NCBI GenBank assembly: GCA_937921305.1
Contig: CAKZSU010000003.1
Span: 116,599 to 180,598, forward strand
Source of the DNA: an uncultured Patescibacteria group bacterium
GTDB taxonomy: Bacteria > Patescibacteriota > Microgenomatia > UBA10105 > UBA927
Direction: 5' to 3'
DNA length: 64,000 nucleotides
In this document: positions 1 to 64,000 of the stretch, one piece after another
Layout: every line of letters starts with the position of its first letter
How positions within the stretch are numbered: the stretch's first letter is position 1
Notes under the pieces: model-generated
What the model saw: the letters and a program-made list of their open reading frames with translations, nothing else
Database searches by the model: none
Told to the model about the DNA's origin: nothing
Position numbers and translations under genes: made by a program

Positions 1-1037
1 AAATCTTGAACAATCAAAAAATAATTGGTGTACCCTTTTTTGTTGATAATATCCAATTCATACTCTAGCCGTTTTCGCATGTCTTCTGTAAAAACAGGAT
101 ATTTTTTGGAAATTCGCTCTTCGATAAGTTTTCGCAAATACGACTCAGGCGTATATCCCTCCGGAATCGGAAATTTCGGAAGAATCCATTTGCCAACGCT
201 TAATTCAATGTTACACATCTCCGCAATACGGAGCGTATTATCGATCGCCTCAGGAATATCAAGGAATAACGCTTTCATCTCATCGGGAGACCGCATGTAA
301 AAATCAGGACTATTAATCATGGAAAGCGGTCTATCTTTGTCAAGAATAGTTTTTTGAGTTTGTACACAGAGAAGAATTTCTTGCGCCTCAGCGTCTTCCG
401 CGTCAACATAATGAATATCATTCGTCGCCACCATCGGAAGTCCAAGTTTTTTCGCAAGACGGATAAGTCGTTGATTCAGATCTTCAATAAACGGCAAGGC
501 AGGATGTCGTTGAAGCTCGATATAAAAATTTCCCTCTCCGAATAAATCTCTATACAACGACGCAATTTCCTCTGCTTTCTTTTCTTCGTTATGCCGAATT
601 AATGACGCAATTTGCCCTTGCACACACGCACTCGTCGCAATTAACCCCTCATAATGTTCTTTTAATAACTCGAGGTCTATACGAGGTTTATAATAATACC
701 CTTCAAGATGCGCTTTAGTAACGAGTTTCAAAAGATTTTTATAGCCAGTTTCATTTTTTGCAAGCAATAACAAATGATATGGATCCGTATCGATTTTCCC
801 TTCTTTATCATGACGACTCCTCCTTGCCACATAGGTCTCAACCCCAAGAATTGGCTTGATTCCTGCCGCTTTTGCTTGCATATAAAACTTAAAAATGCCA
901 TACATTGCTCCATGATCCGTCAATGCCAACGCATCCATCTCATATGATTTTGCCCGCTCAATCAATTTTGAAAGTTTTCCTAATCCATCAAGAAGAGAAT
1001 ATTCTGAGTGTGTATGAAGGTGAATAAAGTCAGCCAT
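1..1037 (-). CDS. dnaE: DNA polymerase III alpha subunit (DnaE), N-terminal PHP-domain part; the gene continues past the window start
   Basis: Minus-strand frame open from the ATG at 1035-1037 to position 1 with no stop, which is why it is absent from the ORF track. Translation reads MADFIHLHTHSEYSLLDGL...DHGAMYGIFKFY...GYTNYFLIVQD, a typical DnaE PHP N-terminus. Confidence 0.8.
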   Translation of the reverse strand, partial: MADFIHLHTHSEYSLLDGLGKLSKLIERAKSYEMDALALTDHGAMYGIFKFYMQAKAAGIKPILGVETYVARRSRHDKEGKIDTDPYHLLLLAKNETGYKNLLKLVTKAHLEGYYYKPRIDLELLKEHYEGLIATSACVQGQIASLIRHNEEKKAEEIASLYRDLFGEGNFYIELQRHPALPFIEDLNQRLIRLAKKLGLPMVATNDIHYVDAEDAEAQEILLCVQTQKTILDKDRPLSMINSPDFYMRSPDEMKALFLDIPEAIDNTLRIAEMCNIELSVGKWILPKFPIPEGYTPESYLRKLIEERISKKYPVFTEDMRKRLEYELDIINKKGYTNYFLIVQD

Positions 1038-1062
1038 GAAGAAAGTATACTATGTTCTTTTC

Positions 1063-1978
1063 TTAAATCCAGTCATTTTTTATGAATACCCAAAGCATGC
1101 CAACAATAAACACAAGACAAATCGTCATAATCCCAAAGAATGCCATCGGGCTTTCCTGAAACGGCAATTGAACATTCATCCCATAAAAGGAAGCAATAAG
1201 CACGGGAATAGTTAATATCACGGTAAACGAAGTGAACATTTTGATAATCCTATTTAAATTATTTGAAAGAATAATCGTATACGCGTCGCGAAGATTAGTG
1301 ATCGTTCGAATGTTTACTTTTAATAATTCCTCCATTTGTCTCCCCTCAAGAATAATATCTTCAAACGCGTCATCCTCTTCTTCTGTTTTTGTAAATATTT
1401 CACAATCTCGAAGCATTTCATAAATTCTATCCATGCGAAGCAATGAAGTGCTCAAATCGTAGAGCGTGTTCTCAATGTTCACAAATCTAAAAAACATCTG
1501 CATTTGTAATATTTCCTTCTTTCTTTTGATATCGTCGAATCTCTTTGCTTATCGCTGTTAAACAAAAACTATATGCGGCGTTAATTTCTTGAAACAGAGA
1601 AATTAATATCACTTGAGGATCTAATCTTGATTCCCTAGAGATTCGTTGAAGGATAAAATCATAAAACGGAAACGAATCTTTTGTTATGGTGATACATATA
1701 TTAGGAAGAATAATGCACAGCAATGGATATGTCTGAATCTCCGATTTATTTTTGTAAGGATATCGAATAAAAAAATATGGAATATTTTCTTCAAATTCCA
1801 ATCGAGGCACTTCGTAGATATCATACGCGTCAGATAAAAGACTTGAATTCAGATGAAACACTTGAACAAACTGATCAAGCTGAGAAGAAGAGAGCGATTC
1901 ACCGTGTATCCACAACGCGTCATGCTTGATTGTTTGTTGTTCAATAATCTTTTTTGGCGAAGAAAAGTGCTTAAACAT
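1063..1978 (-). CDS. corA: CorA Mg2+/Co2+ transporter, split into two ORFs (1487..1978 N-terminal, 1063..1503 C-terminal) by a frameshift
   Basis: The C-terminal ORF carries the YGMNV (GMN) signature and two C-terminal TM helices. The combined length (163+146 aa) matches CorA. The two reading frames switch inside an A6 run at 1489-1494. Confidence 0.7.
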
Positions 1979-2020
1979 ATTCGACCCTTTGGCTACTAAA
2001 CAATCAAAAGAATAGAAGAA

Positions 2021-3340
2021 TTAAGAAAGCGACCGCTCTAGACGATCATAAATAATTTTCTTATCTCCTTTTCCGTGAAGTTTCTTCATCACTTGTCCAA
2101 AAAGAAACATCAACGCCGGCTTCTTTCCCGCTTTATAATCTTGGACCGCCTTTTCGTGATCCAAAATCACATCGTGTATCGCTTGTTGCATTTCGTCGTC
2201 TGAAACATGAATGACCGTTGTTGCTTGAACAATTTGATGAAGAAGATCAGTTGCTGAGACTGCATGAATATCAACTTTTTTATTGATAATCCAATTTGCA
2301 ATCGTCGTTGGAGCAAGATTATGATTTCTCCCTTCTTTTACAGCATCTTCGAAATACTGAGCAATCTGGCGACTTGCGATCAGCATATCAATAAGTTGAT
2401 CGGATAATTGATATGCTTCTTTGAATCGTCGAGCTTTTTCATCAGGAAGCTCAGGAAGATTCTCTCGCAACGATTCAATATATTGCTCTGTAAAATGAAG
2501 TGGAGGAATATCAGGATCAGGAAAGTATCGATAATCTTCAGCGTGCTCTTTTGATCGTTGAGAAAATGTTTGCCCAGCGTCTTCATTCCATCCTCTTGTT
2601 TCTTGTTTTGGAGTAGCGCCAGATTCAAATATTGATATGTGACGAGCGACTTCATATTCAATCGCTTTTTTCACAAAATTAAATGAATTAATATTTTTGA
2701 CCTCGATTTTATATGGCGGCAACCCTTCATCTTCTGATTGTTTCACTGATATATTCGGCTCCAACCGCATGCTTCCTTTCTCCATGTCCGCGTCGGAAAT
2801 ATCGAGATATCGAATAATTTGATGAAGTTTCTTCAAAAATGATTTCGCGTGCTCTCCACTTCGAATATCGGGTTCCGTGACGATTTCAATCAACGGAACG
2901 CCAGATCTGTTAAAATCAATAAGTGTGACTTCTTTTCCATCAATTGTCGTATGCTGAAGCTTTCCCGTATCTTCTTCTAAATGAACCCGATGAATGCGAA
3001 CATCACCTTCAGGAAGAGATAACACGCCGCCTAAACATAATGGTTGATCATATTGGCTAATTTGATATCCCTTCGAGAGATCGGGATAGAAATAATGCTT
3101 TCGATCGAACTTTGAAACCATGTTTATTTTGCAATTCAATGCTAATCCCAACATAATCGTCCATTCAATCGCTTTCTTGTTCGGCACAGGAAGTCCTCCG
3201 GGCATACCCAAACAAACAGGACAGGTATAGATATTCGGCTTTGGAGCGTGAAACGGATCGTTCTTGCACCCGCAAAACATCTTCGATTGCGTCTTTAATT
3301 CAACATGAATTTCTAAACCAATAATAGGCGTATAGGACAT
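2021..3340 (-). CDS. gatB: Asp-tRNA(Asn)/Glu-tRNA(Gln) amidotransferase subunit B
   Basis: MSYTPIIGLEIHVELKTQSKMFCGC...PVCLGMPGGLP matches the GatB N-terminus. The start is taken at the internal ATG (MSYTP); the listed ORF start is further upstream. Confidence 0.9.
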   Translation of the reverse strand: MSYTPIIGLEIHVELKTQSKMFCGCKNDPFHAPKPNIYTCPVCLGMPGGLPVPNKKAIEWTIMLGLALNCKINMVSKFDRKHYFYPDLSKGYQISQYDQPLCLGGVLSLPEGDVRIHRVHLEEDTGKLQHTTIDGKEVTLIDFNRSGVPLIEIVTEPDIRSGEHAKSFLKKLHQIIRYLDISDADMEKGSMRLEPNISVKQSEDEGLPPYKIEVKNINSFNFVKKAIEYEVARHISIFESGATPKQETRGWNEDAGQTFSQRSKEHAEDYRYFPDPDIPPLHFTEQYIESLRENLPELPDEKARRFKEAYQLSDQLIDMLIASRQIAQYFEDAVKEGRNHNLAPTTIANWIINKKVDIHAVSATDLLHQIVQATTVIHVSDDEMQQAIHDVILDHEKAVQDYKAGKKPALMFLFGQVMKKLHGKGDKKIIYDRLERSLS

Positions 3341-3454
3341 AGATAACAGACAATAACTGACTGCCAATGGATGACTGCAAACAGCCAACGGAAAAAAGCT
3401 AATTACAAACAGTCAATAAATAAATAACGATTGATAATGCGTCTTCTTTAATCT

Positions 3455-4873
3455 TCATATTTTATCTACTTTGTGAATCCAGCGATTCCATGGCGTTTCT
3501 CGCTCATAGAGATACGCCGCTTGCAACACCTTTTCTTCCTCAAAATGATCGCCAATAATCGCCAATCCTAATGACAAATTCGTTTTTGAATCTCTGTAAC
3601 AAGGAATAGAAATAGCGGGATTTCCCGCAAGAGACGACGGTTCATTAAGCATGTCCACAACTTCCCCGAACATAGGATTTCCTTCGCTCGCTCCAACTTT
3701 CAACGCGTATCCAGGAGACGGTGTAGAGATGAGGAGATCGTATGAAGAAAATAATTGATCAAAATTTTTTTTGTATAACATTCGAACCTGTTGAGCTTTT
3801 ATATAATATTTATCGGCGTATCCCTTTGACAGGGTAAATGTTCCGAGCATGATTCGCCGTTTTGCTTCATTGCCAAAGTGTGATCGATCCCTGCCATATC
3901 GAATGCCGTCATATCGAGCCAAGTTGCTTGCCACTTCACTTCGTTGAACGATCGTATATACAGCGACAGCATAATCTGGAGAAAGAACCTTATCTTTTTC
4001 AAGTGTCTGAGAAAGTTTAATTTCATCAACGATAGCGCCATGAGACGCAAAAAGTTTCCCAGCGTTGATCACAACTTCTTTGACTTCTTGAGGCATATGC
4101 AGATGATCCATATATATAATGCCAATTCGCATTCCTTTCACGCCTTTTTGCAAAGACGATCGATAATCTGGAGCTTTTCGATTTGATGATGTCGCATCAT
4201 ATAGATCTTTTCCCGCCATATACCGCAAAAGAATCGCTGCATCTTCGACGGTTTTTGTCATTGGACCAGGGCAATCTAACGAAGATCCCATCGCAATGAC
4301 CCCAGCACGACTCACGCGACCGTAGGTTGGCTTCAATCCAACGCACCCGCACCAACACGCGGGAATTCGTATCGACCCAGCTGTTTCAGATCCAATCGCC
4401 GCGATGCACATATCTGCGGACACAGCGGCGGCGCTTCCTCCAGAAGATCCGCCCGGAGAATAATCGGGATTATCAGGATTTCGCGTTGTTCCAAAATCCG
4501 ATGTCTCCGTGCTTGATCCATGCGCCCACGCGTCTAAATTTGTTTTGCCAATAACAACGCCGCCAGCGTCTTTTATCCGCTTTGTCACTGTTGATTCGTA
4601 TGGCGAATAAAATCCTTCAAGAACGCGAGAAGACGCGGTCGTTGGGAGACCAACAGTTAAAAAGTTGTCTTTTATCGCTATCGGAACGCCAGCAAGATCT
4701 GTTTCAGGATTTCCTTTCTCCGATGAGTGTTCATCGATAGAGAGATACACATTCAACGTCGGATTTTTTTCTCGAATGAATGCATGCACCTCACCATGAA
4801 CCTCCTGAACGCTAACCTCTTTCGATTTGATCAATTCTATTGCTTTTGTAAGAGTTAAACGATGTAATGTCAT
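3455..4873 (-). CDS. gatA: Glu-tRNA(Gln) amidotransferase subunit A (amidase family)
   Basis: Carries the amidase signature GGSSGGSAAAVSADMCIAAIGSETAGSIRIPA. The listed ORF start at 4900 is TTG; the ATG at 4873 (MTLHRLTLTKAIEL) fits the GatA N-terminus and avoids overlap with gatC. Confidence 0.9.
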   Translation of the reverse strand: MTLHRLTLTKAIELIKSKEVSVQEVHGEVHAFIREKNPTLNVYLSIDEHSSEKGNPETDLAGVPIAIKDNFLTVGLPTTASSRVLEGFYSPYESTVTKRIKDAGGVVIGKTNLDAWAHGSSTETSDFGTTRNPDNPDYSPGGSSGGSAAAVSADMCIAAIGSETAGSIRIPACWCGCVGLKPTYGRVSRAGVIAMGSSLDCPGPMTKTVEDAAILLRYMAGKDLYDATSSNRKAPDYRSSLQKGVKGMRIGIIYMDHLHMPQEVKEVVINAGKLFASHGAIVDEIKLSQTLEKDKVLSPDYAVAVYTIVQRSEVASNLARYDGIRYGRDRSHFGNEAKRRIMLGTFTLSKGYADKYYIKAQQVRMLYKKNFDQLFSSYDLLISTPSPGYALKVGASEGNPMFGEVVDMLNEPSSLAGNPAISIPCYRDSKTNLSLGLAIIGDHFEEEKVLQAAYLYERETPWNRWIHKVDKI

Positions 4874-4880
4874 ACTTTCT

Positions 4881-5204
4881 TTATTCGTCTTGATAATCAA
4901 TCACTTGATCCACAACAATATATCCGTTGTGTGTTCGAAGAGCATTTGACAAAGCTTGTTCTTGCGTAAACATTCTTGATTCATCGACAATATCCTCTCT
5001 GGTGACATTTTCCAAATCCACGGCATGATAATCTTCATGAATATCCTTCGTGTCAATACGTTGCAGCTGATCTAAAACGATCATTGTTTTGGTAAACCCT
5101 TCAGCCAACGAAACAGCTTGCGTTTCATCTATAGGAATATTTGCAAGCTTTGCCACCATGTGAACATCTTGAGAACTAAATGTGTAAGTCATAGTTGAAA
5201 GCAT
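4881..5204 (-). CDS. gatC: Glu-tRNA(Gln) amidotransferase subunit C
   Basis: A ~100-aa protein immediately upstream of gatA in the classic gatCAB order, with a GatC-like acidic C-terminus. Confidence 0.75.
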   Translation of the reverse strand: MLSTMTYTFSSQDVHMVAKLANIPIDETQAVSLAEGFTKTMIVLDQLQRIDTKDIHEDYHAVDLENVTREDIVDESRMFTQEQALSNALRTHNGYIVVDQVIDYQDE

Positions 5205-5230
5205 TATATCATGCTGGTAGGATACGATCT

Positions 5231-5518
5231 ATGAGAGAATATCAAAAAGCGTTTCAAGCAATGCTTGAAGAAAACAAAGAATTATTTAACACCTTCAAAG
5301 CTGTTCACGACGCATACATGATAAATCCGGAAGCAAATAAAGAAAAATTTAATGAAATAGGAGCAACCGTTGTTGACATTGTTAGAGAAACAGAACGAAG
5401 ATTGTGCGCGCAAATGGGGAAAAGCGTCTATAGCAAATTTAGTCATCGCCTGTCTGAAAAGTTCTGGGAACAAGTTCGAACGATGTTTCCAAAAATCGAC
5501 TTTGTCGGCGTAAGATAG
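5231..5518 (+). CDS. hypothetical small protein (96 aa)
   Basis: ORF with an ATG at 5231 (MREYQKAF...); the listed ORF start at 5195 is TTG. No recognisable domain. Confidence 0.4.
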   Translation: MREYQKAFQAMLEENKELFNTFKAVHDAYMINPEANKEKFNEIGATVVDIVRETERRLCAQMGKSVYSKFSHRLSEKFWEQVRTMFPKIDFVGVR

Positions 5519-5520
5519 AA

Positions 5521-6129
5521 TCAAATCAATACTCTTCCCGTGTCGTAGTACCTTAATAAAGACAGGTCATTTCTTCCTGAAAAAAGCAATTCATTTATCA
5601 ACTTTTTCAATCGAATTCTATCAAATATACTGCTCCCAAGAAGAACCACGGGGACATGTTGATCTAATAAATCGGCGATCATGCTGGAAAATCGCTCAAA
5701 TGAGCGATGATTGAGCATCTTTCCAAATCCGAGATGAAAGTCAACATGACAATCCGGATTTATCTTCAAAAGCACGCGTCGTATTCTCTCTTGCAATCGA
5801 TGAGAAAAAAATGGAAACGCTCCTGATTCTTCTTGAACAGGAATTCTCATGGAAACAATATGTATCGATCTAGCATGACGAGCAATGCTTCGAAAGAACA
5901 CCCATTTATATGGATCATTATCATTCTGAAAGAGATGATTCATAACACCATCAAAATCTGTCCATACATCAACCAAAGAAGTGTCTTTTTCAAACGCTGG
6001 ATCGTCAAGAACATCGCTGACAGAACGGATATTCCGAATGGTTGGGCGATATTTCTCTGGAAGAGACGAAAGAGAACGATCAATCTCACAAGAAGGGCGT
6101 AAGAAAAAACAAATCTCCCGAGTATTCAT
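5521..6129 (-). CDS. hypothetical protein, co-oriented and contiguous with gatD (possible third gene of the murT-gatD unit)
   Basis: 203-aa ORF whose ATG at 6129 directly abuts the gatD stop at 6126. I recognise no confident family; motifs such as PDCHVDFHLGFG are present. Confidence 0.5.
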   Translation of the reverse strand: MNTREICFFLRPSCEIDRSLSSLPEKYRPTIRNIRSVSDVLDDPAFEKDTSLVDVWTDFDGVMNHLFQNDNDPYKWVFFRSIARHARSIHIVSMRIPVQEESGAFPFFSHRLQERIRRVLLKINPDCHVDFHLGFGKMLNHRSFERFSSMIADLLDQHVPVVLLGSSIFDRIRLKKLINELLFSGRNDLSLLRYYDTGRVLI

Positions 6130-6881
6130 AATGAACAAGCGTATTCATGCGCCTTCCATTCAAGGTCGTCGGGCAAAGGATCAAGATGAACAGTTTTTTT
6201 GTACTTTATCGAAAGGGCTGTATAAATCAACCAATCCGCAATATGCGGATTTTTTGAAAGAAACGGCCCATGAGCGTAAGTAGCAATACAATGCTTATAC
6301 ATCGCTCCCTCTGTGCCGTCTTCTCCGTTATTTCCAAACCCTTTAATGACACGCGCAAAAGAAGAAACGCCATTCCCTAAATATGTTCTCCCTCCATGAT
6401 TTTCAAATCCAACAATTGTCGGACGAAATGGAAGATGAGAGACTTTGAAACGATCAGATATTTCGGCAACAAGATTTCCAATGCATCGAGGTTTATCTTT
6501 TCCGAAGTGCTTCGTCACCATATCAAAGATTCCCAGTCCCTGTAGTTTCTCTCCGTCTCCAGTCATGTAGTAGTGCCCAAGCAATTGGGGAGATCCGCAC
6601 ACAAACAATCCAACTTTATTCTCATTAAACAACTCTTTTAAGATGCCGCCCTTTCTTCTTCGTAAATCTTCAATAACTAATTTTTGTTGTCTATCTTGCG
6701 CGCCACCTCCAATAACAATATCGCATTGTTGAATATCTTGCTCCGATGTGTCAAATGTGATCGAACAAATTTTTACATCAATACCTCTCCATTCGCATCG
6801 CTTTTTAAGTACCACAATATTTCCTCGATCACCATATGTACTCATTAAATCTGGGTATAACCATCCAACAATCAAGTTCAT
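6126..6881 (-). CDS. gatD: lipid II isoglutaminyl synthase, glutaminase subunit GatD (CobB/CobQ-like GATase)
   Basis: Motifs CGSPQLLG (nucleophile Cys), GFENHGGRTY, GFGNNGEDG and YAHGP closely match S. aureus GatD. A strong RBS (GGGAGG) precedes the ATG at 6881. Confidence 0.85.
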   Translation of the reverse strand: MNLIVGWLYPDLMSTYGDRGNIVVLKKRCEWRGIDVKICSITFDTSEQDIQQCDIVIGGGAQDRQQKLVIEDLRRRKGGILKELFNENKVGLFVCGSPQLLGHYYMTGDGEKLQGLGIFDMVTKHFGKDKPRCIGNLVAEISDRFKVSHLPFRPTIVGFENHGGRTYLGNGVSSFARVIKGFGNNGEDGTEGAMYKHCIATYAHGPFLSKNPHIADWLIYTALSIKYKKTVHLDPLPDDLEWKAHEYACSL

Positions 6882-8185
6882 AAAATTTTCCTCCCGAGTA
6901 AATATTTTCTAACACCAAGCATAGCAGTATATGTTGGTAGCACCCATATATGATCATCAACAGTTGTTCGCGATATCGCATACTTCATTGCTTCATCAGT
7001 TAAATCAAACACATGTATTCGAGAGGAAGAAACACCGGCATATTTCAAACGCACCGCCATGTCGCACCTCCGATCTCCGGAAACAATCACTGGAATATCA
7101 ACATCTGAAACCATCTCCATATCCGCATCCCAAATCCAACTTACATCCCTGCCGTCGGCAATTCTATCGTTTAACAAAAATACAATCGGTCCTTTTTTTG
7201 ACGATCGCAGCACAGTTCGAAGGGATTCATTTAATCCCGTTGGATTTTTTGACAGTAAGATTGTTACTCGCCGACGATGAAATGTGATTTGCTCCATTCT
7301 TCCAAACGCTGGAGAAAACGATGAGAGCGCCTTCGCAATATGTTCTCGAGAAATGCCTAGCGCAAGCCCAGTCAACGATGCAGCAAGCGTGTTGTAGATG
7401 TTATATGTTCCTTCAAGAGGCGATACGACATCCTTTGCCGTTAACGATAACTCTGGATGAATAAACCCACATCGACCGCACGCCCATTTCCCAAGATGAG
7501 AAAAATACACACCGCCAAATGTTAGTTTATTTCCGCATTCTGGACAGTATGACGCATCCATGGCATGCTCCGCCGATGGAAGAAATAACTCTGAATCATC
7601 AATGCCAAAAAATCGCACATCATGATGAATGAGACGCTTTCCGATAAACGCAAGCTGGGGGTCATCGCCGTTAATAATACACACGAATCGTGAATTCATG
7701 TTAACTAAAGCATTCATCCACTTCTCAGCAATGGCGTCAACTTCTCCATACCGATCCAACTGATCTCGAAATAAATTCAAGAGAACAATCATATGAGGCG
7801 ATAGTTCTTCTAATAGCTTAGGAAGCGTCGCTTCATCAACCTCAAAAATACTATATCGAGAACGAAGATTGCCAAACCAATCGCTATCATGTACAAAAGC
7901 GGACACGATTCCATTATCAAGATTCGCTCCGCTTTCATTTCTGCGAACGCGCATCCCAGCATACCGCAATATCGTATCAATCATCTTTGCCGTTGTCGTT
8001 TTGCCATTTGTGCCAGCTACAAGAATAATTTTTCCATCTTGAGAGGCAAATGCTTTAAGTATTGCAGGACGGAAACGAAGGACAAACTCTCCCGGCCATG
8101 TGGCGCCAGAGCCAAGACGAAATACACGAATGAAAAGCATGAATATCTTCGAACAAACAATCACAATTCTATCGAAGACATTCAT
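6878..8185 (-). CDS. murT: lipid II isoglutaminyl synthase, Mur-ligase-like subunit MurT
   Basis: Mur ligase P-loop (VAGTNGKTTT), a Cys4 ribbon (CPECGN...CGRCG) and a C-terminal DUF1727 motif (DVSWIWDAD). Its stop overlaps the gatD start, as in a murT-gatD operon. Confidence 0.85.
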   Translation of the reverse strand: MNVFDRIVIVCSKIFMLFIRVFRLGSGATWPGEFVLRFRPAILKAFASQDGKIILVAGTNGKTTTAKMIDTILRYAGMRVRRNESGANLDNGIVSAFVHDSDWFGNLRSRYSIFEVDEATLPKLLEELSPHMIVLLNLFRDQLDRYGEVDAIAEKWMNALVNMNSRFVCIINGDDPQLAFIGKRLIHHDVRFFGIDDSELFLPSAEHAMDASYCPECGNKLTFGGVYFSHLGKWACGRCGFIHPELSLTAKDVVSPLEGTYNIYNTLAASLTGLALGISREHIAKALSSFSPAFGRMEQITFHRRRVTILLSKNPTGLNESLRTVLRSSKKGPIVFLLNDRIADGRDVSWIWDADMEMVSDVDIPVIVSGDRRCDMAVRLKYAGVSSSRIHVFDLTDEAMKYAISRTTVDDHIWVLPTYTAMLGVRKYLLGRKIL

Positions 8186-8206
8186 GACTATATTATCTCA
8201 CATACG

Positions 8207-10348
8207 TTAATTTGGTTGGAGAAAGAGAATCTTGCCGTCTTTGTAATCCACTTTTACAACAGAATGTTGCGCAATATTTCGCTCGATAATTCGAAGCGAC
8301 AATTCATCAAGAATCTGATCTTGGATTACCCGCTTCAATGGGCGAGCACCAAACGCTGGATCATATCCCGTTTCTTGCAGATACTGCTTTACCGATTCTG
8401 TAAACTGAAGATGAATATGTTGCTTTTTCAACCGTTCTTCAACAATCGCCAATTGCAAATCAACAATCCGTCGAAGTTCTTCCGGACGCAAACTCTGGAA
8501 TATCGTGATATGGTCAAGTCTATTGAGAAACTCTGGTCGAAACGCTTTATACACAATATCCAAAACTTTCGCTTCCATCTCTATCTGGTCTTTTTCCGCG
8601 TATGAACGAATGATATCTGATCCAAGATTTGATGTTATGATTAAAATTGTATTTGTGAAATTCACCACGCGACCCCGTCCATCGGTAAGGCGTCCGTCAT
8701 CAAAAATTTGAAGAAACACATTGAATACTTGCGGATGCGCTTTCTCCACTTCGTCAAACAGAATGACGGAGTACGGCTTTCTTCGCACTGCTTCTGTCAA
8801 CTGTCCTCCCTCGTCATATCCCACATACCCAGGAGGAGCTCCGATGAGCCGGGCGACAGAATGAGGTTCCATATATTCACTCATGTCAATCCGAATTAAA
8901 GCCTTCTCATCGTTAAATAAATAATCAGCTAACGCCTTTGCCGTTTCTGTTTTTCCCACACCCGTTGGACCAAGAAAAAGAAATGTTCCGATCGGGCGCT
9001 TTTCGTCGCCAATTCCAGCCCGATTTCTCCGAATTGCCGACGCTACATGCTGAATCGCAGTTTCCTGACCAACAACCCGTTTCGCCAATTCTTCCTCAAG
9101 ATGAACAAGCTTTTCCGCTTCAGATGCAAGCAGTTTCGACACGGGAATCCCCGTCCATCGCGACACGACACGCGCGATATCTTCTTGCGTGACTTCCTCT
9201 CGCAATAATCGTTCTTCTTCCGGTATTTTCGCTAAATCCTGTTCAAGCGTTCGAATCGTTTTTTCCACTTCTGGAATTTTTCCATATTTAATCTCCGCGG
9301 CTTTATCAAGCAACGCCTCTCGCTCCGCTCGTTCCAGTTCCACCCGAAGACTGTCAAGTTCAACTCGTTTTGCCTGAAGTTTCGCGATAATATCTTTCTG
9401 CTCCTGCCACCGTTTCTCCAATATGCTTACCTTTTCTTTCAATCCTTGGATAACTTTCTCCACTTCCTCAATTCGCTCTTTATCTGCTTTCTCTCGTTTT
9501 AACGCCGCTTTTTCAATTTCTCGTTGCGTCAATGTTCGCTTCAATTCATCAAGCTCGAGAGGCATGCTTTCCGTGTCAATTTTTAATCCCGATGCCGCCT
9601 CGTCAACAAGGTCAATCGCCTTGTCTGGAAGAAATCGATCGGGAATATACCGGAGAGAAAGATCAACCGCGGCAAGCAACGCGTCATCGGTAATCCGGAT
9701 GCCATGATGGACTTCGTATTTTTCTTTCAATCCTCGAAGAATCGCAATCGCGTCTTCTCGAGAAGGCTCAGAAAGATAAACTGGCTGAAATCTCCGCTCA
9801 AGCGCTGCGTCTCTTTCAATGTACTGACGATACTCTCGGACAGTCGTCGCGCCGATTGCGTGTAATTCTCCTCGCGCCAACGCAGGTTTTAAGATATTCG
9901 CGGCATCCATCGATCCACTCGTGGCTCCCGCGCCGACAAGCGTATGAAGTTCATCCATGAACACGATATACTTTCCCGAGGATTCTTCTATTTTTTTCAA
10001 TAGTTTTTTTAATCGCTCTTCAAACTCTCCTCGAAATGCCGAACCAGCAACAAGAGACGCGATATCCAATGCAAGAATTTCCTTATGTTTTAAAGTTGAC
10101 GGAACATCGCCAGAAACAATCCGTTGAGCAAGTCCCTCAACCACAGCGGTTTTTCCAACGCCTGGATCTCCCAAAAGGACTGGATTGTTTTTTGTTCGTC
10201 TCGCCAAAATCTGCATGACGCGTCGAATTTCTTCGTTTCTTCCAATCACTGGGTCAAGTTTGCCAATTCGAGCTTTTTCTGTAAGATTTACTGTGTGCGC
10301 TTCAAGTGGATCTCGATTGTCTTGTGGAGGTTGATAATTGATATCCAT
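8207..10348 (-). CDS. clpB: ClpB-type AAA+ disaggregase lacking the N-terminal substrate domain
   Basis: Two AAA modules (GDPGVGKTA and GPTGVGKTE Walker A motifs) with a long coiled-coil M-domain between them. At 713 aa it equals ClpB minus the ~145-aa N-domain; the protein begins just upstream of D1. Confidence 0.85.
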
Positions 10349-10400
10349 GTAGCTCAGTATAAGAAAATTAGCACTTAAATGTCAAGATTGCTAATCTATC

Positions 10401-10610
10401 TTATTTCGCTTGCCCAACATAGGTTATGCGACGAGAAATACTGCGTTGATCTCTTAATTGCATCAGTTCTTTAACCATATCTGGAGATAAAAGGTCAAGC
10501 TGATATTCTTCATCCTTTTTCTTTTTTCTATGCTTTTTCTTTACAGAAGAAGGAATATGAAAATAATCATAAAGAGCTTGCAACAAATCTTCAGCAGAAT
10601 CATTACTCAT
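10401..10610 (-). CDS. hypothetical small basic protein (69 aa)
   Basis: ATG-initiated ORF between htpX and clpB in the same orientation, with a lysine-rich centre (KKKHRKKKKDEE). No SD sequence seen. Confidence 0.25.
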   Translation of the reverse strand: MSNDSAEDLLQALYDYFHIPSSVKKKHRKKKKDEEYQLDLLSPDMVKELMQLRDQRSISRRITYVGQAK

Positions 10611-10631
10611 AAATGTAGTCTAATAAATGTT

Positions 10632-11537
10632 TTACATCTGACGCAAGCGTTTAATTCGATCTTCAATAGGAGGGTGAGTATTGAACAAATTCGCAAACCA
10701 TGCGTGGAACTCTTTTCCTTTGAATGGATTCGTGATATATAGGTGCGCTGTCGCGTTTGTCGCAGCTTCAAGCACTTCTCGATCTTTACTCAATTTTTCT
10801 AACGCTCGAGCCAAACCTTCTGGATTCCGCGTGAGATATGCAGCGGAGGCGTCGGCTAAATATTCTCTCCGTCTTGAAATTGCAAGCTGAATAAGCATCG
10901 CGATGATTGGAGAAATAATCGCCAATATGATACCAATAATAAGAAGAAGGCTTCCATTACTTTCTCTTTGTTCACTTCTTCTACTTCCGCCTCCCCACCA
11001 CAATGAGTGCGAAAACATATCCGCAAGAAACGCCACAGTGCCAACAAGAATAGAAACGATCAGCATTAACCGAATATCATAATTTTTGATATGTGCGATT
11101 TCGTGAGCAACCACGCCTTCTATTTCGCTTCGATCAAGGCGAGAAAGAAGTCCTGTCGTCGCGCAGACAACGCCATGCTTCGGATCTCTCCCTGTCGCAA
11201 AGGCATTCATGGCAGTATCATCGATAACATATAATTTTGGCATCGGAATGCCAGCGGCAATAGAAATGTTTTCTGCGACAGTAAAAAAATCAAAATCTCG
11301 CGTTCGGTCAGCTGGACGAGCGCCAGACATGCTCAAAACGATTTTGTCTCCCCAATAATAACTCACGAAGTTTGAAAAAAACGCGATCGCCAACCCAATC
11401 CATATCCATGAAGAACCATATCCCAACGCGTAGCCAAAAATATAGGAGACAACAACGACGAAGACCGAGAATGCCGCCATGATGAGATAGGTCTTCCAAA
11501 TATTTGATTCAATCTGCGAACGAATAGAAGTTTTCAT
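10632..11537 (-). CDS. htpX: M48 family zinc metalloprotease HtpX
   Basis: [10 protein letters not shown] (HExxH) motif, N-terminal TM helices and a size typical of HtpX. Confidence 0.85.
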
Positions 11538-12097
11538 TTGAAACTAACTTTTGGAGCTTTTCGTTCTTCTTCTGAATCTGTTTTAAAGAATTCTTCTTCT
11601 TTGAATCCAAACATGTTCGCAACAAACACCGATGGAATCGTTTTAATCTTCACATTGTATTCCATGACCGTTGTGTTGTAGTATTGTCTCGCGTACGCGA
11701 CTTTGTCTTCCGTATCTCCGAGTTCTCGTTGCAATTGAAGAAAATTTTCATTCGCCCGTAATTGAGGATATGCTTCAGCGACAGCAAATAGTTTTCCCAA
11801 CGCTTGCGTTAAAAAATCATCGGCGATCGCTTTGTCATGAGCGCCTTTGGCGTCCATCAACGCTGTTCTTGCTTTTGTCACATTTTCCAACACATCTTTT
11901 TCGTGCTTCGCATATCCTTTGACTGTTTCAACAAGGTTTGGAATAAGTTCCGCTCTTCGCTTCAACTGCACATCGATTTGACTAAACGCTTCTTTGATTT
12001 GCTCCCGCAGGCGAACTAATGTGTTGTATAACATTAATCCATACAACACGATTCCACCAATGATTAAAAGAATGATAACAAGAGAAGATAGTGTCAT
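11534..12097 (-). CDS. lemA: LemA family membrane protein
   Basis: N-terminal TM helix followed by [43 protein letters not shown], which is LemA-like. Its 4-nt overlap with htpX reproduces the common lemA-htpX pairing. Confidence 0.8.
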
Positions 12098-12152
12098 ACT
12101 GCATTTCCCTTCTTAAGCTTTATATATAACATGATTTAATCATCTGCGCAAC

Positions 12153-13931
12153 CTACGTTTTCACAAACCATCTGTGAAACACGTCTCGATAGCGCGTATT
12201 AACCACATGACGAGGCTCCACCCACCCCCTTCTCGCGACATCGACGCCATAACGCATGAATTCCATTTGATGAACCTCATGCGAGTCTGTGTCGATACAA
12301 AGAGACACTCCCATGTTTATCGCGTCTCGAACCAATAAATCAGGAAGATCAAGTCGATCTGGATACGCGTTGATCTCCATGGCAATATCTCGTTCTTTTG
12401 CAACTCGCATAATTTCCTTCCAATCTGCATCTATTCCTTCTCGTTTCAATAACAATCTTCCCGTCGGATGCCCATAGATTCGCACTTTCGGATGCGCGGT
12501 TAATGCAGAAATAATCCGACGCGTCATATCTTGTTTGTTTTGACGAAACGAAGAATGAATAGATACGATAGCGCCATCAACAAATTCAAACGCCTCCACA
12601 GGAAGAGCAAGTGTTCCATCGGGAAGAATATCGACTTCGCACAAAATATAGAGTGATACTGACGCGTCTTTTGTATTTTTTTTCCACAGCGCATACTGCT
12701 CTTGATACCATGCATATCGTTGTTCCATGATAATTGCGATTTCTTTCGCAGACATGCCGGTGATCTTCGGATTATGATCGGCGATACCGATATAGTCATA
12801 CCCCAACGCATGAGCAAAAGAGAGATGATCATGAACATGACTTTGGCCAAGATCATGAGATGTTGGAAACGCGTAATTTGTATGCATATGCAAATCGCCT
12901 TTTATATCATCAACATGAATGAGGTTTGGAAGGATTCCTTGCATAGCTACCTCTATCTCCCCTCTATCTTCTCGAAGCTCCGGAGAAATCCATGGCAATC
13001 CAAGCGCGCGATAAAGATCTTCTTCTGTTTCGCACTCTCGCACCTCTCCTGTTTTTACATGTTTTACGCCGTACTCCGATACACTCAATCCTTGTTCCTG
13101 TGCGTACGAACGAAGGTGAATATTGTGATGTTTTGATCCGGTAAAGTATTGAAGCATCGCGCCATATCTTCGCCGATCATGAACACGAAGATCCACTTGC
13201 CTTCCGTTATGCAACACAATTGTGGCCCCATGATCTCCTTGATCAATAATGGTTTGATGAGGAAACCGAAGAAAATGCTTGATTACATCTTCTGGTTTAT
13301 CGGCAACACACGCGATGTCAATATCCCCAATCGTCGCCACACGCCTTCGGAGACTTCCCAACGCATCCACCCGTTGAACAGCAGGATGACGCTTCATGTG
13401 AGAAATAACTTCTTGAGCAATCTGATCAGCATCATACAACGAAACTCTCTGCTCTTTAATCGATCCTTTTTCATACAACATGATACCTTCTAAAATAAGC
13501 TGTTCTGACTTTTCCCCAAAGCCTTCCAATTCAGCAATTTTATGCTCCTCGATTAAACGCTTTATATCTTCAAACACAGTCTTCGGATCTTTCAGATGAA
13601 ATGCCTGAACAAGACGATACGCTTTTTTTGGACCAATGCCGGGAACAAGCAGGAGAGGAAACACCGTTGAAGGCACTTTTGATAATACTTCATTGAAATG
13701 ACAAGATTGTCCTGTTCGAAAGAGTTCATCAAGATGTTTTGCAATCGCTTGTCCAATTCCAGGTATCTCGTAAATTTTTCCTTCTTGCCATAACTCCATC
13801 ACTTCTGACGTGAGATGCTCAACGCTTTCTGCGGCCTTATCATACGCGATAATTTTAAATTTATTCTCTCCAAGAATGGTATATGAGGCGGAAATGTTTT
13901 TGAGAAGTTGAGCAAGTTCTTTATTGGTCAT
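12153..13931 (-). CDS. polX: DNA polymerase X family protein with C-terminal PHP phosphoesterase domain
   Basis: HhH motifs (GIGQAIAKHL, GIGPKKAYRL), a pol-beta nucleotidyltransferase motif (GSLRRRVATIGDIDIA) and a C-terminal PHP domain (DLHMHTNYAFPTSHD). Confidence 0.85.
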   Translation of the reverse strand: MTNKELAQLLKNISASYTILGENKFKIIAYDKAAESVEHLTSEVMELWQEGKIYEIPGIGQAIAKHLDELFRTGQSCHFNEVLSKVPSTVFPLLLVPGIGPKKAYRLVQAFHLKDPKTVFEDIKRLIEEHKIAELEGFGEKSEQLILEGIMLYEKGSIKEQRVSLYDADQIAQEVISHMKRHPAVQRVDALGSLRRRVATIGDIDIACVADKPEDVIKHFLRFPHQTIIDQGDHGATIVLHNGRQVDLRVHDRRRYGAMLQYFTGSKHHNIHLRSYAQEQGLSVSEYGVKHVKTGEVRECETEEDLYRALGLPWISPELREDRGEIEVAMQGILPNLIHVDDIKGDLHMHTNYAFPTSHDLGQSHVHDHLSFAHALGYDYIGIADHNPKITGMSAKEIAIIMEQRYAWYQEQYALWKKNTKDASVSLYILCEVDILPDGTLALPVEAFEFVDGAIVSIHSSFRQNKQDMTRRIISALTAHPKVRIYGHPTGRLLLKREGIDADWKEIMRVAKERDIAMEINAYPDRLDLPDLLVRDAINMGVSLCIDTDSHEVHQMEFMRYGVDVARRGWVEPRHVVNTRYRDVFHRWFVKT

Positions 13932-13964
13932 GAATCTATGAATAAAATGAAGGCAAAAATTTTG

Positions 13965-14038
13965 CGGACCTGAGCGGATTCGAACCGCCGATCTTCGCCG
14001 TGACAGGGCGACGTGTTAGGCCTCTACACCACAGGTCC
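13965..14038 (-). tRNA. tRNA-Asp (anticodon GTC)
   Basis: The reverse complement of 13965-14038 folds as a cloverleaf: acceptor GGACCTG/CAGGTCC, anticodon stem TCGCC/GGCGA, loop CTGTCAC and T-arm GGCGGTTCGAATCCGC. Confidence 0.8.
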
Positions 14039-14241
14039 AGGTTTGTATATGATAACACATCATAGCATATTTTAACATCAACACTATTTTCCCTCTTGCA
14101 AACCTGATCAAAGTATGTAAGTATATTTACAAACTGGATCAAAACAGCTGTTGCGACTTCACAAAGAGCAACTTCAATGAAGTTATACATTACTCTTGCC
14201 CACGCATATTCGTACTAAAAGAAACAATAAGGAGGAAAAGT

Positions 14242-14919
14242 ATGGCGTCAAAATCATCAAAAACAGAAAAAACAGAGAGAAATAAAATTTTTGATGACAA
14301 ACCCATGAATGAACAACACAACGAAGATCCTGAACCAAAAATCTCTACAATAGAAAATATTATCTCTGTGATACTTGGAATCGCGGTAGTCATCGTGATA
14401 GGAGTGATGGTTATCAATGTCATACGGAATAGAGAAACAAAGCAAACAACGAACAACAAAGAAAAACAAGAACAAACAACTACAGAAGCAACAATCTCGG
14501 CTCATCATGTGGTGCAAGAAGGAGAAACACTCTGGGGAATAGCGGAGAAATACTATAACGATGGATTTAAATATAAAGAAATTCTAAAAGCGAATAATCT
14601 ACAAGAAGGATCTCGCATAGAAAAAGGGCAAAAGCTTGTCATTCCCAAAGTAGAAAAAGATCTTGCTCAAGAATCAACAACACCATCAGCAACTCCAACA
14701 TCTGGCCCAATAGGACCAACGGGAAAGACAGAGGAACAAAAAGAGACGATACTCTCATCCTCATCGGATAAGCAATATACGGTCGTAAGAGGAGATACGC
14801 TCTGGAACATATGTGTCAAACACTATAATAATGGGTATAAATGGATTGAGGTTGCGAAGGCGAACAATCTAAAAAATCCTCACCTCATCCATGCGGGGAA
14901 TGTCCTTATTCTTCCGTAA
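14242..14919 (+). CDS. membrane-anchored protein with two LysM peptidoglycan-binding domains
   Basis: Strong RBS (AAGGAGGAAAAGTATG), an N-terminal TM helix and two LysM repeats (HVVQEGETLWGIAEKYY... and YTVVRGDTLWNICVKHY...). Confidence 0.85.
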   Translation: MASKSSKTEKTERNKIFDDKPMNEQHNEDPEPKISTIENIISVILGIAVVIVIGVMVINVIRNRETKQTTNNKEKQEQTTTEATISAHHVVQEGETLWGIAEKYYNDGFKYKEILKANNLQEGSRIEKGQKLVIPKVEKDLAQESTTPSATPTSGPIGPTGKTEEQKETILSSSSDKQYTVVRGDTLWNICVKHYNNGYKWIEVAKANNLKNPHLIHAGNVLILP

Positions 14920-14942
14920 AAACACAGCCACTGCCTCTTGTC

Positions 14943-14963
14943 ATGCTGAATGTGTTTCAGCAT
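14943..14963 (+). terminator. possible intrinsic terminator after the LysM gene
   Basis: 8-bp stem ATGCTGAA/TTCAGCAT with a TGTGT loop 24 nt after the stop. The downstream U-tract is weak. Confidence 0.25.
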
Positions 14964-15147
14964 CTTGCAAAGTTTGAAAATATACTTCCTTCTATGGAAA
15001 TTTTAGATTCTAAATCACGTTCAGGATGATATAAGAGAAAATTCGTGATGACGAAAAATAGCATTACGATGACACAAGAAGAAGTTCAAATTAAAAATTA
15101 AAACACGAACAACAAACTCTCTCCATGTATTTCTTTCATAAATAGAG

Positions 15148-15153
15148 TATAAT
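15148..15153 (+). promoter_or_regulatory. candidate -10 box (TATAAT) for the tRNA-Gly/tRNA-Thr pair
   Basis: Perfect TATAAT 15 nt upstream of the tRNA-Gly 5' end. No convincing -35 element. Confidence 0.25.
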
Positions 15154-15168
15154 TTTATGCAAGTATCT

Positions 15169-15240
15169 GCGGCGGTAGTTCAGTGGTAGAATGTCTGCTT
15201 CCCAAGCAGAAGGTCGCCGGTTCAAATCCGGTCCGCCGCT
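15169..15240 (+). tRNA. tRNA-Gly (anticodon CCC)
   Basis: Acceptor GCGGCGG/CCGCCGC, anticodon stem TCTGC/GCAGA with loop TTCCCAA, and T-arm GCCGGTTCAAATCCGGT. Confidence 0.8.
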
Positions 15241-15249
15241 CACTCTCCC

Positions 15250-15320
15250 GCCCCTTTAGCTTAGTGGCAAAGCAGCGGTATCGTAAACCGCGGACGTCAG
15301 TTCGATTCTGACAAGGGGCT
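15250..15320 (+). tRNA. tRNA-Thr (anticodon CGT)
   Basis: Acceptor GCCCCTT/AAGGGGC, anticodon stem GCGGT/ACCGC with loop ATCGTAA, and T-arm GTCAGTTCGATTCTGAC. It lies 9 nt after tRNA-Gly. Confidence 0.75.
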
Positions 15321-15389
15321 CATATACACCGTTAATTCACACCGACGCTTCATCTTCTTTTCATCTTTTTTTGCTTTTATCGATTCTAT

Positions 15390-16052
15390 ATGAACATCAA
15401 AAATCTTCCCCATGTGGATCGTCCTCGAGAAAAACTCCAAAAATACGGCCCCAAAAAACTCACAAATACCGAACTTCTTGCAATCCTTCTGAGAACAGGA
15501 ACAAAAGACATGAATGTTATTGAACTTTCTTCACGTGTTCTAAAAATAATACACAGCGCCAATCTTCCAAACATAACTATCGACGTGTTAACACGTATAA
15601 AAGGACTAGGGACGACAAAAGCGTGCGAAATTATCGCGGCGATGGAATTAGGAAAACGACTGCTCAAGGATCCCGAACCTCCTCAAATCGTTTCTCCACA
15701 AAGAGTATATGAATCATTAAAAACTATCGCGAATCACAAAAAAGAACATTTTATCGCAATATACCTTGACACGCGCAACAGGGAAATAACGAGGGAAATT
15801 ATTTCTGTCGGCACGCTTAATGCAAGCATTGCCCATCCGCGTGAAGTCTTCGAACCGGCGATTCGCCTTCTCGCGAACGCGGTTATCGTCGCGCATAATC
15901 ATCCCTCGGGAGACCCGACACCGTCTCAGCACGATATCGATATCACAAAGCGGTTGCATGAAGCAGGAAAACTTCTTGACATACAGCTTCTTGATCATAT
16001 AATCATCACACCAACTTCGTACATTAGCTTTCATGAAATTGGTATGGTGTAA
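15390..16052 (+). CDS. radC: RadC-like JAB domain protein (UPF0758)
   Basis: N-terminal HhH-like region and a C-terminal JAMM motif HNHPSGDPTPSQHD. Confidence 0.85.
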   Translation: MNIKNLPHVDRPREKLQKYGPKKLTNTELLAILLRTGTKDMNVIELSSRVLKIIHSANLPNITIDVLTRIKGLGTTKACEIIAAMELGKRLLKDPEPPQIVSPQRVYESLKTIANHKKEHFIAIYLDTRNREITREIISVGTLNASIAHPREVFEPAIRLLANAVIVAHNHPSGDPTPSQHDIDITKRLHEAGKLLDIQLLDHIIITPTSYISFHEIGMV

Positions 16053-16116
16053 CTACTATAGCCCTCTTTACTGTTTGTTTCTCTTATTTAAGGTTTGACT
16101 CCTTATCATTCTTACT

Positions 16117-16584
16117 ATGTTTTCTGAACGATATCATCATTTCTCATCATTATCATACAATCTTAAAAACGGTCCGCACAGAGAACAGTTCTACGAACGT
16201 GTATGGGAAGAAGGGATCAACTGTCAAGGACTGCTCCATCTTTTTTATTATCATGTGTTTGGAAAACAACTTCCTTCGTCGCTCCGGTCAAAAGAACTCT
16301 ACGACGATGAAACGCTGTTTCAAACACTTGATCAAGACGCAACTCCTCGCTTTGGCGATGCGTATCTCTTTGGAAGAGAAAACCTTCAGGACATGCGAAA
16401 ACTGCATATTGCTATCCTTGTTGAACCGAACAATGGATTACTTCTTCACGCGACACCCATTGCGTCTGGTGTCGCCATCTGGCCGATTGAAACATTCTTC
16501 ACTCATGAACGATACGCACAGATCTACCGAATAAAACGATTCAAAGAAGAACTACCATTACCAACACCGCAAAACCATGTATAA
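16117..16584 (+). CDS. cytoplasmic NlpC/P60-like (papain-fold) protein
   Basis: A Cys-containing INCQGLL segment resembles the NlpC/P60 nucleophile motif. GDAYLFG and HIAILVEPNNGLLLHAT fit the downstream His segments. No signal peptide. Confidence 0.45.
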   Translation: MFSERYHHFSSLSYNLKNGPHREQFYERVWEEGINCQGLLHLFYYHVFGKQLPSSLRSKELYDDETLFQTLDQDATPRFGDAYLFGRENLQDMRKLHIAILVEPNNGLLLHATPIASGVAIWPIETFFTHERYAQIYRIKRFKEELPLPTPQNHV

Positions 16585-16603
16585 TCATATTGAATGATAA
16601 TGT

Positions 16604-17329
16604 ATGAAACAACAACTTTCTTCACGACTTGCTAGATTTGAAGAAAAAAAACTAAAAACGAGACTCTTATTTGCTGTTATTGGAACACTTCTCGTCATCA
16701 CGTTATTAGTGGTCTTTGGATTTCGTTTAATGATCAGTTTTTTTATATTTCTTGATCAGATGAGAGGAAAAAAAAGCTCGACAAACCAATCACCGTCAAC
16801 GGTGCTTGTCATTCCTCCCTATCTTGATCCTCTTCCTGCTGCGACCATGTCCGGAAAACTTATAATTACTGGTAGAGGCCAAGCAAACGCAACGATCATT
16901 CTGTATATCAACGACTCGGAAACAAAACGAGAAACAATTTCCGACGATGGAACGTTCTCAATCACTTCTCAAAACCTTCCCGAAGGTTCATACACAATCC
17001 GAGCAAAAACCACTGACAGTAACGGAAATACGAGTAATTTTTCCAATACCATTACAACAATAATTAAAAAACGCCCGCCACTTCTTGAAATTTCGTCTCC
17101 GGTCGACGACATGATGATTACCGGAGACGATAATATTCTTCAGATAGAAGGCAAAACCGATGAAGGCGTTGATATTCGCGTCAATGATCGGTTTGTTATC
17201 GTAAAACCAGATGGATCATTTATCTATCCATACCCATTGGAAGAAGGAGAAAATATCTTGACCATTCAAGCGATTGATCAAGCCGGAAATATCACAAAAG
17301 TTGAAAAAATCGTAACATATAAAAAATAA
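16604..17329 (+). CDS. membrane-anchored protein with bacterial Ig-like (Big) repeats
   Basis: TM helix LLFAVIGTLLVITLLVVFGF followed by two beta-rich repeats rich in T/S/N/G, with an Ig-like pattern. Confidence 0.5.
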   Translation: MKQQLSSRLARFEEKKLKTRLLFAVIGTLLVITLLVVFGFRLMISFFIFLDQMRGKKSSTNQSPSTVLVIPPYLDPLPAATMSGKLIITGRGQANATIILYINDSETKRETISDDGTFSITSQNLPEGSYTIRAKTTDSNGNTSNFSNTITTIIKKRPPLLEISSPVDDMMITGDDNILQIEGKTDEGVDIRVNDRFVIVKPDGSFIYPYPLEEGENILTIQAIDQAGNITKVEKIVTYKK

Positions 17330-17333
17330 TAAT

Positions 17334-18503
17334 TTATCGTCTCCTTGTTTGTTTTTCTATGCTCCCAACCATAATCCAAACCAATACAAGTATCCACGGG
17401 TACAACATGCTGTTGTTAAAGAAACTATGAAGCAAAATCGAGACGAACGCGGAAATTATAGCGTATGCAGTTATGTCTTGTATCAATAGAACAATCCGAA
17501 CAATATGAAATACAAGATACAGAAACAATGAAAATCCCACGATTCCTGTTGTTACAAAAATGACCATTAAACTGCTATTCAAACCTCCGGCGTCTCGAGA
17601 AATAATTCCATCCATGTCAAGCATTCGTTCTCGCGTGGCGTGAAATCGCAACATGTTATACCCAATCCCAAAGATTGGCGCGATCCTCGCGGCGGCGACG
17701 CTTTTTGTATAGCTCTCTATCCGCGCCAACGTTGAATCTGACCGAAGCAATCGATTAGTATCCACGCCGTACGACGGAATCAACGCGTAAATAATGCCAG
17801 CAAAGATAAGAATGCCAAGCAAGAAAAATTTTCTTGTACACAACACAAAGACAATCAACGCCCCGATAAACGCGACAAAAGAACTTCGAGAATGCGTTAA
17901 CATAATCGAAACAAGCACAATACCCTGCATGACAAACCATGTGAATGATGATTTTTTTGCCACATACGACAATCCAAAAAAAAATGAAACGACCAGAAAT
18001 AATCCAGCAAAATTTGGATCAAGAAATGTTGAAAACAATCGATAATAATGTTCATCCCATCCTCGATCAAGAAAACTTCGAAGACTTGGAAAGAATACGT
18101 ATTGAACGATCCCAATAATCGCGAATGCAACGCCAACAAGATAGATACTTCGTCTCCAAATAATCGGAGATATATGGTCATTTACAACGACGATATACAA
18201 CCCAAAATACATCAGAAATCGCCAAAGATATAATGAACCCAGAAGTAATTGAACATGCGAAAATCCCCCAATGTTTAATAACAAAGAAACACATGCCGCG
18301 GAGGCGAAATATATCATCGGACGGATAAGATCTCCCTTTATTGAAACAATCTTTTTACGACGAATGGTCCGAAACAAAAAGAACAAAAGCATTAACAATA
18401 TAACGACATCATGCAGAAACACGCGAACACCGGGAGTGATATCAATTCCCCCAAATTGCCCAAGCAATAACGCGATGTACAGTGCGATATGCAAAATATT
18501 CAT
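17334..18503 (-). CDS. O-antigen ligase / Wzy-like polytopic membrane protein
   Basis: 389 aa with ~10-12 TM helices and a central loop, at the start of the glycosyltransferase locus. Assignment by architecture only. Confidence 0.45.
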   Translation of the reverse strand: MNILHIALYIALLLGQFGGIDITPGVRVFLHDVVILLMLLFFLFRTIRRKKIVSIKGDLIRPMIYFASAACVSLLLNIGGFSHVQLLLGSLYLWRFLMYFGLYIVVVNDHISPIIWRRSIYLVGVAFAIIGIVQYVFFPSLRSFLDRGWDEHYYRLFSTFLDPNFAGLFLVVSFFFGLSYVAKKSSFTWFVMQGIVLVSIMLTHSRSSFVAFIGALIVFVLCTRKFFLLGILIFAGIIYALIPSYGVDTNRLLRSDSTLARIESYTKSVAAARIAPIFGIGYNMLRFHATRERMLDMDGIISRDAGGLNSSLMVIFVTTGIVGFSLFLYLVFHIVRIVLLIQDITAYAIISAFVSILLHSFFNNSMLYPWILVLVWIMVGSIEKQTRRR

Positions 18504-19240
18504 GAACGAGACTGCGCAAGATACAATTTCGCTCTTGCGAGAAATGAATGAAGACTCATCATAAACGCCATAATCGTTCCCTCTGTTCCATCTCGAAACC
18601 CTTGACGAAGAACATAATTATACAAAAATTTTCCCAGTGGATACGCGACAATATCAACTACTGATACGCGAGTTCCTATTTTTTTTAGCTCTTCCGCATG
18701 AAGCGTCGAATATCTGTTTATGTCGTCAATAAATGATCGAATGGTTGGATGCGAATAATGCAGAAGCGGATGGCGAAGATCGCCGATTCGTCCTTTGATA
18801 TCCCACACTTCATGAACCGATCTTTTCCAAACACCCGAGTCTTTTTTTCCTAAACGAAGCAATCGCACACGCGCGGTTTCTCCGAATCGTAACTGTTTTC
18901 CAAAAAATATATCCTGCCGTTTCAGCCTATATCCCACATATGTATCGGTTTGTATCGCGTGTTGTATGTCATCTCGCAAACCAGAGGAGACCACTTCATC
19001 AGAATCAACAAATAATATCCACTCTCCCCTTGCTTTCTCCAATGCAAAATTTCTCTGAAATGCAAAATTATTATGAAGAGAATGACGAATCACGCGAGCG
19101 CCATATCCTTTCGCGATCATCCGCGTGTCATCTGTTGAATCGTCGTCAATAACAACAATTTCATCACACCATGAAAGCGAATCAAGACAGTGAACAATCG
19201 TGTCTTGATTGTTTTTGGTCAATACGACGGCGGATATCAT
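18500..19240 (-). CDS. family 2 glycosyltransferase
   Basis: AVVLTKNNQDTIVHCLDSL...VVIDDDSTDDT...FVDSDEV matches GT2 (DxD/DXSXD). Confidence 0.8.
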   Translation of the reverse strand: MISAVVLTKNNQDTIVHCLDSLSWCDEIVVIDDDSTDDTRMIAKGYGARVIRHSLHNNFAFQRNFALEKARGEWILFVDSDEVVSSGLRDDIQHAIQTDTYVGYRLKRQDIFFGKQLRFGETARVRLLRLGKKDSGVWKRSVHEVWDIKGRIGDLRHPLLHYSHPTIRSFIDDINRYSTLHAEELKKIGTRVSVVDIVAYPLGKFLYNYVLRQGFRDGTEGTIMAFMMSLHSFLARAKLYLAQSRS

Positions 19241-19276
19241 GAAGCAATTGTATCATTGTTTCGATATACTACGCAC

Positions 19277-20380
19277 ATGACATGGGGAAAATATACGTTC
19301 CTTTTCATTATTATAGTATACCTCGCGCTCTACTTCACGAAAGCGATCTATCTTGGCAAAACAGTCTATGGAGACGGCGTCTATTATTATGCATGGATGC
19401 GATCGCTCATCGTCGATCGAGATATCAATTTTGATAATGACTATGCGATGCTTGGAGGGGCGCAACCATCAACGCCTGACGGAAGAATAGGGAATGTGTA
19501 TCCCATCGGACCACCGTTGCTTTGGTCCCCATTCTTTGTTTTTGTCCATCAAATTCTAAAAGGAGACGGCTTTTCATTCACTTATCAAATATTTACTGGA
19601 TTGATCGCGTGTTTATACGCGATCGCCGGCCTTGTGTTGCTGTATCGATTGCTCGCATCTTCTGTTCAACCCCACATCGCAATTTTTACTATTTACGGCA
19701 TCGCGTTTGGTACGAATATGTTTTTTTACGGATCACTTGATACCATCACCTCTCATAGCATTTCGTTTTTTCTTTCTGTTGTCGCTCTTACGTTTTCGCT
19801 TCAAGGAAGCTCGTCGTTTCTGCTCGGCGCTTCACTCGGATTGCTCGCTTCCACAAGAACGCAAGATATCATCTATATGCTGCTCGCCTTGCCAATCCTT
19901 ATCCGTCAAAGATCCATTCAAACACTCATCCGTCTTGGATTGGGATGGTTTCTTGGATTTGCTCCAGAACTCTTCGCGTGGCAACTGCTCTATGGAACGA
20001 TTCTGAAAAGTCCGTATCTTGATGACTATCACTATTTTGACTGGTTTCATCCTCATCTTCTTGACACGCTTTTATCTTCAAACAATGGACTCTTTTTTTG
20101 GACGCCGCTCGTCGCGTTTTGCCTTCTTGGACTTATCCTGAAGAGAAAGTGGCTATTTCTTTTGATCTTTTTGCTTCAATGGTATCTCATCTCGTCGTGG
20201 TCGTTTTGGTGGCAAGGCGCGTCATTTAGCGGAAGAATGTTTATCAGTTTTCTCCCCCTCGCGTCGTTTGGGCTTGCATCTTTTTTACAACAATTCAACA
20301 AGACTGTTCAACTTCTTTTTATTGGATATTTCTCAATACACACAACCATCGCTATTCTTTTTTACCTTCTTCACACCTAA
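19277..20380 (+). CDS. polytopic membrane protein, putative GT-C fold glycosyltransferase (PMT/ArnT-like)
   Basis: ~10 TM helices. The ATG at 19277 (MTWGKYTFLF...) is preferred; the listed GTG at 19190 would overlap the divergent GT2 start. It is the only plus-strand gene in the locus. Confidence 0.45.
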   Translation: MTWGKYTFLFIIIVYLALYFTKAIYLGKTVYGDGVYYYAWMRSLIVDRDINFDNDYAMLGGAQPSTPDGRIGNVYPIGPPLLWSPFFVFVHQILKGDGFSFTYQIFTGLIACLYAIAGLVLLYRLLASSVQPHIAIFTIYGIAFGTNMFFYGSLDTITSHSISFFLSVVALTFSLQGSSSFLLGASLGLLASTRTQDIIYMLLALPILIRQRSIQTLIRLGLGWFLGFAPELFAWQLLYGTILKSPYLDDYHYFDWFHPHLLDTLLSSNNGLFFWTPLVAFCLLGLILKRKWLFLLIFLLQWYLISSWSFWWQGASFSGRMFISFLPLASFGLASFLQQFNKTVQLLFIGYFSIHTTIAILFYLLHT

Positions 20381-21896
20381 CGATTCCTCCCACTTCTCTT
20401 GGTGCGAGAAGATACACCGGCGGATCTTCCAATGTGAAGACTTGCGTATCGCAATATCCTTCATACTTCTCTGGCGTTCTTGTGAACACAAGAGGTCGTC
20501 GCTCCTTCACATATGTTTCCATCATGCTCGGAAGATCGGGATATATCGTCGATGTTATTCGTCCCCAATTTACATACACGCCGCGAAATGCATGAAATCG
20601 TTCGGGGTGAAAAAACTGATAAAACGCGATATTCGTGTCATTGATATAAGTAAGATGTGGATGCGACTGAAAGATAACGTCCATCGTATCATATGTATCT
20701 TCAATAAATAGCTGAAATTCTCTCGTCAGTGGAATTCCATGGATGATCGACAATCGATCAGTGAACGTGACGCCATGTTTCACTCGATCTATCCCATGCC
20801 AAACACTCAAACCCAAATTCAATCCAATAAGAAACAAAAAGAAAGGAAAGAATGATTTCCTCACCCGATATAAGAGATATACAAACATGCCCATCATCGG
20901 CGTTGTTGCCCAAAAAAAATGCAATCGTTCTGTCACCGGATAATACTGATGCCACGACGCGATACTCACACCACTGAGAACAAGAAGAACGCGGGATACT
21001 TTTGATGTATTACGAGTTATTTCATAATAAAAACTAACACAAAAGATCAACACCGATGATAATGGTAAGACAATCCATATCCAATATTCATGAATCGACC
21101 GCCAATAGCGCGTCGCAAGCAAACTCTTGAAAAGTTGGACAAAAGAAATTCCTCGCGTCTCCTGCGAAAACGGCACTTGCATCACCATAGATTGCAACCA
21201 CCAATCATTAAGAGATTCTTGCAAAACAAGAATAAGGAGTATTGGAAACGATCCCGCCATCGCGCCGAGGAGAAAAATCGTGTATCGCGATGCCAGACGA
21301 GAACGAAAGAAAAGAATGCCAATCACGCCAATCATTGCCATCATATGCGTTATGCCAACTGATTGTCGAAACCAAAAAACAATAGACGCAAAAACGCCGG
21401 TAAGAACAAGATATCGAGACGCATGCAGCTCGATGTATCGTATGAGCAACAACGCGCTAATACATTGAAACAACGCCGCAAACACAGACGACCACGAATG
21501 AAAAAACCACCAATACACAGGAGCAAGTGATATCCAAAGAAAAAATGCAAGCATGTTCCAACGAAAAGAAAGAAATCTTCTGTTAGTTTCCCACAGCACA
21601 ACAACGGTTAACGCGTACGCAAGAAGCGTCATCAATCGAAGAGACAATACATGTTCTCCAAACAATCGCAATCCCACGGCATGGACCCATGTGAACAACG
21701 CGCCGTATTGCGTAAATGTTTCTTTGAATAATATCTTCCCCTTAAGCACTTCCAACGCGGGCATAAGCACGATACCGTCGTGCGCCCCGTCAATATAAAA
21801 CAAGGAGAAGAAGCCAAAGACAAAACATGTGAAAAGAATAAGAAAAAAATGAACAGTAATCTTCACGGTAATATAATTGAAGGCAGGAAAGAACAA
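20352..21896 (-). CDS. polytopic membrane protein with C-terminal soluble domain, GT-C (GT39/GT83-like) glycosyltransferase candidate
   Basis: 514 aa with N-terminal multi-TM and a C-terminal ~150-aa globular part. The TTG start abuts the stop of the upstream gene, suggesting translational coupling. Confidence 0.45.
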   Translation of the reverse strand: MFFPAFNYITVKITVHFFLILFTCFVFGFFSLFYIDGAHDGIVLMPALEVLKGKILFKETFTQYGALFTWVHAVGLRLFGEHVLSLRLMTLLAYALTVVVLWETNRRFLSFRWNMLAFFLWISLAPVYWWFFHSWSSVFAALFQCISALLLIRYIELHASRYLVLTGVFASIVFWFRQSVGITHMMAMIGVIGILFFRSRLASRYTIFLLGAMAGSFPILLILVLQESLNDWWLQSMVMQVPFSQETRGISFVQLFKSLLATRYWRSIHEYWIWIVLPLSSVLIFCVSFYYEITRNTSKVSRVLLVLSGVSIASWHQYYPVTERLHFFWATTPMMGMFVYLLYRVRKSFFPFFLFLIGLNLGLSVWHGIDRVKHGVTFTDRLSIIHGIPLTREFQLFIEDTYDTMDVIFQSHPHLTYINDTNIAFYQFFHPERFHAFRGVYVNWGRITSTIYPDLPSMMETYVKERRPLVFTRTPEKYEGYCDTQVFTLEDPPVYLLAPREVGGIVRCEEGKKE

Positions 21897-23765
21897 TTAT
21901 CGCAACTCATACAAACGAATATAGGGATTTTCCCACAAAAAAGAAAGATGAGCCAACAGCGGACTGTCTTCAACGCGATGCGGAAGAAAGATATATCGAA
22001 CCCGAAGAGAACGCAACACATCAACCGCAGTATCAGGAATCGCCACGCCTGTCGGATCATTTGCTGGAACGCCAAACAGGGCTTGATATCGGCGATCAAT
22101 CATCGACGCGTATCCATCCACGATCGGAATATTGTAGATCATCAAAAGATTTGGCCGAAACATGCGGAATTGCCACAGAACCTCTCGTTCGATCCATGGT
22201 TCTCCAAATACTCGCATGTATGGCGAAGGATACAATGAGGGATGAACATAAAATCGATACCCGTCCTCCGTCCTTTCTCGTATTTCTTGAACAATGCGCT
22301 CTTGTTCCGCTTTCCATGTCATCACTACATGATAAGAAAGCGTAATCAGATTCATTCTGGCATATAAAAACAAATCAAGAAAAAGAAATAACACAACGGC
22401 AATATTTGACAATCGCGAGAAACGAGATGATATCGCGTATATCCCGAGCAATCCACAACCAAACAAGAGAGCATTTTGTTGTATCATCGAAAATATCGTT
22501 TGCACCCCGCGATCACCCAGAAACGCCAATTTTCGTTGCAATGACGAATAATTTAAAGAAAAAAGCATGCGATAAATTGAATCCTCAGCTGCTACAAATC
22601 CAAACCACATTACAAAAAAGAATATGCTTGAAAGAGCAACAATCTTTTTCGATAGTCCCCTTTGAAGGGCATACCCTGAAAACATCGCAAATGAAAAGGT
22701 GAACAAAAGCAAAAAATGACTCGGCACGCGAAACAACCTAATACCCGGAATGAGATGATAAAAAAGAGAAAATATCGGCGTTGATGATCCAAACGCGAGA
22801 AGAAACGAAAGAATACCAATCCCTGAGAAAAAAAGTTCATGGCTTGACCATTTTCTGCGAACGAGAAACGAGAAAAATAAAATCCACGGCGTTATTCCAA
22901 TATACCCATACATCGACCCTCCCTGCCACCACTCCGTTCCTTCAGAAAGATTGCCAACGATACTTGGCAAGAAAAAGCGAAAAATAGCGAGAATCTGAAG
23001 CGACCCAAAAGTAGCGTAGGAAAATCCGCTTCCAATGCGAGTTGAATGGAGCGCGTGTAAAACAAAAGGAAGCAACTGGGGCAACGCAAAAAATATCGTG
23101 GCAAGACATATAAAAACGAGACGCATTACTCGATAAACAAATGGAATGCGCAGAAATATCAACGCGTATACATAACACAAAAGAAACGAATAAAAGATGA
23201 GTTGAATATGACCGGCAAGTATCTGTAACACAGAAAACGAGACAACAAGTATCGCGGTTTTTTTTGATGGACGAGAACAATATAGAATCCAAGAACTAAA
23301 CACCAATGGAAGCCATGACGCAACCTGAAGCATCGGCAGATTGTTCGTGTACGAAACAATCGTTCCAGAAAAAACGAACACGATCGTGGCAATCATTCTA
23401 GACCAGAACGTCATCTGCACTACGCCCGTCACCCACAGCATACCAACGCCGGCAAGTCCGATATGAAAAAGCGTCACGATCGTCATACCTCGAAAGGGCT
23501 CGAAGAAAAGAAAAACAACATTGCCCGGATACAATGGACTTACATTAATATCAGCAAGAAACGGCGACCCCGAAAATAAGAACGGACTATCTATCGGAAA
23601 AACGCCAGATAAAAGAGATTTCACCCAAAATATTCTCGCCGGAATATTAATAAGCAAATTATCACAGCAATACACAATCTCATCAAACGCGATCTGCCGA
23701 TAAAAAAATATCGAAAAAAAAAGAAAAAACATTATCAACAAAAGGAAAATCGATTGTCTCTTCAT
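21897..23765 (-). CDS. large polytopic membrane protein (YfhO/GT-C-like), putative glycosyltransferase
   Basis: 622 aa with more than 12 predicted TM helices. No soluble catalytic domain recognised. Confidence 0.4.
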   Translation of the reverse strand: MKRQSIFLLLIMFFLFFSIFFYRQIAFDEIVYCCDNLLINIPARIFWVKSLLSGVFPIDSPFLFSGSPFLADINVSPLYPGNVVFLFFEPFRGMTIVTLFHIGLAGVGMLWVTGVVQMTFWSRMIATIVFVFSGTIVSYTNNLPMLQVASWLPLVFSSWILYCSRPSKKTAILVVSFSVLQILAGHIQLIFYSFLLCYVYALIFLRIPFVYRVMRLVFICLATIFFALPQLLPFVLHALHSTRIGSGFSYATFGSLQILAIFRFFLPSIVGNLSEGTEWWQGGSMYGYIGITPWILFFSFLVRRKWSSHELFFSGIGILSFLLAFGSSTPIFSLFYHLIPGIRLFRVPSHFLLLFTFSFAMFSGYALQRGLSKKIVALSSIFFFVMWFGFVAAEDSIYRMLFSLNYSSLQRKLAFLGDRGVQTIFSMIQQNALLFGCGLLGIYAISSRFSRLSNIAVVLFLFLDLFLYARMNLITLSYHVVMTWKAEQERIVQEIRERTEDGYRFYVHPSLYPSPYMRVFGEPWIEREVLWQFRMFRPNLLMIYNIPIVDGYASMIDRRYQALFGVPANDPTGVAIPDTAVDVLRSLRVRYIFLPHRVEDSPLLAHLSFLWENPYIRLYELR

Positions 23766-25507
23766 TTGAATACCAATATTGAATCAGCAACAATAGTTTG
23801 TATCCGATCGGGATCATAACGAGGAAGTTGATAGTACCCGCATTGATACCAATTTGTTACGCTAATCGCCGTTATTGATTCGCCACGATGGTCAGGATAT
23901 CGAATCGTATGAAACGCGCAAATTTCATCATTTTTATAACTTCCCCACGCACGATCGCTCTCAAATCCGTATGCCGAGCCATCATCTCTTCCAAAATAAG
24001 AAAAATAAAGTTCGCTTGGCTTTGCTTTATCGATATACCGCTGAAATGAAATCAATCCTTGTCCCCAGTCGATATTGCTATCAAACAAATACCGATATCG
24101 TTTTGTTCGAGAAATAAAACTATTTGTGAATGAAATACTATGAGGATATGCCGTGTATAACGAATACCCCATCCATGCAATCATTCCAAACAGTAGCGCC
24201 ATTTTCCATTTCGATCGAACATCCTGGAACGGATACCCTGCGACAATCGCCAAAAACGGAAACGATGGCAAGATATACCGAATAAGCGGTTGCATGCGAA
24301 CAAAACTAACAACAAAAACGATCGCAAAAATAGGAATAAGGAAGAGATATCGATATTCAGGATCGCGAACTCGGTTGTCTCGAATTGTTAGTTTATATTC
24401 AGGAATATGACTCACCATCTCCGACGATTGTGACTGATTCTGCGACGGATATTTTCTTATAAAAACGGTTTGTATCATGGTTATCAACAAGGATCGATGA
24501 TTTTCAGAAAGCACCGTCATAAAAAAACCAAGAACACACAAAAGAATCAATGGAAACGGAAGTTTCACCAGAGCTGCCTGAAGCATCATAAGAGGATGCA
24601 CCGACGGATGAAACATCCCCATATGAAAAACCGGTTGAGATTCTCTTGCGCGCAACGCATTATTCTTGAGAATTCCGATATAGTCCCCAAGCGGAACAGG
24701 CGTCCCCTGCAACCAAAGAATTGCCTGTTTTAACAAATTCAGATTCCTTTCCTCGGCAAACGCAATGAGTCTATTCGACAACCGCTCGGGATTATCATGC
24801 GGAACAAGAATGGAAGTAAAACGAAAAAAATATGTGCTCCATACAATAAACCCCGCGACACATACCGCAAAGAAGAAATGTCTCACATGATATCTACACC
24901 ACGAAAACGACCACACATTACGTTTCAAAATCAACACAAAACACATGCTTGCAAATAAAAATGGCAATGCAGAAATTTTTGACGCCAATGCAAGTCCTAA
25001 AAAAATCCCGAAGAAAAAAAATTTTGTCATGGTCGGAGAGGAAAACGCGTCAAGAAATGAAACATACGCAAGAAATATGAAGAGCGTTGCCCCGATATCA
25101 GATGTAATGTAATGACTGTGCGCAAGAAATGTGGGCTCTAGCGCCAAGACTATGCCAGACGCAAGAGAAGACGCTTGACCGATATATCGTCGAGACGCTT
25201 CCATCACCTGCCATAAAAGGATTGACGCTAAAAATACAATAACCAAACGATTCAAAAGATATCGTTGAGAGGGTGTTCCTTCAGATGGCGTGAATCCAAG
25301 CACGGATGGAATTGACGCAAGTTCTCGTATAAGCGGAGGATTGTACGGTTCAATGGGAAACTCCTGTTTTGTAATATTTGTGAACCCTTCCTGAAGATTA
25401 AAAATTTCATCAAATGTCAATGATTCTTGAAGAGCGCTTCCTAATGTTGCTACGATAAACACTGCGACGATTCCCCATCGCAACAATCGATAGAGCGTAC
25501 TGCTCAT
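23762..25507 (-). CDS. GT-C fold glycosyltransferase (ArnT/PMT family-like)
   Basis: First extracytoplasmic loop contains TFDE (the DE motif typical of GT39/GT83). 581 aa, multi-TM. Confidence 0.5.
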   Translation of the reverse strand: MSSTLYRLLRWGIVAVFIVATLGSALQESLTFDEIFNLQEGFTNITKQEFPIEPYNPPLIRELASIPSVLGFTPSEGTPSQRYLLNRLVIVFLASILLWQVMEASRRYIGQASSLASGIVLALEPTFLAHSHYITSDIGATLFIFLAYVSFLDAFSSPTMTKFFFFGIFLGLALASKISALPFLFASMCFVLILKRNVWSFSWCRYHVRHFFFAVCVAGFIVWSTYFFRFTSILVPHDNPERLSNRLIAFAEERNLNLLKQAILWLQGTPVPLGDYIGILKNNALRARESQPVFHMGMFHPSVHPLMMLQAALVKLPFPLILLCVLGFFMTVLSENHRSLLITMIQTVFIRKYPSQNQSQSSEMVSHIPEYKLTIRDNRVRDPEYRYLFLIPIFAIVFVVSFVRMQPLIRYILPSFPFLAIVAGYPFQDVRSKWKMALLFGMIAWMGYSLYTAYPHSISFTNSFISRTKRYRYLFDSNIDWGQGLISFQRYIDKAKPSELYFSYFGRDDGSAYGFESDRAWGSYKNDEICAFHTIRYPDHRGESITAISVTNWYQCGYYQLPRYDPDRIQTIVADSILVFK

Positions 25508-26616
25508 AAAAACTTACTCCATACCTCCTCAATTTTTTTCGCGCCAATCATCTTGTCGTGATATCGCTCCGCTCTCGCCCTCGCTTTTTTGCCATAGGTT
25601 TCTCTCAATGTTGGATCATCCAATAATCGCCGCAATTGCTGGACAAGAGAATATGCATCGCCAGGATGAGCAAACAACGCGGCATCTCCCACATTTTCAG
25701 GTATTCCTCCGCTATATGTAGTAACAATCGGAAGACCGCTTGCCTGCGCTTCAAGAAGCGTAGTGTTGTATTGTTCCTGCCATGTTTGCGTTTCTTTGCT
25801 TGGCGCAACATAGATATCCGCGTTCGCATAAACCGTTGGCATATCCTCATATGAAGCGGTTTCATAAAACACACGATGTTCCACGCCCAGTCGTCTTGCC
25901 ATCGTTTGCAACCCGCGTTTTTGACTTCCTTCTCCAACAAGAGTAAGTGTGATATCGTATGTTTTTAATAGCAACGAAAACGCGTATAACAATTCATATA
26001 CGCCTTTATATCCTTCCAACCTTCCACAAAATAGAATGCGAATTGATCTATCATTTTTTTCTCTCTTCTTCGCGGGAGCAAAACGAGTTATATCGATAAA
26101 ATGTGGAATAACGGTAATGTTTTGTTCATCAACGCCTTCAAGGAGTAACGCTATCTTTGTCCGTTCCGTCAACGCAATAATATGATCAAGCTCTTGATAG
26201 GAACGTTTCTTAAACCTTTTTCTTCCCCAAATACCTTCATTGTTAAACGGAATATTTTCCAATACCGTGGCGATCACGCGTTTCACCCATCCTTTTCGTT
26301 TCGCGGATAAGCATTGCTGGGTATAGTGATAGTATGTTTCCGCCGTGTGAACAAGATCGAACCCTTTCAACGCGACTTCAAGTCCAAAAAGATACTGAGC
26401 GTCTATAAACAATCGATTGAGTATGGCCATTTTCTTTGGAAACTCTGGAAGATCCATAGGAGAAAGCAATTTTTTTACAGGAAAAGCAAATGTGTCATGA
26501 TACGAACGCATCGAACCAAACGCCGTAATGTCAAATCGATCAATCAACGGCTCAAAAAACTGCATTTCATACGCATTTAAAAATGTTCCTCGAACAATCG
26601 CCGCTTTCGGTTTCAT
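25504..26616 (-). CDS. family 4 glycosyltransferase (GT-B)
   Basis: EX7E-type C-terminal motif (LEAQASGLPIVTT...GGIPE) and GT4 architecture. Confidence 0.8.
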   Translation of the reverse strand: MKPKAAIVRGTFLNAYEMQFFEPLIDRFDITAFGSMRSYHDTFAFPVKKLLSPMDLPEFPKKMAILNRLFIDAQYLFGLEVALKGFDLVHTAETYYHYTQQCLSAKRKGWVKRVIATVLENIPFNNEGIWGRKRFKKRSYQELDHIIALTERTKIALLLEGVDEQNITVIPHFIDITRFAPAKKREKNDRSIRILFCGRLEGYKGVYELLYAFSLLLKTYDITLTLVGEGSQKRGLQTMARRLGVEHRVFYETASYEDMPTVYANADIYVAPSKETQTWQEQYNTTLLEAQASGLPIVTTYSGGIPENVGDAALFAHPGDAYSLVQQLRRLLDDPTLRETYGKKARARAERYHDKMIGAKKIEEVWSKFL

Positions 26617-27383
26617 ATCAGATTTCTATACAAAATACCGCTATATCTCGTCAACAACAATAACCGCATCCCACGATGAACAACAAGTTTTTTTACAATC
26701 CATGGCAAAGGCAAGGAATGAATCATATAGGCAACCGTTATCACGAACTTCTTAAGCCATACGCGGATATGATCAACAAGACTCGGATTTCCCGAAATCA
26801 CATAGAGAATGGATCCTGTGGCGCCGATATCCACAATATCGTTTCGTTTCCATATATATTGTCGTATCGTTCTCCATACACCGCATTCCCCGCAAAATCC
26901 ATCATGAAACGCGATAACGCCTCCATCGCGAGAGACAAATGGCGCCCACAACGAATAATCTTCAGTCGCATGACGTTCATCATGCAATCCATCGATAAAT
27001 AACAATCGTATTGTTCTTTTCCATTTCTTCGAGGCATCCCGAGATGTCATGACCAACGGTCGAACTATATCGGCAATACTAGCTCTTTCAATATTATCCT
27101 GAAACGCCTCAAATGTTCCGTTATCAACCGGATGATCGCCATCCTGAATAACCCCCTCGTGAGGATCTATCGCCCATATACATCCACCCTGTTTTCCGCG
27201 CTTCATTCCATACGCTAACGCGATCGTCGAACGTCCTTTATAACTGCCAATCTCCACAATATCTCCGGAAGCTGGAGCGCAACGAGCTAACTCATACAAT
27301 AGCATGGCTTCGCGAAGAGACAACCACCCGTCAACGGAAGAAAGCAACGCGCGCAACTCGCTTCTTGAGTACGGATCATTCAT
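26613..27383 (-). CDS. class I SAM-dependent methyltransferase (Methyltransf_24 / TylF-MycF-like)
   Basis: VEIGSYKGRSTIALA glycine-rich motif and downstream acidic residues, sitting between two GT4 genes. Confidence 0.6.
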   Translation of the reverse strand: MNDPYSRSELRALLSSVDGWLSLREAMLLYELARCAPASGDIVEIGSYKGRSTIALAYGMKRGKQGGCIWAIDPHEGVIQDGDHPVDNGTFEAFQDNIERASIADIVRPLVMTSRDASKKWKRTIRLLFIDGLHDERHATEDYSLWAPFVSRDGGVIAFHDGFCGECGVWRTIRQYIWKRNDIVDIGATGSILYVISGNPSLVDHIRVWLKKFVITVAYMIHSLPLPWIVKKLVVHRGMRLLLLTRYSGILYRNLI

Positions 27384-28470
27384 GACGCAACATCTCCGTT
27401 ATGACTCCATATACAATCTCGCTAAAACGTTTCCACGAAAATTCCGACGCCTTCGCCAAACCGCTTGCGATAGAAACATTCCGCAATGAATCATTTGTTA
27501 TGATATCAGTCATCGCTTGCGCTAACGCATGAATGTCATTAGGCTCAACGAGCATATGCTGTTCTGGAATAATCTCTGGAAACACCGCTGATTTTGTCGC
27601 GACAACAGGACATCCGCACGCCATTGCCTCCATAACAGGCAGACAAAACCCCTCCGTAAGAGACGCCGTGACAAACGCGGACGCGCCGCGATAATAATGA
27701 GACAAAAGGTTATCCGGCACATATCCAAGAAATCGAACATAATATTCCATACCCTCTTGTTGTATCGTTTGAAAAATTTCTTTATCCATCCAATAATCTC
27801 CACCAATGATCAGCAAAAGATATCGTTTGTTGGAGCGTTTCAAGAACTCATGAAACGCGCGAATCACCACAGGAATATTTTTCCCGGGCTTCAAACTACC
27901 AACATGCAAAAAATACGGCAACGTTCCTTGAAACGCTTTTCCATCTCGAGAAAATCGCTCATCAACACCGGGATAGGCGACAGTAATCTTTTCTGATTGA
28001 ACATGATACATCTGACAAATATCCTGTTTTGTTGTCTCTGATATAGTGATAATGTGATCGGATCGATGAATCAACTCCTTCGTTCTTTTAGCAAGATGAT
28101 GATACGAATGTGGATATGCGCTGGGATAATGCAAGAATCCTAGATCATAAATAAATCCAATATTGGTTTGGAATCCTACCGGAACAGCTTGTGAAACACC
28201 CAAGAAAAGATCGACAGGATGAATCAATAAACTCAACGGAAGACGAACCTGAAACCATCCTTTTTGAGGTTTCAAGACAAAAGATGCCATGTTCGAAGAC
28301 AGTGTTTTCATAATATTATCGCTAATCGGAGCGAACGAATACAGCCGATAGTCATTCATCTCATCCAAAGACGATAACCCTTGAAACAAGCGAAGAATCA
28401 CGCGATACACGCCAACTTTCAATCGGTCGTCTTGAACACATAGCGCACCGGCGTCAACACCAATCGTCAT
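27376..28470 (-). CDS. family 4 glycosyltransferase (GT-B)
   Basis: GT4 C-terminal domain: FVTASLTEGFCLPVMEAMACGCPVVAT. Confidence 0.8.
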   Translation of the reverse strand: MTIGVDAGALCVQDDRLKVGVYRVILRLFQGLSSLDEMNDYRLYSFAPISDNIMKTLSSNMASFVLKPQKGWFQVRLPLSLLIHPVDLFLGVSQAVPVGFQTNIGFIYDLGFLHYPSAYPHSYHHLAKRTKELIHRSDHIITISETTKQDICQMYHVQSEKITVAYPGVDERFSRDGKAFQGTLPYFLHVGSLKPGKNIPVVIRAFHEFLKRSNKRYLLLIIGGDYWMDKEIFQTIQQEGMEYYVRFLGYVPDNLLSHYYRGASAFVTASLTEGFCLPVMEAMACGCPVVATKSAVFPEIIPEQHMLVEPNDIHALAQAMTDIITNDSLRNVSIASGLAKASEFSWKRFSEIVYGVITEMLRHE

Positions 28471-28723
28471 ATATACTCATGAAATACTGAACGCGACTAG
28501 ATGTCAATGTACGATCAATCCTCGCATCATAATCATATTGTTATCTCAAGCTCTTGAACATGTCATCTGTCATCATTTTTCCCATCCTAAATTTTCCTTC
28601 GTGCTATCCTGAACCTGTTTCAAAATCTAAAGAATAATGAAGAAAATATAGTTTCCGAACATTTGTAAAATACTGAAATAAGTTCAGTATGATAAATACT
28701 GATATAAACAAAGGAGCAATCTG

Positions 28724-29503
28724 TCAAGCAGAATACGGATGCCTCCCAAATCTTCTGAGAAGATAATCACGAATCCCCGCCAACGCTCCCCATTCTCTCA
28801 GAGTTACATGCTCAAGAATTGTTTTTGGAAAACGAAGCGTCTCATATATTTTCACAGAAAACGGAGCATTTCGTTCAATAAACAGCAAGTGATTTCTTGC
28901 AAGATAGTATTGATGAAGAAATGGCTTGTTTTGAAATGTCGACGACTCTTTGTGACGGACATCAGACAAGGGAACAACATGAAGAGGAAACCCCTTCTTT
29001 CTTGCTCTTATACAATACTCAACTTCTTCATAAAAAATAAAATAGGGATCATACAAATAGCCAATTGAACTAATAACATCTCGATGAATCGCAAGAAATG
29101 AACCTGACAAAAATTGCATAGGCTCTGGATCTGTTTCCGCCGTCCATCGTTTTGGATCCAATGATCGAGGATATGAACCGGCAAGACCAGGAGAACATCG
29201 AGAAAGAAACTGAATAAATGAATGAACAACATGTTTCGTCATCTGCACATCATCATTCAAGACAACCATCCATTCATATTTATGCGTGTACACATATCTT
29301 AATCCGCGATTTACTCCTCCTGTGTACCCCTTATTCTCTTTATTGGGAAGATAGATCACATGGTCAATCGAGATAGTTTTTTTTGGTGTGTTATCAACAA
29401 GAATAACCGTATGTGGACACAACGAATCGACCAACGATCGAATCTTTGCTTGATCAGGAAAATAGGTGAGGATGATAAACGCTATATCAAGTGATGTTTC
29501 CAT
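28724..29503 (-). CDS. family 2 glycosyltransferase
   Basis: The internal ATG (METSLDIAFIILTYFPD...) fits a GT2 N-terminus; the longer listed ORF overlaps the epimerase. The C-terminal part is typical GT2. Confidence 0.7.
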   Translation of the reverse strand: METSLDIAFIILTYFPDQAKIRSLVDSLCPHTVILVDNTPKKTISIDHVIYLPNKENKGYTGGVNRGLRYVYTHKYEWMVVLNDDVQMTKHVVHSFIQFLSRCSPGLAGSYPRSLDPKRWTAETDPEPMQFLSGSFLAIHRDVISSIGYLYDPYFIFYEEVEYCIRARKKGFPLHVVPLSDVRHKESSTFQNKPFLHQYYLARNHLLFIERNAPFSVKIYETLRFPKTILEHVTLREWGALAGIRDYLLRRFGRHPYSA

Positions 29504-30498
29504 GTTTCCGGAACTAAATCGTTTTCCAACTCCAACGGAATATATGAGAATAACTTTGGTCCTTGCGTTTTTACCCATGCGATTGTTTCCCGTATGCCGT
29601 CTGTTAATGAAGTCGAAGGACGATAGCCAAGCATCATTCTTGCTTTTGTGATATCGCAATACGCGGAGACAATTTCTCTCGGACGAAACGGAACATACAC
29701 AGGTTCAAATTCCTTAGGAACATCTCCGTCAAACCATGACGAGAGGATCAATAAAGAAAGTTCGTTTAATGTATGCGGCTTGTCTGATCCAATATTAAAC
29801 ACTTCTTGTTTATATTCATCAGATAATCCAGCTTTCACGACGGGAGGAATAAGATCATAAATGTAGGTAAACGCTCGTTTTTGGGCTCCATCTCCATAAA
29901 TGTAATATGGCTTTCCTTGAGATAATCGATTTAGAAAAATCGCAACAACATTTCTATAAGGATCGCTCATGTTTTGCCGTGGACCGTAAACATTATAAGG
30001 ACGAATAATTACATAGGAGAACCCATGAACAGTTGACAATATCCGCGTAACATCCTCCATTGAAGATTTCATCACACCATACACATCTTCCGGTCGTTTC
30101 TCCATCTTTTCTGAAAATGGCGGTGTTTGCGCGCCATAAACGCTGATACTGCTAAATAGAATTACTTTTTGGATACCATGTTTTACACAGGGAACAAGCG
30201 TGTAAAGATATGCTAAATAATTATTTTCAGATGATGATAATGGGGTAAATTGACTTCTTCCTTCAGTCGCATCTGCAGCGAGATGAAAAAGAATCTCTGG
30301 TTTAACTTGTTGTATATAAGTAGCGACAGCATCTTTATTTCTCAAATCAAGATTTGTAAATCGACATTCTTTGTGAATATACGTTTCTTGTCCTCCCGAA
30401 AGATTGTCCACGCCGTATACTTCATCATGATTCGCGATAAGCGCGTCGACGAGATGACTGCCTATAAACCCCGCCGCACCAGTAACAAGAATTTTCAT
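29482..30498 (-). CDS. NAD-dependent nucleotide-sugar epimerase/dehydratase (SDR family)
   Basis: MKILVTGAAGFIGSHLVDAL Rossmann motif and a YxxxK-type SDR core. Confidence 0.85.
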   Translation of the reverse strand: MKILVTGAAGFIGSHLVDALIANHDEVYGVDNLSGGQETYIHKECRFTNLDLRNKDAVATYIQQVKPEILFHLAADATEGRSQFTPLSSSENNYLAYLYTLVPCVKHGIQKVILFSSISVYGAQTPPFSEKMEKRPEDVYGVMKSSMEDVTRILSTVHGFSYVIIRPYNVYGPRQNMSDPYRNVVAIFLNRLSQGKPYYIYGDGAQKRAFTYIYDLIPPVVKAGLSDEYKQEVFNIGSDKPHTLNELSLLILSSWFDGDVPKEFEPVYVPFRPREIVSAYCDITKARMMLGYRPSTSLTDGIRETIAWVKTQGPKLFSYIPLELENDLVPETWKHHLI

Positions 30499-30529
30499 AT
30501 TATTTTTTTAATTTTACTAATATAATGAA

Positions 30530-31336
30530 TCATTTTATAAAGTTTCTATGTATTATTTTAAAAAAAGCAAAGAAATAAATCGAAGATATATATAAAGAGA
30601 AAATAACATGAGCCCTAAAACCTGCCCAACCATCAAGAAAACCTTTACCCCTGAAATAACCACTAAAAAATAGTGAAATGAATTTCGTTAATCCTAAGTA
30701 AAGAAGCCTTAATAAATTAACTTCTTTTTTTGCTAATTCATCTCCTTCAATTTGAATATAAGTTAAAAAATTTTTAAAGTCTAAAAATCTTGCATACTTG
30801 GAGTTTCTTGAAAAATGCAGTATATCTAAGTTTTTATATGCTGTTAGATTATCGGGAATATCTATATGAGGATGTATTGGATTATAGAAATAATAACCTA
30901 TATTTTGAAATAGTCTTAATTGAAAATCTGGATAAAATAAACCATATCTAAAATACTTGCCTTTTCTATAATAATTTCTTCTTGAAAACCAATAACCTAA
31001 TATATTATTGTTTTTTATTAATTTAGGAGTTTCTTTTATTAAATCTTCACTCAATGACTCATCTGAGTCTAAAAAAAATATCCAGTTATACTTCGCATTC
31101 TTCAATCCAATATTTCTTAATTCAGAGTGATTTAATTTAGTATCAACCTTTATTATTCTTATTTTAGAGTTACTTTTTAAATTTGATGATAATATTCCTA
31201 TAGTACCTAAGCTTTGAACTATTATTATTTCACTACAGAAATTCATAAGAGATTTTATTGAATTTTCAGTTAAAAGATCATACACGTGAGTAATAATTAT
31301 TCCTGTTATTTTTTTTTCATGAATTTTTTTATACAT
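30530..31336 (-). CDS. family 2 glycosyltransferase in a strongly AT-rich segment
   Basis: GT2-like N-terminal half (IIITHVYDL...FFLDSDES). Local GC is far below the window average. Confidence 0.6.
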   Translation of the reverse strand: MYKKIHEKKITGIIITHVYDLLTENSIKSLMNFCSEIIIVQSLGTIGILSSNLKSNSKIRIIKVDTKLNHSELRNIGLKNAKYNWIFFLDSDESLSEDLIKETPKLIKNNNILGYWFSRRNYYRKGKYFRYGLFYPDFQLRLFQNIGYYFYNPIHPHIDIPDNLTAYKNLDILHFSRNSKYARFLDFKNFLTYIQIEGDELAKKEVNLLRLLYLGLTKFISLFFSGYFRGKGFLDGWAGFRAHVIFSLYISSIYFFAFFKIIHRNFIK

Positions 31337-31406
31337 AAACTAATAAGAAATTTTGAAATTGTCTTTTAATCTTTTTTTCATCTTCAAATTTTATAATTAA
31401 AGATTT

Positions 31407-33687
31407 ATGAAAAAGTTAATACTAAAATTAATAGCTTTAGTTATAATTTTTAATTCTTTTATTTTTTTAATTTTTCAAACTAAATTAAAAGCATCATCAA
31501 ATTTTGTAAAGCATGCTAATAATCCAATAATATCATTTTAAAGCCTACAACCTTCAGTTATTTACTCAAATAATAAATTCTTAATGTGGTTCAATTCAGG
31601 AGGAAGTATTTATTATGCAACATCTACTGATGGAATTAACTGGGAACTTTACGCCGGTAATCCGATATTAACTCCAGATGGTAATCCAAATGAACAATAT
31701 ATTACTGAGCCAAAAGTTATATACGATGAAGGAGTATATAAAATGTGGTATACGGCAATACCATCCTCGAATGTTTATTACATTAGATATGCAACATCAA
31801 GTGACGGAATAAATTGGATAAAAAGTAACCAAACTGTGAATTTACCTCAACAACAGTGGGAAGGACCATCAAGAGCTTATCCAATGGTTTTAAAAGTAAA
31901 TTCGGAATATAAAATGTGGTACACAACAAATGATGGAAGATAAGCTATGCCACATCAAGTGATGGCATAAATTGGATACCATATCCTGCAAATCCAGTTT
32001 TAATTGCTGATCAACCTTGGGAAGGTAACGATGTGGCCGGTGCAAGCGTCATATTTAATGGAGAAAATTATGAAATATACTACGCATCTTCAGGAAAGAT
32101 ATCTTATGCAACTTCTACTGATGGAATTAATTGGTTTAAACAATCAGATAAAAATCCAGTTATAGGACCAAGTGGTGGATGGGATACAAATCAAATAGCA
32201 CCAAGTGCAATAAAATTACAGAATGGAACTACATTGTTGTACTTTTCAAGTTATGGAGAAGGACTATGTAGAATCAGCCTAGCGTATAATGGGCCGATAG
32301 AAGCACCGACACCTACACCAACCACCTCCCCCACCACCTCCCCATCACCCACGCCAACACCCTCTTCATCCCCAACGCCATCGCCTATCACAACGCCGAC
32401 AGCCACTCCGACGCCAGCGCCTGTTACAAAAGCTATTATTATTCCAGGATTTGGAGCAAGCTGGAACAGAGACGCGTTGCTTGAATGCAAGTCAGAAAAT
32501 TATGCTGAGGCATGGACGCTGAATGATCTTGCCGAAGATATCTATCGTCCAATTCAAGCATCGCTTTCAAACAACAATATAACACCAATGCTATTTGCCT
32601 ATGATTGGAGAAAAGATGTGCGAGAAACATCTAGAGCGTTGCAACAATTTATCGAAGCAAACACGCTTGAAAATGAACGCGTCCACATTATCGGGCACAG
32701 CATGGGAGGACTCGTTGCTCGAGCGTATCTTGAACAAACTATGAACAACAACAAAGTTAGTTCGCTTGTAACTGTTGGCTCTCCACATCAAGGAGTAGCG
32801 TCTGCCTACGCGGCATGGTCCGGAGGGGAAATTTGGAGCAACGATCTTCTTTTCAAAATTTACCTTTCTCTACTCATGAAACGATGTCAACTCAAACAAC
32901 GAATCCCTATTGCAAAAGACGCGGTGCAACAATTTGTCCCGTCAATACGGAATATGCTCCCCACATATGACTATCTTATCAATCATCAAACCAATCAAAT
33001 CATTCCCGTGCATACCATGATCGATCAAAACAATTGGTTACCGAACAATGCGTTCAATGCTCCATTTTACTCTGTATCGATAGGATCAGTATCAGGAAAT
33101 GGATTCCAAACGCTTGAAAAATTCGCGTGACACGAAGAAATAGCATAGATGTTCTCTTTGGTCGATGGAAAGACGGACGACCAGTTCGAAGAATTTACAC
33201 AAATCACGGAGATGGTGCAGCGCTTGCTCAAAGCAGCTTCATACCGAACGCCAATCATCGCACTTTGCAAAAAAACCATACGGACATCATCAAATCTCAG
33301 GAAGGAGTGAGCGCGATTATGGCGTTGCTTGGATTACAATCGTCATCACTGCAAACATTACATATGGCATCGGAACATCAAGATTCAGAGCCACAGTCTG
33401 CTATTGTGATACTCAACGAAAACGGCGATGTATCGTTCATGGAAGAAAACAATCATCTCCAGCGAGGAAAAGATCCATCGATGCTGATCATCGTGAATCC
33501 AAAAAATAAAGAATATAGAATGCGATTCTCGTCACGCAGTAACGCGTCTCGAATTTTTATCGGGCAGTTTCTACCCGAAGATACGATTGTATGGAATGAA
33601 TATACAATCAGAGGAAGTGGGACAAAAAGAGCAACATTTAAATTCAGAATGGAACAACCATCGCACAATCGCCTGTTTGTGGAATAA
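31407..33687 (+). pseudogene. disrupted gene for a secreted BNR/Asp-box beta-propeller / Pro-Thr linker / lipase-like alpha/beta hydrolase fusion protein
   Basis: A signal-peptide ORF (MKKLILKLIALVIIF..., 31407-31538) is ended by an in-frame TAA at 31539-31541. The same frame continues into repeated Asp-box blades (YATSTDGINW four times). A -1 frameshift at ~31935-31940 and a further +1 shift at ~33127 follow. The downstream alpha/beta hydrolase has a GHSMGG nucleophile elbow and a HGDGAA Asp region. Confidence 0.65.
32305..32425 (+). repeat. low-complexity Pro/Thr/Ser linker coding region
   Basis: Encodes PTPTPTTSPTTSPSPTPTPSSSPTPSPITTPTATPTPAP. It coincides with a jump from AT-rich to average GC within the same gene. 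Confidence 0.6.
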
Positions 33688-34256
33688 CAAACATTTTTAA
33701 CCTAAATGATACATATATAAGAGAAATGATATTCGAAAAAACCGCTAATAACCTTGAACCTATATCTAATTGATATTGCTAAAATAGATCTTTAAGTCTT
33801 CTATCCCTCATGCTACTGAAGAAGATGCTTGCTTGCTTTTTGTGTGAATTCCATTAAAAAAGTCAAACAATACATATATGATATCAAAAGAAACAAGCAG
33901 ATAGCCGATCTTTGCTTACATAATATAGAAAGATCATAATCTTTAAGTGATGTGAATTTTAGTTTGAACTTATAGCGATGTTGATGTTGTGGATTCCATG
34001 GAAGAAATGGTTCGAAAAAATCTTAAAAAATCAAGAGAAGTAAATGAATACATAAGGAAAAAATGTAGATGATGAATGTATATCAAAAATTGAAGAAATA
34101 CGCTTAATGAGGTATTCATCGAAGTCCTTTTTACTAAGGAAAACTAAACACAAAAATTGTTAAGATAAATGATTATAATTTGATTTTTTGCAGAAAAAAC
34201 AATCAACGCATCGTTTTAATCCAAATAAGAATGCAAGGGACAACGAAATTTGGCAA

Positions 34257-34616
34257 TTACCAAACAAATAAAGAAATGAATTGTTTGACTGAAAACAGAA
34301 GGTTGTTTTGAGGAAACCAGTCAAGTCCAAGCATCATTGAGAACATCCATGCTGCCACAACAAGAACGACAACAAGGCTCACCGTAAGATATTTCTTCAA
34401 AAAGAAAGATGATGCCGCGACAATGATGCATGCGATACCGTAGAGCGGAATAAAATATTTGAGAATCAAAACATAGTGACTGTATAAAAAAGCTAAATTG
34501 TGCACGGTGTTCTCAAATATCGAAGATACTACAGAAAGCAAGAAATACAATAAAGTCTGAATGAACTGAACTGAAGCAAGCGGAATAAGAAGAGCGAAAA
34601 GCGTTTGAACAAGCAA
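34257..34616 (-). CDS. hypothetical small membrane protein (4 TM)
   Basis: 119 aa, four hydrophobic helices, no known motif. Confidence 0.35.
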   Translation of the reverse strand: MLVQTLFALLIPLASVQFIQTLLYFLLSVVSSIFENTVHNLAFLYSHYVLILKYFIPLYGIACIIVAASSFFLKKYLTVSLVVVLVVAAWMFSMMLGLDWFPQNNLLFSVKQFISLFVW

Positions 34617-34665
34617 ACGACGATGCTGATAGACAATACTTTTTTGGCAGGCTTCATAGATTGTG

Positions 34666-34739
34666 TGGACTTGAGAGGATTCGAACCTCTGACCTTTGCA
34701 ATGTCAATGCAACGCTCTAACCAACTGAGCTACAAGTCC
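34666..34739 (-). tRNA. tRNA-Val (anticodon GAC)
   Basis: The reverse complement gives acceptor GGACTTG/CAAGTCC, D-arm GCTCAGTTGGTTAGAGC, anticodon stem TTGCA/TGCAA with loop TTGACAT, and T-arm AGAGGTTCGAATCCTCT. Confidence 0.8.
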
Positions 34740-34993
34740 TTTAATATATCATCATTATGATGATTAGAGCACATTACTAACGTTACCGAACTCATTAAAT
34801 ATCTTGCATTTGCTCGTAAACATGTTCTTCTTTATTTTTTAATTGCTTTTTGCTTATAAGATTATATCGGATAGACACATTTGATATAAAAACTTTTTCA
34901 GCTGATCATGCAGTTGTAAGAAATTTACTGATCTATCACATTAACTCTGGTATTCTCATTGACCATTTTGATTATATCACCTACACTAAAAAT

Positions 34994-35560
34994 ATGGAAA
35001 TTGTCAAAAAATTAATCGCGTGGATTTTCGATTTTCTTCAATCTATTGTGGTTGTCATGGCGATCCTTGTCATGATTTACCTCTTCATTATTTCTCCTCA
35101 AGAAATTAGCGGCGATTCCATGTTTCCCACATTTAAAAACGGCGAATATATTTTAACCAATAAAGTGGAATATAAATTGCATGAACCGCAACGAGGCGAT
35201 GTTATTGTCTTTAAATCTCCAAAAAATAAAGATATTGACTACATTAAACGAATTATAGGAATTCCCGGAGATACAGTTTCGTTGCGAGATGGCAAATTTT
35301 ATGTCAATGGCGAACTCCTCGATGAACAGTATCTTCCACCATATATCTACACCTTCGCTGGATCATTTATGAAAGAAAACATGGAAGTAACGGTCCCTGA
35401 GGGATATTACTTCGTCGTTGGCGATAATCGACCGAATAGTTTAGATTCGCGAGAATTTGGATTTATCCCAAAACAAGATATCATCGGAAAAGCGTTCTTC
35501 AGATATTGGCCATTTGAACGAGCGGGATTAATTAAAAATCCAAATGTGGAGAAAAAATAA
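34994..35560 (+). CDS. lepB: signal peptidase I
   Basis: SPase I boxes: GDSMFPTF, RGDVIVF, KRIIGIPGD and GDNRPNSLDSR. The ATG at 34994 (MEIVKK...) is preferred over the listed upstream start. Confidence 0.85.
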   Translation: MEIVKKLIAWIFDFLQSIVVVMAILVMIYLFIISPQEISGDSMFPTFKNGEYILTNKVEYKLHEPQRGDVIVFKSPKNKDIDYIKRIIGIPGDTVSLRDGKFYVNGELLDEQYLPPYIYTFAGSFMKENMEVTVPEGYYFVVGDNRPNSLDSREFGFIPKQDIIGKAFFRYWPFERAGLIKNPNVEKK

Positions 35561-35564
35561 GAAA

Positions 35565-36398
35565 TTATTGTTCGATCGTTACTAGGGTCTCGTTGCCGAT
35601 TCTTTCTCGAATCTGTCGCAACACTCGACTTGTGCTCGTTAGACTTCCCCTAATGATAAACGTAACCCTTGCTTCAACATTTGACTGCGTAATTTTTACC
35701 ATCCCATTGATCGCCTTTGCCATATCTTTTGCCATCACCTCAAGTTCATCGCTGTGAATCCGTTCCACTCGTTGCAACGGCTTTTGTCCATATTTGCTCT
35801 TTAATTTTCTTGCCAGATCTTCCGCGCCTCGAACAGAAATATTATCAGCGAGAATCATCTTGTACGCGTCTACCATGATTTTTGGATCTACAAGACCGGC
35901 AATCGCTCGCGCGTGCCCTTCTGAAATCGCTCCGGAAACCAACCCATCTTTGATCGCGTCCGGTAAAGCGAGCAAACGCATGGTATTCGACACATACGAT
36001 TCGCTTTTCCCAATTCGTTTCGCAATTTCAGACACTTGAAGTCCAAATTCTTCAACGAGTCGTTGAAACGCAAGAGCGCGTTCAATTGGATTCAGATCTT
36101 CTCGTTGCACATTCTCCACGATTGCCATCTCGAGCATGCCTCGAGAGGTCGTTTCTTTCACAATGACAGGAACAGTGGTGATTCCCGCGATCTTTGCCGC
36201 TCTCCATCGACGTTCGCCAGCGATGATTTGATACCCTGCAGGCGTCTTTGCCACAACAAGCGGTTCAATAATCCCGTGTTCTTTGATGGAAGAAACAAGA
36301 TCTACTAATGAGTCAGTAGTAATCAATCCTCGAGGCTGAAGAGGGTTCGGCTCTATAACATCTATTTCTAAAAAAAGAACCTGTTGATTGGCAGACAT
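35565..36398 (-). CDS. parB: chromosome partitioning protein ParB/Spo0J
   Basis: ParB box (GIIEPLVVAK...YQIIAGERRWRAAKIAG) and an HTH. Confidence 0.85.
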   Translation of the reverse strand: MSANQQVLFLEIDVIEPNPLQPRGLITTDSLVDLVSSIKEHGIIEPLVVAKTPAGYQIIAGERRWRAAKIAGITTVPVIVKETTSRGMLEMAIVENVQREDLNPIERALAFQRLVEEFGLQVSEIAKRIGKSESYVSNTMRLLALPDAIKDGLVSGAISEGHARAIAGLVDPKIMVDAYKMILADNISVRGAEDLARKLKSKYGQKPLQRVERIHSDELEVMAKDMAKAINGMVKITQSNVEARVTFIIRGSLTSTSRVLRQIRERIGNETLVTIEQ

Positions 36399-36406
36399 GA
36401 TGCTAC

Positions 36407-36661
36407 TTACGGTTTAGGAACAACAGAAACAATCTGCTTTCCCAATCGTTGAGAAAATTTGACAATTCCTTCCACTGTCGCAAAGATTGTGTAATCTTTT
36501 CCTATGCTTACACCTTCTCCAGGATGAAATTTCGTTCCTTTTTGACGGACAATAACGTTTCCTGGAATAGCCATCTGTCCGCCAAAAATTTTCACGCCTA
36601 ATCGTTTTGAGCGAGAATCTTTATTTCCTTTCGCAACACCGCCTGCTTTGACATGAGCCAT
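36407..36661 (-). CDS. rpmA: 50S ribosomal protein L27
   Basis: [28 protein letters not shown]. Starts at the ATG at 36661 with no N-terminal extension. Confidence 0.9.
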
Positions 36662-36663
36662 AG

Positions 36664-37812
36664 TTAGACACTCCGGAATAAATAAAACGCTCGTTTTACA
36701 AATGCTTGTGGACGAGCGTATATCCACGGTCCATCTTCTACACTATACCCTAACCTTTCACACCTGTCAATGACCTTTTTCACAGTTAATTCGTTACCAT
36801 TGAACGACACAATGGGGAATGCCATAATAATAAGCCCTTCAGATTTTACTACTCTTTTCCACTCTTTTAGGCATCCAATATACAATTTCTCTAATCCTTT
36901 CAGCATGTTCTGAACTTTTTTGAAATCATGTTGATCGACAAGCGCAAGAGACGGATCGCCTAAGAATGGCTCGGTAACTATCGCGTCAACGCTTCCTTCT
37001 TGAAGAATGTCGGCAATATGCGTTGCGTCGGCATGATAAACTTGGTATTTTTCAGAAGATATACTATAGGTTTGAGCAATCCATCGAAGATTTTCTTGAG
37101 CATTATTGATAACTTCCCGAACAATATCAACGCCAATCACACACCATCCTTCAAGCATTGCCTCGGCAAGAATCGTTCCCATACCGCAAAACGGATCAAG
37201 AAGCGTTGGATCTTTAGACATTTGCTTTGCGGAAGACGCGATATTCACGATCATGCGAGCAACTTTTGGAGGGAGCATCCCGCGTTTCGCGTCAGCGCGA
37301 GGTCTGCCAAAATCTCGCACGCTCCACGCGTCAACATCTTGTGAAACGATTGTTTGAATAATCATCGTCGACTCTTTCCGAGGAATAAAAAGATATTCCG
37401 TAACACGGTGATCTCGCATAATAATAGCGGACAACGGTTCATTGTTCGGATTAAAAATATATCGAGAGGAAATTCCTTGAGTTTTTAACGCATCTTTTAC
37501 TTCTCGAGAAAATGATTGAGAAAATGAATGATCGCCAAGATGAGAAAGCGTGAATGTTATCGATCGAGGATTGCTTCTCGCAAGATATGTAGCAATACGA
37601 TCAGGAGCAATAGACGATTCTTCCGCAATGATAGTTCCAATTCGCACCGTCCCGCCAAGCCGCCTGATGAGAAGTTCAGGATCTGCGTCTATTGATGTAA
37701 CAGCAACGCGAGGATGAACCAAATCAATTGATGAATGAGGAAAAAGATATCGAAGTTCAGCAAACGCTAGCGCTGGTGTTCGCCCAAAAACAAACACCAT
37801 TGGAGATATCAT
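36664..37812 (-). CDS. THUMP-domain class I SAM-dependent RNA methyltransferase (Trm14/RlmL-like)
   Basis: [13 protein letters not shown] motif I and an N-terminal THUMP-like region. It lies between rplU and rpmA. Confidence 0.55.
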
Positions 37813-37815
37813 AGA

Positions 37816-38124
37816 TTACGCAATGCTCTCAATCTGAAGTTTTGTCAGCGATGGTCGAAAACCTTTTTTTCTTCTATATCGCGCTTTGGCTTTGAATCGA
37901 CGCACTTCGATTTTTTCTCCCAAATACTGCTTTAATACTTTCGCTTTGACTTTTGCTCCCTCAATCACCGGTTGACCGATGACGACATCGCCATCGTTGT
38001 CTTTTAGCAACACATCAGTCAACTCTATTTCAGCGCCTTCGTCATATGGTAGTCGATCAACATCAATAGTATCGTTTGGAGAAACTTTATATTGTTTTCC
38101 GCCAATAGCAACAATCGCAAACAT
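37816..38124 (-). CDS. rplU: 50S ribosomal protein L21
   Basis: MFAIVAIGGKQYKVSPNDTIDVDRL... The 103 aa from the ATG at 38124 match L21 length. Confidence 0.9.
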   Translation of the reverse strand: MFAIVAIGGKQYKVSPNDTIDVDRLPYDEGAEIELTDVLLKDNDGDVVIGQPVIEGAKVKAKVLKQYLGEKIEVRRFKAKARYRRKKGFRPSLTKLQIESIA

Positions 38125-38129
38125 AGTCC

Positions 38130-39200
38130 CTATATTATACGAATTTGCCGCGTTCTTCGCAACGACCACAATATACCAATGCCAACACATAATGAAATAA
38201 ATGAACTCCCGCCATACGAAACAAATGGCAGTGTAATGCCAGTAATCGGAATAATTCCCATATTCATACCTGCGTTTACAACTAATTGAACGCAAATAAT
38301 ACTAAACAATCCGAAACTATATAAAAAAAGCAGATCGTCGTGCTGAGATGGTCGCATAAATGGCCGAATAATTCGCCAAAGCACTATGCCATAGAGCGCA
38401 AAGAGCGCAACACCACCAACAAATCCTAGTTCTTCGATAATCGTCGCAAAAATAAAATCCGTATGGTATTCAGGAAGAAACTGAAGGTGGCTTTGCGTTC
38501 CTTTTCCTAGTCCTCTTCCAAACAATTGACCACTCCCAACAGAAATCATCGCTTGCAACGCGTTGTATCCAACTCCTTTTGGATCAAACGACGGATTAAG
38601 AAAGGTTAGAATCCGCAATTGTTGAAACGGTTCAAGCATATTCCATGCAAACGGAACAATCGCGATGCCGACACCAGCTAATACCGCAATAAACCATAAT
38701 GAAATGCCGCCAACAAACATCATAGATGACCAAAATACGCCATATACAATCGCTGTTCCTAGATCCGGCTGTTTAAAAATAAGAAAAAATGGAATAAGAA
38801 AAAGGAGTGCATGTAGAGGGAAAAAACGAATCTGCCTCGGAGAGTATCGAGTTATCGTGGTCGCAAAAAACAACAAAAATATCGGCTTGAGCAGTTCTGA
38901 TGGCTGAATTTGAATCGGACCGAGAAAAATCCACCGAGACGCTCCCCGAATTTCTGGGCTAAGATGCGTCACTGCAAGCATCGCTACGGCAAAAGCGTAT
39001 AAATATGGAGCAAGATAGATAAAAAATACTCCATCAATGCGAGAAATCGCCACAAGAAGCAAAAATCCCACGACAACAAAAACCAGCTGTTGAACGAACA
39101 ACGGAGATCCGAGAGAAAGCAAGGTAAACAACCCAAACAACGAAAGAAAAAAGAGCAAAAAGAGCGTTACCCAATCGATATCTCTAAAGACTCTCCCCAT
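38130..39200 (-). CDS. rodA: SEDS family peptidoglycan glycosyltransferase (RodA-like)
   Basis: Ten TM helices and the SEDS signature GSGQLFGRGLGKGTQSHLQFLPEYHTDFIF. Confidence 0.75.
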   Translation of the reverse strand: MGRVFRDIDWVTLFLLFFLSLFGLFTLLSLGSPLFVQQLVFVVVGFLLLVAISRIDGVFFIYLAPYLYAFAVAMLAVTHLSPEIRGASRWIFLGPIQIQPSELLKPIFLLFFATTITRYSPRQIRFFPLHALLFLIPFFLIFKQPDLGTAIVYGVFWSSMMFVGGISLWFIAVLAGVGIAIVPFAWNMLEPFQQLRILTFLNPSFDPKGVGYNALQAMISVGSGQLFGRGLGKGTQSHLQFLPEYHTDFIFATIIEELGFVGGVALFALYGIVLWRIIRPFMRPSQHDDLLFLYSFGLFSIICVQLVVNAGMNMGIIPITGITLPFVSYGGSSFISLCVGIGILWSLRRTRQIRII

Positions 39201-42079
39201 GATACTGTTGAAGCTACGGTATCGCGGGCGATTTGGTCAAGAGTAGATTTTGGCAACGATTGATACCGCGTCGGTAAGACGAGATGAATCTTATCTTTCA
39301 GCGTAAGCTTCTTTTCTTTTCGCAACGCTTGGATAGATCGGATAAGTTCGCGAACCGCTCGCTTCTCCTCTAGTGCTTTTGTAATCTCCATATCAAGAGA
39401 TACCGTCATTTCTCCATATCGCTTATCTAAAACAGACACAGCATCAACAGACGGCTTCTCGAGAGAAGGAACATATCGCTCTACATTCACTTCATCCTGA
39501 ATCGTCTTCAAAATATCTGGAACGCGGGAAAACACCTCCATATCAACGCCCTTCAAACTCCATGCATCAAGCGGTTGTTTGATAGGAAGCGCGTGTTTCT
39601 TTCGCAACGAATGAAGTCCTTCAACGATGGTTCGAGAGAGTTCGACAAGCGACTCAAAATCATCGTTAATCACGGCTTCATCATAAGACGGCCACTCTTC
39701 GTGATGAACCGACTGTTTTTCATGAGGAAGATTTTGATAGATCAATTCAGCGATAAACGGAACAATTGGCGCGATCACGACCGAAACTTGCTTGAGAACC
39801 CAACCAAATACTCGCATTGTTTGAGGGTCGTTTCTAAATCGCTCCCTGCTCCTTCGGAGATACCATGTGGAGAGATCGTCAATAAAGGATGCGATGTGGC
39901 GACACGCAAACGGCGTATCATACCCATCAAACGCCTTTGTAACATCGCGAATCAGTCGATTTGCTTTGCTGACAATCCATCGATCAAGATCGTGCGCGAT
40001 CGATGACGGCAATTCGATGCGATCTTCCTGCAATCCGTAGAGTTTATAAAACGAAAAGGTGTTCCACAAAATAGTGATAACCCGTTGATACACCTCGGCA
40101 ACGCCTTTTTCAGAAAAGTTTATATTTTCTCCTTTCATGACAGGAGACGCCATAAGATAAAAACGAAGCGCATCAACGCCATACTTCTCAAACAAAATCG
40201 ACGGATCGGGATAATTCTTTTTTGATTTGCTCATCTTTTGTCCATCTTCCGCAAGAATATTTCCCGTGGTCACGGCGTTTTCGAATGTGTGTTTTCCAAA
40301 CAATCCAACAGACATCACATGAAGCGTATAAAACCACGCGCGTGTCTGAGCGATGTATTCAGCGATAAATTGCGCCGGGTGGGTTTTCTCAAACACTTCT
40401 TTATTCTCGAAAGGATAATGAATGGACGCGTACGGCATGCTTCCAGACTCTACCCAACAGTCAAATACTTCCGGAATTCGCTTTCCTTTGATCGTTCGGT
40501 CATCATCAACCCACACTTCGATATCGTCCAAAAACTCTCGATGAATATCGGTCAGCCCTTCTACTTTTTTCGGATCTACTGCCCACTGCTGTAATTCCTC
40601 AATCGACCCAATAATTCTCATACTTTGCTGTCGACCGTCCGCTGGCTGCTGGTAAGCCTTCCAAACCGGCATCGGGGTTCCCCAATACCGCGATCGAGAA
40701 ATGTTCCAATCTGGCGCGGTTTCAACACCTTTGCCGAATCGTCCATATTTCAAATGAGACGGATACCAATTGATGCATTCGTTGTGTTTCAACAGATCAG
40801 GCTTTAGTTTTTGAATATTGATAAACCACGCAGGTACCGGCGCGTGATACAAGCGTGTCTCGCACCGGTAACATACCGGAACGCTATGGACGCGCGTTTC
40901 ATCATGATAAATAAGCCCTCGCTTCGCCAAATCTTCATTCACCAGAGGGTTGACATCAAGAATATACATGCCTGCCCATGGTTGCACCTCTGGCTTAAAT
41001 CTTCCCTCGCTATCAACATGCTCGACAAGCTGGACATGATGAGAAGTCATTACGCGAAAGTCATCTTCTCCATACACCGCAAGCGTAACAATACCCGTTC
41101 CTTCTTCATCGGCAACATACGAATCGGCGATAATAACACCCGCTCGCTCTCCTTCCGATCGCGGATAAAAATCGTAATGCAACGCGAAGGTAAACTGTTC
41201 AAGCTCTTTTCCCTTATACGATCCTTCAACTGTATATTTTCCCCGAAGCATAGAGGAGGCCCTGCTTTCCGCAAGAATGTAGCGTTCATCTCCTTGTCTT
41301 ACAACGATATAGGCAATATCAGGATTCACCGCCAATGCCGGCGTAGCGAGTTTATTCCACGGGGTTGTCGACCACGCCAAAAGGTATGTGTTTTGCAACT
41401 CGTTTACTTTGTATTTATAGGTCGTGCTCGGACCCGGCAGATCTTTATAACTATTATCCATCGCGATTTCAAAGTTGGACAACGGCGTCGCGCACCGAGG
41501 ACAGTACAAAATCACTCGCTTTCCTTCATAGACATATCCTTTCTCCCACAATGTCTTAAACGCCCACCACACGGATTCCATGTACGAGATATCCATTGTT
41601 TTATACGAATTCTTGAAATCCACCCATCGGCCAATCCGGCGAATCACTTTTTCCCACTCTTTGTCAAACCGTAGAATCGCGGCTCTGCAGGACGAGTTAA
41701 ACTTGTCTATCCCCATCGCTTCTATCGCTTTTTTTCCTCCTTTTAACCCCAATTCTTTTTCCATCATGTTTTCGATCGGTATACCATGACAATCCCATCC
41801 CCACACCCGCTCCACGCGATATCCTTTCATGGTCCAATAGCGAGGGATAACATCTTTAATCGTAGAAGCAAGAATGTGCCCGTAGTGCGGGGTGCCGGTG
41901 GCAAACGGCGGACCGTCGTAAAACACATACCTTTTGTTTTCCGGACGAGACGACACAGAAGTCTCAAACGCGTGTATTTCCTCCCAATACGCTAGCACAT
42001 CGTATTCTTTTTTCACCAAATCCTGCTTTTCTTGAACATTTTGAATAGCGAGACGATCGACGACTGAATTCATATACAT
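39167..42079 (-). CDS. ileS: isoleucyl-tRNA synthetase
   Basis: HIGH (PHYGHIL), KMSKS (GQKMSKSKKNYP) and the class I editing-domain architecture. Start set at ATG 42079 (MYMNSV...), which is preceded by AAGGAGG; the listed GTG at 42172 lies inside the T-box leader. Confidence 0.85.
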   Translation of the reverse strand: MYMNSVVDRLAIQNVQEKQDLVKKEYDVLAYWEEIHAFETSVSSRPENKRYVFYDGPPFATGTPHYGHILASTIKDVIPRYWTMKGYRVERVWGWDCHGIPIENMMEKELGLKGGKKAIEAMGIDKFNSSCRAAILRFDKEWEKVIRRIGRWVDFKNSYKTMDISYMESVWWAFKTLWEKGYVYEGKRVILYCPRCATPLSNFEIAMDNSYKDLPGPSTTYKYKVNELQNTYLLAWSTTPWNKLATPALAVNPDIAYIVVRQGDERYILAESRASSMLRGKYTVEGSYKGKELEQFTFALHYDFYPRSEGERAGVIIADSYVADEEGTGIVTLAVYGEDDFRVMTSHHVQLVEHVDSEGRFKPEVQPWAGMYILDVNPLVNEDLAKRGLIYHDETRVHSVPVCYRCETRLYHAPVPAWFINIQKLKPDLLKHNECINWYPSHLKYGRFGKGVETAPDWNISRSRYWGTPMPVWKAYQQPADGRQQSMRIIGSIEELQQWAVDPKKVEGLTDIHREFLDDIEVWVDDDRTIKGKRIPEVFDCWVESGSMPYASIHYPFENKEVFEKTHPAQFIAEYIAQTRAWFYTLHVMSVGLFGKHTFENAVTTGNILAEDGQKMSKSKKNYPDPSILFEKYGVDALRFYLMASPVMKGENINFSEKGVAEVYQRVITILWNTFSFYKLYGLQEDRIELPSSIAHDLDRWIVSKANRLIRDVTKAFDGYDTPFACRHIASFIDDLSTWYLRRSRERFRNDPQTMRVFGWVLKQVSVVIAPIVPFIAELIYQNLPHEKQSVHHEEWPSYDEAVINDDFESLVELSRTIVEGLHSLRKKHALPIKQPLDAWSLKGVDMEVFSRVPDILKTIQDEVNVERYVPSLEKPSVDAVSVLDKRYGEMTVSLDMEITKALEEKRAVRELIRSIQALRKEKKLTLKDKIHLVLPTRYQSLPKSTLDQIARDTVASTVSWGESLEISIG

Positions 42080-42345
42080 TTTTACCTCCTTATCAATGCG
42101 ATTCAATACTATATACTTTAAACGCGTATCACAAAAAAGCCGCTCTCCTTTTTGCGAAGGACGAGCGGACACACTCGTGGTACCACCTTGCTTCGTTTTA
42201 CCGAAAGATATAGTAAAACCTCATTGTATAGCTATTACGGGCATACCCGTCAGGGTCTACTCTCCTTCTCGGATTTCTTCCTGAGGCTCGTTCCGTGATT
42301 GCGGAACTCAAACGCCGTTATTTTTTTGTATATTTACACTATACC
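42080..42345 (-). promoter_or_regulatory. T-box riboswitch leader of ileS
   Basis: On the minus strand there is a T-box sequence AAGGUGGUACCACGAG (plus 42174-42195). It is immediately followed by a terminator hairpin and U6 (plus 42133-42168). An upstream Stem-I-like region holds GGAGAGUAG and an AUC triplet (GAAAUCCGAG) as candidate Ile specifier. Confidence 0.6.
42133..42168 (-). terminator. T-box attenuator terminator (intrinsic) upstream of ileS
   Basis: RNA: CCGCUC G UCCUU CGCAAA AAGGA GAGCGG followed by CUUUUUU. The 5' arm can alternatively pair with the T-box sequence as an antiterminator. Confidence 0.55.
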
Positions 42346-42828
42346 ACATCCTTTCCATATTCGTCTATCCCATCAATCATTTCTATCAAGGATATTGAGT
42401 TGATTATCTTACTCTTTGCTTCACTTTGCAAAAAATTTTTTGTTTAAATCTTTCTTTTGATTCAAAACATACTTTCATAAAAATGTACAATACAAGAAAT
42501 CTCAATAGAGTATCGCGTGAATTATTTCGTTATTTATTGCAACTCATGCATGAGAAATCACTTACTTTAAATAGTAGATATCATTATAGCTAGGTAAGCT
42601 ATTCTTAAAATCATTCTTCACTCAATTGAGCGATAAAAATCGATTGAATTCGATCAATAAGTTCTTGAAACGAATATCGTTGAATAATAAACACAAATCA
42701 ATACAATCTTTCCATTCTCCTTCTTGCTGAATCAAGAAAGGAGAGTTCATCGTTTAAATTATTAAAAAATCTCGCATTACTTGTAAAACTTTGTGAAGAA
42801 CAAAAAAATGAATACTAAAAAGAAAAGT

Positions 42829-45800
42829 TTATTCTCTGACAAAGAGTATAAAAAACAACGAAACAGGGAGCAATCCAAATCCTATCCACTGCAACAATTG
42901 CGGAAGAAAAAATAAAATGATTGTTCTTTGCTTTGAAGAGGGCGAAAGCTCCCACCCATTCGCCCAATTATTGACAAGCACATGATTTCGTAACGGTTTT
43001 CCAAAAAGAAACGGAATCATCCTCCCCAACGATGAATCAATTTCATATGCTTTCCATCCCGAGTGAAATGATTGATATAACGCAAGAATTCCTTTCTCCT
43101 CTTGCGGAACGAGAGAAACAACATAATATGTTGGATAAGGATGAAATACATCAGGGGCAACAAATGTATGAGGAACAAATTCTCTCTTTTCTTCTTTTTG
43201 CACCATCAAACCCATCATCCATAAATAAGGGATTTGATGAACAACAACACGATGCAATTCATTTCTTGTTTGCTCATTACCAATAGAAAGATTATCAAAG
43301 TTAATCGTATATCCAAAGCTATATGGTTCTTGCGGTGGGATCACAAAGTGATTCGTAAAAATATCTTTTGCTGATTGAGGTTCTAAATAGGTGTCATAGA
43401 GCAATCGTTTTGTTTGGTGATTTGTAATTGAGATAATCAACGGTAAATTTTCTATATGCTTTGAATCAACAGTAACCACATATCCCTGTCGTTGCAGAAG
43501 AAATGGAAGAAAAAAATCAATACAATTGCTTGAATGAAGACTCGTTAGCGTAAGAACATTTCGTTGTTTCTCTTTTCTTACCTCTTGCATCTTTACTCCA
43601 TCATTAAATGCATCGCATGTTTTCGGTTCTCGAATAAAATTATTCCACGCGTCGCTATTGTAGCTATACAATCCATATACTTTCGGCACATGAACAACAA
43701 TCCGATCACTCAATCCATCGATAAGCATCGTCGCTCCTTTTGTTGCAGTGTCAAAAGAAAGATCAATCACTTTCTCACCATAGACAATACGAGGAAAAGA
43801 ACGATACGTAATTCTATCGTCATCAATCGTAAGCAATGAATCATGATCAAATGGAGGAATCGTCATCACCCCACGAATATCCTTTGAAAGAGATGCTGAA
43901 AATTCGTAACCCTGATCATATTCTTGAATAGTTATCATTCGATCTTGAATCATTTTCCCAGTGAACAAAGAACGAAATGGAAAATATATATCTGGATAAC
44001 CTGTCGATGTTTTATATGGACCAATCATCTCAAACGCCTTATCGATATCCATCGTAATCGCTTTTGGCTGAACTTCCGGAAGTGAAGTAACAAAAGAAAC
44101 ATGCTGATTTGCGCGTTCAGGTCGAACAATACGATAGATATGAATCGATCCAAAGACGCTCTGCTTCTCAAAACGATCATCTTTCACATCTCCATTCAAC
44201 AATTTCTCAAGTGTGAACGATCCAGATTCTTTATCGTGTAACACGATGTTTGTATCTATGAGTAGCCAATCAATCGCGTATTTCCGCAACACTCCATGAA
44301 ATCGATCAATCGAACCCTCCGCCAACGCTTGCGTGCTTTCCCAATAAAAATTTTCGTTATGATAACTCCACGGATCGAATGCGCGATCCATAATCGGCTG
44401 AGGAATACCAAACCATTGAAACCCAGACCCGATCACCCCCCAGCGATACTGCGTCCACGCCCAATACCAAGGAGCTGGAAAAACAGCAATGCGTTGATCA
44501 TATCGTTGCTCTTGAAAAAAACGAAACATATCAAAATATTCCCGAGGAATCGCTACACGAAGATTGCTATGTAAAAAGTGTCCTTGAAACGATGGAAGTG
44601 TTAAAAGGAAAAGTAACACGCTAACAACTGCATGAGCAGCAACAACTATTAATTTTCTTTTTTCAATAAACTGAAAGAAAAACAACAATCCAATTCCAAA
44701 CAACAACGAGAATACCAAACTATACGAGATAAAAAATTTTGTATATACAAATCGAAAGATAATATGAACAAGAGGAAACAACGATCGAATCGCAGTATTT
44801 GCTTGCTCAATCAACGGGATATTATTCCCAATAACAAATAAACTAATAAAAAACCAAAGAACAAGAGGAACACCAGAACTTTGTCGCTTAATCACAACGC
44901 TACCTATCCCTACTATAACAATGCCAAAAACTATCCATCCAATCGGTTCATACCATATCTGAGATAGATGCTCCCGCCATGGCTTCATCATGTAATCAAC
45001 TACTCCTGTAGTATGATCAAGCTGCACAAACTCCAAACTAAAACTCTTTAACAGCGCAAAACTTCTCACATCTCCATATTCATGATTTTTTAAATAAATC
45101 TCATGACTTGCTCGCTGATTATTTTTCGAATTTGCAATGATATGGGCGTTATGTATTGTAGAAGCAATATACGGAAGCCCCCAAAACGCATTTGCAAAAC
45201 ATATTAAGAATATACTGACGAAAACTGGCTTTGGAGATCGTTTTGCTGAAATATGATGAAAAAGGAATACAAAAACAAACATGGTATATACAATAAACAC
45301 TGTTGGGACATGCGCCATCGGCGTAGCAAGAAATGATATAAGAAGAAAGAAAAACGACCGCTTCACGGAAATACGATCCAACAAAAGCGCAAGCCCAAAC
45401 AAAAGCCAAGGCAACCATCCAAAATAAGCGATAAACGGCTCAAAAGGAAGATAAAACATCTGCACAGTTGCAAAATTATATTGATATACTAACGCTGATA
45501 ATGCACCAACAGACCGAACAAATTCTTTTTGTGGATGATTTCGAAATAAAAAAGAGAAAAGAATATAGACTCCTATCCCACCAAATGCATGCATGGAAAA
45601 AATAAAGACATATCGAAGGAGATGGTGGGGGAAAAATAGGGACAACAAAAATATATAAACATAATGAACAACATTTGCAGCGTGCGACATTCCATCCTCT
45701 AAACCAAGTCCTCGATACTCTTGCCAAACACTGGTCAACGCACGAATGATATTAAGGGAAAAATGAAATTCAGGAAAATTATTATCCCACCCAACAACAT

Positions 45801-45915
45801 ATGTTCCGGAAAGATAGTTCTGAACAAATAGCGTGAGGCTTAAAAAGATGATAATAAAAAAAGGGCAATACCGAATAATTACCCTCTGAAGAAATCTCTT
45901 CATCAATTTAAGCAT
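42829..45915 (-). CDS. 1028-aa polytopic membrane protein with large extracytoplasmic C-terminal domain (GT-C-like glycosyltransferase candidate)
   Basis: ~13 N-terminal TM helices (~450 aa) followed by a ~550-aa soluble domain. ATG start. The adjacent GT2 gene supports a glycan-assembly role. Confidence 0.4.
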   Translation of the reverse strand: MLKLMKRFLQRVIIRYCPFFIIIFLSLTLFVQNYLSGTYVVGWDNNFPEFHFSLNIIRALTSVWQEYRGLGLEDGMSHAANVVHYVYIFLLSLFFPHHLLRYVFIFSMHAFGGIGVYILFSFLFRNHPQKEFVRSVGALSALVYQYNFATVQMFYLPFEPFIAYFGWLPWLLFGLALLLDRISVKRSFFFLLISFLATPMAHVPTVFIVYTMFVFVFLFHHISAKRSPKPVFVSIFLICFANAFWGLPYIASTIHNAHIIANSKNNQRASHEIYLKNHEYGDVRSFALLKSFSLEFVQLDHTTGVVDYMMKPWREHLSQIWYEPIGWIVFGIVIVGIGSVVIKRQSSGVPLVLWFFISLFVIGNNIPLIEQANTAIRSLFPLVHIIFRFVYTKFFISYSLVFSLLFGIGLLFFFQFIEKRKLIVVAAHAVVSVLLFLLTLPSFQGHFLHSNLRVAIPREYFDMFRFFQEQRYDQRIAVFPAPWYWAWTQYRWGVIGSGFQWFGIPQPIMDRAFDPWSYHNENFYWESTQALAEGSIDRFHGVLRKYAIDWLLIDTNIVLHDKESGSFTLEKLLNGDVKDDRFEKQSVFGSIHIYRIVRPERANQHVSFVTSLPEVQPKAITMDIDKAFEMIGPYKTSTGYPDIYFPFRSLFTGKMIQDRMITIQEYDQGYEFSASLSKDIRGVMTIPPFDHDSLLTIDDDRITYRSFPRIVYGEKVIDLSFDTATKGATMLIDGLSDRIVVHVPKVYGLYSYNSDAWNNFIREPKTCDAFNDGVKMQEVRKEKQRNVLTLTSLHSSNCIDFFLPFLLQRQGYVVTVDSKHIENLPLIISITNHQTKRLLYDTYLEPQSAKDIFTNHFVIPPQEPYSFGYTINFDNLSIGNEQTRNELHRVVVHQIPYLWMMGLMVQKEEKREFVPHTFVAPDVFHPYPTYYVVSLVPQEEKGILALYQSFHSGWKAYEIDSSLGRMIPFLFGKPLRNHVLVNNWANGWELSPSSKQRTIILFFLPQLLQWIGFGLLPVSLFFILFVRE

Positions 45916-45927
45916 AGCACAGATTTC

Positions 45928-46845
45928 TTATGACTTCTGAACAAGAAACGCGAGAGAACGATGTTCATGGTTCCAAAGTTTCCATTTTATAAGAGACGTC
46001 TTTGCCATTCCGCGAAGAAAAAGATATATTGGAACAATCAATTGTTCCGGCAATAAACCGACAATGACGCATTGAACGGCAAGCACTATCCATGCACGCA
46101 AGGACATCCGATACTGAAATTTTTGTATCGCGGAAAGTCTAATTCGGACAGAGTTCCAAAACTTCTTTTTTGGTTCTTGTAGCGAAGCATTTTTACCGTG
46201 GACGCGATACGCGATCAATTTCTCGGGTAGATTATGAAACAATCCGATGTGAAGAAACCTAAAAAATGTGTAGTAATCGTCGTTCACATCCCAAACCATT
46301 TCATAAATTTTTCTTTTCCGTGGAAGAAACGATCGGCGAATCATCACCGACGGATGAACAATCGGGTGAAGAATACCATACTGTTCATAAATCGCGTCAT
46401 GGTTGATTGGAAATCGTTTTTCCCCAATAATTGTTCCATTTTTATCGATAATATCCGCTTGTGTTCCTAAAACAAATACATCCGGATGGCTCGTCATGTA
46501 GGTTACTTGTCGCTCGATGCGTTCCGGGTAGGATACATCGTCCGCATCCATCCTTGCGATAAACTCGCCTCGAGCAAATTGAACGCCATAGTTCATTGCG
46601 CCGTTGCCCGCGGCGTTTGTTATTCGCTTTGTACGAACCGCGCGAATTTTTTTAGGAAATCGTCTCGCGTAGTCTTGAAGAATCTCCCACGACCGATCTG
46701 TCGAACGATCATCAACGAGAATAATCTCTACATTTGGATATGTTTGACGCAAGAGACTGTCAATAGCTTCCGCGACATACGCTTCTGCGTTATGCACCGG
46801 CATAATCACAGAAACAAGCGGTAATATATTTGTAATAGTTTTCAT
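45928..46845 (-). CDS. family 2 glycosyltransferase with C-terminal TM segment
   Basis: VSVIMPVHNAEAYVAEAIDSLL...ILVDDRSTD...ARMDADD. The ATG at 46845 is preferred over the listed TTG. Confidence 0.8.
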   Translation of the reverse strand: MKTITNILPLVSVIMPVHNAEAYVAEAIDSLLRQTYPNVEIILVDDRSTDRSWEILQDYARRFPKKIRAVRTKRITNAAGNGAMNYGVQFARGEFIARMDADDVSYPERIERQVTYMTSHPDVFVLGTQADIIDKNGTIIGEKRFPINHDAIYEQYGILHPIVHPSVMIRRSFLPRKRKIYEMVWDVNDDYYTFFRFLHIGLFHNLPEKLIAYRVHGKNASLQEPKKKFWNSVRIRLSAIQKFQYRMSLRAWIVLAVQCVIVGLLPEQLIVPIYLFLRGMAKTSLIKWKLWNHEHRSLAFLVQKS

Positions 46846-47039
46846 ACTATATATGTCATACAAACTTTTACTATTTCCTCCATATTCAACGCATTGAATA
46901 CAGAGGAAAAACGAGAACGCAAAAAGAAGAAGACAACAAAAAAAACGTAGATCCTATGCAGCATAGAGCATAGGCACGTCTTCCATTTGCTTCTCTTGCT
47001 TACGTTTTTCCACAATAACGACCGGGAAGTCACTGTACT

Positions 47040-47099
47040 GCCTTATCTGCAGACGCGGATATCGATATTTTTATCGAAACCCACTGCGCTTTATCGCAG
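47040..47099 (+). repeat. left copy of an imperfect direct repeat bounding the GC-rich island
   Basis: GCCTTATCTGC...GCGCTTTATCGCAG. It matches the right copy GCCTTATCTGCGCTTTGCAG (48751-48770) apart from a 35-nt internal insertion with its own small palindrome. Confidence 0.35.
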
Positions 47100-47146
47100 A
47101 ATATTCAGCCTTGGTGACTCCCAGCCGCGTTTGCTATGATGCTACC

Positions 47147-47836
47147 CTATTCGGGCAGCTTCGCGAAGGAGAATCCGGATGCGTTGCCGCGGTTGCAGCG
47201 GACAAAGATCCACGATTCGCCCTTTCCGAGCGTCTCTTCGACGCGGAGCGATAGAATGTTTGCTCGATCAACGAGCAACGTGCCGGTGTCGAAGGGGTGC
47301 TTCCCATCGTAGTTGTGAAACACCATGCACTCAGGGCCCACAAATCTGTAATGCCCTGGATGCAATGTTAGAGCAACCTCATGCGCCTCCCTACCTGGGA
47401 AGGGGAGGCACGGCTGGTACCACCAGCCGTTCGGCTGCAAGTCAGAATAGCCGGACTGCAACGGGTCGTAAACGACCAGATAGTCATTGTGGCCATTGAC
47501 CCCGTTGACCGTCGCGTAAAACACCTGCCCCCCATTAAGGACAGGTACGACCCTGCCGTTCGAGCAGGTTACCTGCCGCGTCGGCTCCGCCACGTTGGGG
47601 GTGGTAGGTTCGGGAGTAGCCGTGACCACCACAACGTTGGGCGTTGTAGGTTCGGGAGTAGCCGTGACCACCACAACGTTGGGCGTGAGGGTGGGGTTAG
47701 GCAGGGTAGGGGTGGAAATGGCGCTCTGCGCCATCTCGCCGATGGTCTGCCCCTGCTGGAACTGAGGCGAGCAAGCAGCGACTACAAGCACTGCTACCAT
47801 ACAAACCAGGAAAACCAGGATTCGTGTGGGTTTCAT
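47147..47836 (-). CDS. lipoprotein with tandem Pro/Thr-rich repeat and Cys/Trp/Gly-rich C-terminal domain (GC-rich island)
   Basis: RBS GGAGAGGGG then ATG (MKPTRILVFLVCMVAVLVVAAC with a VAAC lipobox). Two 14-aa repeats (TPNVVVVTATPEPT). No known domain. GC is well above the window average. Confidence 0.6.
   Translation of the reverse strand: MKPTRILVFLVCMVAVLVVAACSPQFQQGQTIGEMAQSAISTPTLPNPTLTPNVVVVTATPEPTTPNVVVVTATPEPTTPNVAEPTRQVTCSNGRVVPVLNGGQVFYATVNGVNGHNDYLVVYDPLQSGYSDLQPNGWWYQPCLPFPGREAHEVALTLHPGHYRFVGPECMVFHNYDGKHPFDTGTLLVDRANILSLRVEETLGKGESWIFVRCNRGNASGFSFAKLPE
47604..47687. repeat. 42-bp tandem direct repeat (2 copies plus partial) inside the lipoprotein gene
   Basis: GTAGGTTCGGGAGTAGCCGTGACCACCACAACGTTGGGCGTT at 47604-47645, repeated at 47646-47687. 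Confidence 0.7.
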
Positions 47837-47859
47837 TTTTCCCCTCTCCTTATACTTAC

Positions 47860-48351
47860 TCATGGATTAGACTGTGATTGCGCTTGATTGTGAGTGCTAT
47901 GGTCGCCCTTCTTCTTTGAAAGAGCAACCAAATAGACGATGCCCACCAGCACAAAACCGACGCAGATATTAACGAGTTGTTGAAGAGTCAGCGTCGGTAC
48001 GACAAACATGATAAAACCCGCCATCGCCAATACGGCAATGACGAGTTTGCCAAAGTTCTCGCTCTTCACGAGCGACAGCCTCATACTCTCTGGAATAAAC
48101 CAGGCGAGGATAGCAAACATAGCTCCTCCCCCAAGGACAAGTCCCCACCACGGGTTAGAGGCAACTACTTGCGATGCGTAGAGCGAAAGCAGAGCGGAGC
48201 CAGCAGCAAACTCAGACTTACTGAGGAGCTGTATAGCTTTCTGATCAGTCAACCCTCGGATGAGGTATCCGAGGAATGCCATAACCCCAATGATGGTATA
48301 GATCCACCATTGGGTAGTGAGGTAGTTCATCCACTGCTCGATCATGACCAA
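47860..48351 (-). CDS. hypothetical 4-TM membrane protein (GC-rich island)
   Basis: 163 aa with four hydrophobic helices. Its stop overlaps the upstream region of the lipoprotein gene. Confidence 0.5.
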   Translation of the reverse strand: MVMIEQWMNYLTTQWWIYTIIGVMAFLGYLIRGLTDQKAIQLLSKSEFAAGSALLSLYASQVVASNPWWGLVLGGGAMFAILAWFIPESMRLSLVKSENFGKLVIAVLAMAGFIMFVVPTLTLQQLVNICVGFVLVGIVYLVALSKKKGDHSTHNQAQSQSNP

Positions 48352-48750
48352 TTCCCTTTCTTAAACTACGGATTCTCCCACTCTCTTCCTTATCGGGAGT
48401 AAACCTACGATCGTTCCATACGGAAGAGATTTTATATACCGCTGGGAGTTTGCGCGGTAGACACGCCACTCAGCATGTCTATCTGAGGATGACTAAGAAC
48501 CTCAGGATTTCTATCTCCAAAACCATCACTTCTTTAAGTAAGAATATGGAGACAAAAATCCTGAGGCTAAAGCCTCCTCAAACAAAAAATGACTCATCGC
48601 GACTCATCCCAGCAATTTTAGACGAACCCTTCCTTCGCTCGCCATCTCATCCCCTCGTTTACCGACAATCGCTTTAGCGATAAGAGATGCCACCCAGATT
48701 ATTGTTTTTGCGTTCTCGTTTGTTAATGTACAATTCTTGGTAACTACTCC

Positions 48751-48770
48751 GCCTTATCTGCGCTTTGCAG
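48751..48770 (+). repeat. right copy of the island-flanking direct repeat (itself a hairpin CTGC-GCTTT-GCAG)
   Basis: See 47040-47099. Confidence 0.35.
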
Positions 48771-49283
48771 AGGGCGAACTAGCGCCAAGGTCTCCGATCT
48801 CCTTCGGAGTAGGCCTGAGGAAATACTCAGGAACATCTTTACTTCTTAAAGAACTAACTATGTTTCCAAACATTTCCTTCTTTTAGCTCTAAAGACGAAG
48901 ATGCGCGCATCCTGCCGAACGCGCACGTCTTTTCCTCAAAAGCAAAGAAAAAACCGACCGTTTCTTATTATCATTTCAAAGAGCTTCTGTTGGTTCGATA
49001 TACAAATAATTTACTATGATTTATCGCTACCGACAGAAAGCAAAGTTTTGGTGAATTATACTATAGGATATAGTAATTGTCAATAAATAAAGAAGAGGAT
49101 GTAGGGGATTTATTCTTCGTTACTTATAAAAATTCTTACGCCTAAAGGTATAAAAAATCATTTTTTCGTTCAAAAATTGTTCGATTAATAAGGCATCACA
49201 GTATTCACTCATTAGACGTTAAACGCATACAAAAAACTTCTCTTTATCAGCAACATATCCATTCATAATAATATGAAAACATA

Positions 49284-49997
49284 TTATTGACGAGCAAAAA
49301 TTATTACAACACCTTCTGGAAATATACTTGTCATAAAATTTGTTGGATCTGACCTTAAAAAAGACGAAACCCTACGAATACCACGTCGATCATTAAATTC
49401 ATTCCAAAATGCTAATCGATTTGGCGGTGCCATGTAATCGCCATCGACAGTAACAATAATGAGACTTTGTGGAGCAATAAAATTATTATCAAGCACATGT
49501 CTGATAGCTTTTGCCCAGCTCTCCTCTCGAGAAAGATCCAAAAAATCTGGAGAGCGAATCAGAAGAACATTTGGAAGCCGATTATGATCACCACGAAGAT
49601 CACCTAATTCAATTTCTTGCCCATACTTTGGAATAACAGAAAATGAAATATTCTGCACAACACCTGGACCCCAAAACATTTCTAACGTTTGCCTATCGGA
49701 TTCAACATGAGGATCAACTCCTACATACCTCACAGGTGGCTTTCTACCATCCGGAAGACGACACAAAGCAATAGAAAATGGATCACGAGGAAGTGTTCCA
49801 CAACCTAAGGAAAAAACATAAAGTGGCAACTGCCCATTATACACATGAGCATCTGGGTGATATATCATAACATGAGCAAAAACAGCAGCAAAATTAGCAT
49901 CCATTTCAGAGAAAAGATTTGTTTTTGGAAAAGAGAGATCCAATTTCCAAGGAGTTCTCTTGGAAAAATCTTCTGGAGAACAAGTTGATTCAGTCAT
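49284..49997 (-). CDS. hypothetical protein, possibly a divergent class I SAM-methyltransferase fold
   Basis: FSLGCGTLPRDPF resembles motif I and YVGVDPH a post-I acidic strand. It lies immediately downstream of ftsZ. Weak call. Confidence 0.3.
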   Translation of the reverse strand: MTESTCSPEDFSKRTPWKLDLSFPKTNLFSEMDANFAAVFAHVMIYHPDAHVYNGQLPLYVFSLGCGTLPRDPFSIALCRLPDGRKPPVRYVGVDPHVESDRQTLEMFWGPGVVQNISFSVIPKYGQEIELGDLRGDHNRLPNVLLIRSPDFLDLSREESWAKAIRHVLDNNFIAPQSLIIVTVDGDYMAPPNRLAFWNEFNDRRGIRRVSSFLRSDPTNFMTSIFPEGVVIIFARQ

Positions 49998-50000
49998 GGT

Positions 50001-51182
50001 TTATCCCCCTCGCTGGCGAAGGAACGCTGGAATATCGAATTCGTCTTCTTCTGGCGGAGTATCGTCTGTTGGCGGAAGCTGGATAGTTTGATTCTGTTGA
50101 TGGGAAAATCCAGAAGACGCTCTCCCTTGCAAAGATGGAGATTGATGATACATCGTCGTTGATGGCGCTGAAAACACCGATTGATTGCTATAGACCGTCC
50201 GTTGGGATAAATCTTTCAGCCGTTTTTTTGTCTCGTCAAAACCTGTCGCGACGACGGTGATTTTCACCTGATCAACCATCGAATCCACAATTGTCGCTCC
50301 AAAAATAATATTCGCGTCTGGATCAACGGCCTGAGCAATCGTCTTCGCGGCTTCATCCACTTCTGCCATCGTCAAATCTGGACCGCCGGTAACATTGAAC
50401 AATACACCTTTTGCTCCCTCCACAGATACTTCCAAAAGCGGAGAAGCGATCGCGGTACGCGCCGCGGTCGCGGCTCGATTCTCCCCAACGCCTGTGCCAA
50501 TTCCCATCAATGCCGATCCGGAATTTGTCATAATCGCCCGAACATCAGCAAAATCTACATTGATCAATCCCGGCATCGTAATAAGATCAGAGATACCCTG
50601 CACACCCTGACCTAATACAGAGTCGGCCACACGAAACGCTTCAAGAAGCGTCATCTTCCGATCAACCACATCAAGGAGTCGTTGATTTGGAATAACAATC
50701 AGCGTATCGACTTTATCTTTGAGGTTTGCAATGCCTTCTTCAGCATTAACCATTCGTCTTGCGCCTTCAAATGCGAATGGCTTTGTGACCACAGCAACAG
50801 TCAACGCGCCAAGTTCTTTCGCGATCTCCGCGACCACCGGCGTAGCGCCAGTTCCTGTACCTCCTCCTTCTCCGCAAGTTAAAAAAACCATGTCCGCGTC
50901 TTTGAGGTGATCTTTGATTTTATCGCGAGATTCCTCCGCAGCCTTAAATCCAATTTCCGGATTTCCTCCCGCGCCGAGCCCACGCGTCAACTGCTCACCT
51001 ATTTGAACTTTTGTGGGGGCTTGCGATGTGAGAAGCGCTTGGGCGTCGGTATTCATCGCGATAAAGTCGACGCCAACAATTTGCGTGACACTAATCATGG
51101 AATTAATCGCGTTTGTTCCTCCGCCGCCAATCCCAACAACTTTTATTTTCGCGAATCGGGCAATATCGGGTTTAATTAACAT
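50001..51182 (-). CDS. ftsZ: cell division GTPase FtsZ
   Basis: Tubulin signature [18 protein letters not shown] and a C-terminal disordered tail. Confidence 0.95.
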
Positions 51183-51213
51183 AGATGTCGTAAATGAGGA
51201 GCAGGTGCTATGG

Positions 51214-52539
51214 TTATGGCAAAAATGACTTTAACAGATTCATGATCTTTCCCGCAAGACCCTTATTGGATCCTTTTTGTCCTCCTTTTCCAAACATTGA
51301 AAAGAAAGATCGTGACTCTTCATTTCGTCTTGCCTGCGCGCCGTAAAGAAGCAACCCAACACTCGTCGCATATGCCGGCGTCATGATTTCATCAATAAGT
51401 CCACGAACACGCATTGGAATACCCACACGAACAGGCATCGCAAGATTTCTTTTCACACAATCAAGAATCCCTACAGTTTCTGCCCCGCCACCAGTTAATA
51501 CCACACCAGACGGTGTCAAACCGCCAAACCCGCTTCGCTTGATTTCCAACGCAACCATGGTAAAAATTTCATTTAATCTCGGTTTGATAATCCCCTCAAC
51601 CAATGTTTTTCTCGATAATTTCTTAATATCTTCCGCAAGATTAAGGTTTGACACATCAAATTCGTCATTGCTCTGCTGCTTCTTCTCATCTTTTCCCGAG
51701 GATGATTGATCTTGCCGATATGGAATCGGAGGAAGCGCTGGCGTTTTTGGCAGTTGACCAAGCTTGAGCTTAATTTTTTCCGCACTTTCCAAAGAGATCC
51801 GAAGCCCAGCGGCAAGATCTTTTGAAATATGAACAGCTCCAATTGGAATCACCGAAGAATACGACAACGCGCCTTCCACAAAAATCGCTACATCTGTGGT
51901 CTCCCCGCCAACATCCACGACAATCGCACCGAGATCTTTCTCCGTGTCTGATAACACCGCCGTTGCAGACGCCAACCCGCTAAACACAAGACCCGCAACA
52001 TCCACGCCCATTTCTTGAACACACTTATGCAAGTTCCGTATTGCGGTAACACCTCCCGTAACAAGATGAGCATCAACTTCAAGACGAATTCCTGTCATCC
52101 CCACAGGATCAACAATGTCTTCTTGCTGATCCACCTTATATCCGCGAGGCAATACATGAAGAATTTCTCGAGACGAAGGAATAGAGACCGCTTTTGCCGC
52201 TTCAATCACACGATTGACATCATGTTCAGTAATTTCTTTATCAGGTTCGGATACCGCCACAACGCCATGCGAATTAATCGACGCAATATGATTTCCGCTA
52301 ATAGAGACATACGCTTCTGGCGCAGAAACGCCAGCCATCCGTTCTGCCGCTTCAAGAGATTGCGCGATTGCTGAGGATGCCTCATCGATATTCACCACTT
52401 GCCCTTTGCGAATACCCCTGCTTGTCACCGTGGAAACACCGACAATATTTGCGTATCCATCTTCTGTTAATGAAGCGATAAGCGTGACGATTTTCGATGT
52501 GCCGATATCAATACTTGAAATAATGTTGTCTCTTGCCAT
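51214..52539 (-). CDS. ftsA: cell division protein FtsA (actin-like ATPase)
   Basis: DIGTSKI N-terminus, actin-fold phosphate motifs ([10 protein letters not shown]) and a position upstream of ftsZ. Confidence 0.9.
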
Positions 52540-52560
52540 ATGTTTAGTATAGTTCCCTTT

Positions 52561-53247
52561 TTATGGAATGATAACTGGGTTTACAAACCGCAGATCAATC
52601 ACTTGAGGAACTTGTCCCTTCATTCTAAATCCCTTCAGAAGAGTATGTAAAGTATCAGATGTTTTCTTTCCGTCTCCGTCTGAGCGAACGAATACAGTCG
52701 TATCACGCATGCTAATCTCAAGAAACCCATCACTATTCAACACGATTGCTCGAATATCCTCAATAGACCGAAACGATTGAATAATTGAGATGCTCATATC
52801 AACTCCTTTCCCTGACACGGTTTTTCCCGCTTTCATTTCATCAACCGGTAGGCGAAGCGTCGGAAGAGACACAGACGCAGAACTTTCAAACAACATCCGC
52901 TCCTCATCCACCGCGAGCGTTCTTCCAGCATATTCTAAGAAGGCAATTGGTTCCCGAAGAGTGAATTGAATAATCAATCGATGAGGATACCTTTTTATAA
53001 AACGAACATTTTTTACCCTCGGATATTTTTGAACTATAAATGTTTTCATTTTTTGTTCAGGAAAGAAAAGAAGATTCATCGGTATTTGCGATGGATCAAT
53101 CTCCACAGTAACATGCGATGGTTCAGTGTGAATCTCGCGGATCTGAAAAAGAGACAATACACCAAACACTCCGATAAGGAAAAAGCAAACAAATATTCCA
53201 ATTCGAACAACAGGATACGAAAGCAATCGAATGATCCGCCGTTTCAT
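52561..53247 (-). CDS. ftsQ: cell division protein FtsQ/DivIB (POTRA domain)
   Basis: Single TM followed by a POTRA-like beta-rich domain, between murG and ftsA. The ATG at 53247 abuts the murG stop. Confidence 0.6.
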   Translation of the reverse strand: MKRRIIRLLSYPVVRIGIFVCFFLIGVFGVLSLFQIREIHTEPSHVTVEIDPSQIPMNLLFFPEQKMKTFIVQKYPRVKNVRFIKRYPHRLIIQFTLREPIAFLEYAGRTLAVDEERMLFESSASVSLPTLRLPVDEMKAGKTVSGKGVDMSISIIQSFRSIEDIRAIVLNSDGFLEISMRDTTVFVRSDGDGKKTSDTLHTLLKGFRMKGQVPQVIDLRFVNPVIIP

Positions 53248-54296
53248 AGATAAGAGAGAATCACATCGCATAACCGCTTTGTTCCATCAATAGGCACAGA
53301 CAGGTATTCTCGTTTTGGCAGAGATTCCAACGCATTAATAGATTTAATGAATGTTTTATCAGACGCATCTTTTTGATGTAATAAAACTGTGGGCGCATAG
53401 AAAGCAAGCCATTCAGCATTTACTTTTTGCTCGTGTTGCAACGGCAATGGAATAAGGAGAGACGGCGTTTTGGTCACCGCAAGCTCATACACGCTATTTG
53501 CACCAGCTCGACTCACAACAAACTTTGCGTTATGAAGCAACCACGACGCGTCGGGCGGATCGATGTACGGCGCGATATAGTATCGGTTCTTAAGTTCAAT
53601 CGGGAGCATATCTCGAATCATAGTCGCTTTTTCCCAAGAAACCAACCCGGTCTGATGCGCGATAACATATCGCGTCAACAATACTCGAGCCACTCGAAAG
53701 AACAGATCATTGACAAACACCGCGCCAGTCGTGCCTCCTGTCACATAAAGTATCGGACGAGACGATAAAAAAGGAATTGAAGGTTTATCCGGCGGATGAA
53801 GGATTTCGTATCGAAGCGGAAATCCCGTATAAATATATCGTCCTTTTGCCATGTCTTCATAACTTACACACACCGCGCTCGCGAGATATCGAAGCGCCGC
53901 GTTCCCCATCCCAAAGCTATGCGTCTGCTCATGAATCACCAAAGGAATACCGCGAATAATCGCGGCTATTCCCACAGCGGTTCCCACATACCCGCCAAAC
54001 GACACCACGACGCGAGGACGAAGTGAGGATAAAAATTGAGCAATCGATATGACAGAACGAATAAATGCTATTCCCTCTCGAGGACGGGGAATATCTATTA
54101 TATGCGTATAATTACAAAGAGAACACATAATCTGTTCTTCTATTGAGTTAGAAGTTTGTTCAGCAGAAGCAAACACTCTCCGTCTGCCGATAAACACTAG
54201 CGATATCGTCTTCTCTCGCTGTTTCAAATCTTTCGCAACAGCATAAGCTGGAGAAAGATGACCGCCAGAAATCACAAGAACACGACGCGTATTCAT
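53244..54296 (-). CDS. murG: undecaprenyldiphospho-muramoylpentapeptide beta-N-acetylglucosaminyltransferase
   Basis: GT28 two-domain layout with an N-terminal VLVISGGHLSPAYAVA G-loop, between ftsW and ftsQ. Confidence 0.75.
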   Translation of the reverse strand: MNTRRVLVISGGHLSPAYAVAKDLKQREKTISLVFIGRRRVFASAEQTSNSIEEQIMCSLCNYTHIIDIPRPREGIAFIRSVISIAQFLSSLRPRVVVSFGGYVGTAVGIAAIIRGIPLVIHEQTHSFGMGNAALRYLASAVCVSYEDMAKGRYIYTGFPLRYEILHPPDKPSIPFLSSRPILYVTGGTTGAVFVNDLFFRVARVLLTRYVIAHQTGLVSWEKATMIRDMLPIELKNRYYIAPYIDPPDASWLLHNAKFVVSRAGANSVYELAVTKTPSLLIPLPLQHEQKVNAEWLAFYAPTVLLHQKDASDKTFIKSINALESLPKREYLSVPIDGTKRLCDVILSYL

Positions 54297-55426
54297 TTTG
54301 TATACTTGCTTATATTTAACACGATACCAAACGCGGAAAGCAAAACAACAAGACTAGACCCGCCGTAGGATATAAACGGCAACGGCACACCGGTAAGCGG
54401 AAATAACGCGATAATCGCGCCAATGTTGATCGCCGATTGCAATCCAAACCACGCGATCACGCCAACAATAATCAGTCTTGCAAACAGATCAGGAGATCGT
54501 CGAGCAATACGAAATAATCGCCAAAGAACAAAAAGATACCCAAGAAGAACTATTGACGATCCAATAAGCCCAAATTCCTCCGCGACAATGGCAAATATCG
54601 CGTCAGTATTTGCTTCTGGAAGGTAATCATGTTTTTGCCGAGACTTTCCCGCGCCAACGCCAAACACTCCTCCTGAACCAATGCCAAGAAGTGCTTGACG
54701 AATCTGGTACGACGCGCCGTATGGATCTCGCTCTGGATTAAGGAATGTCGTAATTCGTTGCAACCGATACGGCGCGGCAAGAGCAAGGACAAGCAAAATT
54801 ATCACAATCACAGGAACAAGTCCCAAAAACTGCTTGATCGGCGCTCCGGAGATAAAGTACATAGTTAATGAAATAATCAACAAAATAATACTTGTCCCCA
54901 TGTCAGGTTGGAGCAGGACAAGTCCCACCGTGGCGCCCAAAAAAAATAGAAACGCGGAGAACCGTTCTTGTTCTTTTTTGCATAACCACGCGGCAAGATA
55001 GAGGATGACGGCAAGTTTTGCGAATTCAGACGGTTGAAAACTTGTAAATCCCAAATTGATCCATCGACTCGCTCCCATCACCCGAACCCCAATCACAGGC
55101 AGAAATACCGCGATCAATAAACACAAAGTCACGACAATAAAAGGAACAGACGCGACATACCACGCGGTATAGGTAATGCGAGAAGTAATGAATAACGCAA
55201 CCAATCCAACACAAAACCACATCAGTTGTTCTTTAATAAAGAAAAATGGGGAACCAAAATCGCGTAACGCAATCGCGGTGGATGCGTTATAAACCATAAT
55301 CAGCCCAAACATGCTTAACGCTAACACCAACAGAAACAACACCCCATCACCCCGATGCTCTGAAGCGTTTGTTTTTTTTGTTGCAAGATTGATCCAGCGT
55401 GATACTGTAGCGTGTACGCGTTTCAT
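54293..55426 (-). CDS. ftsW: SEDS family lipid II flippase/polymerase FtsW
   Basis: Ten TM helices and a SEDS C-terminal motif, next to mraY and murG. The ATG at 55426 (MKRVHATVSRW) avoids overlap with mraY. Confidence 0.75.
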   Translation of the reverse strand: MKRVHATVSRWINLATKKTNASEHRGDGVLFLLVLALSMFGLIMVYNASTAIALRDFGSPFFFIKEQLMWFCVGLVALFITSRITYTAWYVASVPFIVVTLCLLIAVFLPVIGVRVMGASRWINLGFTSFQPSEFAKLAVILYLAAWLCKKEQERFSAFLFFLGATVGLVLLQPDMGTSIILLIISLTMYFISGAPIKQFLGLVPVIVIILLVLALAAPYRLQRITTFLNPERDPYGASYQIRQALLGIGSGGVFGVGAGKSRQKHDYLPEANTDAIFAIVAEEFGLIGSSIVLLGYLFVLWRLFRIARRSPDLFARLIIVGVIAWFGLQSAINIGAIIALFPLTGVPLPFISYGGSSLVVLLSAFGIVLNISKYTK

Positions 55427-55436
55427 GAAAGATGTG

Positions 55437-56483
55437 TTACGGGCGCGAAGTCGTGAGCAACGCGGCCCATAACCCAATAACGGCCAACACAATCGCGAGA
55501 ATCCAAAACCGCATTACAATTTTTGTTTCCGGCCATCCTCGATATTGCAACCAAAGATGCAACGGCGCGGCAGGGATTAATTTTCTTTTGAAGATCATTT
55601 TGCTTAACAACTGGATAAGAGAGAAAAACACTTCAACAACAAAAATTCCGCCAATAATCACTAACACAGGCATTTTTCCTAACAAGATGCCCACCACGGC
55701 AAATGTCGCGCCAAAGGACAACGCGCCGGTGTCTCCCAAAAAAATTCTTGCCGGGTGAACATTAAAATAAAGAAACGCGAGGAGCGATCCAATCCATAAC
55801 GCGATAAACACAGACAACGGCGCATCAAGAATAGAACTTGATATCGTCCAAAACGCGCCAAGAGCGATCATTAAGACGCCAGATGCCAATCCATCTAATC
55901 CATCAGTAATATTAAACGCGTTCGCAAACGCGATGATGGTAAACATGGAAAACGGGAAAAATAACCACCCAAGATCAAGAACGCCGATAAACGGAATATG
56001 CAAAATTGTTATGCCAAGATCAAACACAAGCCAATAACTGACGATCGCGGCAAGAACCAACTCAAGAAATAATTTGTGCCTGAGACGCAATCCAAAAAAT
56101 CGCTCTCGTTTCCACGCAAATGTTTTTTTCGCATCATCAATTAATCCCAAAATGCCAAACGATATGAATGTGAAAAGAATAATCTTTACCTCTGTCACCA
56201 GAGAATACACCGATGTCACAGGAAGCCAAAAATATTCCATAAGGAAAAGAAGAATTGGAAGCATGACTGAAACAAACACGATAATCAAGAGCCCGCCGCC
56301 AACAGGTGTTCCCGCTTTGTGCGAATGAAAGGAATCAAAGATAGGTGTTCGCTTTTCAAAGATATCAAGAGTTTTTTGTCGCTGCCTCTGAAACTTCCAT
56401 TGATAAAGCAACTTAATAAATGGAATATAAAGAGCGCTCGTGATAATGTATGAAAACAGCAAAACGCCGAGAAGAAATACCAT
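55437..56483 (-). CDS. mraY: phospho-N-acetylmuramoyl-pentapeptide transferase
   Basis: NAFNITDGLDGLASG and a C-terminal HH motif region with a multi-TM layout. Confidence 0.9.
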   Translation of the reverse strand: MVFLLGVLLFSYIITSALYIPFIKLLYQWKFQRQRQKTLDIFEKRTPIFDSFHSHKAGTPVGGGLLIIVFVSVMLPILLFLMEYFWLPVTSVYSLVTEVKIILFTFISFGILGLIDDAKKTFAWKRERFFGLRLRHKLFLELVLAAIVSYWLVFDLGITILHIPFIGVLDLGWLFFPFSMFTIIAFANAFNITDGLDGLASGVLMIALGAFWTISSSILDAPLSVFIALWIGSLLAFLYFNVHPARIFLGDTGALSFGATFAVVGILLGKMPVLVIIGGIFVVEVFFSLIQLLSKMIFKRKLIPAAPLHLWLQYRGWPETKIVMRFWILAIVLAVIGLWAALLTTSRP

Positions 56484-56489
56484 AGAAAT

Positions 56490-56864
56490 TTAAGAAAATA
56501 TGATCCCCGCGACGCGAGGACCAAAAATAATCATGGCGACAAGAGTGGCGCCAAACGCGATAAAGAGCATCATGCCAGCAGCGACATCTTTTGCAATTTT
56601 CGCTTCTTTTTTCCACTCTTGCGTCACAAGATCCGTAATCGCCTCAAGACTTGTGTTTACCAACTCGCCAGTAATTCCAAGAACAATCGTAAACACAATG
56701 ATCGTCCACTCTACTGGCGTAATTTGGAAGACATACCCGAGGGCAATCGCAAATAAAGAGAGCGCCACATGCACACGAAAATTTGGTTGCGTGGTAAACG
56801 CCCAAAAAAGACCATCAAACGCGTGCTTAAAAGATATCGTGTGTTGGCGAATCAACTTTTTCAT
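56490..56864 (-). CDS. dgkA: DgkA-family lipid kinase (diacylglycerol/undecaprenol kinase)
   Basis: 124 aa, three TM helices and the family's conserved acidic motif (GELVNTSLEA). Confidence 0.7.
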   Translation of the reverse strand: MKKLIRQHTISFKHAFDGLFWAFTTQPNFRVHVALSLFAIALGYVFQITPVEWTIIVFTIVLGITGELVNTSLEAITDLVTQEWKKEAKIAKDVAAGMMLFIAFGATLVAMIIFGPRVAGIIFS

Positions 56865-56881
56865 ATCATGAGTATAGCATG

Positions 56882-57871
56882 TTAATATCCCTTCTTTATC
56901 CTTCGGATGGCTTCAATGCATCGAGGGATACAATAAAAAGGAGATACCGGATAATCCTGTGCGTGAAGATATCGACTCTCCTCTCCTCCGAACCCTTGCT
57001 TAAATAGCGTAATTCCTTTCCATGGATGAGAGACAGATTCGCTTGGCGCGACACCCCAGAAATTATAGAGTTTCATACCTCGACGCTTCGATTCCTGAAT
57101 CGCGATCCACTGAATAAGATGCGCGCCAGACGGCGACCCTCGCAACGAGGCGCCGTAATGATAGATTGCCTGTCCGCCAAAAAATAATATGATCGCCGAA
57201 GCGATAACTCGTCCTTCGTATTCCGCGTAATACAAAACCGCGTGATCGTTCCGAGAAAATACATCAAATTCTTCTTGAATACCTTTATGCGGAACGAATC
57301 CTTGTCGTTTTGCTGTTTCTTTATAGAGAGCAAAAAACTGCGAAAGATCGTCGGACCTATAGACGCGGACACCCATCCGTTCTGCTTTTTTTATTTCATA
57401 TCTCGTGGTTTTTCTCATCTGCGAAAAGATCGCATCAAGCGGAGAATCCAACGGCAATACCCAGCAGACTTCCGCATCCATCGCATGAATGGCCGCAGGC
57501 TTATATCCTGCCGAAGCAAACGATTGTTGAAAAGATTCAGGAATTAACGGATTGACACGAAAAAATAACACATGCTCCTGTTTTGCGCGGATCTTCATAA
57601 ACTCCGTAAATGAAGAAATTGTCTCTTCCGTATATTCTTTAAGAACAGGTCCATGACGAATATGGAGAAACGATCCGCGTCTCGCAAGAACTTTGACAAC
57701 CTGAAATATACCAACACACTCTTTTCTTTTCCACATGCCATATCGCTGTACAGAATCTCCTGTCTTTTCCAAAACCTCTCCCCACTCCCACGACTGAAAT
57801 AATGCGTGAGAAGCAAAACGAAACAACACATCGTCCCACTGTTTGTTATGAGTAATTAGTTCAATGTTCAT
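56882..57871 (-). CDS. FemAB-family aminoacyl-tRNA-dependent peptidoglycan interpeptide-bridge transferase
   Basis: ~330 aa with a double GNAT-like fold and FemAB/FemX-like segments (ALFQSWEWGEVLE..., GQAIYHYGASL...). Confidence 0.7.
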   Translation of the reverse strand: MNIELITHNKQWDDVLFRFASHALFQSWEWGEVLEKTGDSVQRYGMWKRKECVGIFQVVKVLARRGSFLHIRHGPVLKEYTEETISSFTEFMKIRAKQEHVLFFRVNPLIPESFQQSFASAGYKPAAIHAMDAEVCWVLPLDSPLDAIFSQMRKTTRYEIKKAERMGVRVYRSDDLSQFFALYKETAKRQGFVPHKGIQEEFDVFSRNDHAVLYYAEYEGRVIASAIILFFGGQAIYHYGASLRGSPSGAHLIQWIAIQESKRRGMKLYNFWGVAPSESVSHPWKGITLFKQGFGGEESRYLHAQDYPVSPFYCIPRCIEAIRRIKKGY

Positions 57872-58205
57872 GCGTCAATCCGCGAAGAATAATCGAAAAT
57901 ATCGTCATTAGAATTGATCCGGCAAGCGCTGTCCCGATTCCATCCACAGAAAATCCCGGGGTAATCGCACTTGCAAGCAGCAAGATCAGCGCATTGATCA
58001 CAAAAAGAAACACTCCCAATGTGATCATTGTCACTGGAAGGGTGAAAAGAACAAGAATCGGCTTTACCAATACATTAAGGAATCCAATGACGCCGCTTGC
58101 AAGCACTGCTTGCAAAAAACTATCAACATGAATCTGTGGCAGAAGCATCGCGACAAGATACAATGAAAGCGAATGAATCCCCCATGTCAAAACAAGCGAT
58201 TTCAT
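57861..58205 (-). CDS. DUF360 / phage-holin-4-2 family small membrane protein
   Basis: 114 aa, four TM helices and an LP...TLG.FLFVINALIL pattern. Confidence 0.5.
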   Translation of the reverse strand: MKSLVLTWGIHSLSLYLVAMLLPQIHVDSFLQAVLASGVIGFLNVLVKPILVLFTLPVTMITLGVFLFVINALILLLASAITPGFSVDGIGTALAGSILMTIFSIILRGLTHEH

Positions 58206-59398
58206 ACGATTGATTCTATCACGCGCATAACTTTCTTTGCTTCCGATTGCGTAACGCGCATTGGAAGATTCACAATTTTTTTACAGTATGCTTCTGCATT
58301 CGGGCAAGATCCAAGAACATACCCAGCAGCGGAAAGATCAACGCCTTTTGGATCTATTGGCGTTACATACCATCGGCCAAGCAAGACGCCGCGAGCTTTC
58401 GCTTTTCGGATAAGGTCATCCGGATTATCAACAAATATCGGATACCGAAGATATATCGCATCGCTGTAATCTGATCTTTTTCTATATATATTTGCGGCCA
58501 TTCTTCGCATGGCTTGAAATCGCGGAAGTTTTTTGATCTGATGAAGGGCGAGCGCTGTCAACGCGTGTGGATACTTCTGAGGAAATATACCCGGATTGCC
58601 ACCTTCCTTTTCCTCGCGATACACAGGAAATGAAAGCCACCCAAGTTTTTGAAACGCCACAAGTAGAACCTTTCCTATCCCTATCGTGTACCATGGCAAA
58701 ATCAACGCAAAGGCGATTGGATGAAAAAGTTGTTGCGCAATCCATCTATATGATGGATATGCCAATGTTTTGTATTGCTTTTCTAATCGTTGAAACGCTT
58801 CGGAATCTCGAATAATCGCCGCTCCGCCAAACACGCTAGAAATCACTTTGTCTCTTCCAAAGCTAAAAAATGCTGCGTCTCCCCACGATCCAAGCATTTT
58901 CCCTCTGTACGATACGCCAAGCGCGTGAGCGCAATCTTCGATCACGAGAATGCTATGCTTTCTTGCAAATGCCACTATTTCGTCTATCTTTGCCGGAACT
59001 CCGAATGTGTGCTGAACGATAATCGCTTTTGTTTTCTCGGAGATCTTCTTTCTAATTGTTTCAACCGTCAAATTTAGCGTGTCATCAATATCGGCGTACA
59101 CCGGTGTCGCGCCTGTCCACAAAACGCTATTCGGCACCGCGACACAGGTAAACGCTTGAACAATCACTTCATCGCCCTTCTTAACACCAAACGCCCGCAA
59201 TATTTCATACTCCGCAGATCTGCCACTGTTATAAAACAGTATATGATCTGTGCTATATTGACGAGTAAACCATGTTTTTAGCGTTTGCTCCGCGTCTCCT
59301 GTCCTCCACCGCCATGGCGTCAACATCATGCGGATCGCTAAGACAATATCGTCAATTTCTGTGTTTGGAGAAAGAGATGGAGAGATTGGATGAAACAT
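58202..59398 (-). CDS. DegT/DnrJ/EryC1/StrS family PLP-dependent nucleotide-sugar aminotransferase
   Basis: The N-terminus ISPSLSPNTEIDDIVLAI aligns with the family's IPLSRP...E..AV start. The lysine-region motif FSFGRDKVISS is present. Confidence 0.8.
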   Translation of the reverse strand: MFHPISPSLSPNTEIDDIVLAIRMMLTPWRWRTGDAEQTLKTWFTRQYSTDHILFYNSGRSAEYEILRAFGVKKGDEVIVQAFTCVAVPNSVLWTGATPVYADIDDTLNLTVETIRKKISEKTKAIIVQHTFGVPAKIDEIVAFARKHSILVIEDCAHALGVSYRGKMLGSWGDAAFFSFGRDKVISSVFGGAAIIRDSEAFQRLEKQYKTLAYPSYRWIAQQLFHPIAFALILPWYTIGIGKVLLVAFQKLGWLSFPVYREEKEGGNPGIFPQKYPHALTALALHQIKKLPRFQAMRRMAANIYRKRSDYSDAIYLRYPIFVDNPDDLIRKAKARGVLLGRWYVTPIDPKGVDLSAAGYVLGSCPNAEAYCKKIVNLPMRVTQSEAKKVMRVIESIV

Positions 59399-60116
59399 AT
59401 TTTTTTATAAATCGCTCTATGACATCGACAAATTCTTTTGGTTTCTTATATGGAACATTGTGACCAACATCTTCGATCATTTCAAACATGCTTCCTGGAA
59501 TCGTCTGCTTCATTTTTACGCCAATGCGAACAGGAACAATGCTATCTTTCTCGCCCCAAATTAACAAACATGGGACATGAAGATGTTTCATGTCGTCAAC
59601 AAGAGGTTCGCTTACCACCTGCTTAAATGTTTCTCTCATTGTTCCTTCAGCACGATAATATTCTCGAGCTCCGACGAGATAATAATACCACTTTCGAATC
59701 ATTTCGGTTAAAAAAGATAATGTGGGTAATGAAAGAACTCGTTTTCCAATTTTTGCAAGCACAATAAAGAACAATAATTTTGTTCGAGAAACTGGCGTAT
59801 ATCCAGGCGTTCCAGACAATACAAGTACTCGAATATTTTTTTTATACAATGTTGCATATCGAAGACCGACTCGTCCACCAAATGAATGACCAATCAATAT
59901 TGGATCATTAATGTGTTCTTTTTCTAGCACCATTCTGACATATTTCGCGTAATCATTAAGTGTGTAGGGCCGTTCAGGGCTTTTGCATTCGCCAAACCCC
60001 GGAAGGTCGAGTGAAACCGCCCGATAGCCTCGCCGCTCTAATTCTTCTTGCAAGGGTATAAATATCTTTTTCGACAGTCCCCATCCATGCAAGATCACAA
60101 ACACAGGATTTTTCAT
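59352..60116 (-). CDS. alpha/beta hydrolase fold protein
   Basis: Nucleophile elbow LIGHSFGGRVG and an HGWG oxyanion region. Confidence 0.75.
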   Translation of the reverse strand: MKNPVFVILHGWGLSKKIFIPLQEELERRGYRAVSLDLPGFGECKSPERPYTLNDYAKYVRMVLEKEHINDPILIGHSFGGRVGLRYATLYKKNIRVLVLSGTPGYTPVSRTKLLFFIVLAKIGKRVLSLPTLSFLTEMIRKWYYYLVGAREYYRAEGTMRETFKQVVSEPLVDDMKHLHVPCLLIWGEKDSIVPVRIGVKMKQTIPGSMFEMIEDVGHNVPYKKPKEFVDVIERFIKKYVSSNLSISFSKHRN

Positions 60117-61417
60117 AACCGTTTTTTAAATTTTTCTCTCCCTTCACTAGCTCGTTTTTGATTTGAAATGATTGCAATCTCTTTCTTTTCAAATACGAAC
60201 GAATCATCCGGTATATCCGCTTGAATCATTATCCCGGCTCCCACAAACGATCCTTTCCCTATTTTCACCCCGGGCATAATCGAAGTATTGACACCAATGC
60301 GAACATCTTTTCCAATGATCGATCCCAGTTTTACTCGCTGTGTCGATATTATCTTCCCTTTAACCGTGGAAAAAATTTCTCCTTCATCAAGACGGAGATT
60401 CGCCAAGACTGTGCCTGATCCCATACTCACATTTCGTTCAATCACACTATCACCGATGTAATTACTATGAAACCAACAAGAATCGCCTATATACGATCGC
60501 GTAATATCTGTGTTAAATCCGGTTACACAATTCATGCCAATCATACTCTGTCGAATAACATTGTTGTTCCCAATGATCGTATTATCTCCGACATATGCAG
60601 GTCCAGTAATTTTCGTATGCTCAAAAATCTTAACATTGTTTCCAATATACACCGGCCCTTCAATAACGACATTCGATCGAATATCACATCCCTCTCCTGT
60701 GGAAAGCGTTATTTCGCGCAAAAGCGCTTCCACAACATCCAACACATGCCATGGATATTTCAACGACGCAAACGGTCCATCATACGGAACCATCACGCAT
60801 CGCTCCTCGTTCATAAGCATGGATAATGCTTCTTCATACCTCGCGTCCAAATCTCCTTGCGCTCGCTTGAGCATAGCAAAAAATTTGGCAATGTCAGAAA
60901 AATAATGTCCTGAAATTGTCACAAATGGACTTGGGATATTTTCAGGGTATGGTTTTTCGATAATCTCCACAACGCGATCGCCATCCAACCGAAGATATCC
61001 GCCGGGAAAATATCGAGATGGTTTCCATCCGGGGATCGCGCATGCCGCGCCGGACGACTGTCCAACTTCTACCACGCGTTGAGGCAACGATGGATCAAAT
61101 ATATCATCGGCAATCAAGATCAATACTTCATTCGTTTGTATTTCATGCTTCGCCATCAATACAGCGTCTGCCATACCTTTTGCTTCTTGTTGCAGAACAA
61201 TCTTTGTTGGAAAAGAAACATTGATAGCGCGCAACTCCTCATAGTTATCAGGACTCACAACTATCACGACCTCTTTTGTCTGTTTCGGAAGAACACGAAC
61301 AACAGAATACTCGAATAGCGGTTTGCCTACAAACGGAAAAAGAATCTTATTCGTTGAAAGGGGCCAACATCGAGATCCGGATCCTCCAGCGAGAACCAAC
61401 ACGGTGAGATTGTTCAT
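60113..61417 (-). CDS. bifunctional sugar-1-phosphate nucleotidyltransferase / left-handed beta-helix (GlmU-like)
   Basis: N-terminal LVLAGGSGSRCWPLS NTP-transferase motif and C-terminal hexapeptide repeats (IGDNTIIGNNNVI...). Confidence 0.75.
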   Translation of the reverse strand: MNNLTVLVLAGGSGSRCWPLSTNKILFPFVGKPLFEYSVVRVLPKQTKEVVIVVSPDNYEELRAINVSFPTKIVLQQEAKGMADAVLMAKHEIQTNEVLILIADDIFDPSLPQRVVEVGQSSGAACAIPGWKPSRYFPGGYLRLDGDRVVEIIEKPYPENIPSPFVTISGHYFSDIAKFFAMLKRAQGDLDARYEEALSMLMNEERCVMVPYDGPFASLKYPWHVLDVVEALLREITLSTGEGCDIRSNVVIEGPVYIGNNVKIFEHTKITGPAYVGDNTIIGNNNVIRQSMIGMNCVTGFNTDITRSYIGDSCWFHSNYIGDSVIERNVSMGSGTVLANLRLDEGEIFSTVKGKIISTQRVKLGSIIGKDVRIGVNTSIMPGVKIGKGSFVGAGIMIQADIPDDSFVFEKKEIAIISNQKRASEGREKFKKRL

Positions 61418-62751
61418 ACATCATCCTCCTTTACTCGTTCTATATTCGCGCCAAGCGATCGCAACTTGTCTTCAATCCGTTCGTATCCTCTATCAATATT
61501 TTCTCCTTCATATAAATAACTTTCCCCTTCTGCAGATAACGCGGCAAGAATCAGTGTCGCTCCAGCGCGAATGTCATCCATTTCAACGACAGCGTTATGA
61601 AGACGCGTTGGTCCATGAATTTCAATCGCTTGATAGATTCCCTCGATACGATCTTTCCAACGAAAATTATAGAATGTTTCCGGATCGGATACACGGGGAT
61701 CGTAAAATCGAATATCCGCGCCCATCTTCAATAAATGCTTTACGTACGAAAACCTATTCTCAAACACCGCTTCATGCAAACGAGATACGCCATCAGCCTG
61801 CGTCATAAATACCGCCCATGGTCCCTGCCAATCTGTCATAAATCCGGGATGCGGTCTTGTTTCAATATCCACGGGAAAAATCCGTTCTTTTACTCGATAT
61901 CGCGTCGTGTATTCATCGATTGCATCAACAATGCCTCCCGCTTTTTCAAACGCATCGAGAAACGCGGATAAGTGCGGTCTCTGAGAATCGTGAACAACAA
62001 TATCTCCTTGCGTCATGCCCGCGGCTATTGCAAAAGTAACTTCTTCGTTTCTGTCTCCCATGATAGTGTATTCCGCTCCGTGCAACGAATCGACGCCATC
62101 AATCACAATACTACCCGATGCTGTTCGCTCAATGCGCGCGCCCATTTGACAAAGTAACGCGATAAGATCATCAATCTCCACCTCTTTCGCAGCGTTTTCA
62201 ATAACCGTTGTTCCTTTCGCAAGAACCGCCGCCAGAATTATGGCTTCTGTTCCTGTATGCGTATTCTTTTCAAACCGAATTGTCGTTCCGCGAAGACTAT
62301 TTGAATGAGCGTGAAAGTACCCATCTGAAGAATCGTACTCAATATCCGCGCCCATTGCCCGCAGCGCGTCGATATGACGATCGATTGGTCTTGCGCCAAT
62401 CCTGCACCCACCAGGATTTGGAATGGTTGCCTTATATCTTCTCGCAAGTAACGGACCTAATACAAGGGATGATGTTCTCAATCTCGAGCCGACTTCAAGA
62501 GGAACAAGCGTCTCTCCATTTCCTCTGTATAAAAGCGTAACCGTGTTTTCTTCCATAGTCACAGACACGCCAAGCTCGCTCATAACTTCCGCCATCATCG
62601 TTATGTCCCGAATATGAGGGACATTATGAAGAATGATCTTTTCCTCCGTGAGGAGCGCGGCAACGAACATTTTGAGCGCAACATTCTTCGCTCCTTGCAA
62701 TCGAATATCTCCTTTGAGAGAAACACCGCCGTTAATGATAAATTTTTCCAT
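61414..62751 (-). CDS. murA: UDP-N-acetylglucosamine 1-carboxyvinyltransferase
   Basis: MEKFIINGG...LQGAKNVALK and an active-site Cys loop NPGGCRIGARPIDRH. Confidence 0.9.
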   Translation of the reverse strand: MEKFIINGGVSLKGDIRLQGAKNVALKMFVAALLTEEKIILHNVPHIRDITMMAEVMSELGVSVTMEENTVTLLYRGNGETLVPLEVGSRLRTSSLVLGPLLARRYKATIPNPGGCRIGARPIDRHIDALRAMGADIEYDSSDGYFHAHSNSLRGTTIRFEKNTHTGTEAIILAAVLAKGTTVIENAAKEVEIDDLIALLCQMGARIERTASGSIVIDGVDSLHGAEYTIMGDRNEEVTFAIAAGMTQGDIVVHDSQRPHLSAFLDAFEKAGGIVDAIDEYTTRYRVKERIFPVDIETRPHPGFMTDWQGPWAVFMTQADGVSRLHEAVFENRFSYVKHLLKMGADIRFYDPRVSDPETFYNFRWKDRIEGIYQAIEIHGPTRLHNAVVEMDDIRAGATLILAALSAEGESYLYEGENIDRGYERIEDKLRSLGANIERVKEDDV

Positions 62752-62752
62752 A

Positions 62753-63730
62753 TTAAAATTCTCCGATTTTTACAATTTCTTCTTCTAATTCTACGCCAAA
62801 TTTCTTTTTGACCTCAGCTTGTATGTGCGCGATAAGATCCAAAACTTCTTTTGCTGTCACGCCGCCAAGATTCACAATAAAATTCGCGTGCACTGGAGAA
62901 ACCTGTGCTCTTCCAATCGTATACCCTTTTAATCCAGCGTGATCGATAAGATATCCCGCCGATGTGGTATAAAGCGGCGTTGGGATCATCATCGCCTTCG
63001 CTTTGCTAATATTTTGAAATGTGCATCCAAGGGATAACACCCCTTGCGGTTGGGTTCTCCGTCTATATGCCATGCTTCGATTTGCGATATTCCATAAAAC
63101 CTCTCGCGTCGATCGCTTCAAAACAAATGTAGCTGATAGGACAACATCTTTTGTTTTTTGGATAATACTTGAGCCATAGGAAAATTGAAAATACGAACGA
63201 GGAACGACCATACCCTCTCCTTGTGGCGTAATAATTTCCGCGCTGTACACCACATCCCCAACATATCCTTCCGGATTTGTCCATTTTGAATTCATATACA
63301 TTGCTCCTCCCACAGTCCCCGGAAGTCCAAGATGCATCTCCACTCCTTGATACCCTTCTTCTATGCAATATCGAACAAATGCGTTAAAAATAACGCCAGA
63401 GTCAGCTTTTACATAAACATCTTCAGCATATTGACCTGATTTATATTTCCCCTTCATACCTTTCACGGCAATCTCTCGCGTCATATTCCGAATCACCAAT
63501 CCTCGCACGCCTTTATCGCCAATAAGGGCGTTTGATCCTCCCCCAAGAATCGTGTATGGCACGCCATAGCGTATTGCTTCAAGAATCGCTCGTTTGAGTG
63601 TGTCTCGCGTTTTTGCCTCGATAAACAAATCCGCCGGACCGCCAATTTTCATTGTTGTGTATGGAGCCAACACAACATTTGATCGGCACTCTGGACCTAA
63701 CGCGTGTTGCAATGCGAAAAGACTATCCAT
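62753..63730 (-). CDS. murB: UDP-N-acetylenolpyruvoylglucosamine reductase
   Basis: FAD-binding domain (ILGGGSNAL) and a MurB C-terminal domain. Confidence 0.85.
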   Translation of the reverse strand: MDSLFALQHALGPECRSNVVLAPYTTMKIGGPADLFIEAKTRDTLKRAILEAIRYGVPYTILGGGSNALIGDKGVRGLVIRNMTREIAVKGMKGKYKSGQYAEDVYVKADSGVIFNAFVRYCIEEGYQGVEMHLGLPGTVGGAMYMNSKWTNPEGYVGDVVYSAEIITPQGEGMVVPRSYFQFSYGSSIIQKTKDVVLSATFVLKRSTREVLWNIANRSMAYRRRTQPQGVLSLGCTFQNISKAKAMMIPTPLYTTSAGYLIDHAGLKGYTIGRAQVSPVHANFIVNLGGVTAKEVLDLIAHIQAEVKKKFGVELEEEIVKIGEF

Positions 63731-63736
63731 ATGCTG

Positions 63737-64000
63737 TTATTGTTTTTGTATCGCTTCTTTCATATAACGACCAATATCGCCAGCGCCAAGAGAAAGAATA
63801 ATATCATGTTTTGACCACGATTGCTCTAAAAAATCTTTTACTGACGAATAAAAAAATACAAAAGGATGATGCTTTTGCGCTTCTTTAACAACCGTCTCGC
63901 TCTGCATCTTTTGCTTTTTTTCCCGCGCTGACGCGTAAATTGGCAAAATACCAACAGTATCTGCTTCGATGAACGCCATTCCAAATTCTTTCAGCAACGA
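63737..64000 (-). CDS. murC: UDP-N-acetylmuramate--L-alanine ligase, C-terminal fragment (gene continues beyond the window end)
   Basis: Mur ligase C-terminal domain ending ...ILSLGAGDIGRY. The frame is open to the window edge. Confidence 0.6.
   Translation of the reverse strand, partial: SLLKEFGMAFIEADTVGILPIYASAREKKQKMQSETVVKEAQKHHPFVFFYSSVKDFLEQSWSKHDIILSLGAGDIGRYMKEAIQKQ

Follow-up and report, generated by a model that had tools for sequence, protein, structure and literature searches.

Organisation of the murT-gatD locus

The window, by which we mean the whole stretch of 64,000 nt of DNA from an uncultured Patescibacteria group bacterium that was analysed, contains three co-directional genes on the minus strand: murT (6878..8185, 435 aa), predicted to encode the ligase subunit of lipid II isoglutaminyl synthase, gatD (6126..6881, 251 aa), predicted to encode its glutaminase subunit, and a third gene, here called gene X (5521..6129). 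Both junctions are ATGA overlaps, the first joining the murT stop to the gatD start and the second the gatD stop to the X start, and the third gene is contiguous with and downstream of gatD, as the preliminary description had stated. The length of 203 aa given there for its product was off by one: the open reading frame is present and encodes 202 aa from the ATG at 6129, the start chosen by gene callers in three assemblies, with an alternative TTG start at 6138 giving 205 aa. A Shine-Dalgarno-like sequence (GGGAGG) is located 8 nt 5' of the gatD start, and no such sequence was found upstream of the X start. Gene X would be co-transcribed with gatD, and its translation is probably coupled to that of gatD through the ATGA overlap.

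Downstream, X is convergent with orf95 (5231..5518, plus strand), a small conserved ORF, with 2 nt between the two stop codons, and beyond this lie the genes of the tRNA-dependent amidotransferase, gatC (5204..4881, Pfam GatC), gatA (4900..3455, Pfam Amidase) and gatB (3388..2021, Pfam GatB_N/GatB_Yqey), all on the minus strand. On the other side clpB (8207..10348, minus strand, 713 aa; AAA_2 9e-68, ClpB_D2-small 7e-25) is located 21 nt upstream of murT. Scans for terminators and promoters gave chance-level results except for a single strong promoter-like match 5' of clpB (10385..10356, 11/12), which is the best in the region, and the only Rfam elements found in the window were four tRNAs.

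MurT and GatD as a predicted two-subunit enzyme

MurT matches PF08353 (MurT_C, 3e-32), PF08245 (4.7e-15) and NF045635 (3e-75), and its closest PDB matches are 6fqb_A (2e-60) and 6gs2_B (7e-57). The Mur ligase middle domain, with a GTNGKT P-loop at residue 58, and the MurT_C domain (DUF1727) are both present, as is a Cys4 zinc ribbon (CPEC214 and CGRC236). In alignments with 7q8e and 6gs2, E115 corresponds to the Mg-binding Glu E108 of S. aureus MurT, and D347 is the equivalent of S. aureus D349, the Asp completing the inter-subunit catalytic triad (roles as described in PMC6113224). The MurT score of 253.7 bits lies under the NCBIfam equivalog cut-off of 800 because of phylogenetic distance; even so, this family outscores all others by a wide margin, with pMurC as runner-up at 91.9 bits. 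GatD matches PF07685 (GATase_3, 2.6e-30) and NF045636 (5e-51; 173.5 bits, under the NCBIfam cut-off of 400), as well as 9sq9_C (1.8e-45) and 6gs2_A (6.8e-40) in the PDB, and its C95 and H204 align with the catalytic C94 and H189 of the S. aureus protein (5n9m/6gs2). The best solved relatives of the pair are thus the MurT/GatD proteins of S. pneumoniae and S. aureus (E 2e-60 and 2e-45), and all catalytic residues checked were found to be present.

Families, solved relatives and catalytic residues therefore agree with the earlier identification of both proteins, which are predicted to form a bona fide two-subunit lipid II isoglutaminyl synthase. MurT would activate the α-carboxylate of D-iGlu with ATP, and GatD would supply ammonia from glutamine, a reaction for which the two subunits are sufficient in vitro according to PMC6113224 and PMC3266927. 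The window also encodes lipid II pathway functions (murA, murB, glmU, mraY, murG, ftsW and a FemAB-family gene), and together with the retained catalytic residues this makes the amidation of the stem-peptide D-iGlu by the host, as first proposed, well supported at the level of gene content and sequence.

Conservation of the gene order around gatD

We compared the locus with 80 loci from GTDB species representatives (Gottesman-, Levy- and Woesebacteria), in which GatD is 51–68% identical. The order murT-gatD...gatCAB was found in all 75 loci having enough downstream sequence, gatC or orf95 followed within 150 nt after gatD in 53/80, and orf95 homologs lay between gatD and gatC in 21/80. The orf95 product has no family match; the ORF has a dN/dS of 0.05–0.09 and was called at 85–110 aa in every X-bearing locus. 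Adjacency of clpB and murT is shared by loci L010, L015, L023 and L026. In this Microgenomates-type lineage, (clpB-)murT-gatD-(convergent orf95)-gatC-gatA-gatB is a deeply conserved array. In some species the slot after gatD is occupied by genes unrelated to X: in eight loci by a GAF-ANTAR gene and glnA, and elsewhere by an asparaginase-like gene, a canonical HAD gene (L023) or a 201-aa ORF of no known family (L018). That murT-gatD is linked to gatCAB, with glnA joining in some species, suggests that glutamine-dependent amidotransferases are organised together.

When the 80 loci were scanned for X-family ORFs over approximately 5 kb either side of gatD, none was found (0/80), although X may lie farther away in these genomes; gatD is followed either directly by gatCAB or by a small convergent ORF with gatCAB behind it. 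Linkage of gatD and X is confined to six closely related loci from a narrow set of lineages, in which the whole region is syntenic and the X copies are 35–100% identical to that in the window. This persistence of the linkage down to 35% identity, together with the tight ATGA overlap, is compatible with a clade-specific functional link, and counts against the reading of X as an insert that is given below. More distant X relatives adjoin ung, uppS, toxin-antitoxin genes or nothing notable. On six contigs, all from one lineage (their Ung proteins are 87% identical), X is followed after 14 nt by the gene for a family-1 uracil-DNA glycosylase. The uppS-adjacent copies belong to two very distant family members, with X proteins 31% and UppS proteins 28% identical to each other, and X is once co-directional with uppS (34-nt gap) and once convergent. 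The GatD neighbour-joining tree was poorly supported and did not separate a single insertion of X from ancestral presence followed by loss.

The preliminary description had suggested that the third gene encodes an unrecognised accessory component of the amidation pathway, and had set absence from related operons as the finding that would speak against this. Its absence from the related loci is what was found, and the distant relatives of X adjoin other genes. Given that the position after gatD is taken by X in a narrow group alone, X probably does not belong to the pathway, and we infer that it has no role in amidation. It would instead be a clade-restricted insert in an ordinary operon: the interval from gatD to the genes downstream is variable, and X fills it only in a small number of close lineages.

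Gene X represents a small family with HAD-like motifs

Searches with Pfam, NCBIfam and PHROGs gave nothing at threshold for X or for any of the 32 family members, and since X has no Pfam or NCBIfam match, the earlier label of "unknown family" was correct. X is rare: a word-index search found only three close homologs, a query with the family alignment gave only seven proteins, and an exhaustive HMMER search across 1.84 billion representative proteins raised the number of relatives to no more than 34; with a third alignment as scan query, the ung-linked lineage alone was recovered. Searches of GTDB species representatives and JGI metagenomes with patterns derived from the gatD-linked X copies found no relatives, and the rest of the window contains no X paralog and no uppS or ung motif. 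The codon-level dN/dS of X is 0.19–0.30 (against two relatives), and that of the neighbouring genes is 0.05–0.10. Because of these values, X is a real gene under purifying selection, which evolves comparatively fast. The protein family that it defines is small, unannotated and covered by no existing model, and carries HAD-like motifs.

The X protein is soluble and basic, without a membrane anchor, and has a Rossmann-like fold in the predicted model (pLDDT 87.7). Its conserved residues (DxDGV, S, K and GSxxxD) resemble HAD motifs I–IV in their order and in their positions at strand ends of the model. Motif I would be VDVWT-D58-F-D60-G-V62 after strand 53–58, with D58 invariant and D60, G61 and V62 at least 90% conserved in an alignment of 32 sequences; motif II would be S93 after strand 86–92, and motif III the invariant K137 after strand 128–132. 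The candidate motif IV (G165-S166-S-I-F-D170) has the GDxxxD spacing, but an invariant Ser replaces the first acid. Three sub-threshold Pfam matches are all in register with these motifs: PGP_phosphatase PF09419 over nearly the full length (E 0.0027; 17.7 bits vs a cut-off of 20.4), HAD_SAK_2 PF18143 (E 0.01) and PF00702 at the motif IV end (E 0.06).

Based on motif order and strand-end positions, X is most likely a HAD-type phosphatase, putatively a capless, Mg-dependent aspartyl-phosphatase. The assignment is not secure, because of the Ser in motif IV, the lack of threshold Pfam or NCBIfam matches and negative results from structure and profile comparisons. The family profile gave no HAD protein among PDB sequences, with chance-level matches such as Sua5, and hhalign against one HAD-IA subfamily profile gave a probability of 3%. 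The Foldseek check that had been proposed for the third protein gave no significant match to the X model in the PDB or BFVD (viral), and the weak matches include phage PNKP phosphatase domains.

Possible roles of gene X

Taken as a whole, the reading that MurT and GatD are genuine and that X is a non-conserved, clade-restricted insert, likely to encode a HAD-type phosphatase, has in our estimate a probability of approximately 0.6. It would mean that three genes packed tightly into one "operon" need not form a three-component pathway in a compact candidate-phyla-radiation genome, and that MurT/GatD stays a two-protein system here, correcting the initial suggestion.

With a lower probability, X is no HAD enzyme but another Rossmann-like binding or regulatory protein, in which the DxDGV/GSSxxD pattern would be merely convergent. 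Somewhat less likely still is that the position after gatD is functional and that X is a clade-specific accessory of cell-envelope precursor metabolism, either as a cytoplasmic phosphatase of a polyprenyl-linked intermediate (C55-PP or a lipid II-related compound) or as a factor that acts on MurT/GatD. The overlap of the gatD stop and X start and the maintenance of this linkage across the X identity range given above are consistent with such a role, as are the uppS neighbours of two very distant family members and the fact that the best sub-threshold Pfam match, PGP_phosphatase, is a lipid-phosphate phosphatase family. Capless architecture, as in C0-type HADs, also suits large or membrane-bound substrates. 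However, X is missing at all 80 related murT-gatD loci within the scanned distance, the protein is soluble and lacks a membrane anchor, other family members are found beside ung or unrelated genes, and the independent lineage contexts number only six. Furthermore, the MurT/GatD reaction needs no phosphatase, the two subunits sufficing in vitro (PMC6113224, PMC3266927).

The repeated proximity of X to uppS is a weak lead towards lipid-carrier phosphatase chemistry. A speculative extension, to which we give very little weight, is that the X family is a small group of soluble, capless HAD-type phosphatases specific to the candidate phyla radiation, acting in lipid-carrier metabolism at the cytoplasmic face, for instance on undecaprenyl diphosphate made de novo or on a lipid II-related intermediate. 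If true, this would account for X recurring by uppS in two lineages that are very distant from each other, as well as by murT-gatD here, and X would be the "missing" C55-PP phosphatase of the cytoplasm that PMC4641660 discusses. Finally, it is unlikely that X is a housekeeping or repair phosphatase acting on nucleic acids or nucleotides (a PNKP-like 3'-phosphatase or a nucleotidase) which lies next to gatD incidentally: the position 14 nt from ung, the similarity to HAD_SAK_2, an RNA-repair HAD domain, and the Foldseek matches to phage PNKP domains point this way, but none of these matches is significant, one lineage accounts for the ung linkage despite its six contigs, and there is no repair gene near X in the window.

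Comparison with characterised systems

The L023 HAD protein and the 201-aa L018 protein, which share the slot after gatD, were considered as diverged X orthologs, and this was rejected since hhalign, HMM and BLAST comparisons showed no relation. The L023 gene (5825-6430 of that locus) encodes a canonical HAD-IA hydrolase (PF00702/PF13419) of approximately 200 aa directly after gatD, and differs from X in its C1 cap and in its motif I, which reads DxGGV, with no detectable homology. Among the systems closest to X are the capless HAD phosphatases (C0/subfamily IIIA-like), such as PGP phosphatase/YqeG (PF09419), the PNKP phosphatase domain and the class B/C acid phosphatases. With these X would have in common a Rossmann-like core in which DxDGV closes strand 1, a Ser closes strand 2, an invariant Lys precedes strand 4 and G-x-x3-D, the candidate motif IV, follows it; a large cap insert is likewise missing.

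With regard to the amidation genes themselves, the MurT/GatD pairs of S. aureus and S. pneumoniae (PDB 6gs2, 6h5e and 6fqb; PMC6113224, PMC6085368) are likewise encoded by two adjacent, overlapping genes. Their MurT proteins share with the one described here the Mur-ligase middle domain with GTNGKT, the Cys4 zinc ribbon, MurT_C and the D349-equivalent Asp, and their GatD proteins the GATase_3 domain with the C94- and H189-equivalent Cys and His. Unlike these systems, the pair described here belongs to an uncultured Patescibacteria/Microgenomates-type organism, and is embedded in a clpB...gatCAB array with an extra gene downstream of gatD.

Organisation of the murT-gatD region

In the window, murT (8185..6878, minus strand, 435 aa) and gatD (6881..6126, minus strand, 251 aa) are followed on the same strand by a third gene, here called X, which ends at 5521 and encodes 202 aa from ATG 6129 or 205 aa from TTG 6138, the ATG being the start in the gene calls of three independent assemblies. 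The murT/gatD and gatD/X junctions are both ATGA stop/start overlaps, which bears out the contiguity of the third gene with gatD given in the preliminary description; gatD has a GGGAGG 5' of its start, whereas no such sequence precedes X. The clpB gene (10348..8207, minus strand) ends 21 nt upstream of murT, and a single strong promoter-like site (10385..10356, 11/12 matches) was found in the region, upstream of clpB. The contig from which the window comes measures 565 kb. Downstream, the small orf95 (5231..5518, plus strand, 95 aa, pI 8.8, of no known family) is convergent with X with 2 nt between the stop codons, and is followed by gatC, gatA and gatB (5204..2021, minus strand).

The encoded ClpB (713 aa) starts just ahead of the first AAA domain and thus apparently lacks the usual N-terminal domain; ClpB ORFs of similar length (~2.1 kb) lie 5' of murT in three related loci (L015, L020 and L026). 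The corA gene (1063-1978, minus strand) is present as two overlapping ORFs (1487..1978, 163 aa, and 1063..1503, 146 aa), but is unsplit in the related locus L010 (304 aa) and in L003, another assembly of the same organism (253 aa); the split reflects either an error of assembly or a frameshift that made the gene a pseudogene.

MurT and GatD are genuine

The earlier identification of MurT and GatD holds at the level of family matches, solved relatives and individual residues. MurT matches MurT_C (3e-32), Mur_ligase_M (4.7e-15) and the NCBIfam MurT equivalog model (3e-75), while GatD matches GATase_3 (2.6e-30) and the NCBIfam GatD model (5e-51), both proteins scoring under the strict NCBIfam equivalog cut-offs. 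The closest solved structures are S. pneumoniae 6fqb_A (2e-60) and S. aureus 6gs2_B (7e-57) for MurT, and chains 9sq9_C (1.8e-45) and 6gs2_A (6.8e-40) for GatD. The residues known to matter in S. aureus, GatD C94/H189 and MurT E108/D349 (PMC6113224), correspond to GatD C95/H204 and MurT E115/D347, and MurT also contains a GTNGKT loop and a CxxC...CxxC zinc ribbon. A cell-wall and division cluster (51214-63730, minus strand) contains murB, murA, glmU, an alpha/beta hydrolase, a DegT-type aminotransferase, a FemAB-family gene (56882-57871, minus strand), mraY, ftsW, murG and ftsA; from the mur, glmU, mraY, fts and FemAB-family genes it follows that the organism makes lipid II, and the FemAB gene points to a stem peptide that is branched in the Gram-positive style. 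Amidation of D-iGlu by this organism is thus a sound prediction from its gene content.

X is a rare family linked to gatD only in close relatives

Searches of Pfam, NCBIfam and PHROG gave no family for X, in agreement with its initial listing as a protein of unknown family. A word-index search recovered only one identical protein and two relatives (76% and 70% identity), and a HMMER scan of 1.84 billion cluster representatives recovered 34 X-family proteins (E < 1e-3, all ~185-250 aa), one of which (46% identical) is from the MAG GCA_026415875.1 ('Patescibacteria group bacterium'); the family is real but rare.

Every copy 35-100% identical to the window copy lies after gatD: those in three assemblies of the same organism, and the family copies P0002, P0003, P0004, P0005 and P0006, the fragment upstream of P0006 translating to GatD. 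The locus of P0004 (L010) is fully syntenic (clpB-murT-gatD-X-orf-gatCAB-corA-dnaE). Scanning GTDB species representatives with GatD gave 514 relatives, of which the best 80 (GatD 51-68% identical) were kept; the informatively titled records among these are mostly Gottesman-, Levy- or Woesebacteria or generic Patescibacteria. None of these 80 loci (~5 kb either side of gatD) has an ORF matched by the X-family HMM. Conservation of X downstream of gatD therefore stands for the close copies but not for the wider set of relatives. The GatD tree is too weakly supported to show whether X entered once: the window groups with L004 and L010 at 70% bootstrap, and the other relevant groupings are below 40%. 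Many records within L020-L093 are titled 'uncultured Gammaproteobacteria bacterium' (GatD 53-68% identical to the window copy), and have the murT-gatD-gatCAB order of Gottesmanbacteria, some on contigs of ~1 Mb; the label is apparently a placeholder wrongly attached to candidate-phyla-radiation genomes.

The position after gatD is variable

Within 150 nt after gatD, 53 of the 80 GTDB loci have either gatC (37 loci) or a convergent orf95 (16 loci), and gatC or gatA is reached within the flank in all 75 Microgenomates-type loci with enough downstream sequence. An orf95 lies between gatD and gatC at every X-bearing locus and at 21/80 of the related loci. Eight loci (L025, L026, L031, L033, L034, L037, L043 and L088) have a glutamine synthetase gene between gatD and gatCAB, preceded by a GAF-ANTAR regulator in seven; the exception is L043, where the contig ends inside glnA and there is no regulator ORF. 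An asparaginase-like gene lies between murT-gatD and gatCAB in L051. Two loci have a protein of X-like length directly after gatD, a canonical HAD (haloacid dehalogenase superfamily) hydrolase in L023 (5825-6430, ~201 aa; PF00702, 1.5e-8) and a 201-aa ORF of no assigned family in L018 (5880-6485), which are homologous neither to X nor to each other and were ruled out as X relatives. Since other genes occupy this gap and the latter two are not homologous to X, the slot is variable: the murT-gatD...gatCAB array around it is conserved, and X is among the genes that fill it. Together, murT-gatD and gatCAB, with glnA where present, appear to form a cluster of glutamine-dependent amidotransferases that has been conserved.

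X may be a HAD-type phosphatase

Codon-level dN/dS was 0.19-0.30 for X, 0.10 for both gatD and gatC and 0.05-0.09 for the strongly conserved orf95; X is a real gene, under constraint 2-3 times weaker than its neighbours. The protein is soluble (pI 8.5, zero hydrophobic segments), and in a 32-sequence alignment D58, P106, K137, S166 and T197 are invariant and D60, G61, V62, R95, C127, G134, G165, S167 and D170 near-invariant. With this alignment, AlphaFold gave a confident alpha/beta model (pLDDT 87.7, pTM 0.85) with five parallel-type strands, in which conserved residues fall at the places of HAD motifs I-IV (DxDGV after strand 1, Ser after strand 2, Lys after strand 3 and G-S-x3-D after strand 4), and three family members have sub-threshold Pfam matches to HAD families, each in motif register. 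Counting against this, motif IV has an invariant Ser in place of its first acidic residue. The Foldseek check of the third-gene protein gave no significant match in PDB or BFVD, the family profile found no HAD protein among PDB sequences, and hhalign against a HAD-IA subfamily profile was negative. The support is consistent but weak, and we put the odds that X is a HAD-type phosphatase at roughly even.

Function of X

The MurT/GatD reaction uses up ATP and glutamine, yielding ADP, phosphate and glutamate, and none of its steps needs a phosphatase. MurT and GatD alone are sufficient in vitro (PMC3266927, PMC6113224). Among distant family members (22-33% identity), X lies 14 nt upstream of a family-1 uracil-DNA glycosylase gene (GQDPYH motif) on six contigs (L007, L008 and L096-L099) with conserved flanking synteny (holA-like gene, ackA, lgt), which count as one observation because their Ung proteins are 87% identical. 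X adjoins uppS in two very distant lineages, co-directionally with a 34-nt gap in L013 (5631-7103) and convergently in L009 (2374-3851), where the X proteins are 31% and the UppS proteins 28% identical; two further distant lineages have no meaningful X neighbour. X has no consistent partner, and adjacency to uppS is the sole recurring signal outside the window's group.

The preliminary description proposed X as an unrecognised accessory component of lipid II amidation. Its absence from all related loci examined, the variable slot and the differing partners elsewhere argue against that, and make it most likely that X is confined to one clade and serves some purpose other than lipid II amidation; its shared transcript with gatD would then reflect the compactness of these genomes. 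The main rival is a clade-specific envelope role, favoured by the ATGA coupling to gatD, the repeated uppS adjacency and a PGP-phosphatase-like hint; such a role, if real, would be relevant to the question of which enzyme dephosphorylates C55-PP from de novo synthesis on the cytoplasmic side (PMC4641660). X is an unannotated small family, probably part of a known superfamily, and murT-gatD is an already known system, here in a little-studied phylum.

Follow-up and report, generated by a model that had tools for sequence, protein, structure and literature searches.

A putative recent pseudogene for a secreted propeller-lipase fusion protein beside a low-GC glycosyltransferase slot in a Gottesmanbacteria-type population

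Surface-polysaccharide loci of the O-antigen or capsule type carry variable glycosyltransferase genes of low GC content, and we take these to be the counterpart of the glycosyltransferase slot described in this paper. Next to this slot lies a broken gene, whose product would have joined a secreted propeller to a lipase-type hydrolase. The propeller resembles those of glycoside hydrolase family GH130, such as Teth514_1788 (PDB 9fj8), Teth514_1789 (7fip) and BT3780, in being a five-bladed beta-propeller. One aspartate of GH130 enzymes has been called invariant, namely Asp142 of BT3780, in an E-D-P-R motif (PMC4599007).

Throughout this paper, the window denotes the whole 64-kb stretch of DNA that was analysed. 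An earlier account of the same DNA (the sequence-only reading) had proposed an AT-rich inserted segment that carries a family-2 glycosyltransferase (GT2) gene and a broken fusion gene, the latter being either a decaying pseudogene or a low-quality stretch of assembly. We consider it very probable, taking the whole explanation together, that the fusion gene lost its function recently and is now a pseudogene, that it is a positional orthologue of intact genes elsewhere, and that its GT2 neighbour was inherited vertically. The intact form would have been a secreted protein of about 760 aa, conserved in Candidatus Gottesmanbacteria-type genomes; it would have been lost through three mutations of ordinary kinds, the change of a Leu codon to TAA, a slipped-strand event that removed one unit of a tandem 7-nt repeat, and the dropping of one A from a run of six.

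The broken gene and its three lesions

The features of the fusion gene are as follows.

31407-33687, plus strand: fusion pseudogene, 762 aa when repaired (signal peptide, GH130-like propeller, PT linker, lipase-type alpha/beta hydrolase, C-terminal beta-domain)
31407-31493, plus strand: predicted Sec-type signal peptide (MKK, hydrophobic core, KLKA/SS), read from the translation and conserved in alignment A1
31494-32299, plus strand: five-bladed GH130-like beta-propeller domain with four YATSxDGINW Asp-box-like repeats (repeat family D1)
31539-31541, plus strand: lesion 1, nonsense TAA in place of Leu TTG, aligned with intact L006, L007 and L008
31925-31943, plus strand: lesion 2, loss of 7 nt at the junction 31931/31932
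32300-32425, plus strand: Pro/Thr/Ser-rich linker, GC 0.48-0.50, of low pLDDT in the model of orthologue P0001
32426-33330, plus strand: lipase-type alpha/beta hydrolase domain (Pfam LCAT, PGAP1, Palm_thioest and Abhydrolase_1 above their cut-offs)
32693-32710, plus strand: nucleophile elbow GHSMGG, Ser codon at 32699-32701
33117-33121, plus strand: lesion 3, homopolymer A6 shortened to A5
33211-33213 and 33277-33279, plus strand: codons of the candidate catalytic Asp and His, respectively
33390-33684, plus strand: C-terminal all-beta domain (strands 669-750 in the P0001 model)

The region 31407-33687 is a single gene interrupted by three lesions. Its frame-corrected translation can be aligned over its full length to more than 100 intact homologues of 730-810 aa, and the secreted architecture that the sequence-only reading had laid out is borne out in its parts: signal peptide, propeller with Asp-box-like repeats, of which all four coding copies were found, PT linker, GHSMGG hydrolase and C-terminal domain. 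The Pro/Thr linker is also the place at which the short-read contigs of relatives break. The C-terminal domain is the most divergent part of the family, with 27-29% identity to P0001 and P0002. There is no paralogue of the gene within the window, and the pseudogene forms the only long gap there between ORFs of at least 150 aa.

Intact close relatives, with 83-88% nucleotide identity, define the lesions; the alignments drew on L006, L007, L008 and L009, and for the third lesion on L090. The first, the in-frame TAA noted earlier, stands 44 codons into the gene, and the codon beside it is altered as well, from TCT to TTT. The second, placed before at about 31935-31940 as a -1 frameshift, is indeed present and arises from the loss of one copy of the tandem GATGGCA/GATGGAA (a GATGGNA heptamer); the nucleotide alignment of L006, L007 and L009 has AATGATGGCAGATGGAAGATAAG at this site. 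The reading frame passes from 0 to 2 at 31931-31940, and a premature TAA follows at 31941-31943. A third shift had been expected at about 33127, where we find one, but its sign is -1 rather than +1: the intact L090 has CTTGAAAAAATTCG, encoding LEKIRVTRRNS, whereas the window has lost one A, so that the frame passes from 2 to 1 at 33117-33127 and a premature TGA follows at 33128-33130.

Three other assemblies (L001-L003, that is, ENA ERZ6864144, Logan ERR9287890 and Logan ERR9287621) match the window at 99.95-99.97% identity without gaps, differing by 4-11 SNPs only. All three carry lesions 1 and 2, and L001 and L002 carry lesion 3, although the four lesion-bearing assemblies may share one study and one sequencing platform. 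It could be argued that the cells carry an unbroken gene and that the lesions are errors of sequencing or assembly, or mark a chimera, given that the sequence is derived from a metagenome, that lesion 3 falls in a homopolymer, and that one Logan contig stops at 31955, beside lesion 2. That contig end, however, coincides with a strain SNP at 31959; the TAA requires two substitutions and lesion 2 is a deletion of seven nucleotides, neither of which is a typical error; relatives share the GC profile across the supposed junction; and elsewhere the 64 kb are densely packed with intact coding sequence, with no other broken gene evident. Since four assemblies that differ by SNPs share lesions, we regard such an artefact as very improbable, and of the two options offered by the sequence-only reading we keep the decaying pseudogene and drop the low-quality stretch.

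The lesions might instead be bridged or switched by the cell, through read-through of the stop and two -1 slips of the ribosome or the polymerase, or through on/off phase variation at the repeats. Two of the lesions do fall where slippage is likely, one in a tandem heptamer and one in a run of A. Yet in intact relatives one uninterrupted frame codes for these residues, neither frameshift site contains an X_XXY_YYZ heptamer, a run of five A's or a pair of heptamers offers too little length for efficient slippage, and three independent events would be required. Recoding of TAA had been doubted from the start, and TAA is not recoded: it is the commonest genuine stop in the window, closing 23 of 48 large ORFs (TGA closes 19 and TAG 6). 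Programmed recoding or phase variation therefore strikes us as exceedingly improbable.

If the gene is a pseudogene, no active secreted enzyme should come from it, because the first stop falls 44 codons in and because the nucleophilic Ser is encoded in one frame segment and the Asp and His in another. An exact look-up of the product of the 365-aa ORF gave no match, owing to strain SNPs at 32269 and 32711.

Synteny, selection and the downstream tract

The search for intact orthologues that was proposed along with the sequence-only reading succeeded, yielding, besides the homologues mentioned above, at least four syntenic relatives that keep the gene intact (761-811 aa). These orthologues occupy the same position among the same neighbours in L004 (761 aa), L005 (781 aa), L091 (775 aa) and the JGI contig 3300075153 (811 aa), which contradicts the placing of the fusion gene inside an inserted segment. 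The locus has a fixed position, divergent from a surface-glycosylation cluster (GT4, GT2, epimerase and PMT_2 genes around the slot) and upstream of genes for tRNA-Val, signal peptidase and ParB.

In the broken gene, the propeller has a dN/dS of 0.13-0.16 and the lipase part one of 0.10, comparable to the 0.12 of the intact pair L006-L007. Because dN/dS is not raised and gives no sign of relaxed selection, it is the lesions alone that mark the gene as a pseudogene. Synonymous divergence is 0.36-0.69 for every gene from GT2 to ParB. Such uniform dS (roughly 0.4-0.7), along with low dN/dS (0.10-0.16), argues for vertical inheritance and would make the inactivation recent.

Searches with the lipase half against genome contigs and metagenome contigs returned no close relative, and L090 was reached indirectly, through a small neighbouring ORF. 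An alignment-based scan of genomes gave relatives of at most 39% identity only, in Gottesmanbacteria and, where the lipase alone is present, in Shapiro-, Woese- and Amesbacteria. A literature search pairing Gottesmanbacteria with lipase found no papers.

Downstream of the pseudogene we find the following features.

33688-34256, no strand: ORF-free, AT-rich non-coding tract without any ORF longer than 49 aa
34257-34616, minus strand: gene of a small hydrophobic membrane-type protein of 119 aa, with one homologue, P0162
34665-34739, minus strand: tRNA-Val(GAC), which relatives conserve at the same place

An ORF-free tract of about 560 bp had been described here before, and it stands. From 33896 onward it aligns with L090 at 74%, while 33705-33895 is specific to the window. 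The tract has no similarity to L004 or L005; tblastn of the small ORFs of relatives found no remnant in it; and Rfam, at gathering and E-value thresholds, matched nothing in it and only the tRNA-Val beyond. A scan for promoters and terminators was of no help, giving fewer promoter-like matches than shuffled sequences did. The homologue P0162 (66% identity, 133 aa) sits at the same position in L090, and the dN/dS of the small protein gene is 0.32. As an island boundary the tRNA-Val gene was rejected: relatives have it as well, and it is found only beyond the fusion gene.

The low-GC glycosyltransferase slot

On the other side of the pseudogene lie two features.

30530-31336, minus strand: intact family-2 glycosyltransferase gene, 268 aa (Pfam PF00535, E 2e-10)
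31337-31406, no strand: AT-rich intergenic region of 70 bp from which the GT2 gene and the fusion pseudogene diverge

Profiling of GC and k-mers upholds the compositional deviation that had been reported. Outside the region, the window has a mean GC of 0.420 (sd 0.037, 800-bp windows). In 300-bp windows, GC is 0.17-0.25 across 30500-31700 and 0.32-0.36 across 31550-32300, and it is 0.48-0.50 in the Pro/Thr linker and about 0.42 thereafter. The GT2 stretch (GC 0.225-0.237) lies about five standard deviations below the rest of the window and is the strongest tetranucleotide deviation in the 64 kb; the GT2 gene itself has a GC of 0.237 and a GC3 of 0.156. Thus the drop beginning near 30500 is real, as claimed, but extreme AT-richness ends near 31700 and not at 32280. 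In essence, the AT-rich block is made up of the intact GT2 gene, the promoter region that both genes share and some 250 nucleotides at the start of the fusion gene.

The slot lies between an epimerase gene and the fusion gene, and across relatives it holds different low-GC genes for glycosyl- or methyl-transferases. The divergent arrangement of slot and fusion gene recurs in L004-L009 and L091. Homologues of the GT2 in L006, L007 and L009 show 79-81% and 57% identity; the gene is intact, it keeps the same low GC (0.24-0.26) in L006-L009, and its dN/dS of 0.19-0.27 (about 0.2) indicates purifying selection. Since sister lineages carry the same composition and synonymous divergence is uniform, the GT2 appears to have been inherited vertically over that span. 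Of the proposed insert, only the GT2 occupies a variable slot, and it is not a fresh insertion.

These data bear directly on the proposal of a recent, horizontally acquired island from an AT-rich donor that would include the broken gene. Its appeal lies in the GC deviation (z about -5), in the sharp boundary at 30500-30530 and in the nearby tRNA-Val gene. The fusion gene, however, is a syntenic orthologue, the GT2 has the same composition in the sister lineages L006-L009 and a dS equal to that of backbone genes, and the tRNA gene is conserved beyond the fusion gene. Nor did we find direct or inverted repeats, an integrase or a transposase: the search for flanking repeats returned only the blade repeats and AT-rich low-complexity matches. 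The idea is already largely refuted, and we give it hardly any credence. The GC shift within the fusion gene is likewise no mark of a recent mosaic, for the same gradient is seen in intact orthologues and in sister lineages; in L004 and L005, too, propeller halves are lower in GC than lipase halves and slot genes are low in GC. The striking GC trough is, then, an inherited low-GC glycosyltransferase allele, neither a new insertion nor a misassembly.

The GC3 of 0.156 persists in the GT2 across lineages whose dS is saturated (about 1.4 to L009), a persistence that simple vertical inheritance with amelioration does not explain. An older event, compatible with the recent pseudogene and additional to it, is worth weighing: before the lineages of the window, L006/L007 and L009 split, the slot glycosyltransferase, the promoter and the propeller half would have been replaced together by homologous recombination from a lower-GC Gottesmanbacteria-like donor, with a breakpoint near the PT linker. 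Four genes (GT4a, GT4b, GT2x and MT24) place the window, L009 and L004 about equally far apart (53-70%), but the propeller N-domain is 64% identical between the window and L009 and only 45-49% to L004, which hints at such recombination. The lipase domain ranks P0001 well above P0002 (52% versus 43%), as the flanking genes do, whereas the N-domain does not; the slot gene differs between the same lineages; P0013 and P0020, which share a slot arrangement, are 48% alike in their N-domains versus 39% in their lipase domains; and GC is at its lowest in the slot gene and in the 5' portion of the fusion gene. Against this, the taxa are few, with identities of 35-65%, and identities were compared rather than phylogenies; across the whole family the identities of the N-domain and of the lipase domain correlate only weakly (rho 0.17), so that the discordance may be noise or rate variation; the comparison lacks the lipase half of L009; and the difference in GC between propeller and lipase occurs in every orthologue and may reflect amino-acid content. 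We treat this old exchange as a tentative possibility, on balance doubtful.

The propeller-lipase family and its described relatives

We return to the protein that the recently inactivated gene would have encoded. The sequence-only reading had assigned the propeller to the BNR type, which Pfam, PDB sequence searches and Foldseek all contradict in favour of a five-bladed GH130-like fold. The domain matches PF04041 with 41.8 bits (cut-off 26), and a PDB profile search finds 9fj8 (E 1e-22); no Pfam BNR match occurs in the fusion protein at E <= 0.01. The AF2 model of the orthologue P0001 (pLDDT 90.9) matches 9fj8 in Foldseek with a TMt of 0.74 (E 1e-16), and the top 50 matches of this model, dominated by the propeller when the whole model is searched, belong to GH130, GH43, GH32 and GH117. 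As modelled, then, the propeller is a five-bladed GH130-like fold and not a BNR/sialidase fold. In an HMM alignment at about 25% identity, the window has E in the column of the invariant catalytic Asp of GH130, its closest orthologues P0001, P0002 and P0003 have A, G and T, respectively, and only 32 of the 69 family members have D; the propeller of the window thus lacks this residue in that alignment. The sub-lineage of the window also lacks the 'WDxxxV' stretch of blade 1. The GH130-like propeller probably serves for binding or is an enzyme of another kind.

In the lipase domain, S432, D603 and H625 are invariant in the family alignments A1 and A2, and we infer that they form the Ser-Asp-His catalytic residues. 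The intact propeller may bind a glycan of the surface or the host and thereby tether an extracellular lipase or acyl-esterase. A bolder reading, which as a whole we judge improbable, would have the glycosyltransferase slot and the propeller half exchanged together as a cassette, with the propeller, often without the GH130 catalytic Asp, serving as a glycan-recognition module matched to the glycan of the adjacent cluster or of the host and tethering the extracellular lipase of lipid-auxotrophic episymbionts. Were this so, the loss of the gene in the population would signify a change of host or of surface chemistry.

The direct consequence of the analysis is small: a clean and apparently recent loss of a gene in a CPR population of the Gottesmanbacteria type, for which every mutational mechanism could be resolved. 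Its side product is more useful, namely a widespread, uncharacterised family of secreted GH130-like-propeller/lipase proteins at a conserved Gottesmanbacteria locus beside a variable glycosylation slot, and this family is a reasonable candidate for interaction with the surface or the host envelope.

Compared with described systems, the fusion protein shares with BNR/Asp-box sialidase-type propellers the S-x-D-G-x-x-W motifs repeated on its blade hairpins, but it differs from them in having five blades and a GH130-like topology instead of the six-bladed sialidase fold. From the GH130 mannoside phosphorylases and mannosidases it is separated by an identity of about 25%, by its secretion and by its joining to a lipase domain. 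The hydrolase resembles LCAT/LPLA2 (group XV phospholipase A2), PGAP1-like and Bacillus LipA-type enzymes in its GHSMGG elbow and its invariant Ser, Asp and His, and it gives weak PDB matches to LipA (1i6w) and LPLA2 (4x90); the matches span only some 60-100 residues around the nucleophile, however, and it is set apart by a large insertion peculiar to the lineage and by an additional beta domain at the C-terminus. Finally, as in loci of the O-antigen or capsule type, an intact glycosyltransferase gene far below the GC of the genome stands where relatives hold other glycosyltransferase or methyltransferase genes, but here the organism belongs to the CPR and the same low-GC allele is kept across lineages whose synonymous divergence is saturated.

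Lesions in the fusion gene

By three-frame translation, the following stretch of the window is one long gene with three interruptions.

31407-33687 (+): fusion gene (signal peptide, GH130-like propeller, Pro/Thr linker, lipase-type alpha/beta hydrolase, C-terminal domain)
31539-31541: lesion 1, in-frame TAA
about 31931-31940: lesion 2, frame switch 0 to 2
about 33117-33127: lesion 3, frame switch 2 to 1

The sequence-only reading had recognised the TAA and a -1 shift near 31935-31940; it had also found the site of the second shift (~33127) but called it +1, whereas each of the two frame changes is a net one-base loss (-1). In alignment with the closer relatives (contigs L006-L009), lesion 1 turns TCT TTG (Ser-Leu) into TTT TAA, and lesion 2 removes seven bases from AAT GAT GGC AGA TGG AAG, equal to one copy of the tandem GATGGCA/GATGGAA, and is a slipped-strand deletion of the textbook kind. 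The nature of lesion 3 emerged by way of the small neighbouring ORF, whose sole homologue (P0162, 66% identity) sits on contig L090. L090 covers the 3' part of the fusion gene, 343 codons long and intact, whose DNA matches the window at 88% and has CTTGAAAAAATTCG in place of the window's CTTGAAAAATTCG; an A6 run has become A5. Three independent mutations, each ordinary in its mechanism, cut the fusion product short after 44 codons in the window and split the Ser from Asp and His, so that no functional secreted enzyme would be made. An in-frame 9-nt insertion in the hydrophobic core of the signal peptide (31461-31469) is specific to the window in comparison with L006, L007 and L009.

The lesions had been ascribed either to a decaying pseudogene or to a low-quality assembly stretch. 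The exact protein of the adjacent family-2 glycosyltransferase gene (GT2) is also encoded on a 565-kb ENA contig (ERZ6864144) and in Logan assemblies ERR9287890 and ERR9287621, whose contigs match the window at 99.95-99.97% identity with zero gaps. The 4-11 SNPs by which they differ rule out duplicates of a single sequence, and the TAA and frameshifts are present in every one of them wherever covered; the pseudogene is thereby upheld and the assembly error dismissed. One Logan contig ends at 31955 because of a strain SNP four bases away, at 31959. Between the window and L001, a near-identical assembly, 3 of the 11 SNPs over 20.8 kb lie inside the 2.3-kb pseudogene (31959, 32269 and 32711, vs L001 and L002), and the one at 31959 replaces Ser by Asn within a blade motif; this slight excess is consistent with relaxed constraint, in numbers too small to test. 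Coding is dense elsewhere: counting ORFs of 150 aa or more, the fusion locus is the one long gap in the window. Recoding of TAA had been thought unlikely, and we reject it because all three stop codons end large ORFs (TAA 23, TGA 19, TAG 6).

Base composition and the variable slot

GC, taken in 300-bp windows, drops from ~0.38-0.40 to 0.17-0.25 across 30500 to ~31700, lies at 0.32-0.36 as far as ~32300, peaks at 0.48-0.50 in the Pro/Thr linker, and is then ~0.42. The sharp AT-rich drop described earlier is thus borne out by the GC and tetranucleotide profiles, but its extreme part stops at ~31700. Relative to 800-bp windows from the remainder of the 64-kb stretch (mean 0.420, sd 0.037, minimum 0.319), 30530-31700 has a GC of 0.225-0.237 (z about -5), and its tetranucleotide deviation is the highest in the window. 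Second in that ranking is a GC-rich patch at 46750-48350 (1-kb GC 0.55 vs ~0.42), whose ORFs 47147-47863 (-) and 47860-48351 (-) have no Pfam match; nor has a 1028-aa ORF, 42829-45915 (-), in a low-GC stretch (0.34-0.36), adjoined by a 656-bp gap (42173-42828, GC 0.32) without an ORF of at least 150 aa.

The in-frame GC step at the linker had been taken as a sign of a mosaic or acquired gene. The same step is seen in intact orthologues, however, and is therefore not evidence of a recent chimera. L006-L009 share the window's profile, with GT2 at 0.24-0.27 and a climb through the propeller half to 0.34-0.39.

Gene order on contigs L004 and L005, which carry the orthologues P0001 and P0002, is that of the window: PMT_2, GT4, methyltransferase, GT4, (GT87 in L004), GT2, epimerase and a variable slot, followed by the fusion gene (divergent), a small membrane ORF, tRNA-Val, signal peptidase, ParB and L27. 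The flanking proteins share 45-81% identity with those of the window, and two further genomes have the same arrangement. The intact orthologues that the sequence-only reading had proposed to look for exist in all these syntenic relatives (761-811 aa). We therefore reject an inserted segment carrying the fusion gene: the gene occupies the same place in the relatives, tRNA-Val is conserved in them, and neither repeats nor an integrase or transposase border the AT-rich segment. Only the slot varies.

Contents of the slot in the window, L004 and L005
Window: AT-rich GT2, 30530-31336 (-); GC 0.237, GC3 0.156
L004: Glyco_transf_17-type gene; GC 0.31
L005: four methyl- or glycosyl-transferase genes; GC 0.30-0.38

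Two mechanical ORF calls nearby differ from those in relatives. The signal-peptidase ORF (34850-35560; 236 aa, TTG start) is probably overlong at its 5' end, relatives having 187-190 aa and starting MEI(V/L)KKL, about 34994 in the window; more non-coding DNA then surrounds tRNA-Val than the ORF list suggests. The 311-aa ORF at 28724-29659 shares 178 nt with the epimerase gene; on identical contigs it is called as 259 aa (start near 29503), which fits its 258-280-aa orthologues.

The ORF-free tract noted after the gene holds up: 33688-34256 has no ORF >49 aa, matches no Rfam family and resembles neither L004 nor L005. From 33896 on, about 360 nt are ~74% identical to the shorter spacer of L090 (reverse complement 1033-1398), and 33705-33895 (~190 nt) is a window-specific extra. 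The tract is a lineage-specific spacer, and the neighbouring 119-aa hydrophobic ORF is a real, conserved small gene.

Divergence and timing

GT2 homologues (P0122 and P0123, 79-81% identity; P0124, 57%) occur on L006, L007, L008 and L009. Over GT2 and the propeller half, DNA of L006 and L007 is ~83% identical to the window and that of L009 68%; the propeller reading frame is intact in all closer relatives.

Nei-Gojobori estimates, window vs sister lineage
GT2: dS 0.45-0.53; dN/dS 0.19-0.24
Propeller half: dS 0.53-0.59; dN/dS 0.13-0.16
Lipase + C-terminal half: dS 0.54; dN/dS 0.10
Signal peptidase: dS 0.36; dN/dS 0.05
ParB: dS 0.69; dN/dS 0.014

The dS values imply that the whole region diverged together, and the dN/dS values that GT2 is a functional gene; its GC3 of ~0.16 is retained across lineages with saturated dS. 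Propeller dN/dS is 0.12 in the intact pair L006-L007. The fusion gene was under purifying selection nearly throughout the divergence, so that its inactivation is recent.

We also consider an old exchange of a cassette of slot gene and propeller half, which we regard as possible but rather doubtful. For four flanking proteins, identities among window, L009 and L004 are all similar (53-70%), while the propeller shows 64% identity for window and L009 vs 45-49% to L004, and the lipase domain tracks the flanking genes (P0001 52% vs P0002 43%) as the propeller does not. Across the family, however, propeller identity correlates only weakly with lipase identity (Spearman rho 0.17, pairwise identities of 69 full-length members, alignment A2). 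Where two genomes have the same arrangement of the slot (P0013 and P0020; window and L009), propellers are more alike than lipase domains. Such an exchange does not change the main verdict: 31407-33687 is a real but ordinary pseudogene, fixed recently, of a secreted CPR protein that is conserved but uncharacterised, and the GT2 beside it is an inherited low-GC glycosyltransferase allele of a variable slot.

The encoded protein and its relation to GH130

A search with the repaired protein yields >1,500 homologues. Of the best 120, the majority are intact (730-810 aa) and share its architecture, and where a source names them the name is almost always Candidatus Gottesmanbacteria. Many GTDB-representative MAGs (loci L010-L089; 'binchicken' and other co-assembly names) with this Gottesmanbacteria/Microgenomates-type protein are titled 'uncultured Gammaproteobacteria bacterium', seemingly a placeholder or an incorrect taxonomic label.

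The intact homologues align end to end with the repaired protein, and Ser (GHSMGG), Asp and His are invariant. By Pfam the second half belongs to LCAT, PGAP1, Palm_thioest and Abhydrolase_1, in agreement with the lipase-type hydrolase first proposed, and the 43-nt YATSxDGINW-coding repeat is indeed present in four copies. The propeller had been called BNR; Pfam instead gives Glyco_hydro_130/GH32N, of the five-bladed clan. We propose that the intact family may act as a lipase/acyl-esterase, secreted or tethered to the surface, with the GH130-like propeller as its putative glycan-binding module. CPR bacteria probably rely on external lipids.

A PDB profile search returns GH130 beta-1,2-mannan phosphorylases (E 1e-22), and the AlphaFold model of P0001, the closest orthologue (pLDDT 90.9), has five blades and a TMt of 0.74 against 9fj8. 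According to PMC4599007, GH130 has an invariant Asp. In that column the window copy has Glu, the nearest orthologues Ala, Gly or Thr, and 32 of 69 family members Asp; thus the window's propeller, while it falls outside GH130 by this residue, is GH130-like by fold.

Follow-up and report, generated by a model that had tools for sequence, protein, structure and literature searches.

A predicted T-box leader joining an ultrashort Stem I to a terminator hairpin upstream of ileS in a Patescibacteria bacterium

T-boxes are among the best-understood RNA–RNA sensing systems, and current models link their architecture to their mechanism: a long Stem I goes with a fast, irreversible co-transcriptional decision, whereas an ultrashort Stem I goes with reversible translational control of ileS in Actinobacteria. 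The ultrashort Stem I ileS T-boxes of Actinobacteria were reportedly treated by Sherwood, Grundy and Henkin in 2015. As now described, this class is translational (acting through a Shine–Dalgarno (SD) sequestrator and anti-sequestrator), restricted to Actinobacteria and found with ileS only (bioRxiv 10.1101/2023.02.28.530422; PMC7583486), with members in Mycobacterium tuberculosis, M. smegmatis and Nocardia farcinica and with structures 6UFG and 6UFM (as cited in PMC7583486). In class I leaders (RF00230), such as those of Bacillus subtilis tyrS and ileS, Stem I extends over about 100 nt; its specifier sits in an internal loop, and a double T-loop platform at its distal end stacks on the tRNA elbow. 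Co-transcriptional function is considered to depend on that platform (PMC7583486), the kinetic argument being that transcriptional T-boxes need it for fast tRNA capture (Zhang 2020, PMC7583486); its dispensability in translational T-boxes has been explained by relaxed kinetic demands (PMC7583486). The glyQS-type minimal T-boxes of Bacillus and Geobacillus, a naturally reduced transcriptional form, keep the long Stem I and the platform and drop Stem II and IIA/B; not all domains are therefore obligatory.

The known host range is narrow. T-boxes have been discussed for Firmicutes and Actinobacteria (PMC7583486) or for ‘Gram-positive bacteria’ (PMC12647780), and the class II (translational) model of TBDB was searched solely in Actinobacteria (PMC7778990). 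Regulation in CPR bacteria was called ‘virtually unknown’ in a 2024 perspective (PMC11665869). Our literature search found no paper joining T-boxes with Patescibacteria, CPR, Saccharibacteria, Parcubacteria or Microgenomates; the primary 2015 paper on ultrashort T-boxes lay outside that search, and an earlier mention is not excluded.

Here we analyse a 64-kb stretch of DNA (the window) in which an earlier note had placed a T-box riboswitch ahead of ileS. Judged from its sequence, the element is a true T-box relative with a drastically shortened Stem I. We think it probable that it senses tRNA-Ile charging and controls ileS by transcription attenuation on this ultrashort scaffold, a reading for which there is no experimental or transcriptomic evidence.

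Anatomy of the ileS leader

Every element named beforehand was found on the minus strand inside 42080–42345, and together they make up a complete leader upstream of ileS (Table 1). Transcription is predicted to start near 42331, about 15 nt ahead of Stem I; motifs resembling TGnTAtAaT also lie about 10–15 nt ahead of Stem I in three related loci (L191, L009 and L001).

Table 1. Features of the ileS leader and gene in the window. Positions are counted from the first nucleotide of the window; R1 is the family covariance model described in the text.
Feature	Position	Strand	Sequence, composition or basis
Candidate promoter	42338–42367	minus	−35-like TAGACG (42367–42362), 18-nt spacer, extended −10 TGgTATAGT (42346–42338); consensus match only
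Complete T-box leader	42316–42133	minus	Upstream of ileS (ATG 42079)
Stem I domain, ultrashort	42285–42316	minus	32 nt; Rfam alignment, MFE fold, R1 alignment
Specifier and conserved purine	42296–42299	minus	AUC (Ile) 42299–42297, A 42296; in Stem I apical loop
Stem II	42250–42284	minus	Proximal helix UCAGG/CCUGA, distal hairpin UCC-GAGAA-GGA
Stem IIA hairpin and IIB pseudoknot partner	42230–42249	minus	CGG GUAUGC CCG; UAAUA-GCU
Stem III	42195–42220	minus	7-bp hairpin GGUUUUAC ... GUAAAACC-like; purine-rich flanks AAUGAG, GAAGCA
Discriminator (T-box sequence and antiterminator)	42157–42189	minus	AAGG-UGGUACC-ACGAG...CUCGU-CCUU
Terminator hairpin	42140–42168	minus	CCGCUCgUCCUU-CGCAAA-AAGGAGAGCGG; 11 bp with 1-nt bulge, −15.4 kcal/mol
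U6 tract	42133–42138	minus	Directly after terminator hairpin; context GG-C-UUUUUU-GU
Shine–Dalgarno of ileS	42084–42091	minus	AAGGAGGU; 41 nt past U-tract, outside terminator hairpin
ileS	39167–42079	minus	970 aa from ATG 42079; TIGR00392, 752 bits against a cutoff of 621

The Stem I domain consists of a basal helix (GGC/GCC), a K-turn-like GUUU bulge with tandem GA/GA and a 6-bp helix (GUUCCG/CGGAAC) closed by a 6-nt apical loop, CAAUCA, that holds the Ile codon AUC. The earlier note had postulated a Stem-I-like region and a candidate AUC specifier. The codon is indeed there, in the apical loop and with ileS downstream, and so is a Stem I; the latter, however, is ultrashort rather than canonical and has no distal elbow-binding platform. 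In Stem II, GAAGAAA faces AGUAGA across the internal loop, forming an AGUA/GAA S-turn motif with a purine string. The IIB pseudoknot has two of its three pairs standard (GC:GC), the third being a U-U mismatch. Stem III is optional in the family, and many members are without it. The leader as a whole is more stable than shuffled sequences (z = −2.75), its MFE structure holds the Stem I hairpin, IIA and the terminator, and all family-invariant positions are intact.

The T-box sequence (AAGGUGGUACC) and the terminator/antiterminator pair had also been claimed, and both are present. The segment AAGGUGGUACCACGAG at 42189–42174 lies inside an antiterminator helix in which two helices, A1 (AAGG/CCUU) and A2 (ACGAG/CUCGU), flank a 7-nt bulge, UGGUACC. 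The UGGU of this bulge is complementary to the tRNA 3′ end ACCA, fitting an A73 discriminator. Antiterminator and terminator overlap, the strand common to both being CUCGUCCUU; since the 5′ arm of the terminator is the 3′ half of the antiterminator, the two structures are mutually exclusive. Their folding energies are far apart: the antiterminator is weak, at −5.4 kcal/mol, compared with −15.4 kcal/mol for the terminator hairpin. The hairpin is followed on its 3′ side by CUUUUUUGU (42139–42131), then by an AU-rich spacer of about 40 nt that leads to the SD. Here, as in many relatives, a separate SD stands 3′ of the U-tract, so that the hairpin cannot work by SD sequestration. For leaders of this arrangement (that of the window and those of L085, L089, L090, L170 and L175), termination appears to be the only plausible read-out.

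The 1-nt bulge of the leader terminator kept it from being picked up in a general terminator scan of the window. The window shows no enrichment of canonical intrinsic terminators (14 against 15.8 expected; 5 in a stricter scan, against 4–9 in shuffled controls), and for that reason termination by hairpin and U-tract in this organism is not independently demonstrated. Our confidence that the element acts through transcription termination is good but indirect, and actual termination remains an inference.

The regulated gene encodes an isoleucyl-tRNA synthetase (IleRS) of type 2, similar to MupA/MupB. Its public database entry (P0001) is a GTG-extended open reading frame (ORF) of 1001 aa (39167–42172), the first 31 codons of which cross the antiterminator, terminator and U-tract. 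Such an extension would be translated through all three elements and is therefore an over-call. The earlier note had been right to question the GTG at 42172: the true start is the ATG at 42079, 5 nt after the SD, in agreement with the N termini of homologues.

Scores against RF00230 and a family model

An Rfam scan of the whole 64-kb window at the gathering threshold reported no T-box, only four tRNAs. A permissive search with RF00230 confined to 1 kb (41900–42900) gave a match far above chance, at 52.5 bits (E = 2.1e-10) but under the gathering score of 93, with an alignment running end to end (model 1–219, at 42321–42154). A sub-threshold score had been named in advance as an outcome that would refute the T-box, and on its face that outcome was met. 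The alignment traces it to a deletion in Stem I: the match is good from the 3′ strand of the K-turn onward, and the score falls short because 78 Stem I consensus positions are replaced by 10 nt.

We turn next to a model of the element’s own family. Alignment A3 comprises 41 trimmed leaders, that of the window included, with a structure drawn from the window sequence, and yields covariance model R1. On the 64-kb window, R1 has one match only, at 106 bits, the window itself being an R1 seed. When R1 was searched against the window and 83 loci picked solely by their IleRS protein (666 kb), it gave 28 matches, each of them upstream of ileS and on its strand; 27 of these loci are additional to the window.

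Covariation and the expression platform

In the 28 protein-selected leaders, 92.1% of cells are standard pairs, compared with 61.3% in shuffled alignments, and compensatory changes are observed at 24 of 26 pairs; the observed values are not attained in any of 500 shuffles. When the 3′ partners are moved by 1–3 columns, pairing falls to 30–52%. Double changes occur in every helix, the short Stem I included, where all five model pairs carry compensatory changes. Stem II is paired in 97% (proximal helix) and 92% (distal) of cases, with compensatory changes at eight of eight pairs, and A1 and A2 are 98–99% paired, with compensatory changes at seven of eight. The alignment was fitted to R1 and is biased toward the structure; the margins are nonetheless large. 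The IIB pseudoknot, which a covariance model cannot represent, was judged from the protein-selected sequences, in which it covaries as AGC:GCU, CGA:UCG, CGGAA:UUCCG, GGC:GCC, GCA:UGC and AAGG:CCUU. The Stem I domain measures 28–31 nt in nearly all family members, and in alignment A3 the loop positions A18, U19 and C20 are invariant and A21 nearly so.

A further set of leaders was drawn from metagenomes with a pattern that describes only IIA/B and the T-box core (GCCCGTAATAGC N15-45 GGTGGTACC) and is silent on both Stem I and the expression platform. With it 109 loci were found, and R1 matches 98 of the first 100. Because this set was chosen with a fixed IIA/B and T-box pattern, nothing can be read in it from the invariance of those columns or of the UGGU base.

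For the platform we asked for a hairpin of −7 kcal/mol or lower, directly followed by at least five U’s and lying within 110 nt of the T-box. This test is passed by 71 of 103 non-identical low-GC leaders (69%), 69 of these 71 having a hairpin whose 5′ arm overlaps the antiterminator; of 600 positions taken at random from the same loci, 32 (5.3%) pass. None of the seven high-GC leaders, which are probably of actinobacterial type, passes.

Specifier codons in related leaders

The Stem I loop of the pattern-found leaders reads NN-codon-A. We identified the genes downstream of the metagenome leaders with NCBIfam and compared each with the loop codon. In nine loci that contain an additional hairpin or a long loop (L002, L047, L054, L061, L092, L089, L100, L117 and L126) the covariance model misplaced Stem I, and these were resolved by eye. 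The loop reads AUC ahead of ileS in dozens of cases, including the divergent IleRS at L139 and L159. It reads GUC ahead of valS (L090, L114, L165, L092 and L117, and L177 through a methyltransferase–valS operon) and ahead of the acetolactate synthase gene ilvB (L089/L130/L138); GAC ahead of aspS (L091, L154) and of an archaeal-type PEP carboxylase (L087); AAC ahead of a non-discriminating Asp-tRNA(Asn) ligase (L173); and AAG ahead of lysX (L107/L132). For argS the codon is CGC (L086, L108, L122, L164, L193), for serS AGC or UCC (L133, L175, L142), for proS CCG or CCU (L100, L170) and for thrS ACC (L137).

Loop codon and downstream gene thus match for ten amino acids, and after manual correction of Stem I no discordant case was found among leaders with an identifiable amino-acid-specific gene; the match was left unassigned for L162 (CsaA-like) and L106 (YbaK-like, AAC). 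The agreement provides independent evidence for decoding of tRNA-Ile by the 6-nt loop of the window.

No tRNA-Ile gene was found within the window. Among the sequences analysed, ARAGORN identified one tRNA-Ile(GAU), on a Peribacteria contig (L073) that has an ileS T-box of its own; its GAU anticodon complements AUC and its A73-CCA end complements UGGU, with the caveat that this tRNA comes from another CPR contig and not from the window genome. We hold with high confidence that the element is a T-box predicted to be specific for tRNA-Ile, the binding of the tRNA itself being inferred.

Host lineage and distribution

The closest named IleRS proteins (58–79% identity) belong to the Patescibacteria group, the Microgenomates group and Candidatus Gottesmanbacteria, and the window has a GC content of about 41%. 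By these protein relationships, the host is a Patescibacteria/CPR bacterium, Microgenomates/Gottesmanbacteria-like. The earlier note had taken the limited distribution of T-boxes as a pointer to the source genome; that hint misleads, as the IleRS relatives place the host in neither the Firmicutes nor the Actinobacteria.

A scan of species-representative genomes with the IleRS alignment gave 80 loci, nearly all from CPR lineages (Gottesmanbacteria, Microgenomates, Saccharibacteria, Falkowbacteria, Moranbacteria, Berkelbacteria, Peribacteria and others). Ten of the IleRS loci are labelled as DPANN or other archaea. An archaeal T-box at one locus (L054) was considered and rejected, the IleRS there being nearer to those of CPR loci. 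In a simple motif scan, many CPR loci show the T-box core a short way upstream of ileS. Distribution is patchy at close range: among the three closest relatives, the leader is present in L191 (74% IleRS identity) and absent from L190 (79%) and L192 (75%). Its absence from two of the three indicates that the T-box is dispensable in the lineage.

All 20 labelled CPR loci in which a leader was confirmed score below the RF00230 gathering threshold, which means that such leaders, and the correct ileS starts that go with them, are missing from annotation.

The loci with other specifiers lie on metagenome contigs, and some of them show CPR affiliations. The lysX cluster includes proteins of Candidatus Roizmanbacteria, and the named relatives of the ArgRS at L108 fall in the Patescibacteria group and Woesebacteria. 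A further ArgRS (P0154) has an R1 match of 59 bits upstream of it in L193. This argS leader and the serS leader of L175 may share one contig, which is unconfirmed; if they do, a single CPR organism would hold T-boxes of at least two amino-acid specificities.

Comparison with described T-box classes

With the ultrashort ileS T-boxes of Actinobacteria the window RNA shares a short Stem I helix, AUC and a purine in the terminal loop and the lack of an elbow platform (no direct alignment to a solved ultrashort T-box underlies this comparison). It also shares Stem II with an S-turn, the IIA/B pseudoknot, Stem III, a standard discriminator and a regulated ileS of type 2 (MupA-like); that Stem II and IIA/B compensate for the missing platform is inferred. 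Unlike that class, its platform is a terminator hairpin with U6, the SD lying 41 nt further on, and its host is a low-GC CPR bacterium and not one of the Actinobacteria. Whereas the actinobacterial class is confined to ileS, sibling leaders in CPR-type contigs carry at least nine other specifiers, regulating valS, aspS, argS, serS, proS, thrS, lysX, ilvB and ppc-type genes.

The likeness to class I lies in the UGGN-bulge T-box, the exclusive antiterminator and terminator with a U-run, the basal K-turn of Stem I, and Stems II and III with the IIA/B pseudoknot, and in the inferred logic of read-through with uncharged cognate tRNA. The long Stem I with its internal-loop specifier and its distal double T-loop platform is absent from the window RNA. 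The comparison with glyQS is instructive in the same respect: both are reduced, but glyQS has kept what the window RNA lacks and has lost what it retains. The element thus belongs to the T-box superfamily but lacks some defining features of each class. Class I requires a long Stem I, and the ultrashort class a sequestrator, an actinobacterial host and exclusivity to ileS; with none of these met, neither named sub-class fits.

Proposed mechanism and alternative readings

In the mechanism that we propose, the GAU anticodon of tRNA-Ile would be met by AUC-A in the terminal loop of the 32-nt Stem I. Stem II with its S-turn and the IIA/B pseudoknot may buttress the codon–anticodon helix as in the solved actinobacterial ileS T-boxes, there being no distal platform for the tRNA elbow. 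With uncharged tRNA, the 3′ ACCA would pair with the UGGU bulge and stabilize the weak antiterminator, and RNA polymerase would read into ileS. With tRNA charged or absent, the more stable terminator hairpin is expected to form, and transcription would stop at U6, 54 nt before the ATG. The default state would be termination unless uncharged tRNA stabilizes the antiterminator, the standard T-box arrangement. The kinetic argument (PMC7583486) requires an elbow platform for transcriptional T-boxes, and the window RNA is without one.

The read-out admits another reading. The switch could be translational, as in the ultrashort T-boxes of Actinobacteria, or dual, with the hairpin serving mainly as an SD sequestrator and the U-run a mere A/U-rich spacer or translational enhancer. 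The hairpin’s 3′ arm is indeed SD-like (AAGGAG), and in 15 of 66 related leaders (L002, L009, L191, L104 and others) the U-tract abuts the start codon (within 3 nt) with such an arm 8–13 nt upstream, so that one hairpin could there both terminate and sequester. In the window’s own read-through RNA, weak pairing between the U-tract and the true SD is present in the MFE structure (unpaired probability 0.45). The geometry of the window nevertheless speaks against sequestration, SD and ATG both lying outside the hairpin, 41 and 54 nt beyond the U-tract, and the GUG right after the U-tract opens a frame of just four codons. In the other 51 relatives the start is more than 3 nt from the U-tract (4–20 nt in 17, 21–100 nt in 27 and over 100 nt in 7), many having an SD of their own after it, and a run of 5–8 U’s that begins where a stable hairpin ends occurs 13-fold over background and is absent in high-GC members. 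We consider a translational or dual switch unlikely, and reject SD sequestration for the window.

Doubt could also fall on the scaffold or on whether the element works at all. RF00230 aligns over its full length and everything from Stem II onward looks canonical, as would be the case had a class I Stem I with its distal platform simply been missed or misaligned. Yet merely 32 nt are enclosed by the basal helix of Stem I, and with the predicted −10 about 20 nt upstream of Stem I a longer stem would not fit. In more than 100 relatives, moreover, the short hairpin covaries and bears the codon in its terminal loop, and the uniform failure of confirmed CPR leaders at the gathering score is also at odds with one missed stem; a canonical long Stem I is rejected and retains only a vanishing probability. 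Somewhat less remote, though still very improbable, is that the leader is a decaying, non-functional remnant or that hairpin and U-tract are the terminator of the upstream gene. Two closest relatives without a T-box (those at 79% and 75% IleRS identity) could be taken in its favour, as could the lack of terminator enrichment in the window scans. A remnant would hardly have kept every family-invariant position intact and scored 106 bits against R1. As for an upstream gene, the end of the upstream ORF, at 42829, is some 660 nt distant, with a promoter-like element between, and the terminator’s 5′ arm is exactly the antiterminator’s 3′ strand; the upstream-gene terminator is likewise rejected.

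Discussion

Transcription attenuation in response to tRNA-Ile charging thus remains our preferred reading of the leader, which we regard as one member of a widespread and apparently undescribed variant, a terminator-coupled T-box with an ultrashort Stem I in CPR bacteria; an earlier mention in the primary 2015 paper is, as noted, not excluded. As far as sequence alone can tell, the combination of ultrashort stem and terminator is common in these bacteria and is missed by standard annotation, its function being inferred. Whether it amounts to an unrecognized, lineage-wide T-box class in CPR/Patescibacteria, with an elbow-independent ultrashort Stem I, an intrinsic terminator and at least ten amino-acid specificities serving aminoacyl-tRNA synthetases and a few biosynthetic genes, is a proposition on which we are evenly divided.

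If these leaders are truly co-transcriptional, they contradict the view that transcriptional T-boxes require a Stem I elbow platform. Ultrashort T-boxes that end in a terminator offer a direct test of the kinetic argument, namely whether tRNA can be captured without a platform before polymerase passes the terminator. Where the U-tract of a member runs up to the AUG, termination of transcription and sequestration of the ribosome-binding site may both fall to a single hairpin. The known sequence space of tRNA-decoding modules is also enlarged.

The consequences for annotation are practical. CPR T-boxes that score under the Rfam threshold are invisible to standard annotation, which overlooks the whole group and leads to over-extended ileS calls such as the 1001-aa entry. 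For the organisms themselves, these leaders would be a concrete instance of amino-acid-responsive regulation in CPR bacteria, relevant where amino acids have to come from a host.

Gain, loss and modularity of the T-box

Upstream of ileS in L190 (positions 1192–1500) and L192 (397–1500), the comparison loci that encode the two closest relatives of the window IleRS (79% and 75% identity, respectively), there is no T-box; an ileS–rodA/ftsW–rplU synteny is common to all three. The T-box is gained or lost over short evolutionary scales. The scaffold of the family of ultrashort-Stem-I leaders is itself modular, and Stem III is missing from many of its ileS leaders. The argS leaders of L193 (1007–1200), L108 (8284–8500) and L164 (6815–7010) carry an additional hairpin after Stem I and ahead of Stem II; their Stem II is reduced to a simple hairpin that lacks the GAAGAAA/AGUAGA motif of the window leader.

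In three ileS leaders (L002:2274–2500, L009:2322–2480 and L191:1281–1505), the AUG directly follows the U7 tract of a terminator-like hairpin. As the only Shine–Dalgarno-like sequence lies within the 3′ arm of that hairpin, a single element may serve there as both terminator and ribosome-binding-site sequestrator.

A T-box, a hairpin with U7 and ileS also occur in L054 (2278–5650), a contig of 6.8 kb that had been assigned to a ‘Promethearchaeota archaeon’ bin. We do not take this as an archaeal T-box; the contig is probably mis-binned, because its IleRS scores higher against CPR loci (880–972 bits) than against archaeal-labelled loci (697–773 bits).

Surroundings of the ileS leader in the window

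Neither the large ORF just upstream of the leader nor the three consecutive ORFs elsewhere in the window had an NCBIfam match. A hairpin between the large ORF and the leader could correspond to the 3′ terminus of the upstream transcript; its Rfam match to the plastid psbA 3′UTR family (21.5 bits, E = 0.39) is weak and surely spurious. Given the overlap of ileS with the rodA/ftsW-family cell-wall gene, the T-box may also affect expression of the latter, provided that the two are co-transcribed.

Features surrounding the ileS leader
Feature	Window position	Strand	Remarks
1028-aa ORF	42829–45915	−	just upstream of leader; lower-GC stretch (GC 0.35–0.38)
Three consecutive ORFs, 514–622 aa	20352–25507	−	compared with NCBIfam
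Perfect-looking hairpin UCUCCUUUCUUGAUUCAGCAAGAAGGAGA	42716–42744	−	~85 nt past stop of 1028-aa ORF; no U-tract
ileS stop region/rodA/ftsW-family gene start overlap	39167–39200		34 nt; downstream gene 38130–39200

Other genes behind family leaders

A T-box-controlled ValRS of 1026 aa (L092:6331–9408, on a 963-kb contig) contains an inserted histidine-phosphatase-like domain, residues ~435–592 matching alpha-ribazole phosphatase and dPGM-type models. In L162 (35–527, minus strand), a CsaA-like tRNA-binding protein of 121 aa, rather than a synthetase, lies behind a family leader whose loop, ACCGAA, allows no specifier assignment.

The gene for an archaeal-type phosphoenolpyruvate carboxylase (L087:8931–10628; TIGR02751, 493 bits) directly follows a T-box of the ultrashort-Stem-I type whose specifier is GAC (Asp), an arrangement suggesting that the supply of oxaloacetate and aspartate is controlled in a tRNA-Asp-dependent manner. 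The specifier is AAC (Asn) in the leaders of a non-discriminating aspartate–tRNA(Asn) ligase (L173:1559–3556, minus strand) and a stand-alone YbaK/EbsC-like deacylase of 156 aa (L106:3568–4208, minus strand; identical in L144), and an AspRS under a GAC leader (L154:33–2107) bears a C-terminal YbaK-like domain. Taken together, L173, L106 and L154 hint that, in these organisms, YbaK-like editing domains are linked to Asp/Asn-tRNA.

Follow-up and report, generated by a model that had tools for sequence, protein, structure and literature searches.

Arabinofuranosyltransferase D (AftD) of Mycobacteroides abscessus and M. tuberculosis (PDB 6W98, 6WBX and 6WBY; Pfam PF11847, formerly DUF3367) consists of an 11-TM GT-C core, a soluble GT-C domain, CBM/beta-sandwich modules, TM12 and a TM13-16 bundle. 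Its essential residues are K39, D41, E251, K361 and D474, and it also binds acyl carrier protein. In mycobacterial arabinogalactan synthesis, the cytoplasmic GT2 enzymes GlfT1 and GlfT2 are followed by the GT-C enzymes AftA/B/C/D and Emb. The Pgf system of Streptococcus mutans, which serves protein glycosylation, combines the GT2 PgfS with the membrane glycosyltransferases PgfM1 and PgfM2. Adjacent GT-A/GT-C pairs such as CsbB/YfhO, YkoT/YkoS, YkcC/YkcB and CsdA/B are recognised and widespread, and their flippase genes are often unlinked (PMC8035078). The GT-A and GT-C genes of CsbB/GtcA/YfhO, GtlA/GtlB and GtrB/GtrA/GtrV are adjacent and co-oriented, and the large external domain of the GT-C in such multi-component systems has been proposed to bind the wall polymer (PMC8035078).

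A pair with the same arrangement, including a GT-C partner with a large external domain, was found in a 64-kb stretch of DNA (the window) from a Microgenomates-type Patescibacterium. It is a conserved, previously unannotated cell-surface glycosylation module, and no new kind of system. The initial annotation had regarded the combination as no standard element of Gram-positive wall synthesis. In that form the statement is not supported: adjacent GT-A/GT-C pairs are widespread there (PMC8035078), and the homologs of the large protein that carry names come from Microgenomates-group Patescibacteria, with no classical Gram-positives among them.

Topology and conservation of the large protein

The larger gene of the pair (42829..45915, minus strand, from the ORF list) encodes a protein of 1028 aa with the AftD-like architecture of a GT-C-fold glycosyltransferase. 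A word-indexed search returned 138 homologs at E<=1e-3, an exhaustive search returned 1,691 representatives at 50% identity with E<=1e-30, and a relative was encoded in 208 stretches of a species-representative genome collection. The ORF is therefore a real gene and no chance reading frame. The database name for the family members is 'hypothetical protein', and most of them lack any Pfam domain.

Hydropathy and the secondary structure of the AlphaFold2 model gave 12 TM helices. Eleven of them lie in aa 1-444, the GT-C catalytic core (44584..45915, minus strand), and K/R residues gather in the predicted cytoplasmic loops. The core is followed by an extracytoplasmic domain of 559 aa (aa 445-1003; 42907..44583, minus strand), which begins with an alpha/beta 'soluble GT-C' domain (approximately 445-600) and continues with three beta-sandwich modules, of which one or more are CBM-like. 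After this domain there is only one further TM helix (aa 1006-1025 in the model), and the chain ends at residue 1028; the translated C-terminal anchor, aa 1004-1028 with the stop codon, occupies 42829..42906 on the minus strand. Thus, the large polytopic protein with a big external domain that had been proposed from the sequence was recovered, while the earlier estimate of about 13 TM helices is corrected to 12.

The best-conserved segment of the protein (0.68) was the first extracytoplasmic loop, EL1 (aa 34-96; 45628..45816, minus strand), which was delimited from the translation and the invariant columns as the candidate catalytic loop. The AlphaFold2 model places two juxtamembrane helices in it, at aa 52-60 and 76-91. 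EL1 holds the invariant motifs G42-W43-D44 (D44 codon at 45784-45786) and W64-Q65-x-Y67-R68. Among 48 family sequences, D44, W64, Q65, Y67, R68, R388 and K393 were invariant, and E49 and D74 were kept in at least 90%. By analogy with where other GT-C enzymes carry their catalytic Asp, D44 would be the catalytic residue.

Structural relationship to AftD

The model of the large protein was confident (AlphaFold2, pLDDT 90.9). When it was searched with Foldseek, AftD was the first match (E 3.8e-18) and STT3 the second (2e-6). The top structural matches were all GT-C glycosyltransferases, and transporters were absent from them. The model shares with AftD the 11-TM core, the pair of juxtamembrane helices that separates TM1 from TM2, the broken TM3, the TM7 reaching past the membrane, the soluble alpha/beta domain, the beta-sandwiches and a single last TM, equivalent to TM12. 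It has the features of a GT-C_A-type fold, namely a multi-helix membrane core in the GT-C arrangement with an extracytoplasmic domain, and a long EL1 that contains juxtamembrane helices and a conserved acidic residue (D44). Conserved residues at its outer face include D44, E159, R388, K393, E521 and D554. However, the sequence identity with AftD is only 11-15%, the large protein is approximately 300-400 aa shorter, and the TM13-16 bundle is missing. The host here is a Patescibacterium, and none of those window ORFs that were scanned with Pfam was recognised as a DPA-pathway or arabinogalactan gene.

At the sequence level, the 1028-aa protein matched nothing in Pfam (E<=0.1) or NCBIfam, and did not reach the gathering score of PF11847. 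The PF11847 model (GT-C_AftD) was matched at E<=1 by 10 of 48 homologs, and three distant homologs exceeded its 26-bit cut-off (35.2, 29.4 and 26.2 bits), covering profile positions 265-544 only. HMMER searches of PDB sequences retrieved neither AftD nor any other GT-C chain, whether the full family profile, the most AftD-like homolog (P0101) or an N-terminal sub-profile of the eight most AftD-like members was used. Because the PDB sequence searches do not reach AftD, the proposed link stands on the predicted structure and on marginal Pfam matches in relatives.

The missing Pfam and NCBIfam matches and the empty PDB profile searches would also fit a large protein that is no glycosyltransferase at all but a transporter, a membrane protein with a structural role or an inactive remnant of a GT-C enzyme. 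We consider this very improbable, since the top structural matches are all GT-C glycosyltransferases, with no transporter among them, the putative catalytic loop with its invariant Asp is the most conserved segment, and the gene is regularly paired with glycosyltransferase genes. A transporter or a known non-GT family had been named as the outcome that would overturn the assignment, and neither appeared. The evidence supports a GT-C-fold glycosyltransferase whose closest solved relative is AftD, the external beta-sandwich region included, as the initial annotation had suggested.

Other GT-C families were also compared. The Foldseek E-values for PglB/AglB/STT3 were 12 orders of magnitude weaker than that for AftD, and the external domain of the large protein differs from theirs in being made of CBM-like sandwiches. 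Oligosaccharyltransferase membership was rejected with the regular expression WW[DE][YWF]G, which matched 0 of 48 members. The YfhO (PF09586) and PMT_2 models likewise matched none of the 48 members at E<=1, and YfhO membership was rejected on this result.

Organisation of the gene pair

Both genes are on the minus strand, and the GT2 stop is separated from the ATG of the large ORF by a spacer of 12 nt (45916..45927, minus strand), which implies co-transcription or translational coupling. The spacing in orthologous pairs was mostly -43 to +40 nt. When 80 genomes were compared, the GT2 ortholog was directly upstream of the GT-C gene in 57 and at most 2.5 kb away in 10 more. The pairing is thus strongly conserved, which supports the initial annotation. 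Upstream of the GT2 gene, an intergenic region (46846..47146, minus strand), read by eye, contains a hairpin with a T-run and then GGAGG. It is probably an operon boundary, with the terminator of the upstream gene followed by a promoter and a ribosome-binding site; a promoter consensus scan of the region gave nothing above chance.

The GT2 and the source of the donor

The GT2 has a GT-A fold and comprises 305 aa from the ATG (45928..46845, minus strand). The mechanical ORF starts with a TTG at 46863 (45928..46863); the ATG at 46845 agrees with the called protein of 305 aa (P0121) and with the N-termini of orthologs. The protein matched PF00535 with an E-value of 2.5e-37 (128.8 bits; cut-off 23.3 bits). 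Its translation contains a DADD (DXD) metal/nucleotide-sugar motif at aa 100-103 (46537..46548, minus strand), in which D100, D102 and D103 were invariant among 42 orthologs. In the acceptor half, D190 was invariant and N188 and D189 were kept in at least 90% of the orthologs. PF00535, the DXD motif and this conserved acidic residue together characterise an SpsA/EpsE-like inverting GT2, and the nearest structures were K4CP, GalT1, a PglI-like enzyme and SpsA. Translation, hydropathy and the model further revealed a hydrophobic helix-Pro-helix at aa 249-277 (46015..46101, minus strand), with helices at 249-264 and 267-277 around P266, which is invariant in the orthologs. It is probably a monotopic or re-entrant membrane anchor; the re-entrant topology is what we infer from these features.

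The initial annotation had assumed that this GT2 makes a polyprenyl-phosphate sugar. Under that assumption, the GT2 would charge polyprenyl phosphate with a monosaccharide, the lipid-linked product would be flipped, and the GT-C would draw on it as donor, as in the classical three-component systems CsbB/GtcA/YfhO and GtrB/GtrA/GtrV. The tight, conserved, same-strand adjacency and the hydrophobic C-terminal membrane segment of the GT2 agree with it, and such GT-A/GT-C gene pairs are common (PMC8035078). However, the GT2 sequence was much nearer to glycan-acceptor GT2s (6e-37 to 1e-20 over approximately 200-240 aa) than to polyprenyl-phosphate glycosyltransferases (5.5e-10 to 4e-6 over approximately 110 aa). 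The best NCBIfam models were EpsE and TuaG, while ArnC reached only 3e-9 and PgfS 8e-8; all equivalog scores were far under the cut-offs, and no specific orthology is claimed. Moreover, the two hydrophobic helices, of 16 and 11 residues, are too short to form the two-TM hairpin seen in GtrB or ArnC. The window's GT-A thus differs from the DPM1/GtrB/CsbB/ArnC type and is probably not the donor synthase. As an explanation of the whole pair, this scheme appears unlikely.

A flippase as in the three-component systems was also looked for. That no GtrA-like one was detected nearby counts against the same scheme, although flippase genes often lie elsewhere and the window covers only 64 kb of the genome. 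None of those window ORFs that were scanned with Pfam was recognised as a GtrA-type flippase, and a nearby membrane protein of 163 aa gave no GtrA match. Across 80 loci, no small polytopic neighbour was conserved. The small conserved neighbour c19 was rejected as a flippase because it is a single-TM secreted protein, and the representatives of two polytopic neighbour clusters (c15 and c95) had no Pfam match.

In eight other genomes, a longer sister subfamily of the GT-C is located behind a DPM1/PgfS/ArnC-like GT2 and a GT4. The best NCBIfam match of this GT2 was PgfS (3.9e-20, far under the model cut-off), compared with 8e-8 for the window's own GT2. The linkage to a true DPM1/PgfS-like GT2 is a further point for the donor-synthase scheme, and it indirectly supports a polyprenyl-phosphate-sugar donor for the GT-C. 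When the DPM1-like GT2 of locus L055 was used in tblastn, matches were found solely in eight loci of the longer subfamily, and there was none in the 64-kb window. Other GT2s of the window were also considered and rejected; they were GmaR/SunS-like, rhamnosyltransferase-like or unclassifiable. Since the window contains no DPM1-like synthase and its scanned ORFs no GtrA-type flippase, the donor pathway is not accounted for locally.

Pro/Thr-rich proteins upstream of the pair

Directly upstream of the pair, a gene whose membership of the module is uncertain (47147..47863, minus strand, from the ORF list) encodes a lipoprotein-like protein of 238 aa with a signal sequence, a lipobox and a Pro/Thr-rich tandem PNVVVVTATPEPTT repeat. 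It is possibly an acceptor, or an unrelated neighbour. In 26 of 68 genomes, the first ORF upstream of the GT2 had a Pro/Thr-rich stretch, defined as at least 40% P+T in 30 aa; among the other ORFs of the neighbourhoods, 62 of 789 had one (odds ratio 7.3, p 8.5e-11). Such a stretch was combined with a signal-like N-terminus in 19 of 68 upstream ORFs and in 47 of 789 others. The window's lipoprotein was rejected as a member of the commonest upstream family (c12/c24/c30), since the scores of the iterated HMM were bias-driven only; later rounds of this HMM were possibly contaminated by low-complexity linkers, and the round-0 result (25 loci) was used.

These findings raise the idea that the pair serves protein glycosylation, with Pro/Thr-rich linkers in secreted proteins and lipoproteins as the targets of the GT-C. 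The GT-C could transfer single sugars, as PMT or Pgf do, or it could act like an oligosaccharyltransferase and transfer en bloc from a polyprenyl-PP-oligosaccharide built with the help of the PglI-like GT2. In addition to the upstream enrichment and the window's own repeat protein, the PgfS-like GT2 of the sister subfamily argues for this idea. Nevertheless, the family lacks a WWDYG-type motif (0 of 48 members) and a MIR domain, and both the longest and the best structural match is AftD, in which glycans are bound by the beta-sandwich modules. Furthermore, one strain variant keeps the GT2/GT-C pair and has no lipoprotein gene. Several unrelated families are represented among the Pro/Thr-rich upstream genes, and the window's gene has no homology to the commonest of them, so that the association may reflect no more than a surface-protein neighbourhood. 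Protein glycosylation by the pair is therefore doubtful in our view. Its narrower form, in which the pair would be devoted to O-glycosylation of Pro/Thr-rich linkers in Microgenomates surface proteins and lipoproteins, is less probable still. If it were true, an AftD-shaped enzyme would be a protein glycosyltransferase, and its substrates would be marked by gene position, with Pro/Thr-rich secreted genes enriched approximately 7-fold immediately upstream.

Proposed function of the pair

The explanation that we favour, with a probability of roughly 0.55, is an AftD-like GT-C acting outside and a GT2 that extends the same lipid-linked glycan inside. The GT-C would work at the outer face of the cytoplasmic membrane. 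Its 11-helix core would carry the catalytic EL1 with the invariant GWD motif (D44), its beta-sandwich modules, one or more of which resemble a carbohydrate-binding module, would hold a polymeric acceptor, and the last TM helix would tether the C-terminus. As expected from other GT-C enzymes, its donor would be a polyprenyl-phosphate-linked sugar, which it would attach to a glycoconjugate at the cell surface. The GT2 would be an inverting, DXD-dependent enzyme of the SpsA/EpsE/K4CP type, attached to the cytoplasmic face by its short hydrophobic hairpin, and most likely extends the glycan from an NDP-sugar while it is still lipid-linked inside the cell. The proposed order, GT2 and then GT-C, would mirror GlfT2 and then Aft/Emb in mycobacterial arabinogalactan synthesis. 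The likeness extends to the pathway logic alone: genes for galactofuranose or arabinofuranose were not identified here, and both genes of the pair are in one operon. The analysis shows the folds, the conserved residues, the topology, the operon and its synteny, while the kind of donor, the acceptor and the sequence of the two steps are inferred. The tight, conserved coupling of a membrane-anchored GT2 with a GT-C is typical of donor-synthase/GT-C pairs, and this stands against the explanation that we favour, as do the PDB sequence searches that did not reach AftD and the donor pathway that the window does not account for.

Searches of the literature on DUF3367, on AftD/arabinofuranosyltransferase in the candidate phyla radiation and on GT-C in Patescibacteria returned nothing relevant. 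With the present assignment, a large family so far called 'hypothetical protein' gains a fold-level description as AftD-like GT-C glycosyltransferases. Biochemical characterisation would probably make the large protein the founder of a new CAZy GT family, for which GT136 is a precedent (PMC11127046). The locus also gives reason for caution, in that a GT2 adjoining a GT-C gene is not automatically a lipid-sugar donor synthase. The Microgenomates hosts have not been cultivated, and very little is known about their envelopes. Most of the 80 genomes compared retain the pair, and the conservation of an external glycosyltransferase equipped with carbohydrate-binding modules implies that these bacteria carry a surface glycopolymer or glycoprotein not yet described.

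Architecture and fold of the large membrane protein

The listed 1028-aa ORF at window 42829-45915 on the minus strand is a real gene. Hydropathy, AlphaFold2 secondary structure, and the K/R distribution of the loops placed the N-terminus inside the cell and 11 TM helices within aa 1-444, then a 559-aa external region (aa 445-1003) and a last TM helix at aa 1006-1025. The ORF and the layout proposed in the initial annotation were retained, with the external domain at 559 aa; the number of TM helices, estimated there as approximately 13, was corrected to 12. An indexed search returned 138 homologs and an exhaustive search 1,691 representatives at E≤1e-30, and relatives were encoded in 208 stretches of the species-representative genome collection. 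Since all the named homologs belonged to Microgenomates-group Patescibacteria (Gottesman-, Roizman-, Levy-, Woese-, and Shapirobacteria), the Gram-positive frame of the initial annotation is only loosely applicable. The window protein had no match in Pfam or NCBIfam.

An AlphaFold2 model was built from a 48-sequence alignment (pLDDT 90.9, pTM 0.90). When the model was searched against the PDB with Foldseek, three AftD entries ranked on top (E 3.8e-18 to 2.7e-15), followed by STT3 at 2e-6 and then by AftA, AglB, and PglB; no transporter or other non-GT fold was found, so that the outcome named in the initial annotation as its refutation did not arise. We see next to no chance that the large protein is something other than a glycosyltransferase. 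In the published AftD, an 11-TM core, with a pair of juxtamembrane helices separating TM1 from TM2, a broken TM3, and a TM7 that reaches past the membrane, is followed by a soluble alpha/beta domain and beta-sandwich modules, after which the chain re-enters the membrane (bioRxiv 10.1101/2019.12.22.885152). The layout of the model agreed with this description, and the earlier proposal of a GT-C protein with AftD-like architecture was borne out. However, the window protein was about 300-400 aa shorter than AftD, ended after one TM helix without TM13-16, and shared 11-15% sequence identity.

At the sequence level, the link to AftD appeared marginal. PF11847 (GT-C_AftD) was matched by 10 of the 48 homologs, and its 26-bit gathering score was passed by three (35.2, 29.4, and 26.2 bits), in the second half of the core only. 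Since the window protein itself did not match PF11847 and HMMER searches from the family against PDB sequences did not reach the AftD chain, we did not file it in the AftD family; on the basis of the model, it is placed in the GT-C superfamily with AftD-like architecture.

Conserved residues

The first external loop (aa 34-96) was the best-conserved segment, with a mean major-residue frequency of 0.68 compared to 0.34-0.54 elsewhere. G42-W43-D44 and W64-Q65-x-Y67-R68 in this loop were invariant in the 48-sequence alignment. Other invariant or near-invariant polar residues (E159, N277, R388, K393, R475, E521, and D554) were located at outer helix ends or in the alpha/beta domain. The first external loop carries the catalytic Asp in characterised GT-C enzymes, and D41 is one of the five essential residues of AftD. 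By analogy, D44 would be the equivalent of the GT-C catalytic Asp. The WWDYG-type oligosaccharyltransferase motif was present in 0 of the 48 family members.

The GT2 partner

The partner ORF was listed at 45928-46863 (minus strand) with a mechanical TTG start; the ATG at 46845, which the initial annotation had used, fits the 305-aa called protein (P0121) as well as the N-termini of the orthologs. It matched PF00535 at E 2.5e-37. Its best NCBIfam likenesses were EpsE (1e-35, over almost the full length) and TuaG, with ArnC at just 3e-9 and PgfS at 8e-8. When a profile of 42 orthologs was searched against PDB sequences, K4CP chondroitin synthase (E 6e-37, residues 4-242), SpsA (4e-23, residues 7-208), and TarS (1e-20, residues 10-212) were matched, together with DPMS (5.5e-10), ArnC (4.5e-9), and GtrB (4e-6), each of the latter over residues ~8-120. 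A second comparison, with unlabelled figures, gave K4CP 25.2, GalT1 24.7, and a PglI-like glucosyltransferase 23.8 (246 residues aligned) at the top, then SpsA 22.5, TarP 22.1, TarS 20.3, and GlfT2 18.1, and ArnC 16.2, DPMS 16.0, and GtrB 15.8 at the bottom. In the orthologs, the DADD motif and D190 were invariant, and N188 and D189 were kept in at least 90%.

The initial annotation had taken the GT2 for a polyprenyl-phosphate-sugar synthase providing the donor for the GT-C protein. The membrane anchor of the GT2 and the tight coupling of the two genes would suit such a role; however, the GT2 is nearer to the glycan-acceptor enzymes K4CP and SpsA than to DPMS, ArnC, and GtrB, in sequence and structure alike. 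Furthermore, the helices of its hydrophobic C-terminal segment, 16 and 11 residues long around an invariant proline, fall short of the length needed for a two-TM hairpin, and the segment probably forms a monotopic anchor. The GT2 is best classed as a glycan-acceptor-type GT-A at the cytoplasmic face; it cannot be recognised as a polyprenyl-phosphate sugar synthase.

Gene linkage and its variants

Both ORFs are co-oriented. Since only 12 nt separate the GT2 stop from the GT-C ATG and the 283-nt spacer preceding the GT2 contains a hairpin and a T-run, the genes look like a two-gene operon. Their co-occurrence, which the initial annotation had suggested following across genomes, was surveyed in 80 loci from species-representative genomes, with orthologs of the GT2 scoring ≥150 bits (33-60% identity). 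The ortholog was directly upstream (end ≤300 nt upstream, same strand) in 57/80 loci and within 2.5 kb, with one gene between, in 10 more; none was found near the GT-C gene in 13. The intergenic gap of orthologous pairs was mostly -43 to +40 nt. A second EpsE/TuaG-like GT2 lay directly 3' in about 14 of the 80 loci, and an additional ~565-aa polytopic protein was inserted in seven. Among the MAG records with the pair, many (L002, L003, L008, and others) carry the title 'uncultured Gammaproteobacteria', 'Pseudomonadales' or 'Planctomycetales', taxonomy that looks like a placeholder or a mis-assignment.

Eight loci (L048, L050, L055, L057, L058, L065, L067, and L073) carried a sister subfamily of longer GT-C proteins (1254-1283 aa in 7/8) in the order 263-aa GT2, GT4, GT-C. 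Since the best matches of the 263-aa GT2 were PgfS (3.9e-20), ArnC (5.5e-14, whole catalytic domain), and PpgS, it is assigned as a true DPM1-type synthase. This order is the textbook donor-synthase linkage and is absent from the window pair; no DPM1-like gene was found in the 64-kb window. The 263-aa GT2 serves as this lineage's example of a donor synthase, and the window GT2 is not of that kind; we therefore consider a donor-synthase role for the latter rather unlikely. Because the longer subfamily is linked to a DPM1-type GT2, there is indirect indication that the shared GT-C catalytic core uses polyprenyl-phosphate monosaccharide donors.

Gene neighbourhood

The pair, on a 565-kb contig of an ENA metagenome assembly, is flanked on one side by a dcw block with MraY, FtsW, MurG, FtsA, and FtsZ, and on the other by IleRS and RodA. 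A T-box-leader-like RNA at 42154-42321 (minus strand; 52.5 bits, where gathering requires 93; E 1.7e-10) lies just 5' of the IleRS gene. Because it overlaps the mechanical GTG start of that gene at 42172, the true IleRS start is probably farther downstream. The stop codon of the GT-C gene and the T-box are separated by a 507-nt spacer of 27% GC (42322-42828); no ORF there exceeds 62 aa, and the best Rfam match (E 0.31) fell far short of the gathering score and was not significant. Beside the MraY-FtsW-MurG block, genes for a FemAB-family protein (56882-57871, minus strand) and a DegT/DnrJ-type sugar aminotransferase (58202-59398, minus strand) suggest that this Patescibacterium modifies peptidoglycan cross-bridges or amino sugars.

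A further glycan gene cluster, larger than the pair, spans 17334-31336 and encodes a Wzy_C/O-antigen-ligase-like protein, three GT2s, two PMT_2-type GT-C proteins, an unannotated 622-aa ORF, two GT4s, a methyltransferase, and an NAD-dependent epimerase/dehydratase. Its GT2 at 18500-19240 is similar to GmaR (2.3e-20), the Listeria flagellin glycosyltransferase, and to SunS-type peptide glycosyltransferases. The GT2 gene at 30530-31336 (minus strand) has a GC of 0.237, compared to 0.414 for the window; NCBIfam gave no match for it, and PDB sequences almost none. It may have been horizontally acquired.

Pro/Thr-rich genes upstream of the pair

Pro/Thr-rich ORFs were enriched immediately 5' of the GT2 (26/68 genomes vs 62/789 other ORFs from these loci, for an odds ratio of 7.3 and a p of 8.5e-11), and a signal-like N-terminus with a Pro/Thr-rich stretch was seen in 19/68 upstream ORFs vs 47/789 others. 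One upstream family with a common ~130-aa C-terminal domain occurred at no fewer than 25 loci in a first, conservative search round. That the pair glycosylates Pro/Thr-rich surface proteins is a reading toward which this association offers a lead, not evidence. However, the window upstream gene (47147-47863, minus strand; GC 0.58), whose product is lipoprotein-like and carries the Pro/Thr-rich PNVVVVTATPEPTT as a tandem repeat, belongs to another family. Moreover, the strain variant L083 (Logan ERR9287890), whose GT2 and GT-C proteins are identical to those of L081 and L082, has no lipoprotein gene separating the gene of the 161-aa membrane protein from the GT2. We regard protein glycosylation as a rather doubtful role for the pair.

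Proposed function and relation to known systems

The reading that we prefer, at a probability of roughly 55%, is that the GT2 extends a lipid-linked glycan inside and the GT-C protein elaborates it outside. The GT2 would draw on an NDP-sugar at the inner face; the exported glycan would be bound by the CBM-like modules of the GT-C protein, which would add a sugar supplied by a polyprenyl-phosphate-linked donor whose synthesis is encoded elsewhere in the genome. Mycobacterial arabinogalactan synthesis, with GlfT2 and then the Aft/Emb enzymes, follows the same logic.

The initial annotation held that such a pair is not a standard element of Gram-positive wall synthesis. This was not supported, since a GT-A gene next to a GT-C gene is a recognised arrangement, found widely, by which teichoic acids, wall polysaccharides, and O-antigens are glycosylated outside the cell (PMC8035078; PMC11127046). 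The window GT2 differs in type from the GT-A partner of the textbook three-component system. GT-C enzymes with CBMs are likewise known, namely AftD, EmbC, and GT136 (for GT136, PMC11127046). Our literature search found no paper on this GT-C family or on AftD-like enzymes in Patescibacteria. The family is new, large, and unannotated, within a known superfamily and of a known architecture type; the finding is useful for the specialist rather than surprising.
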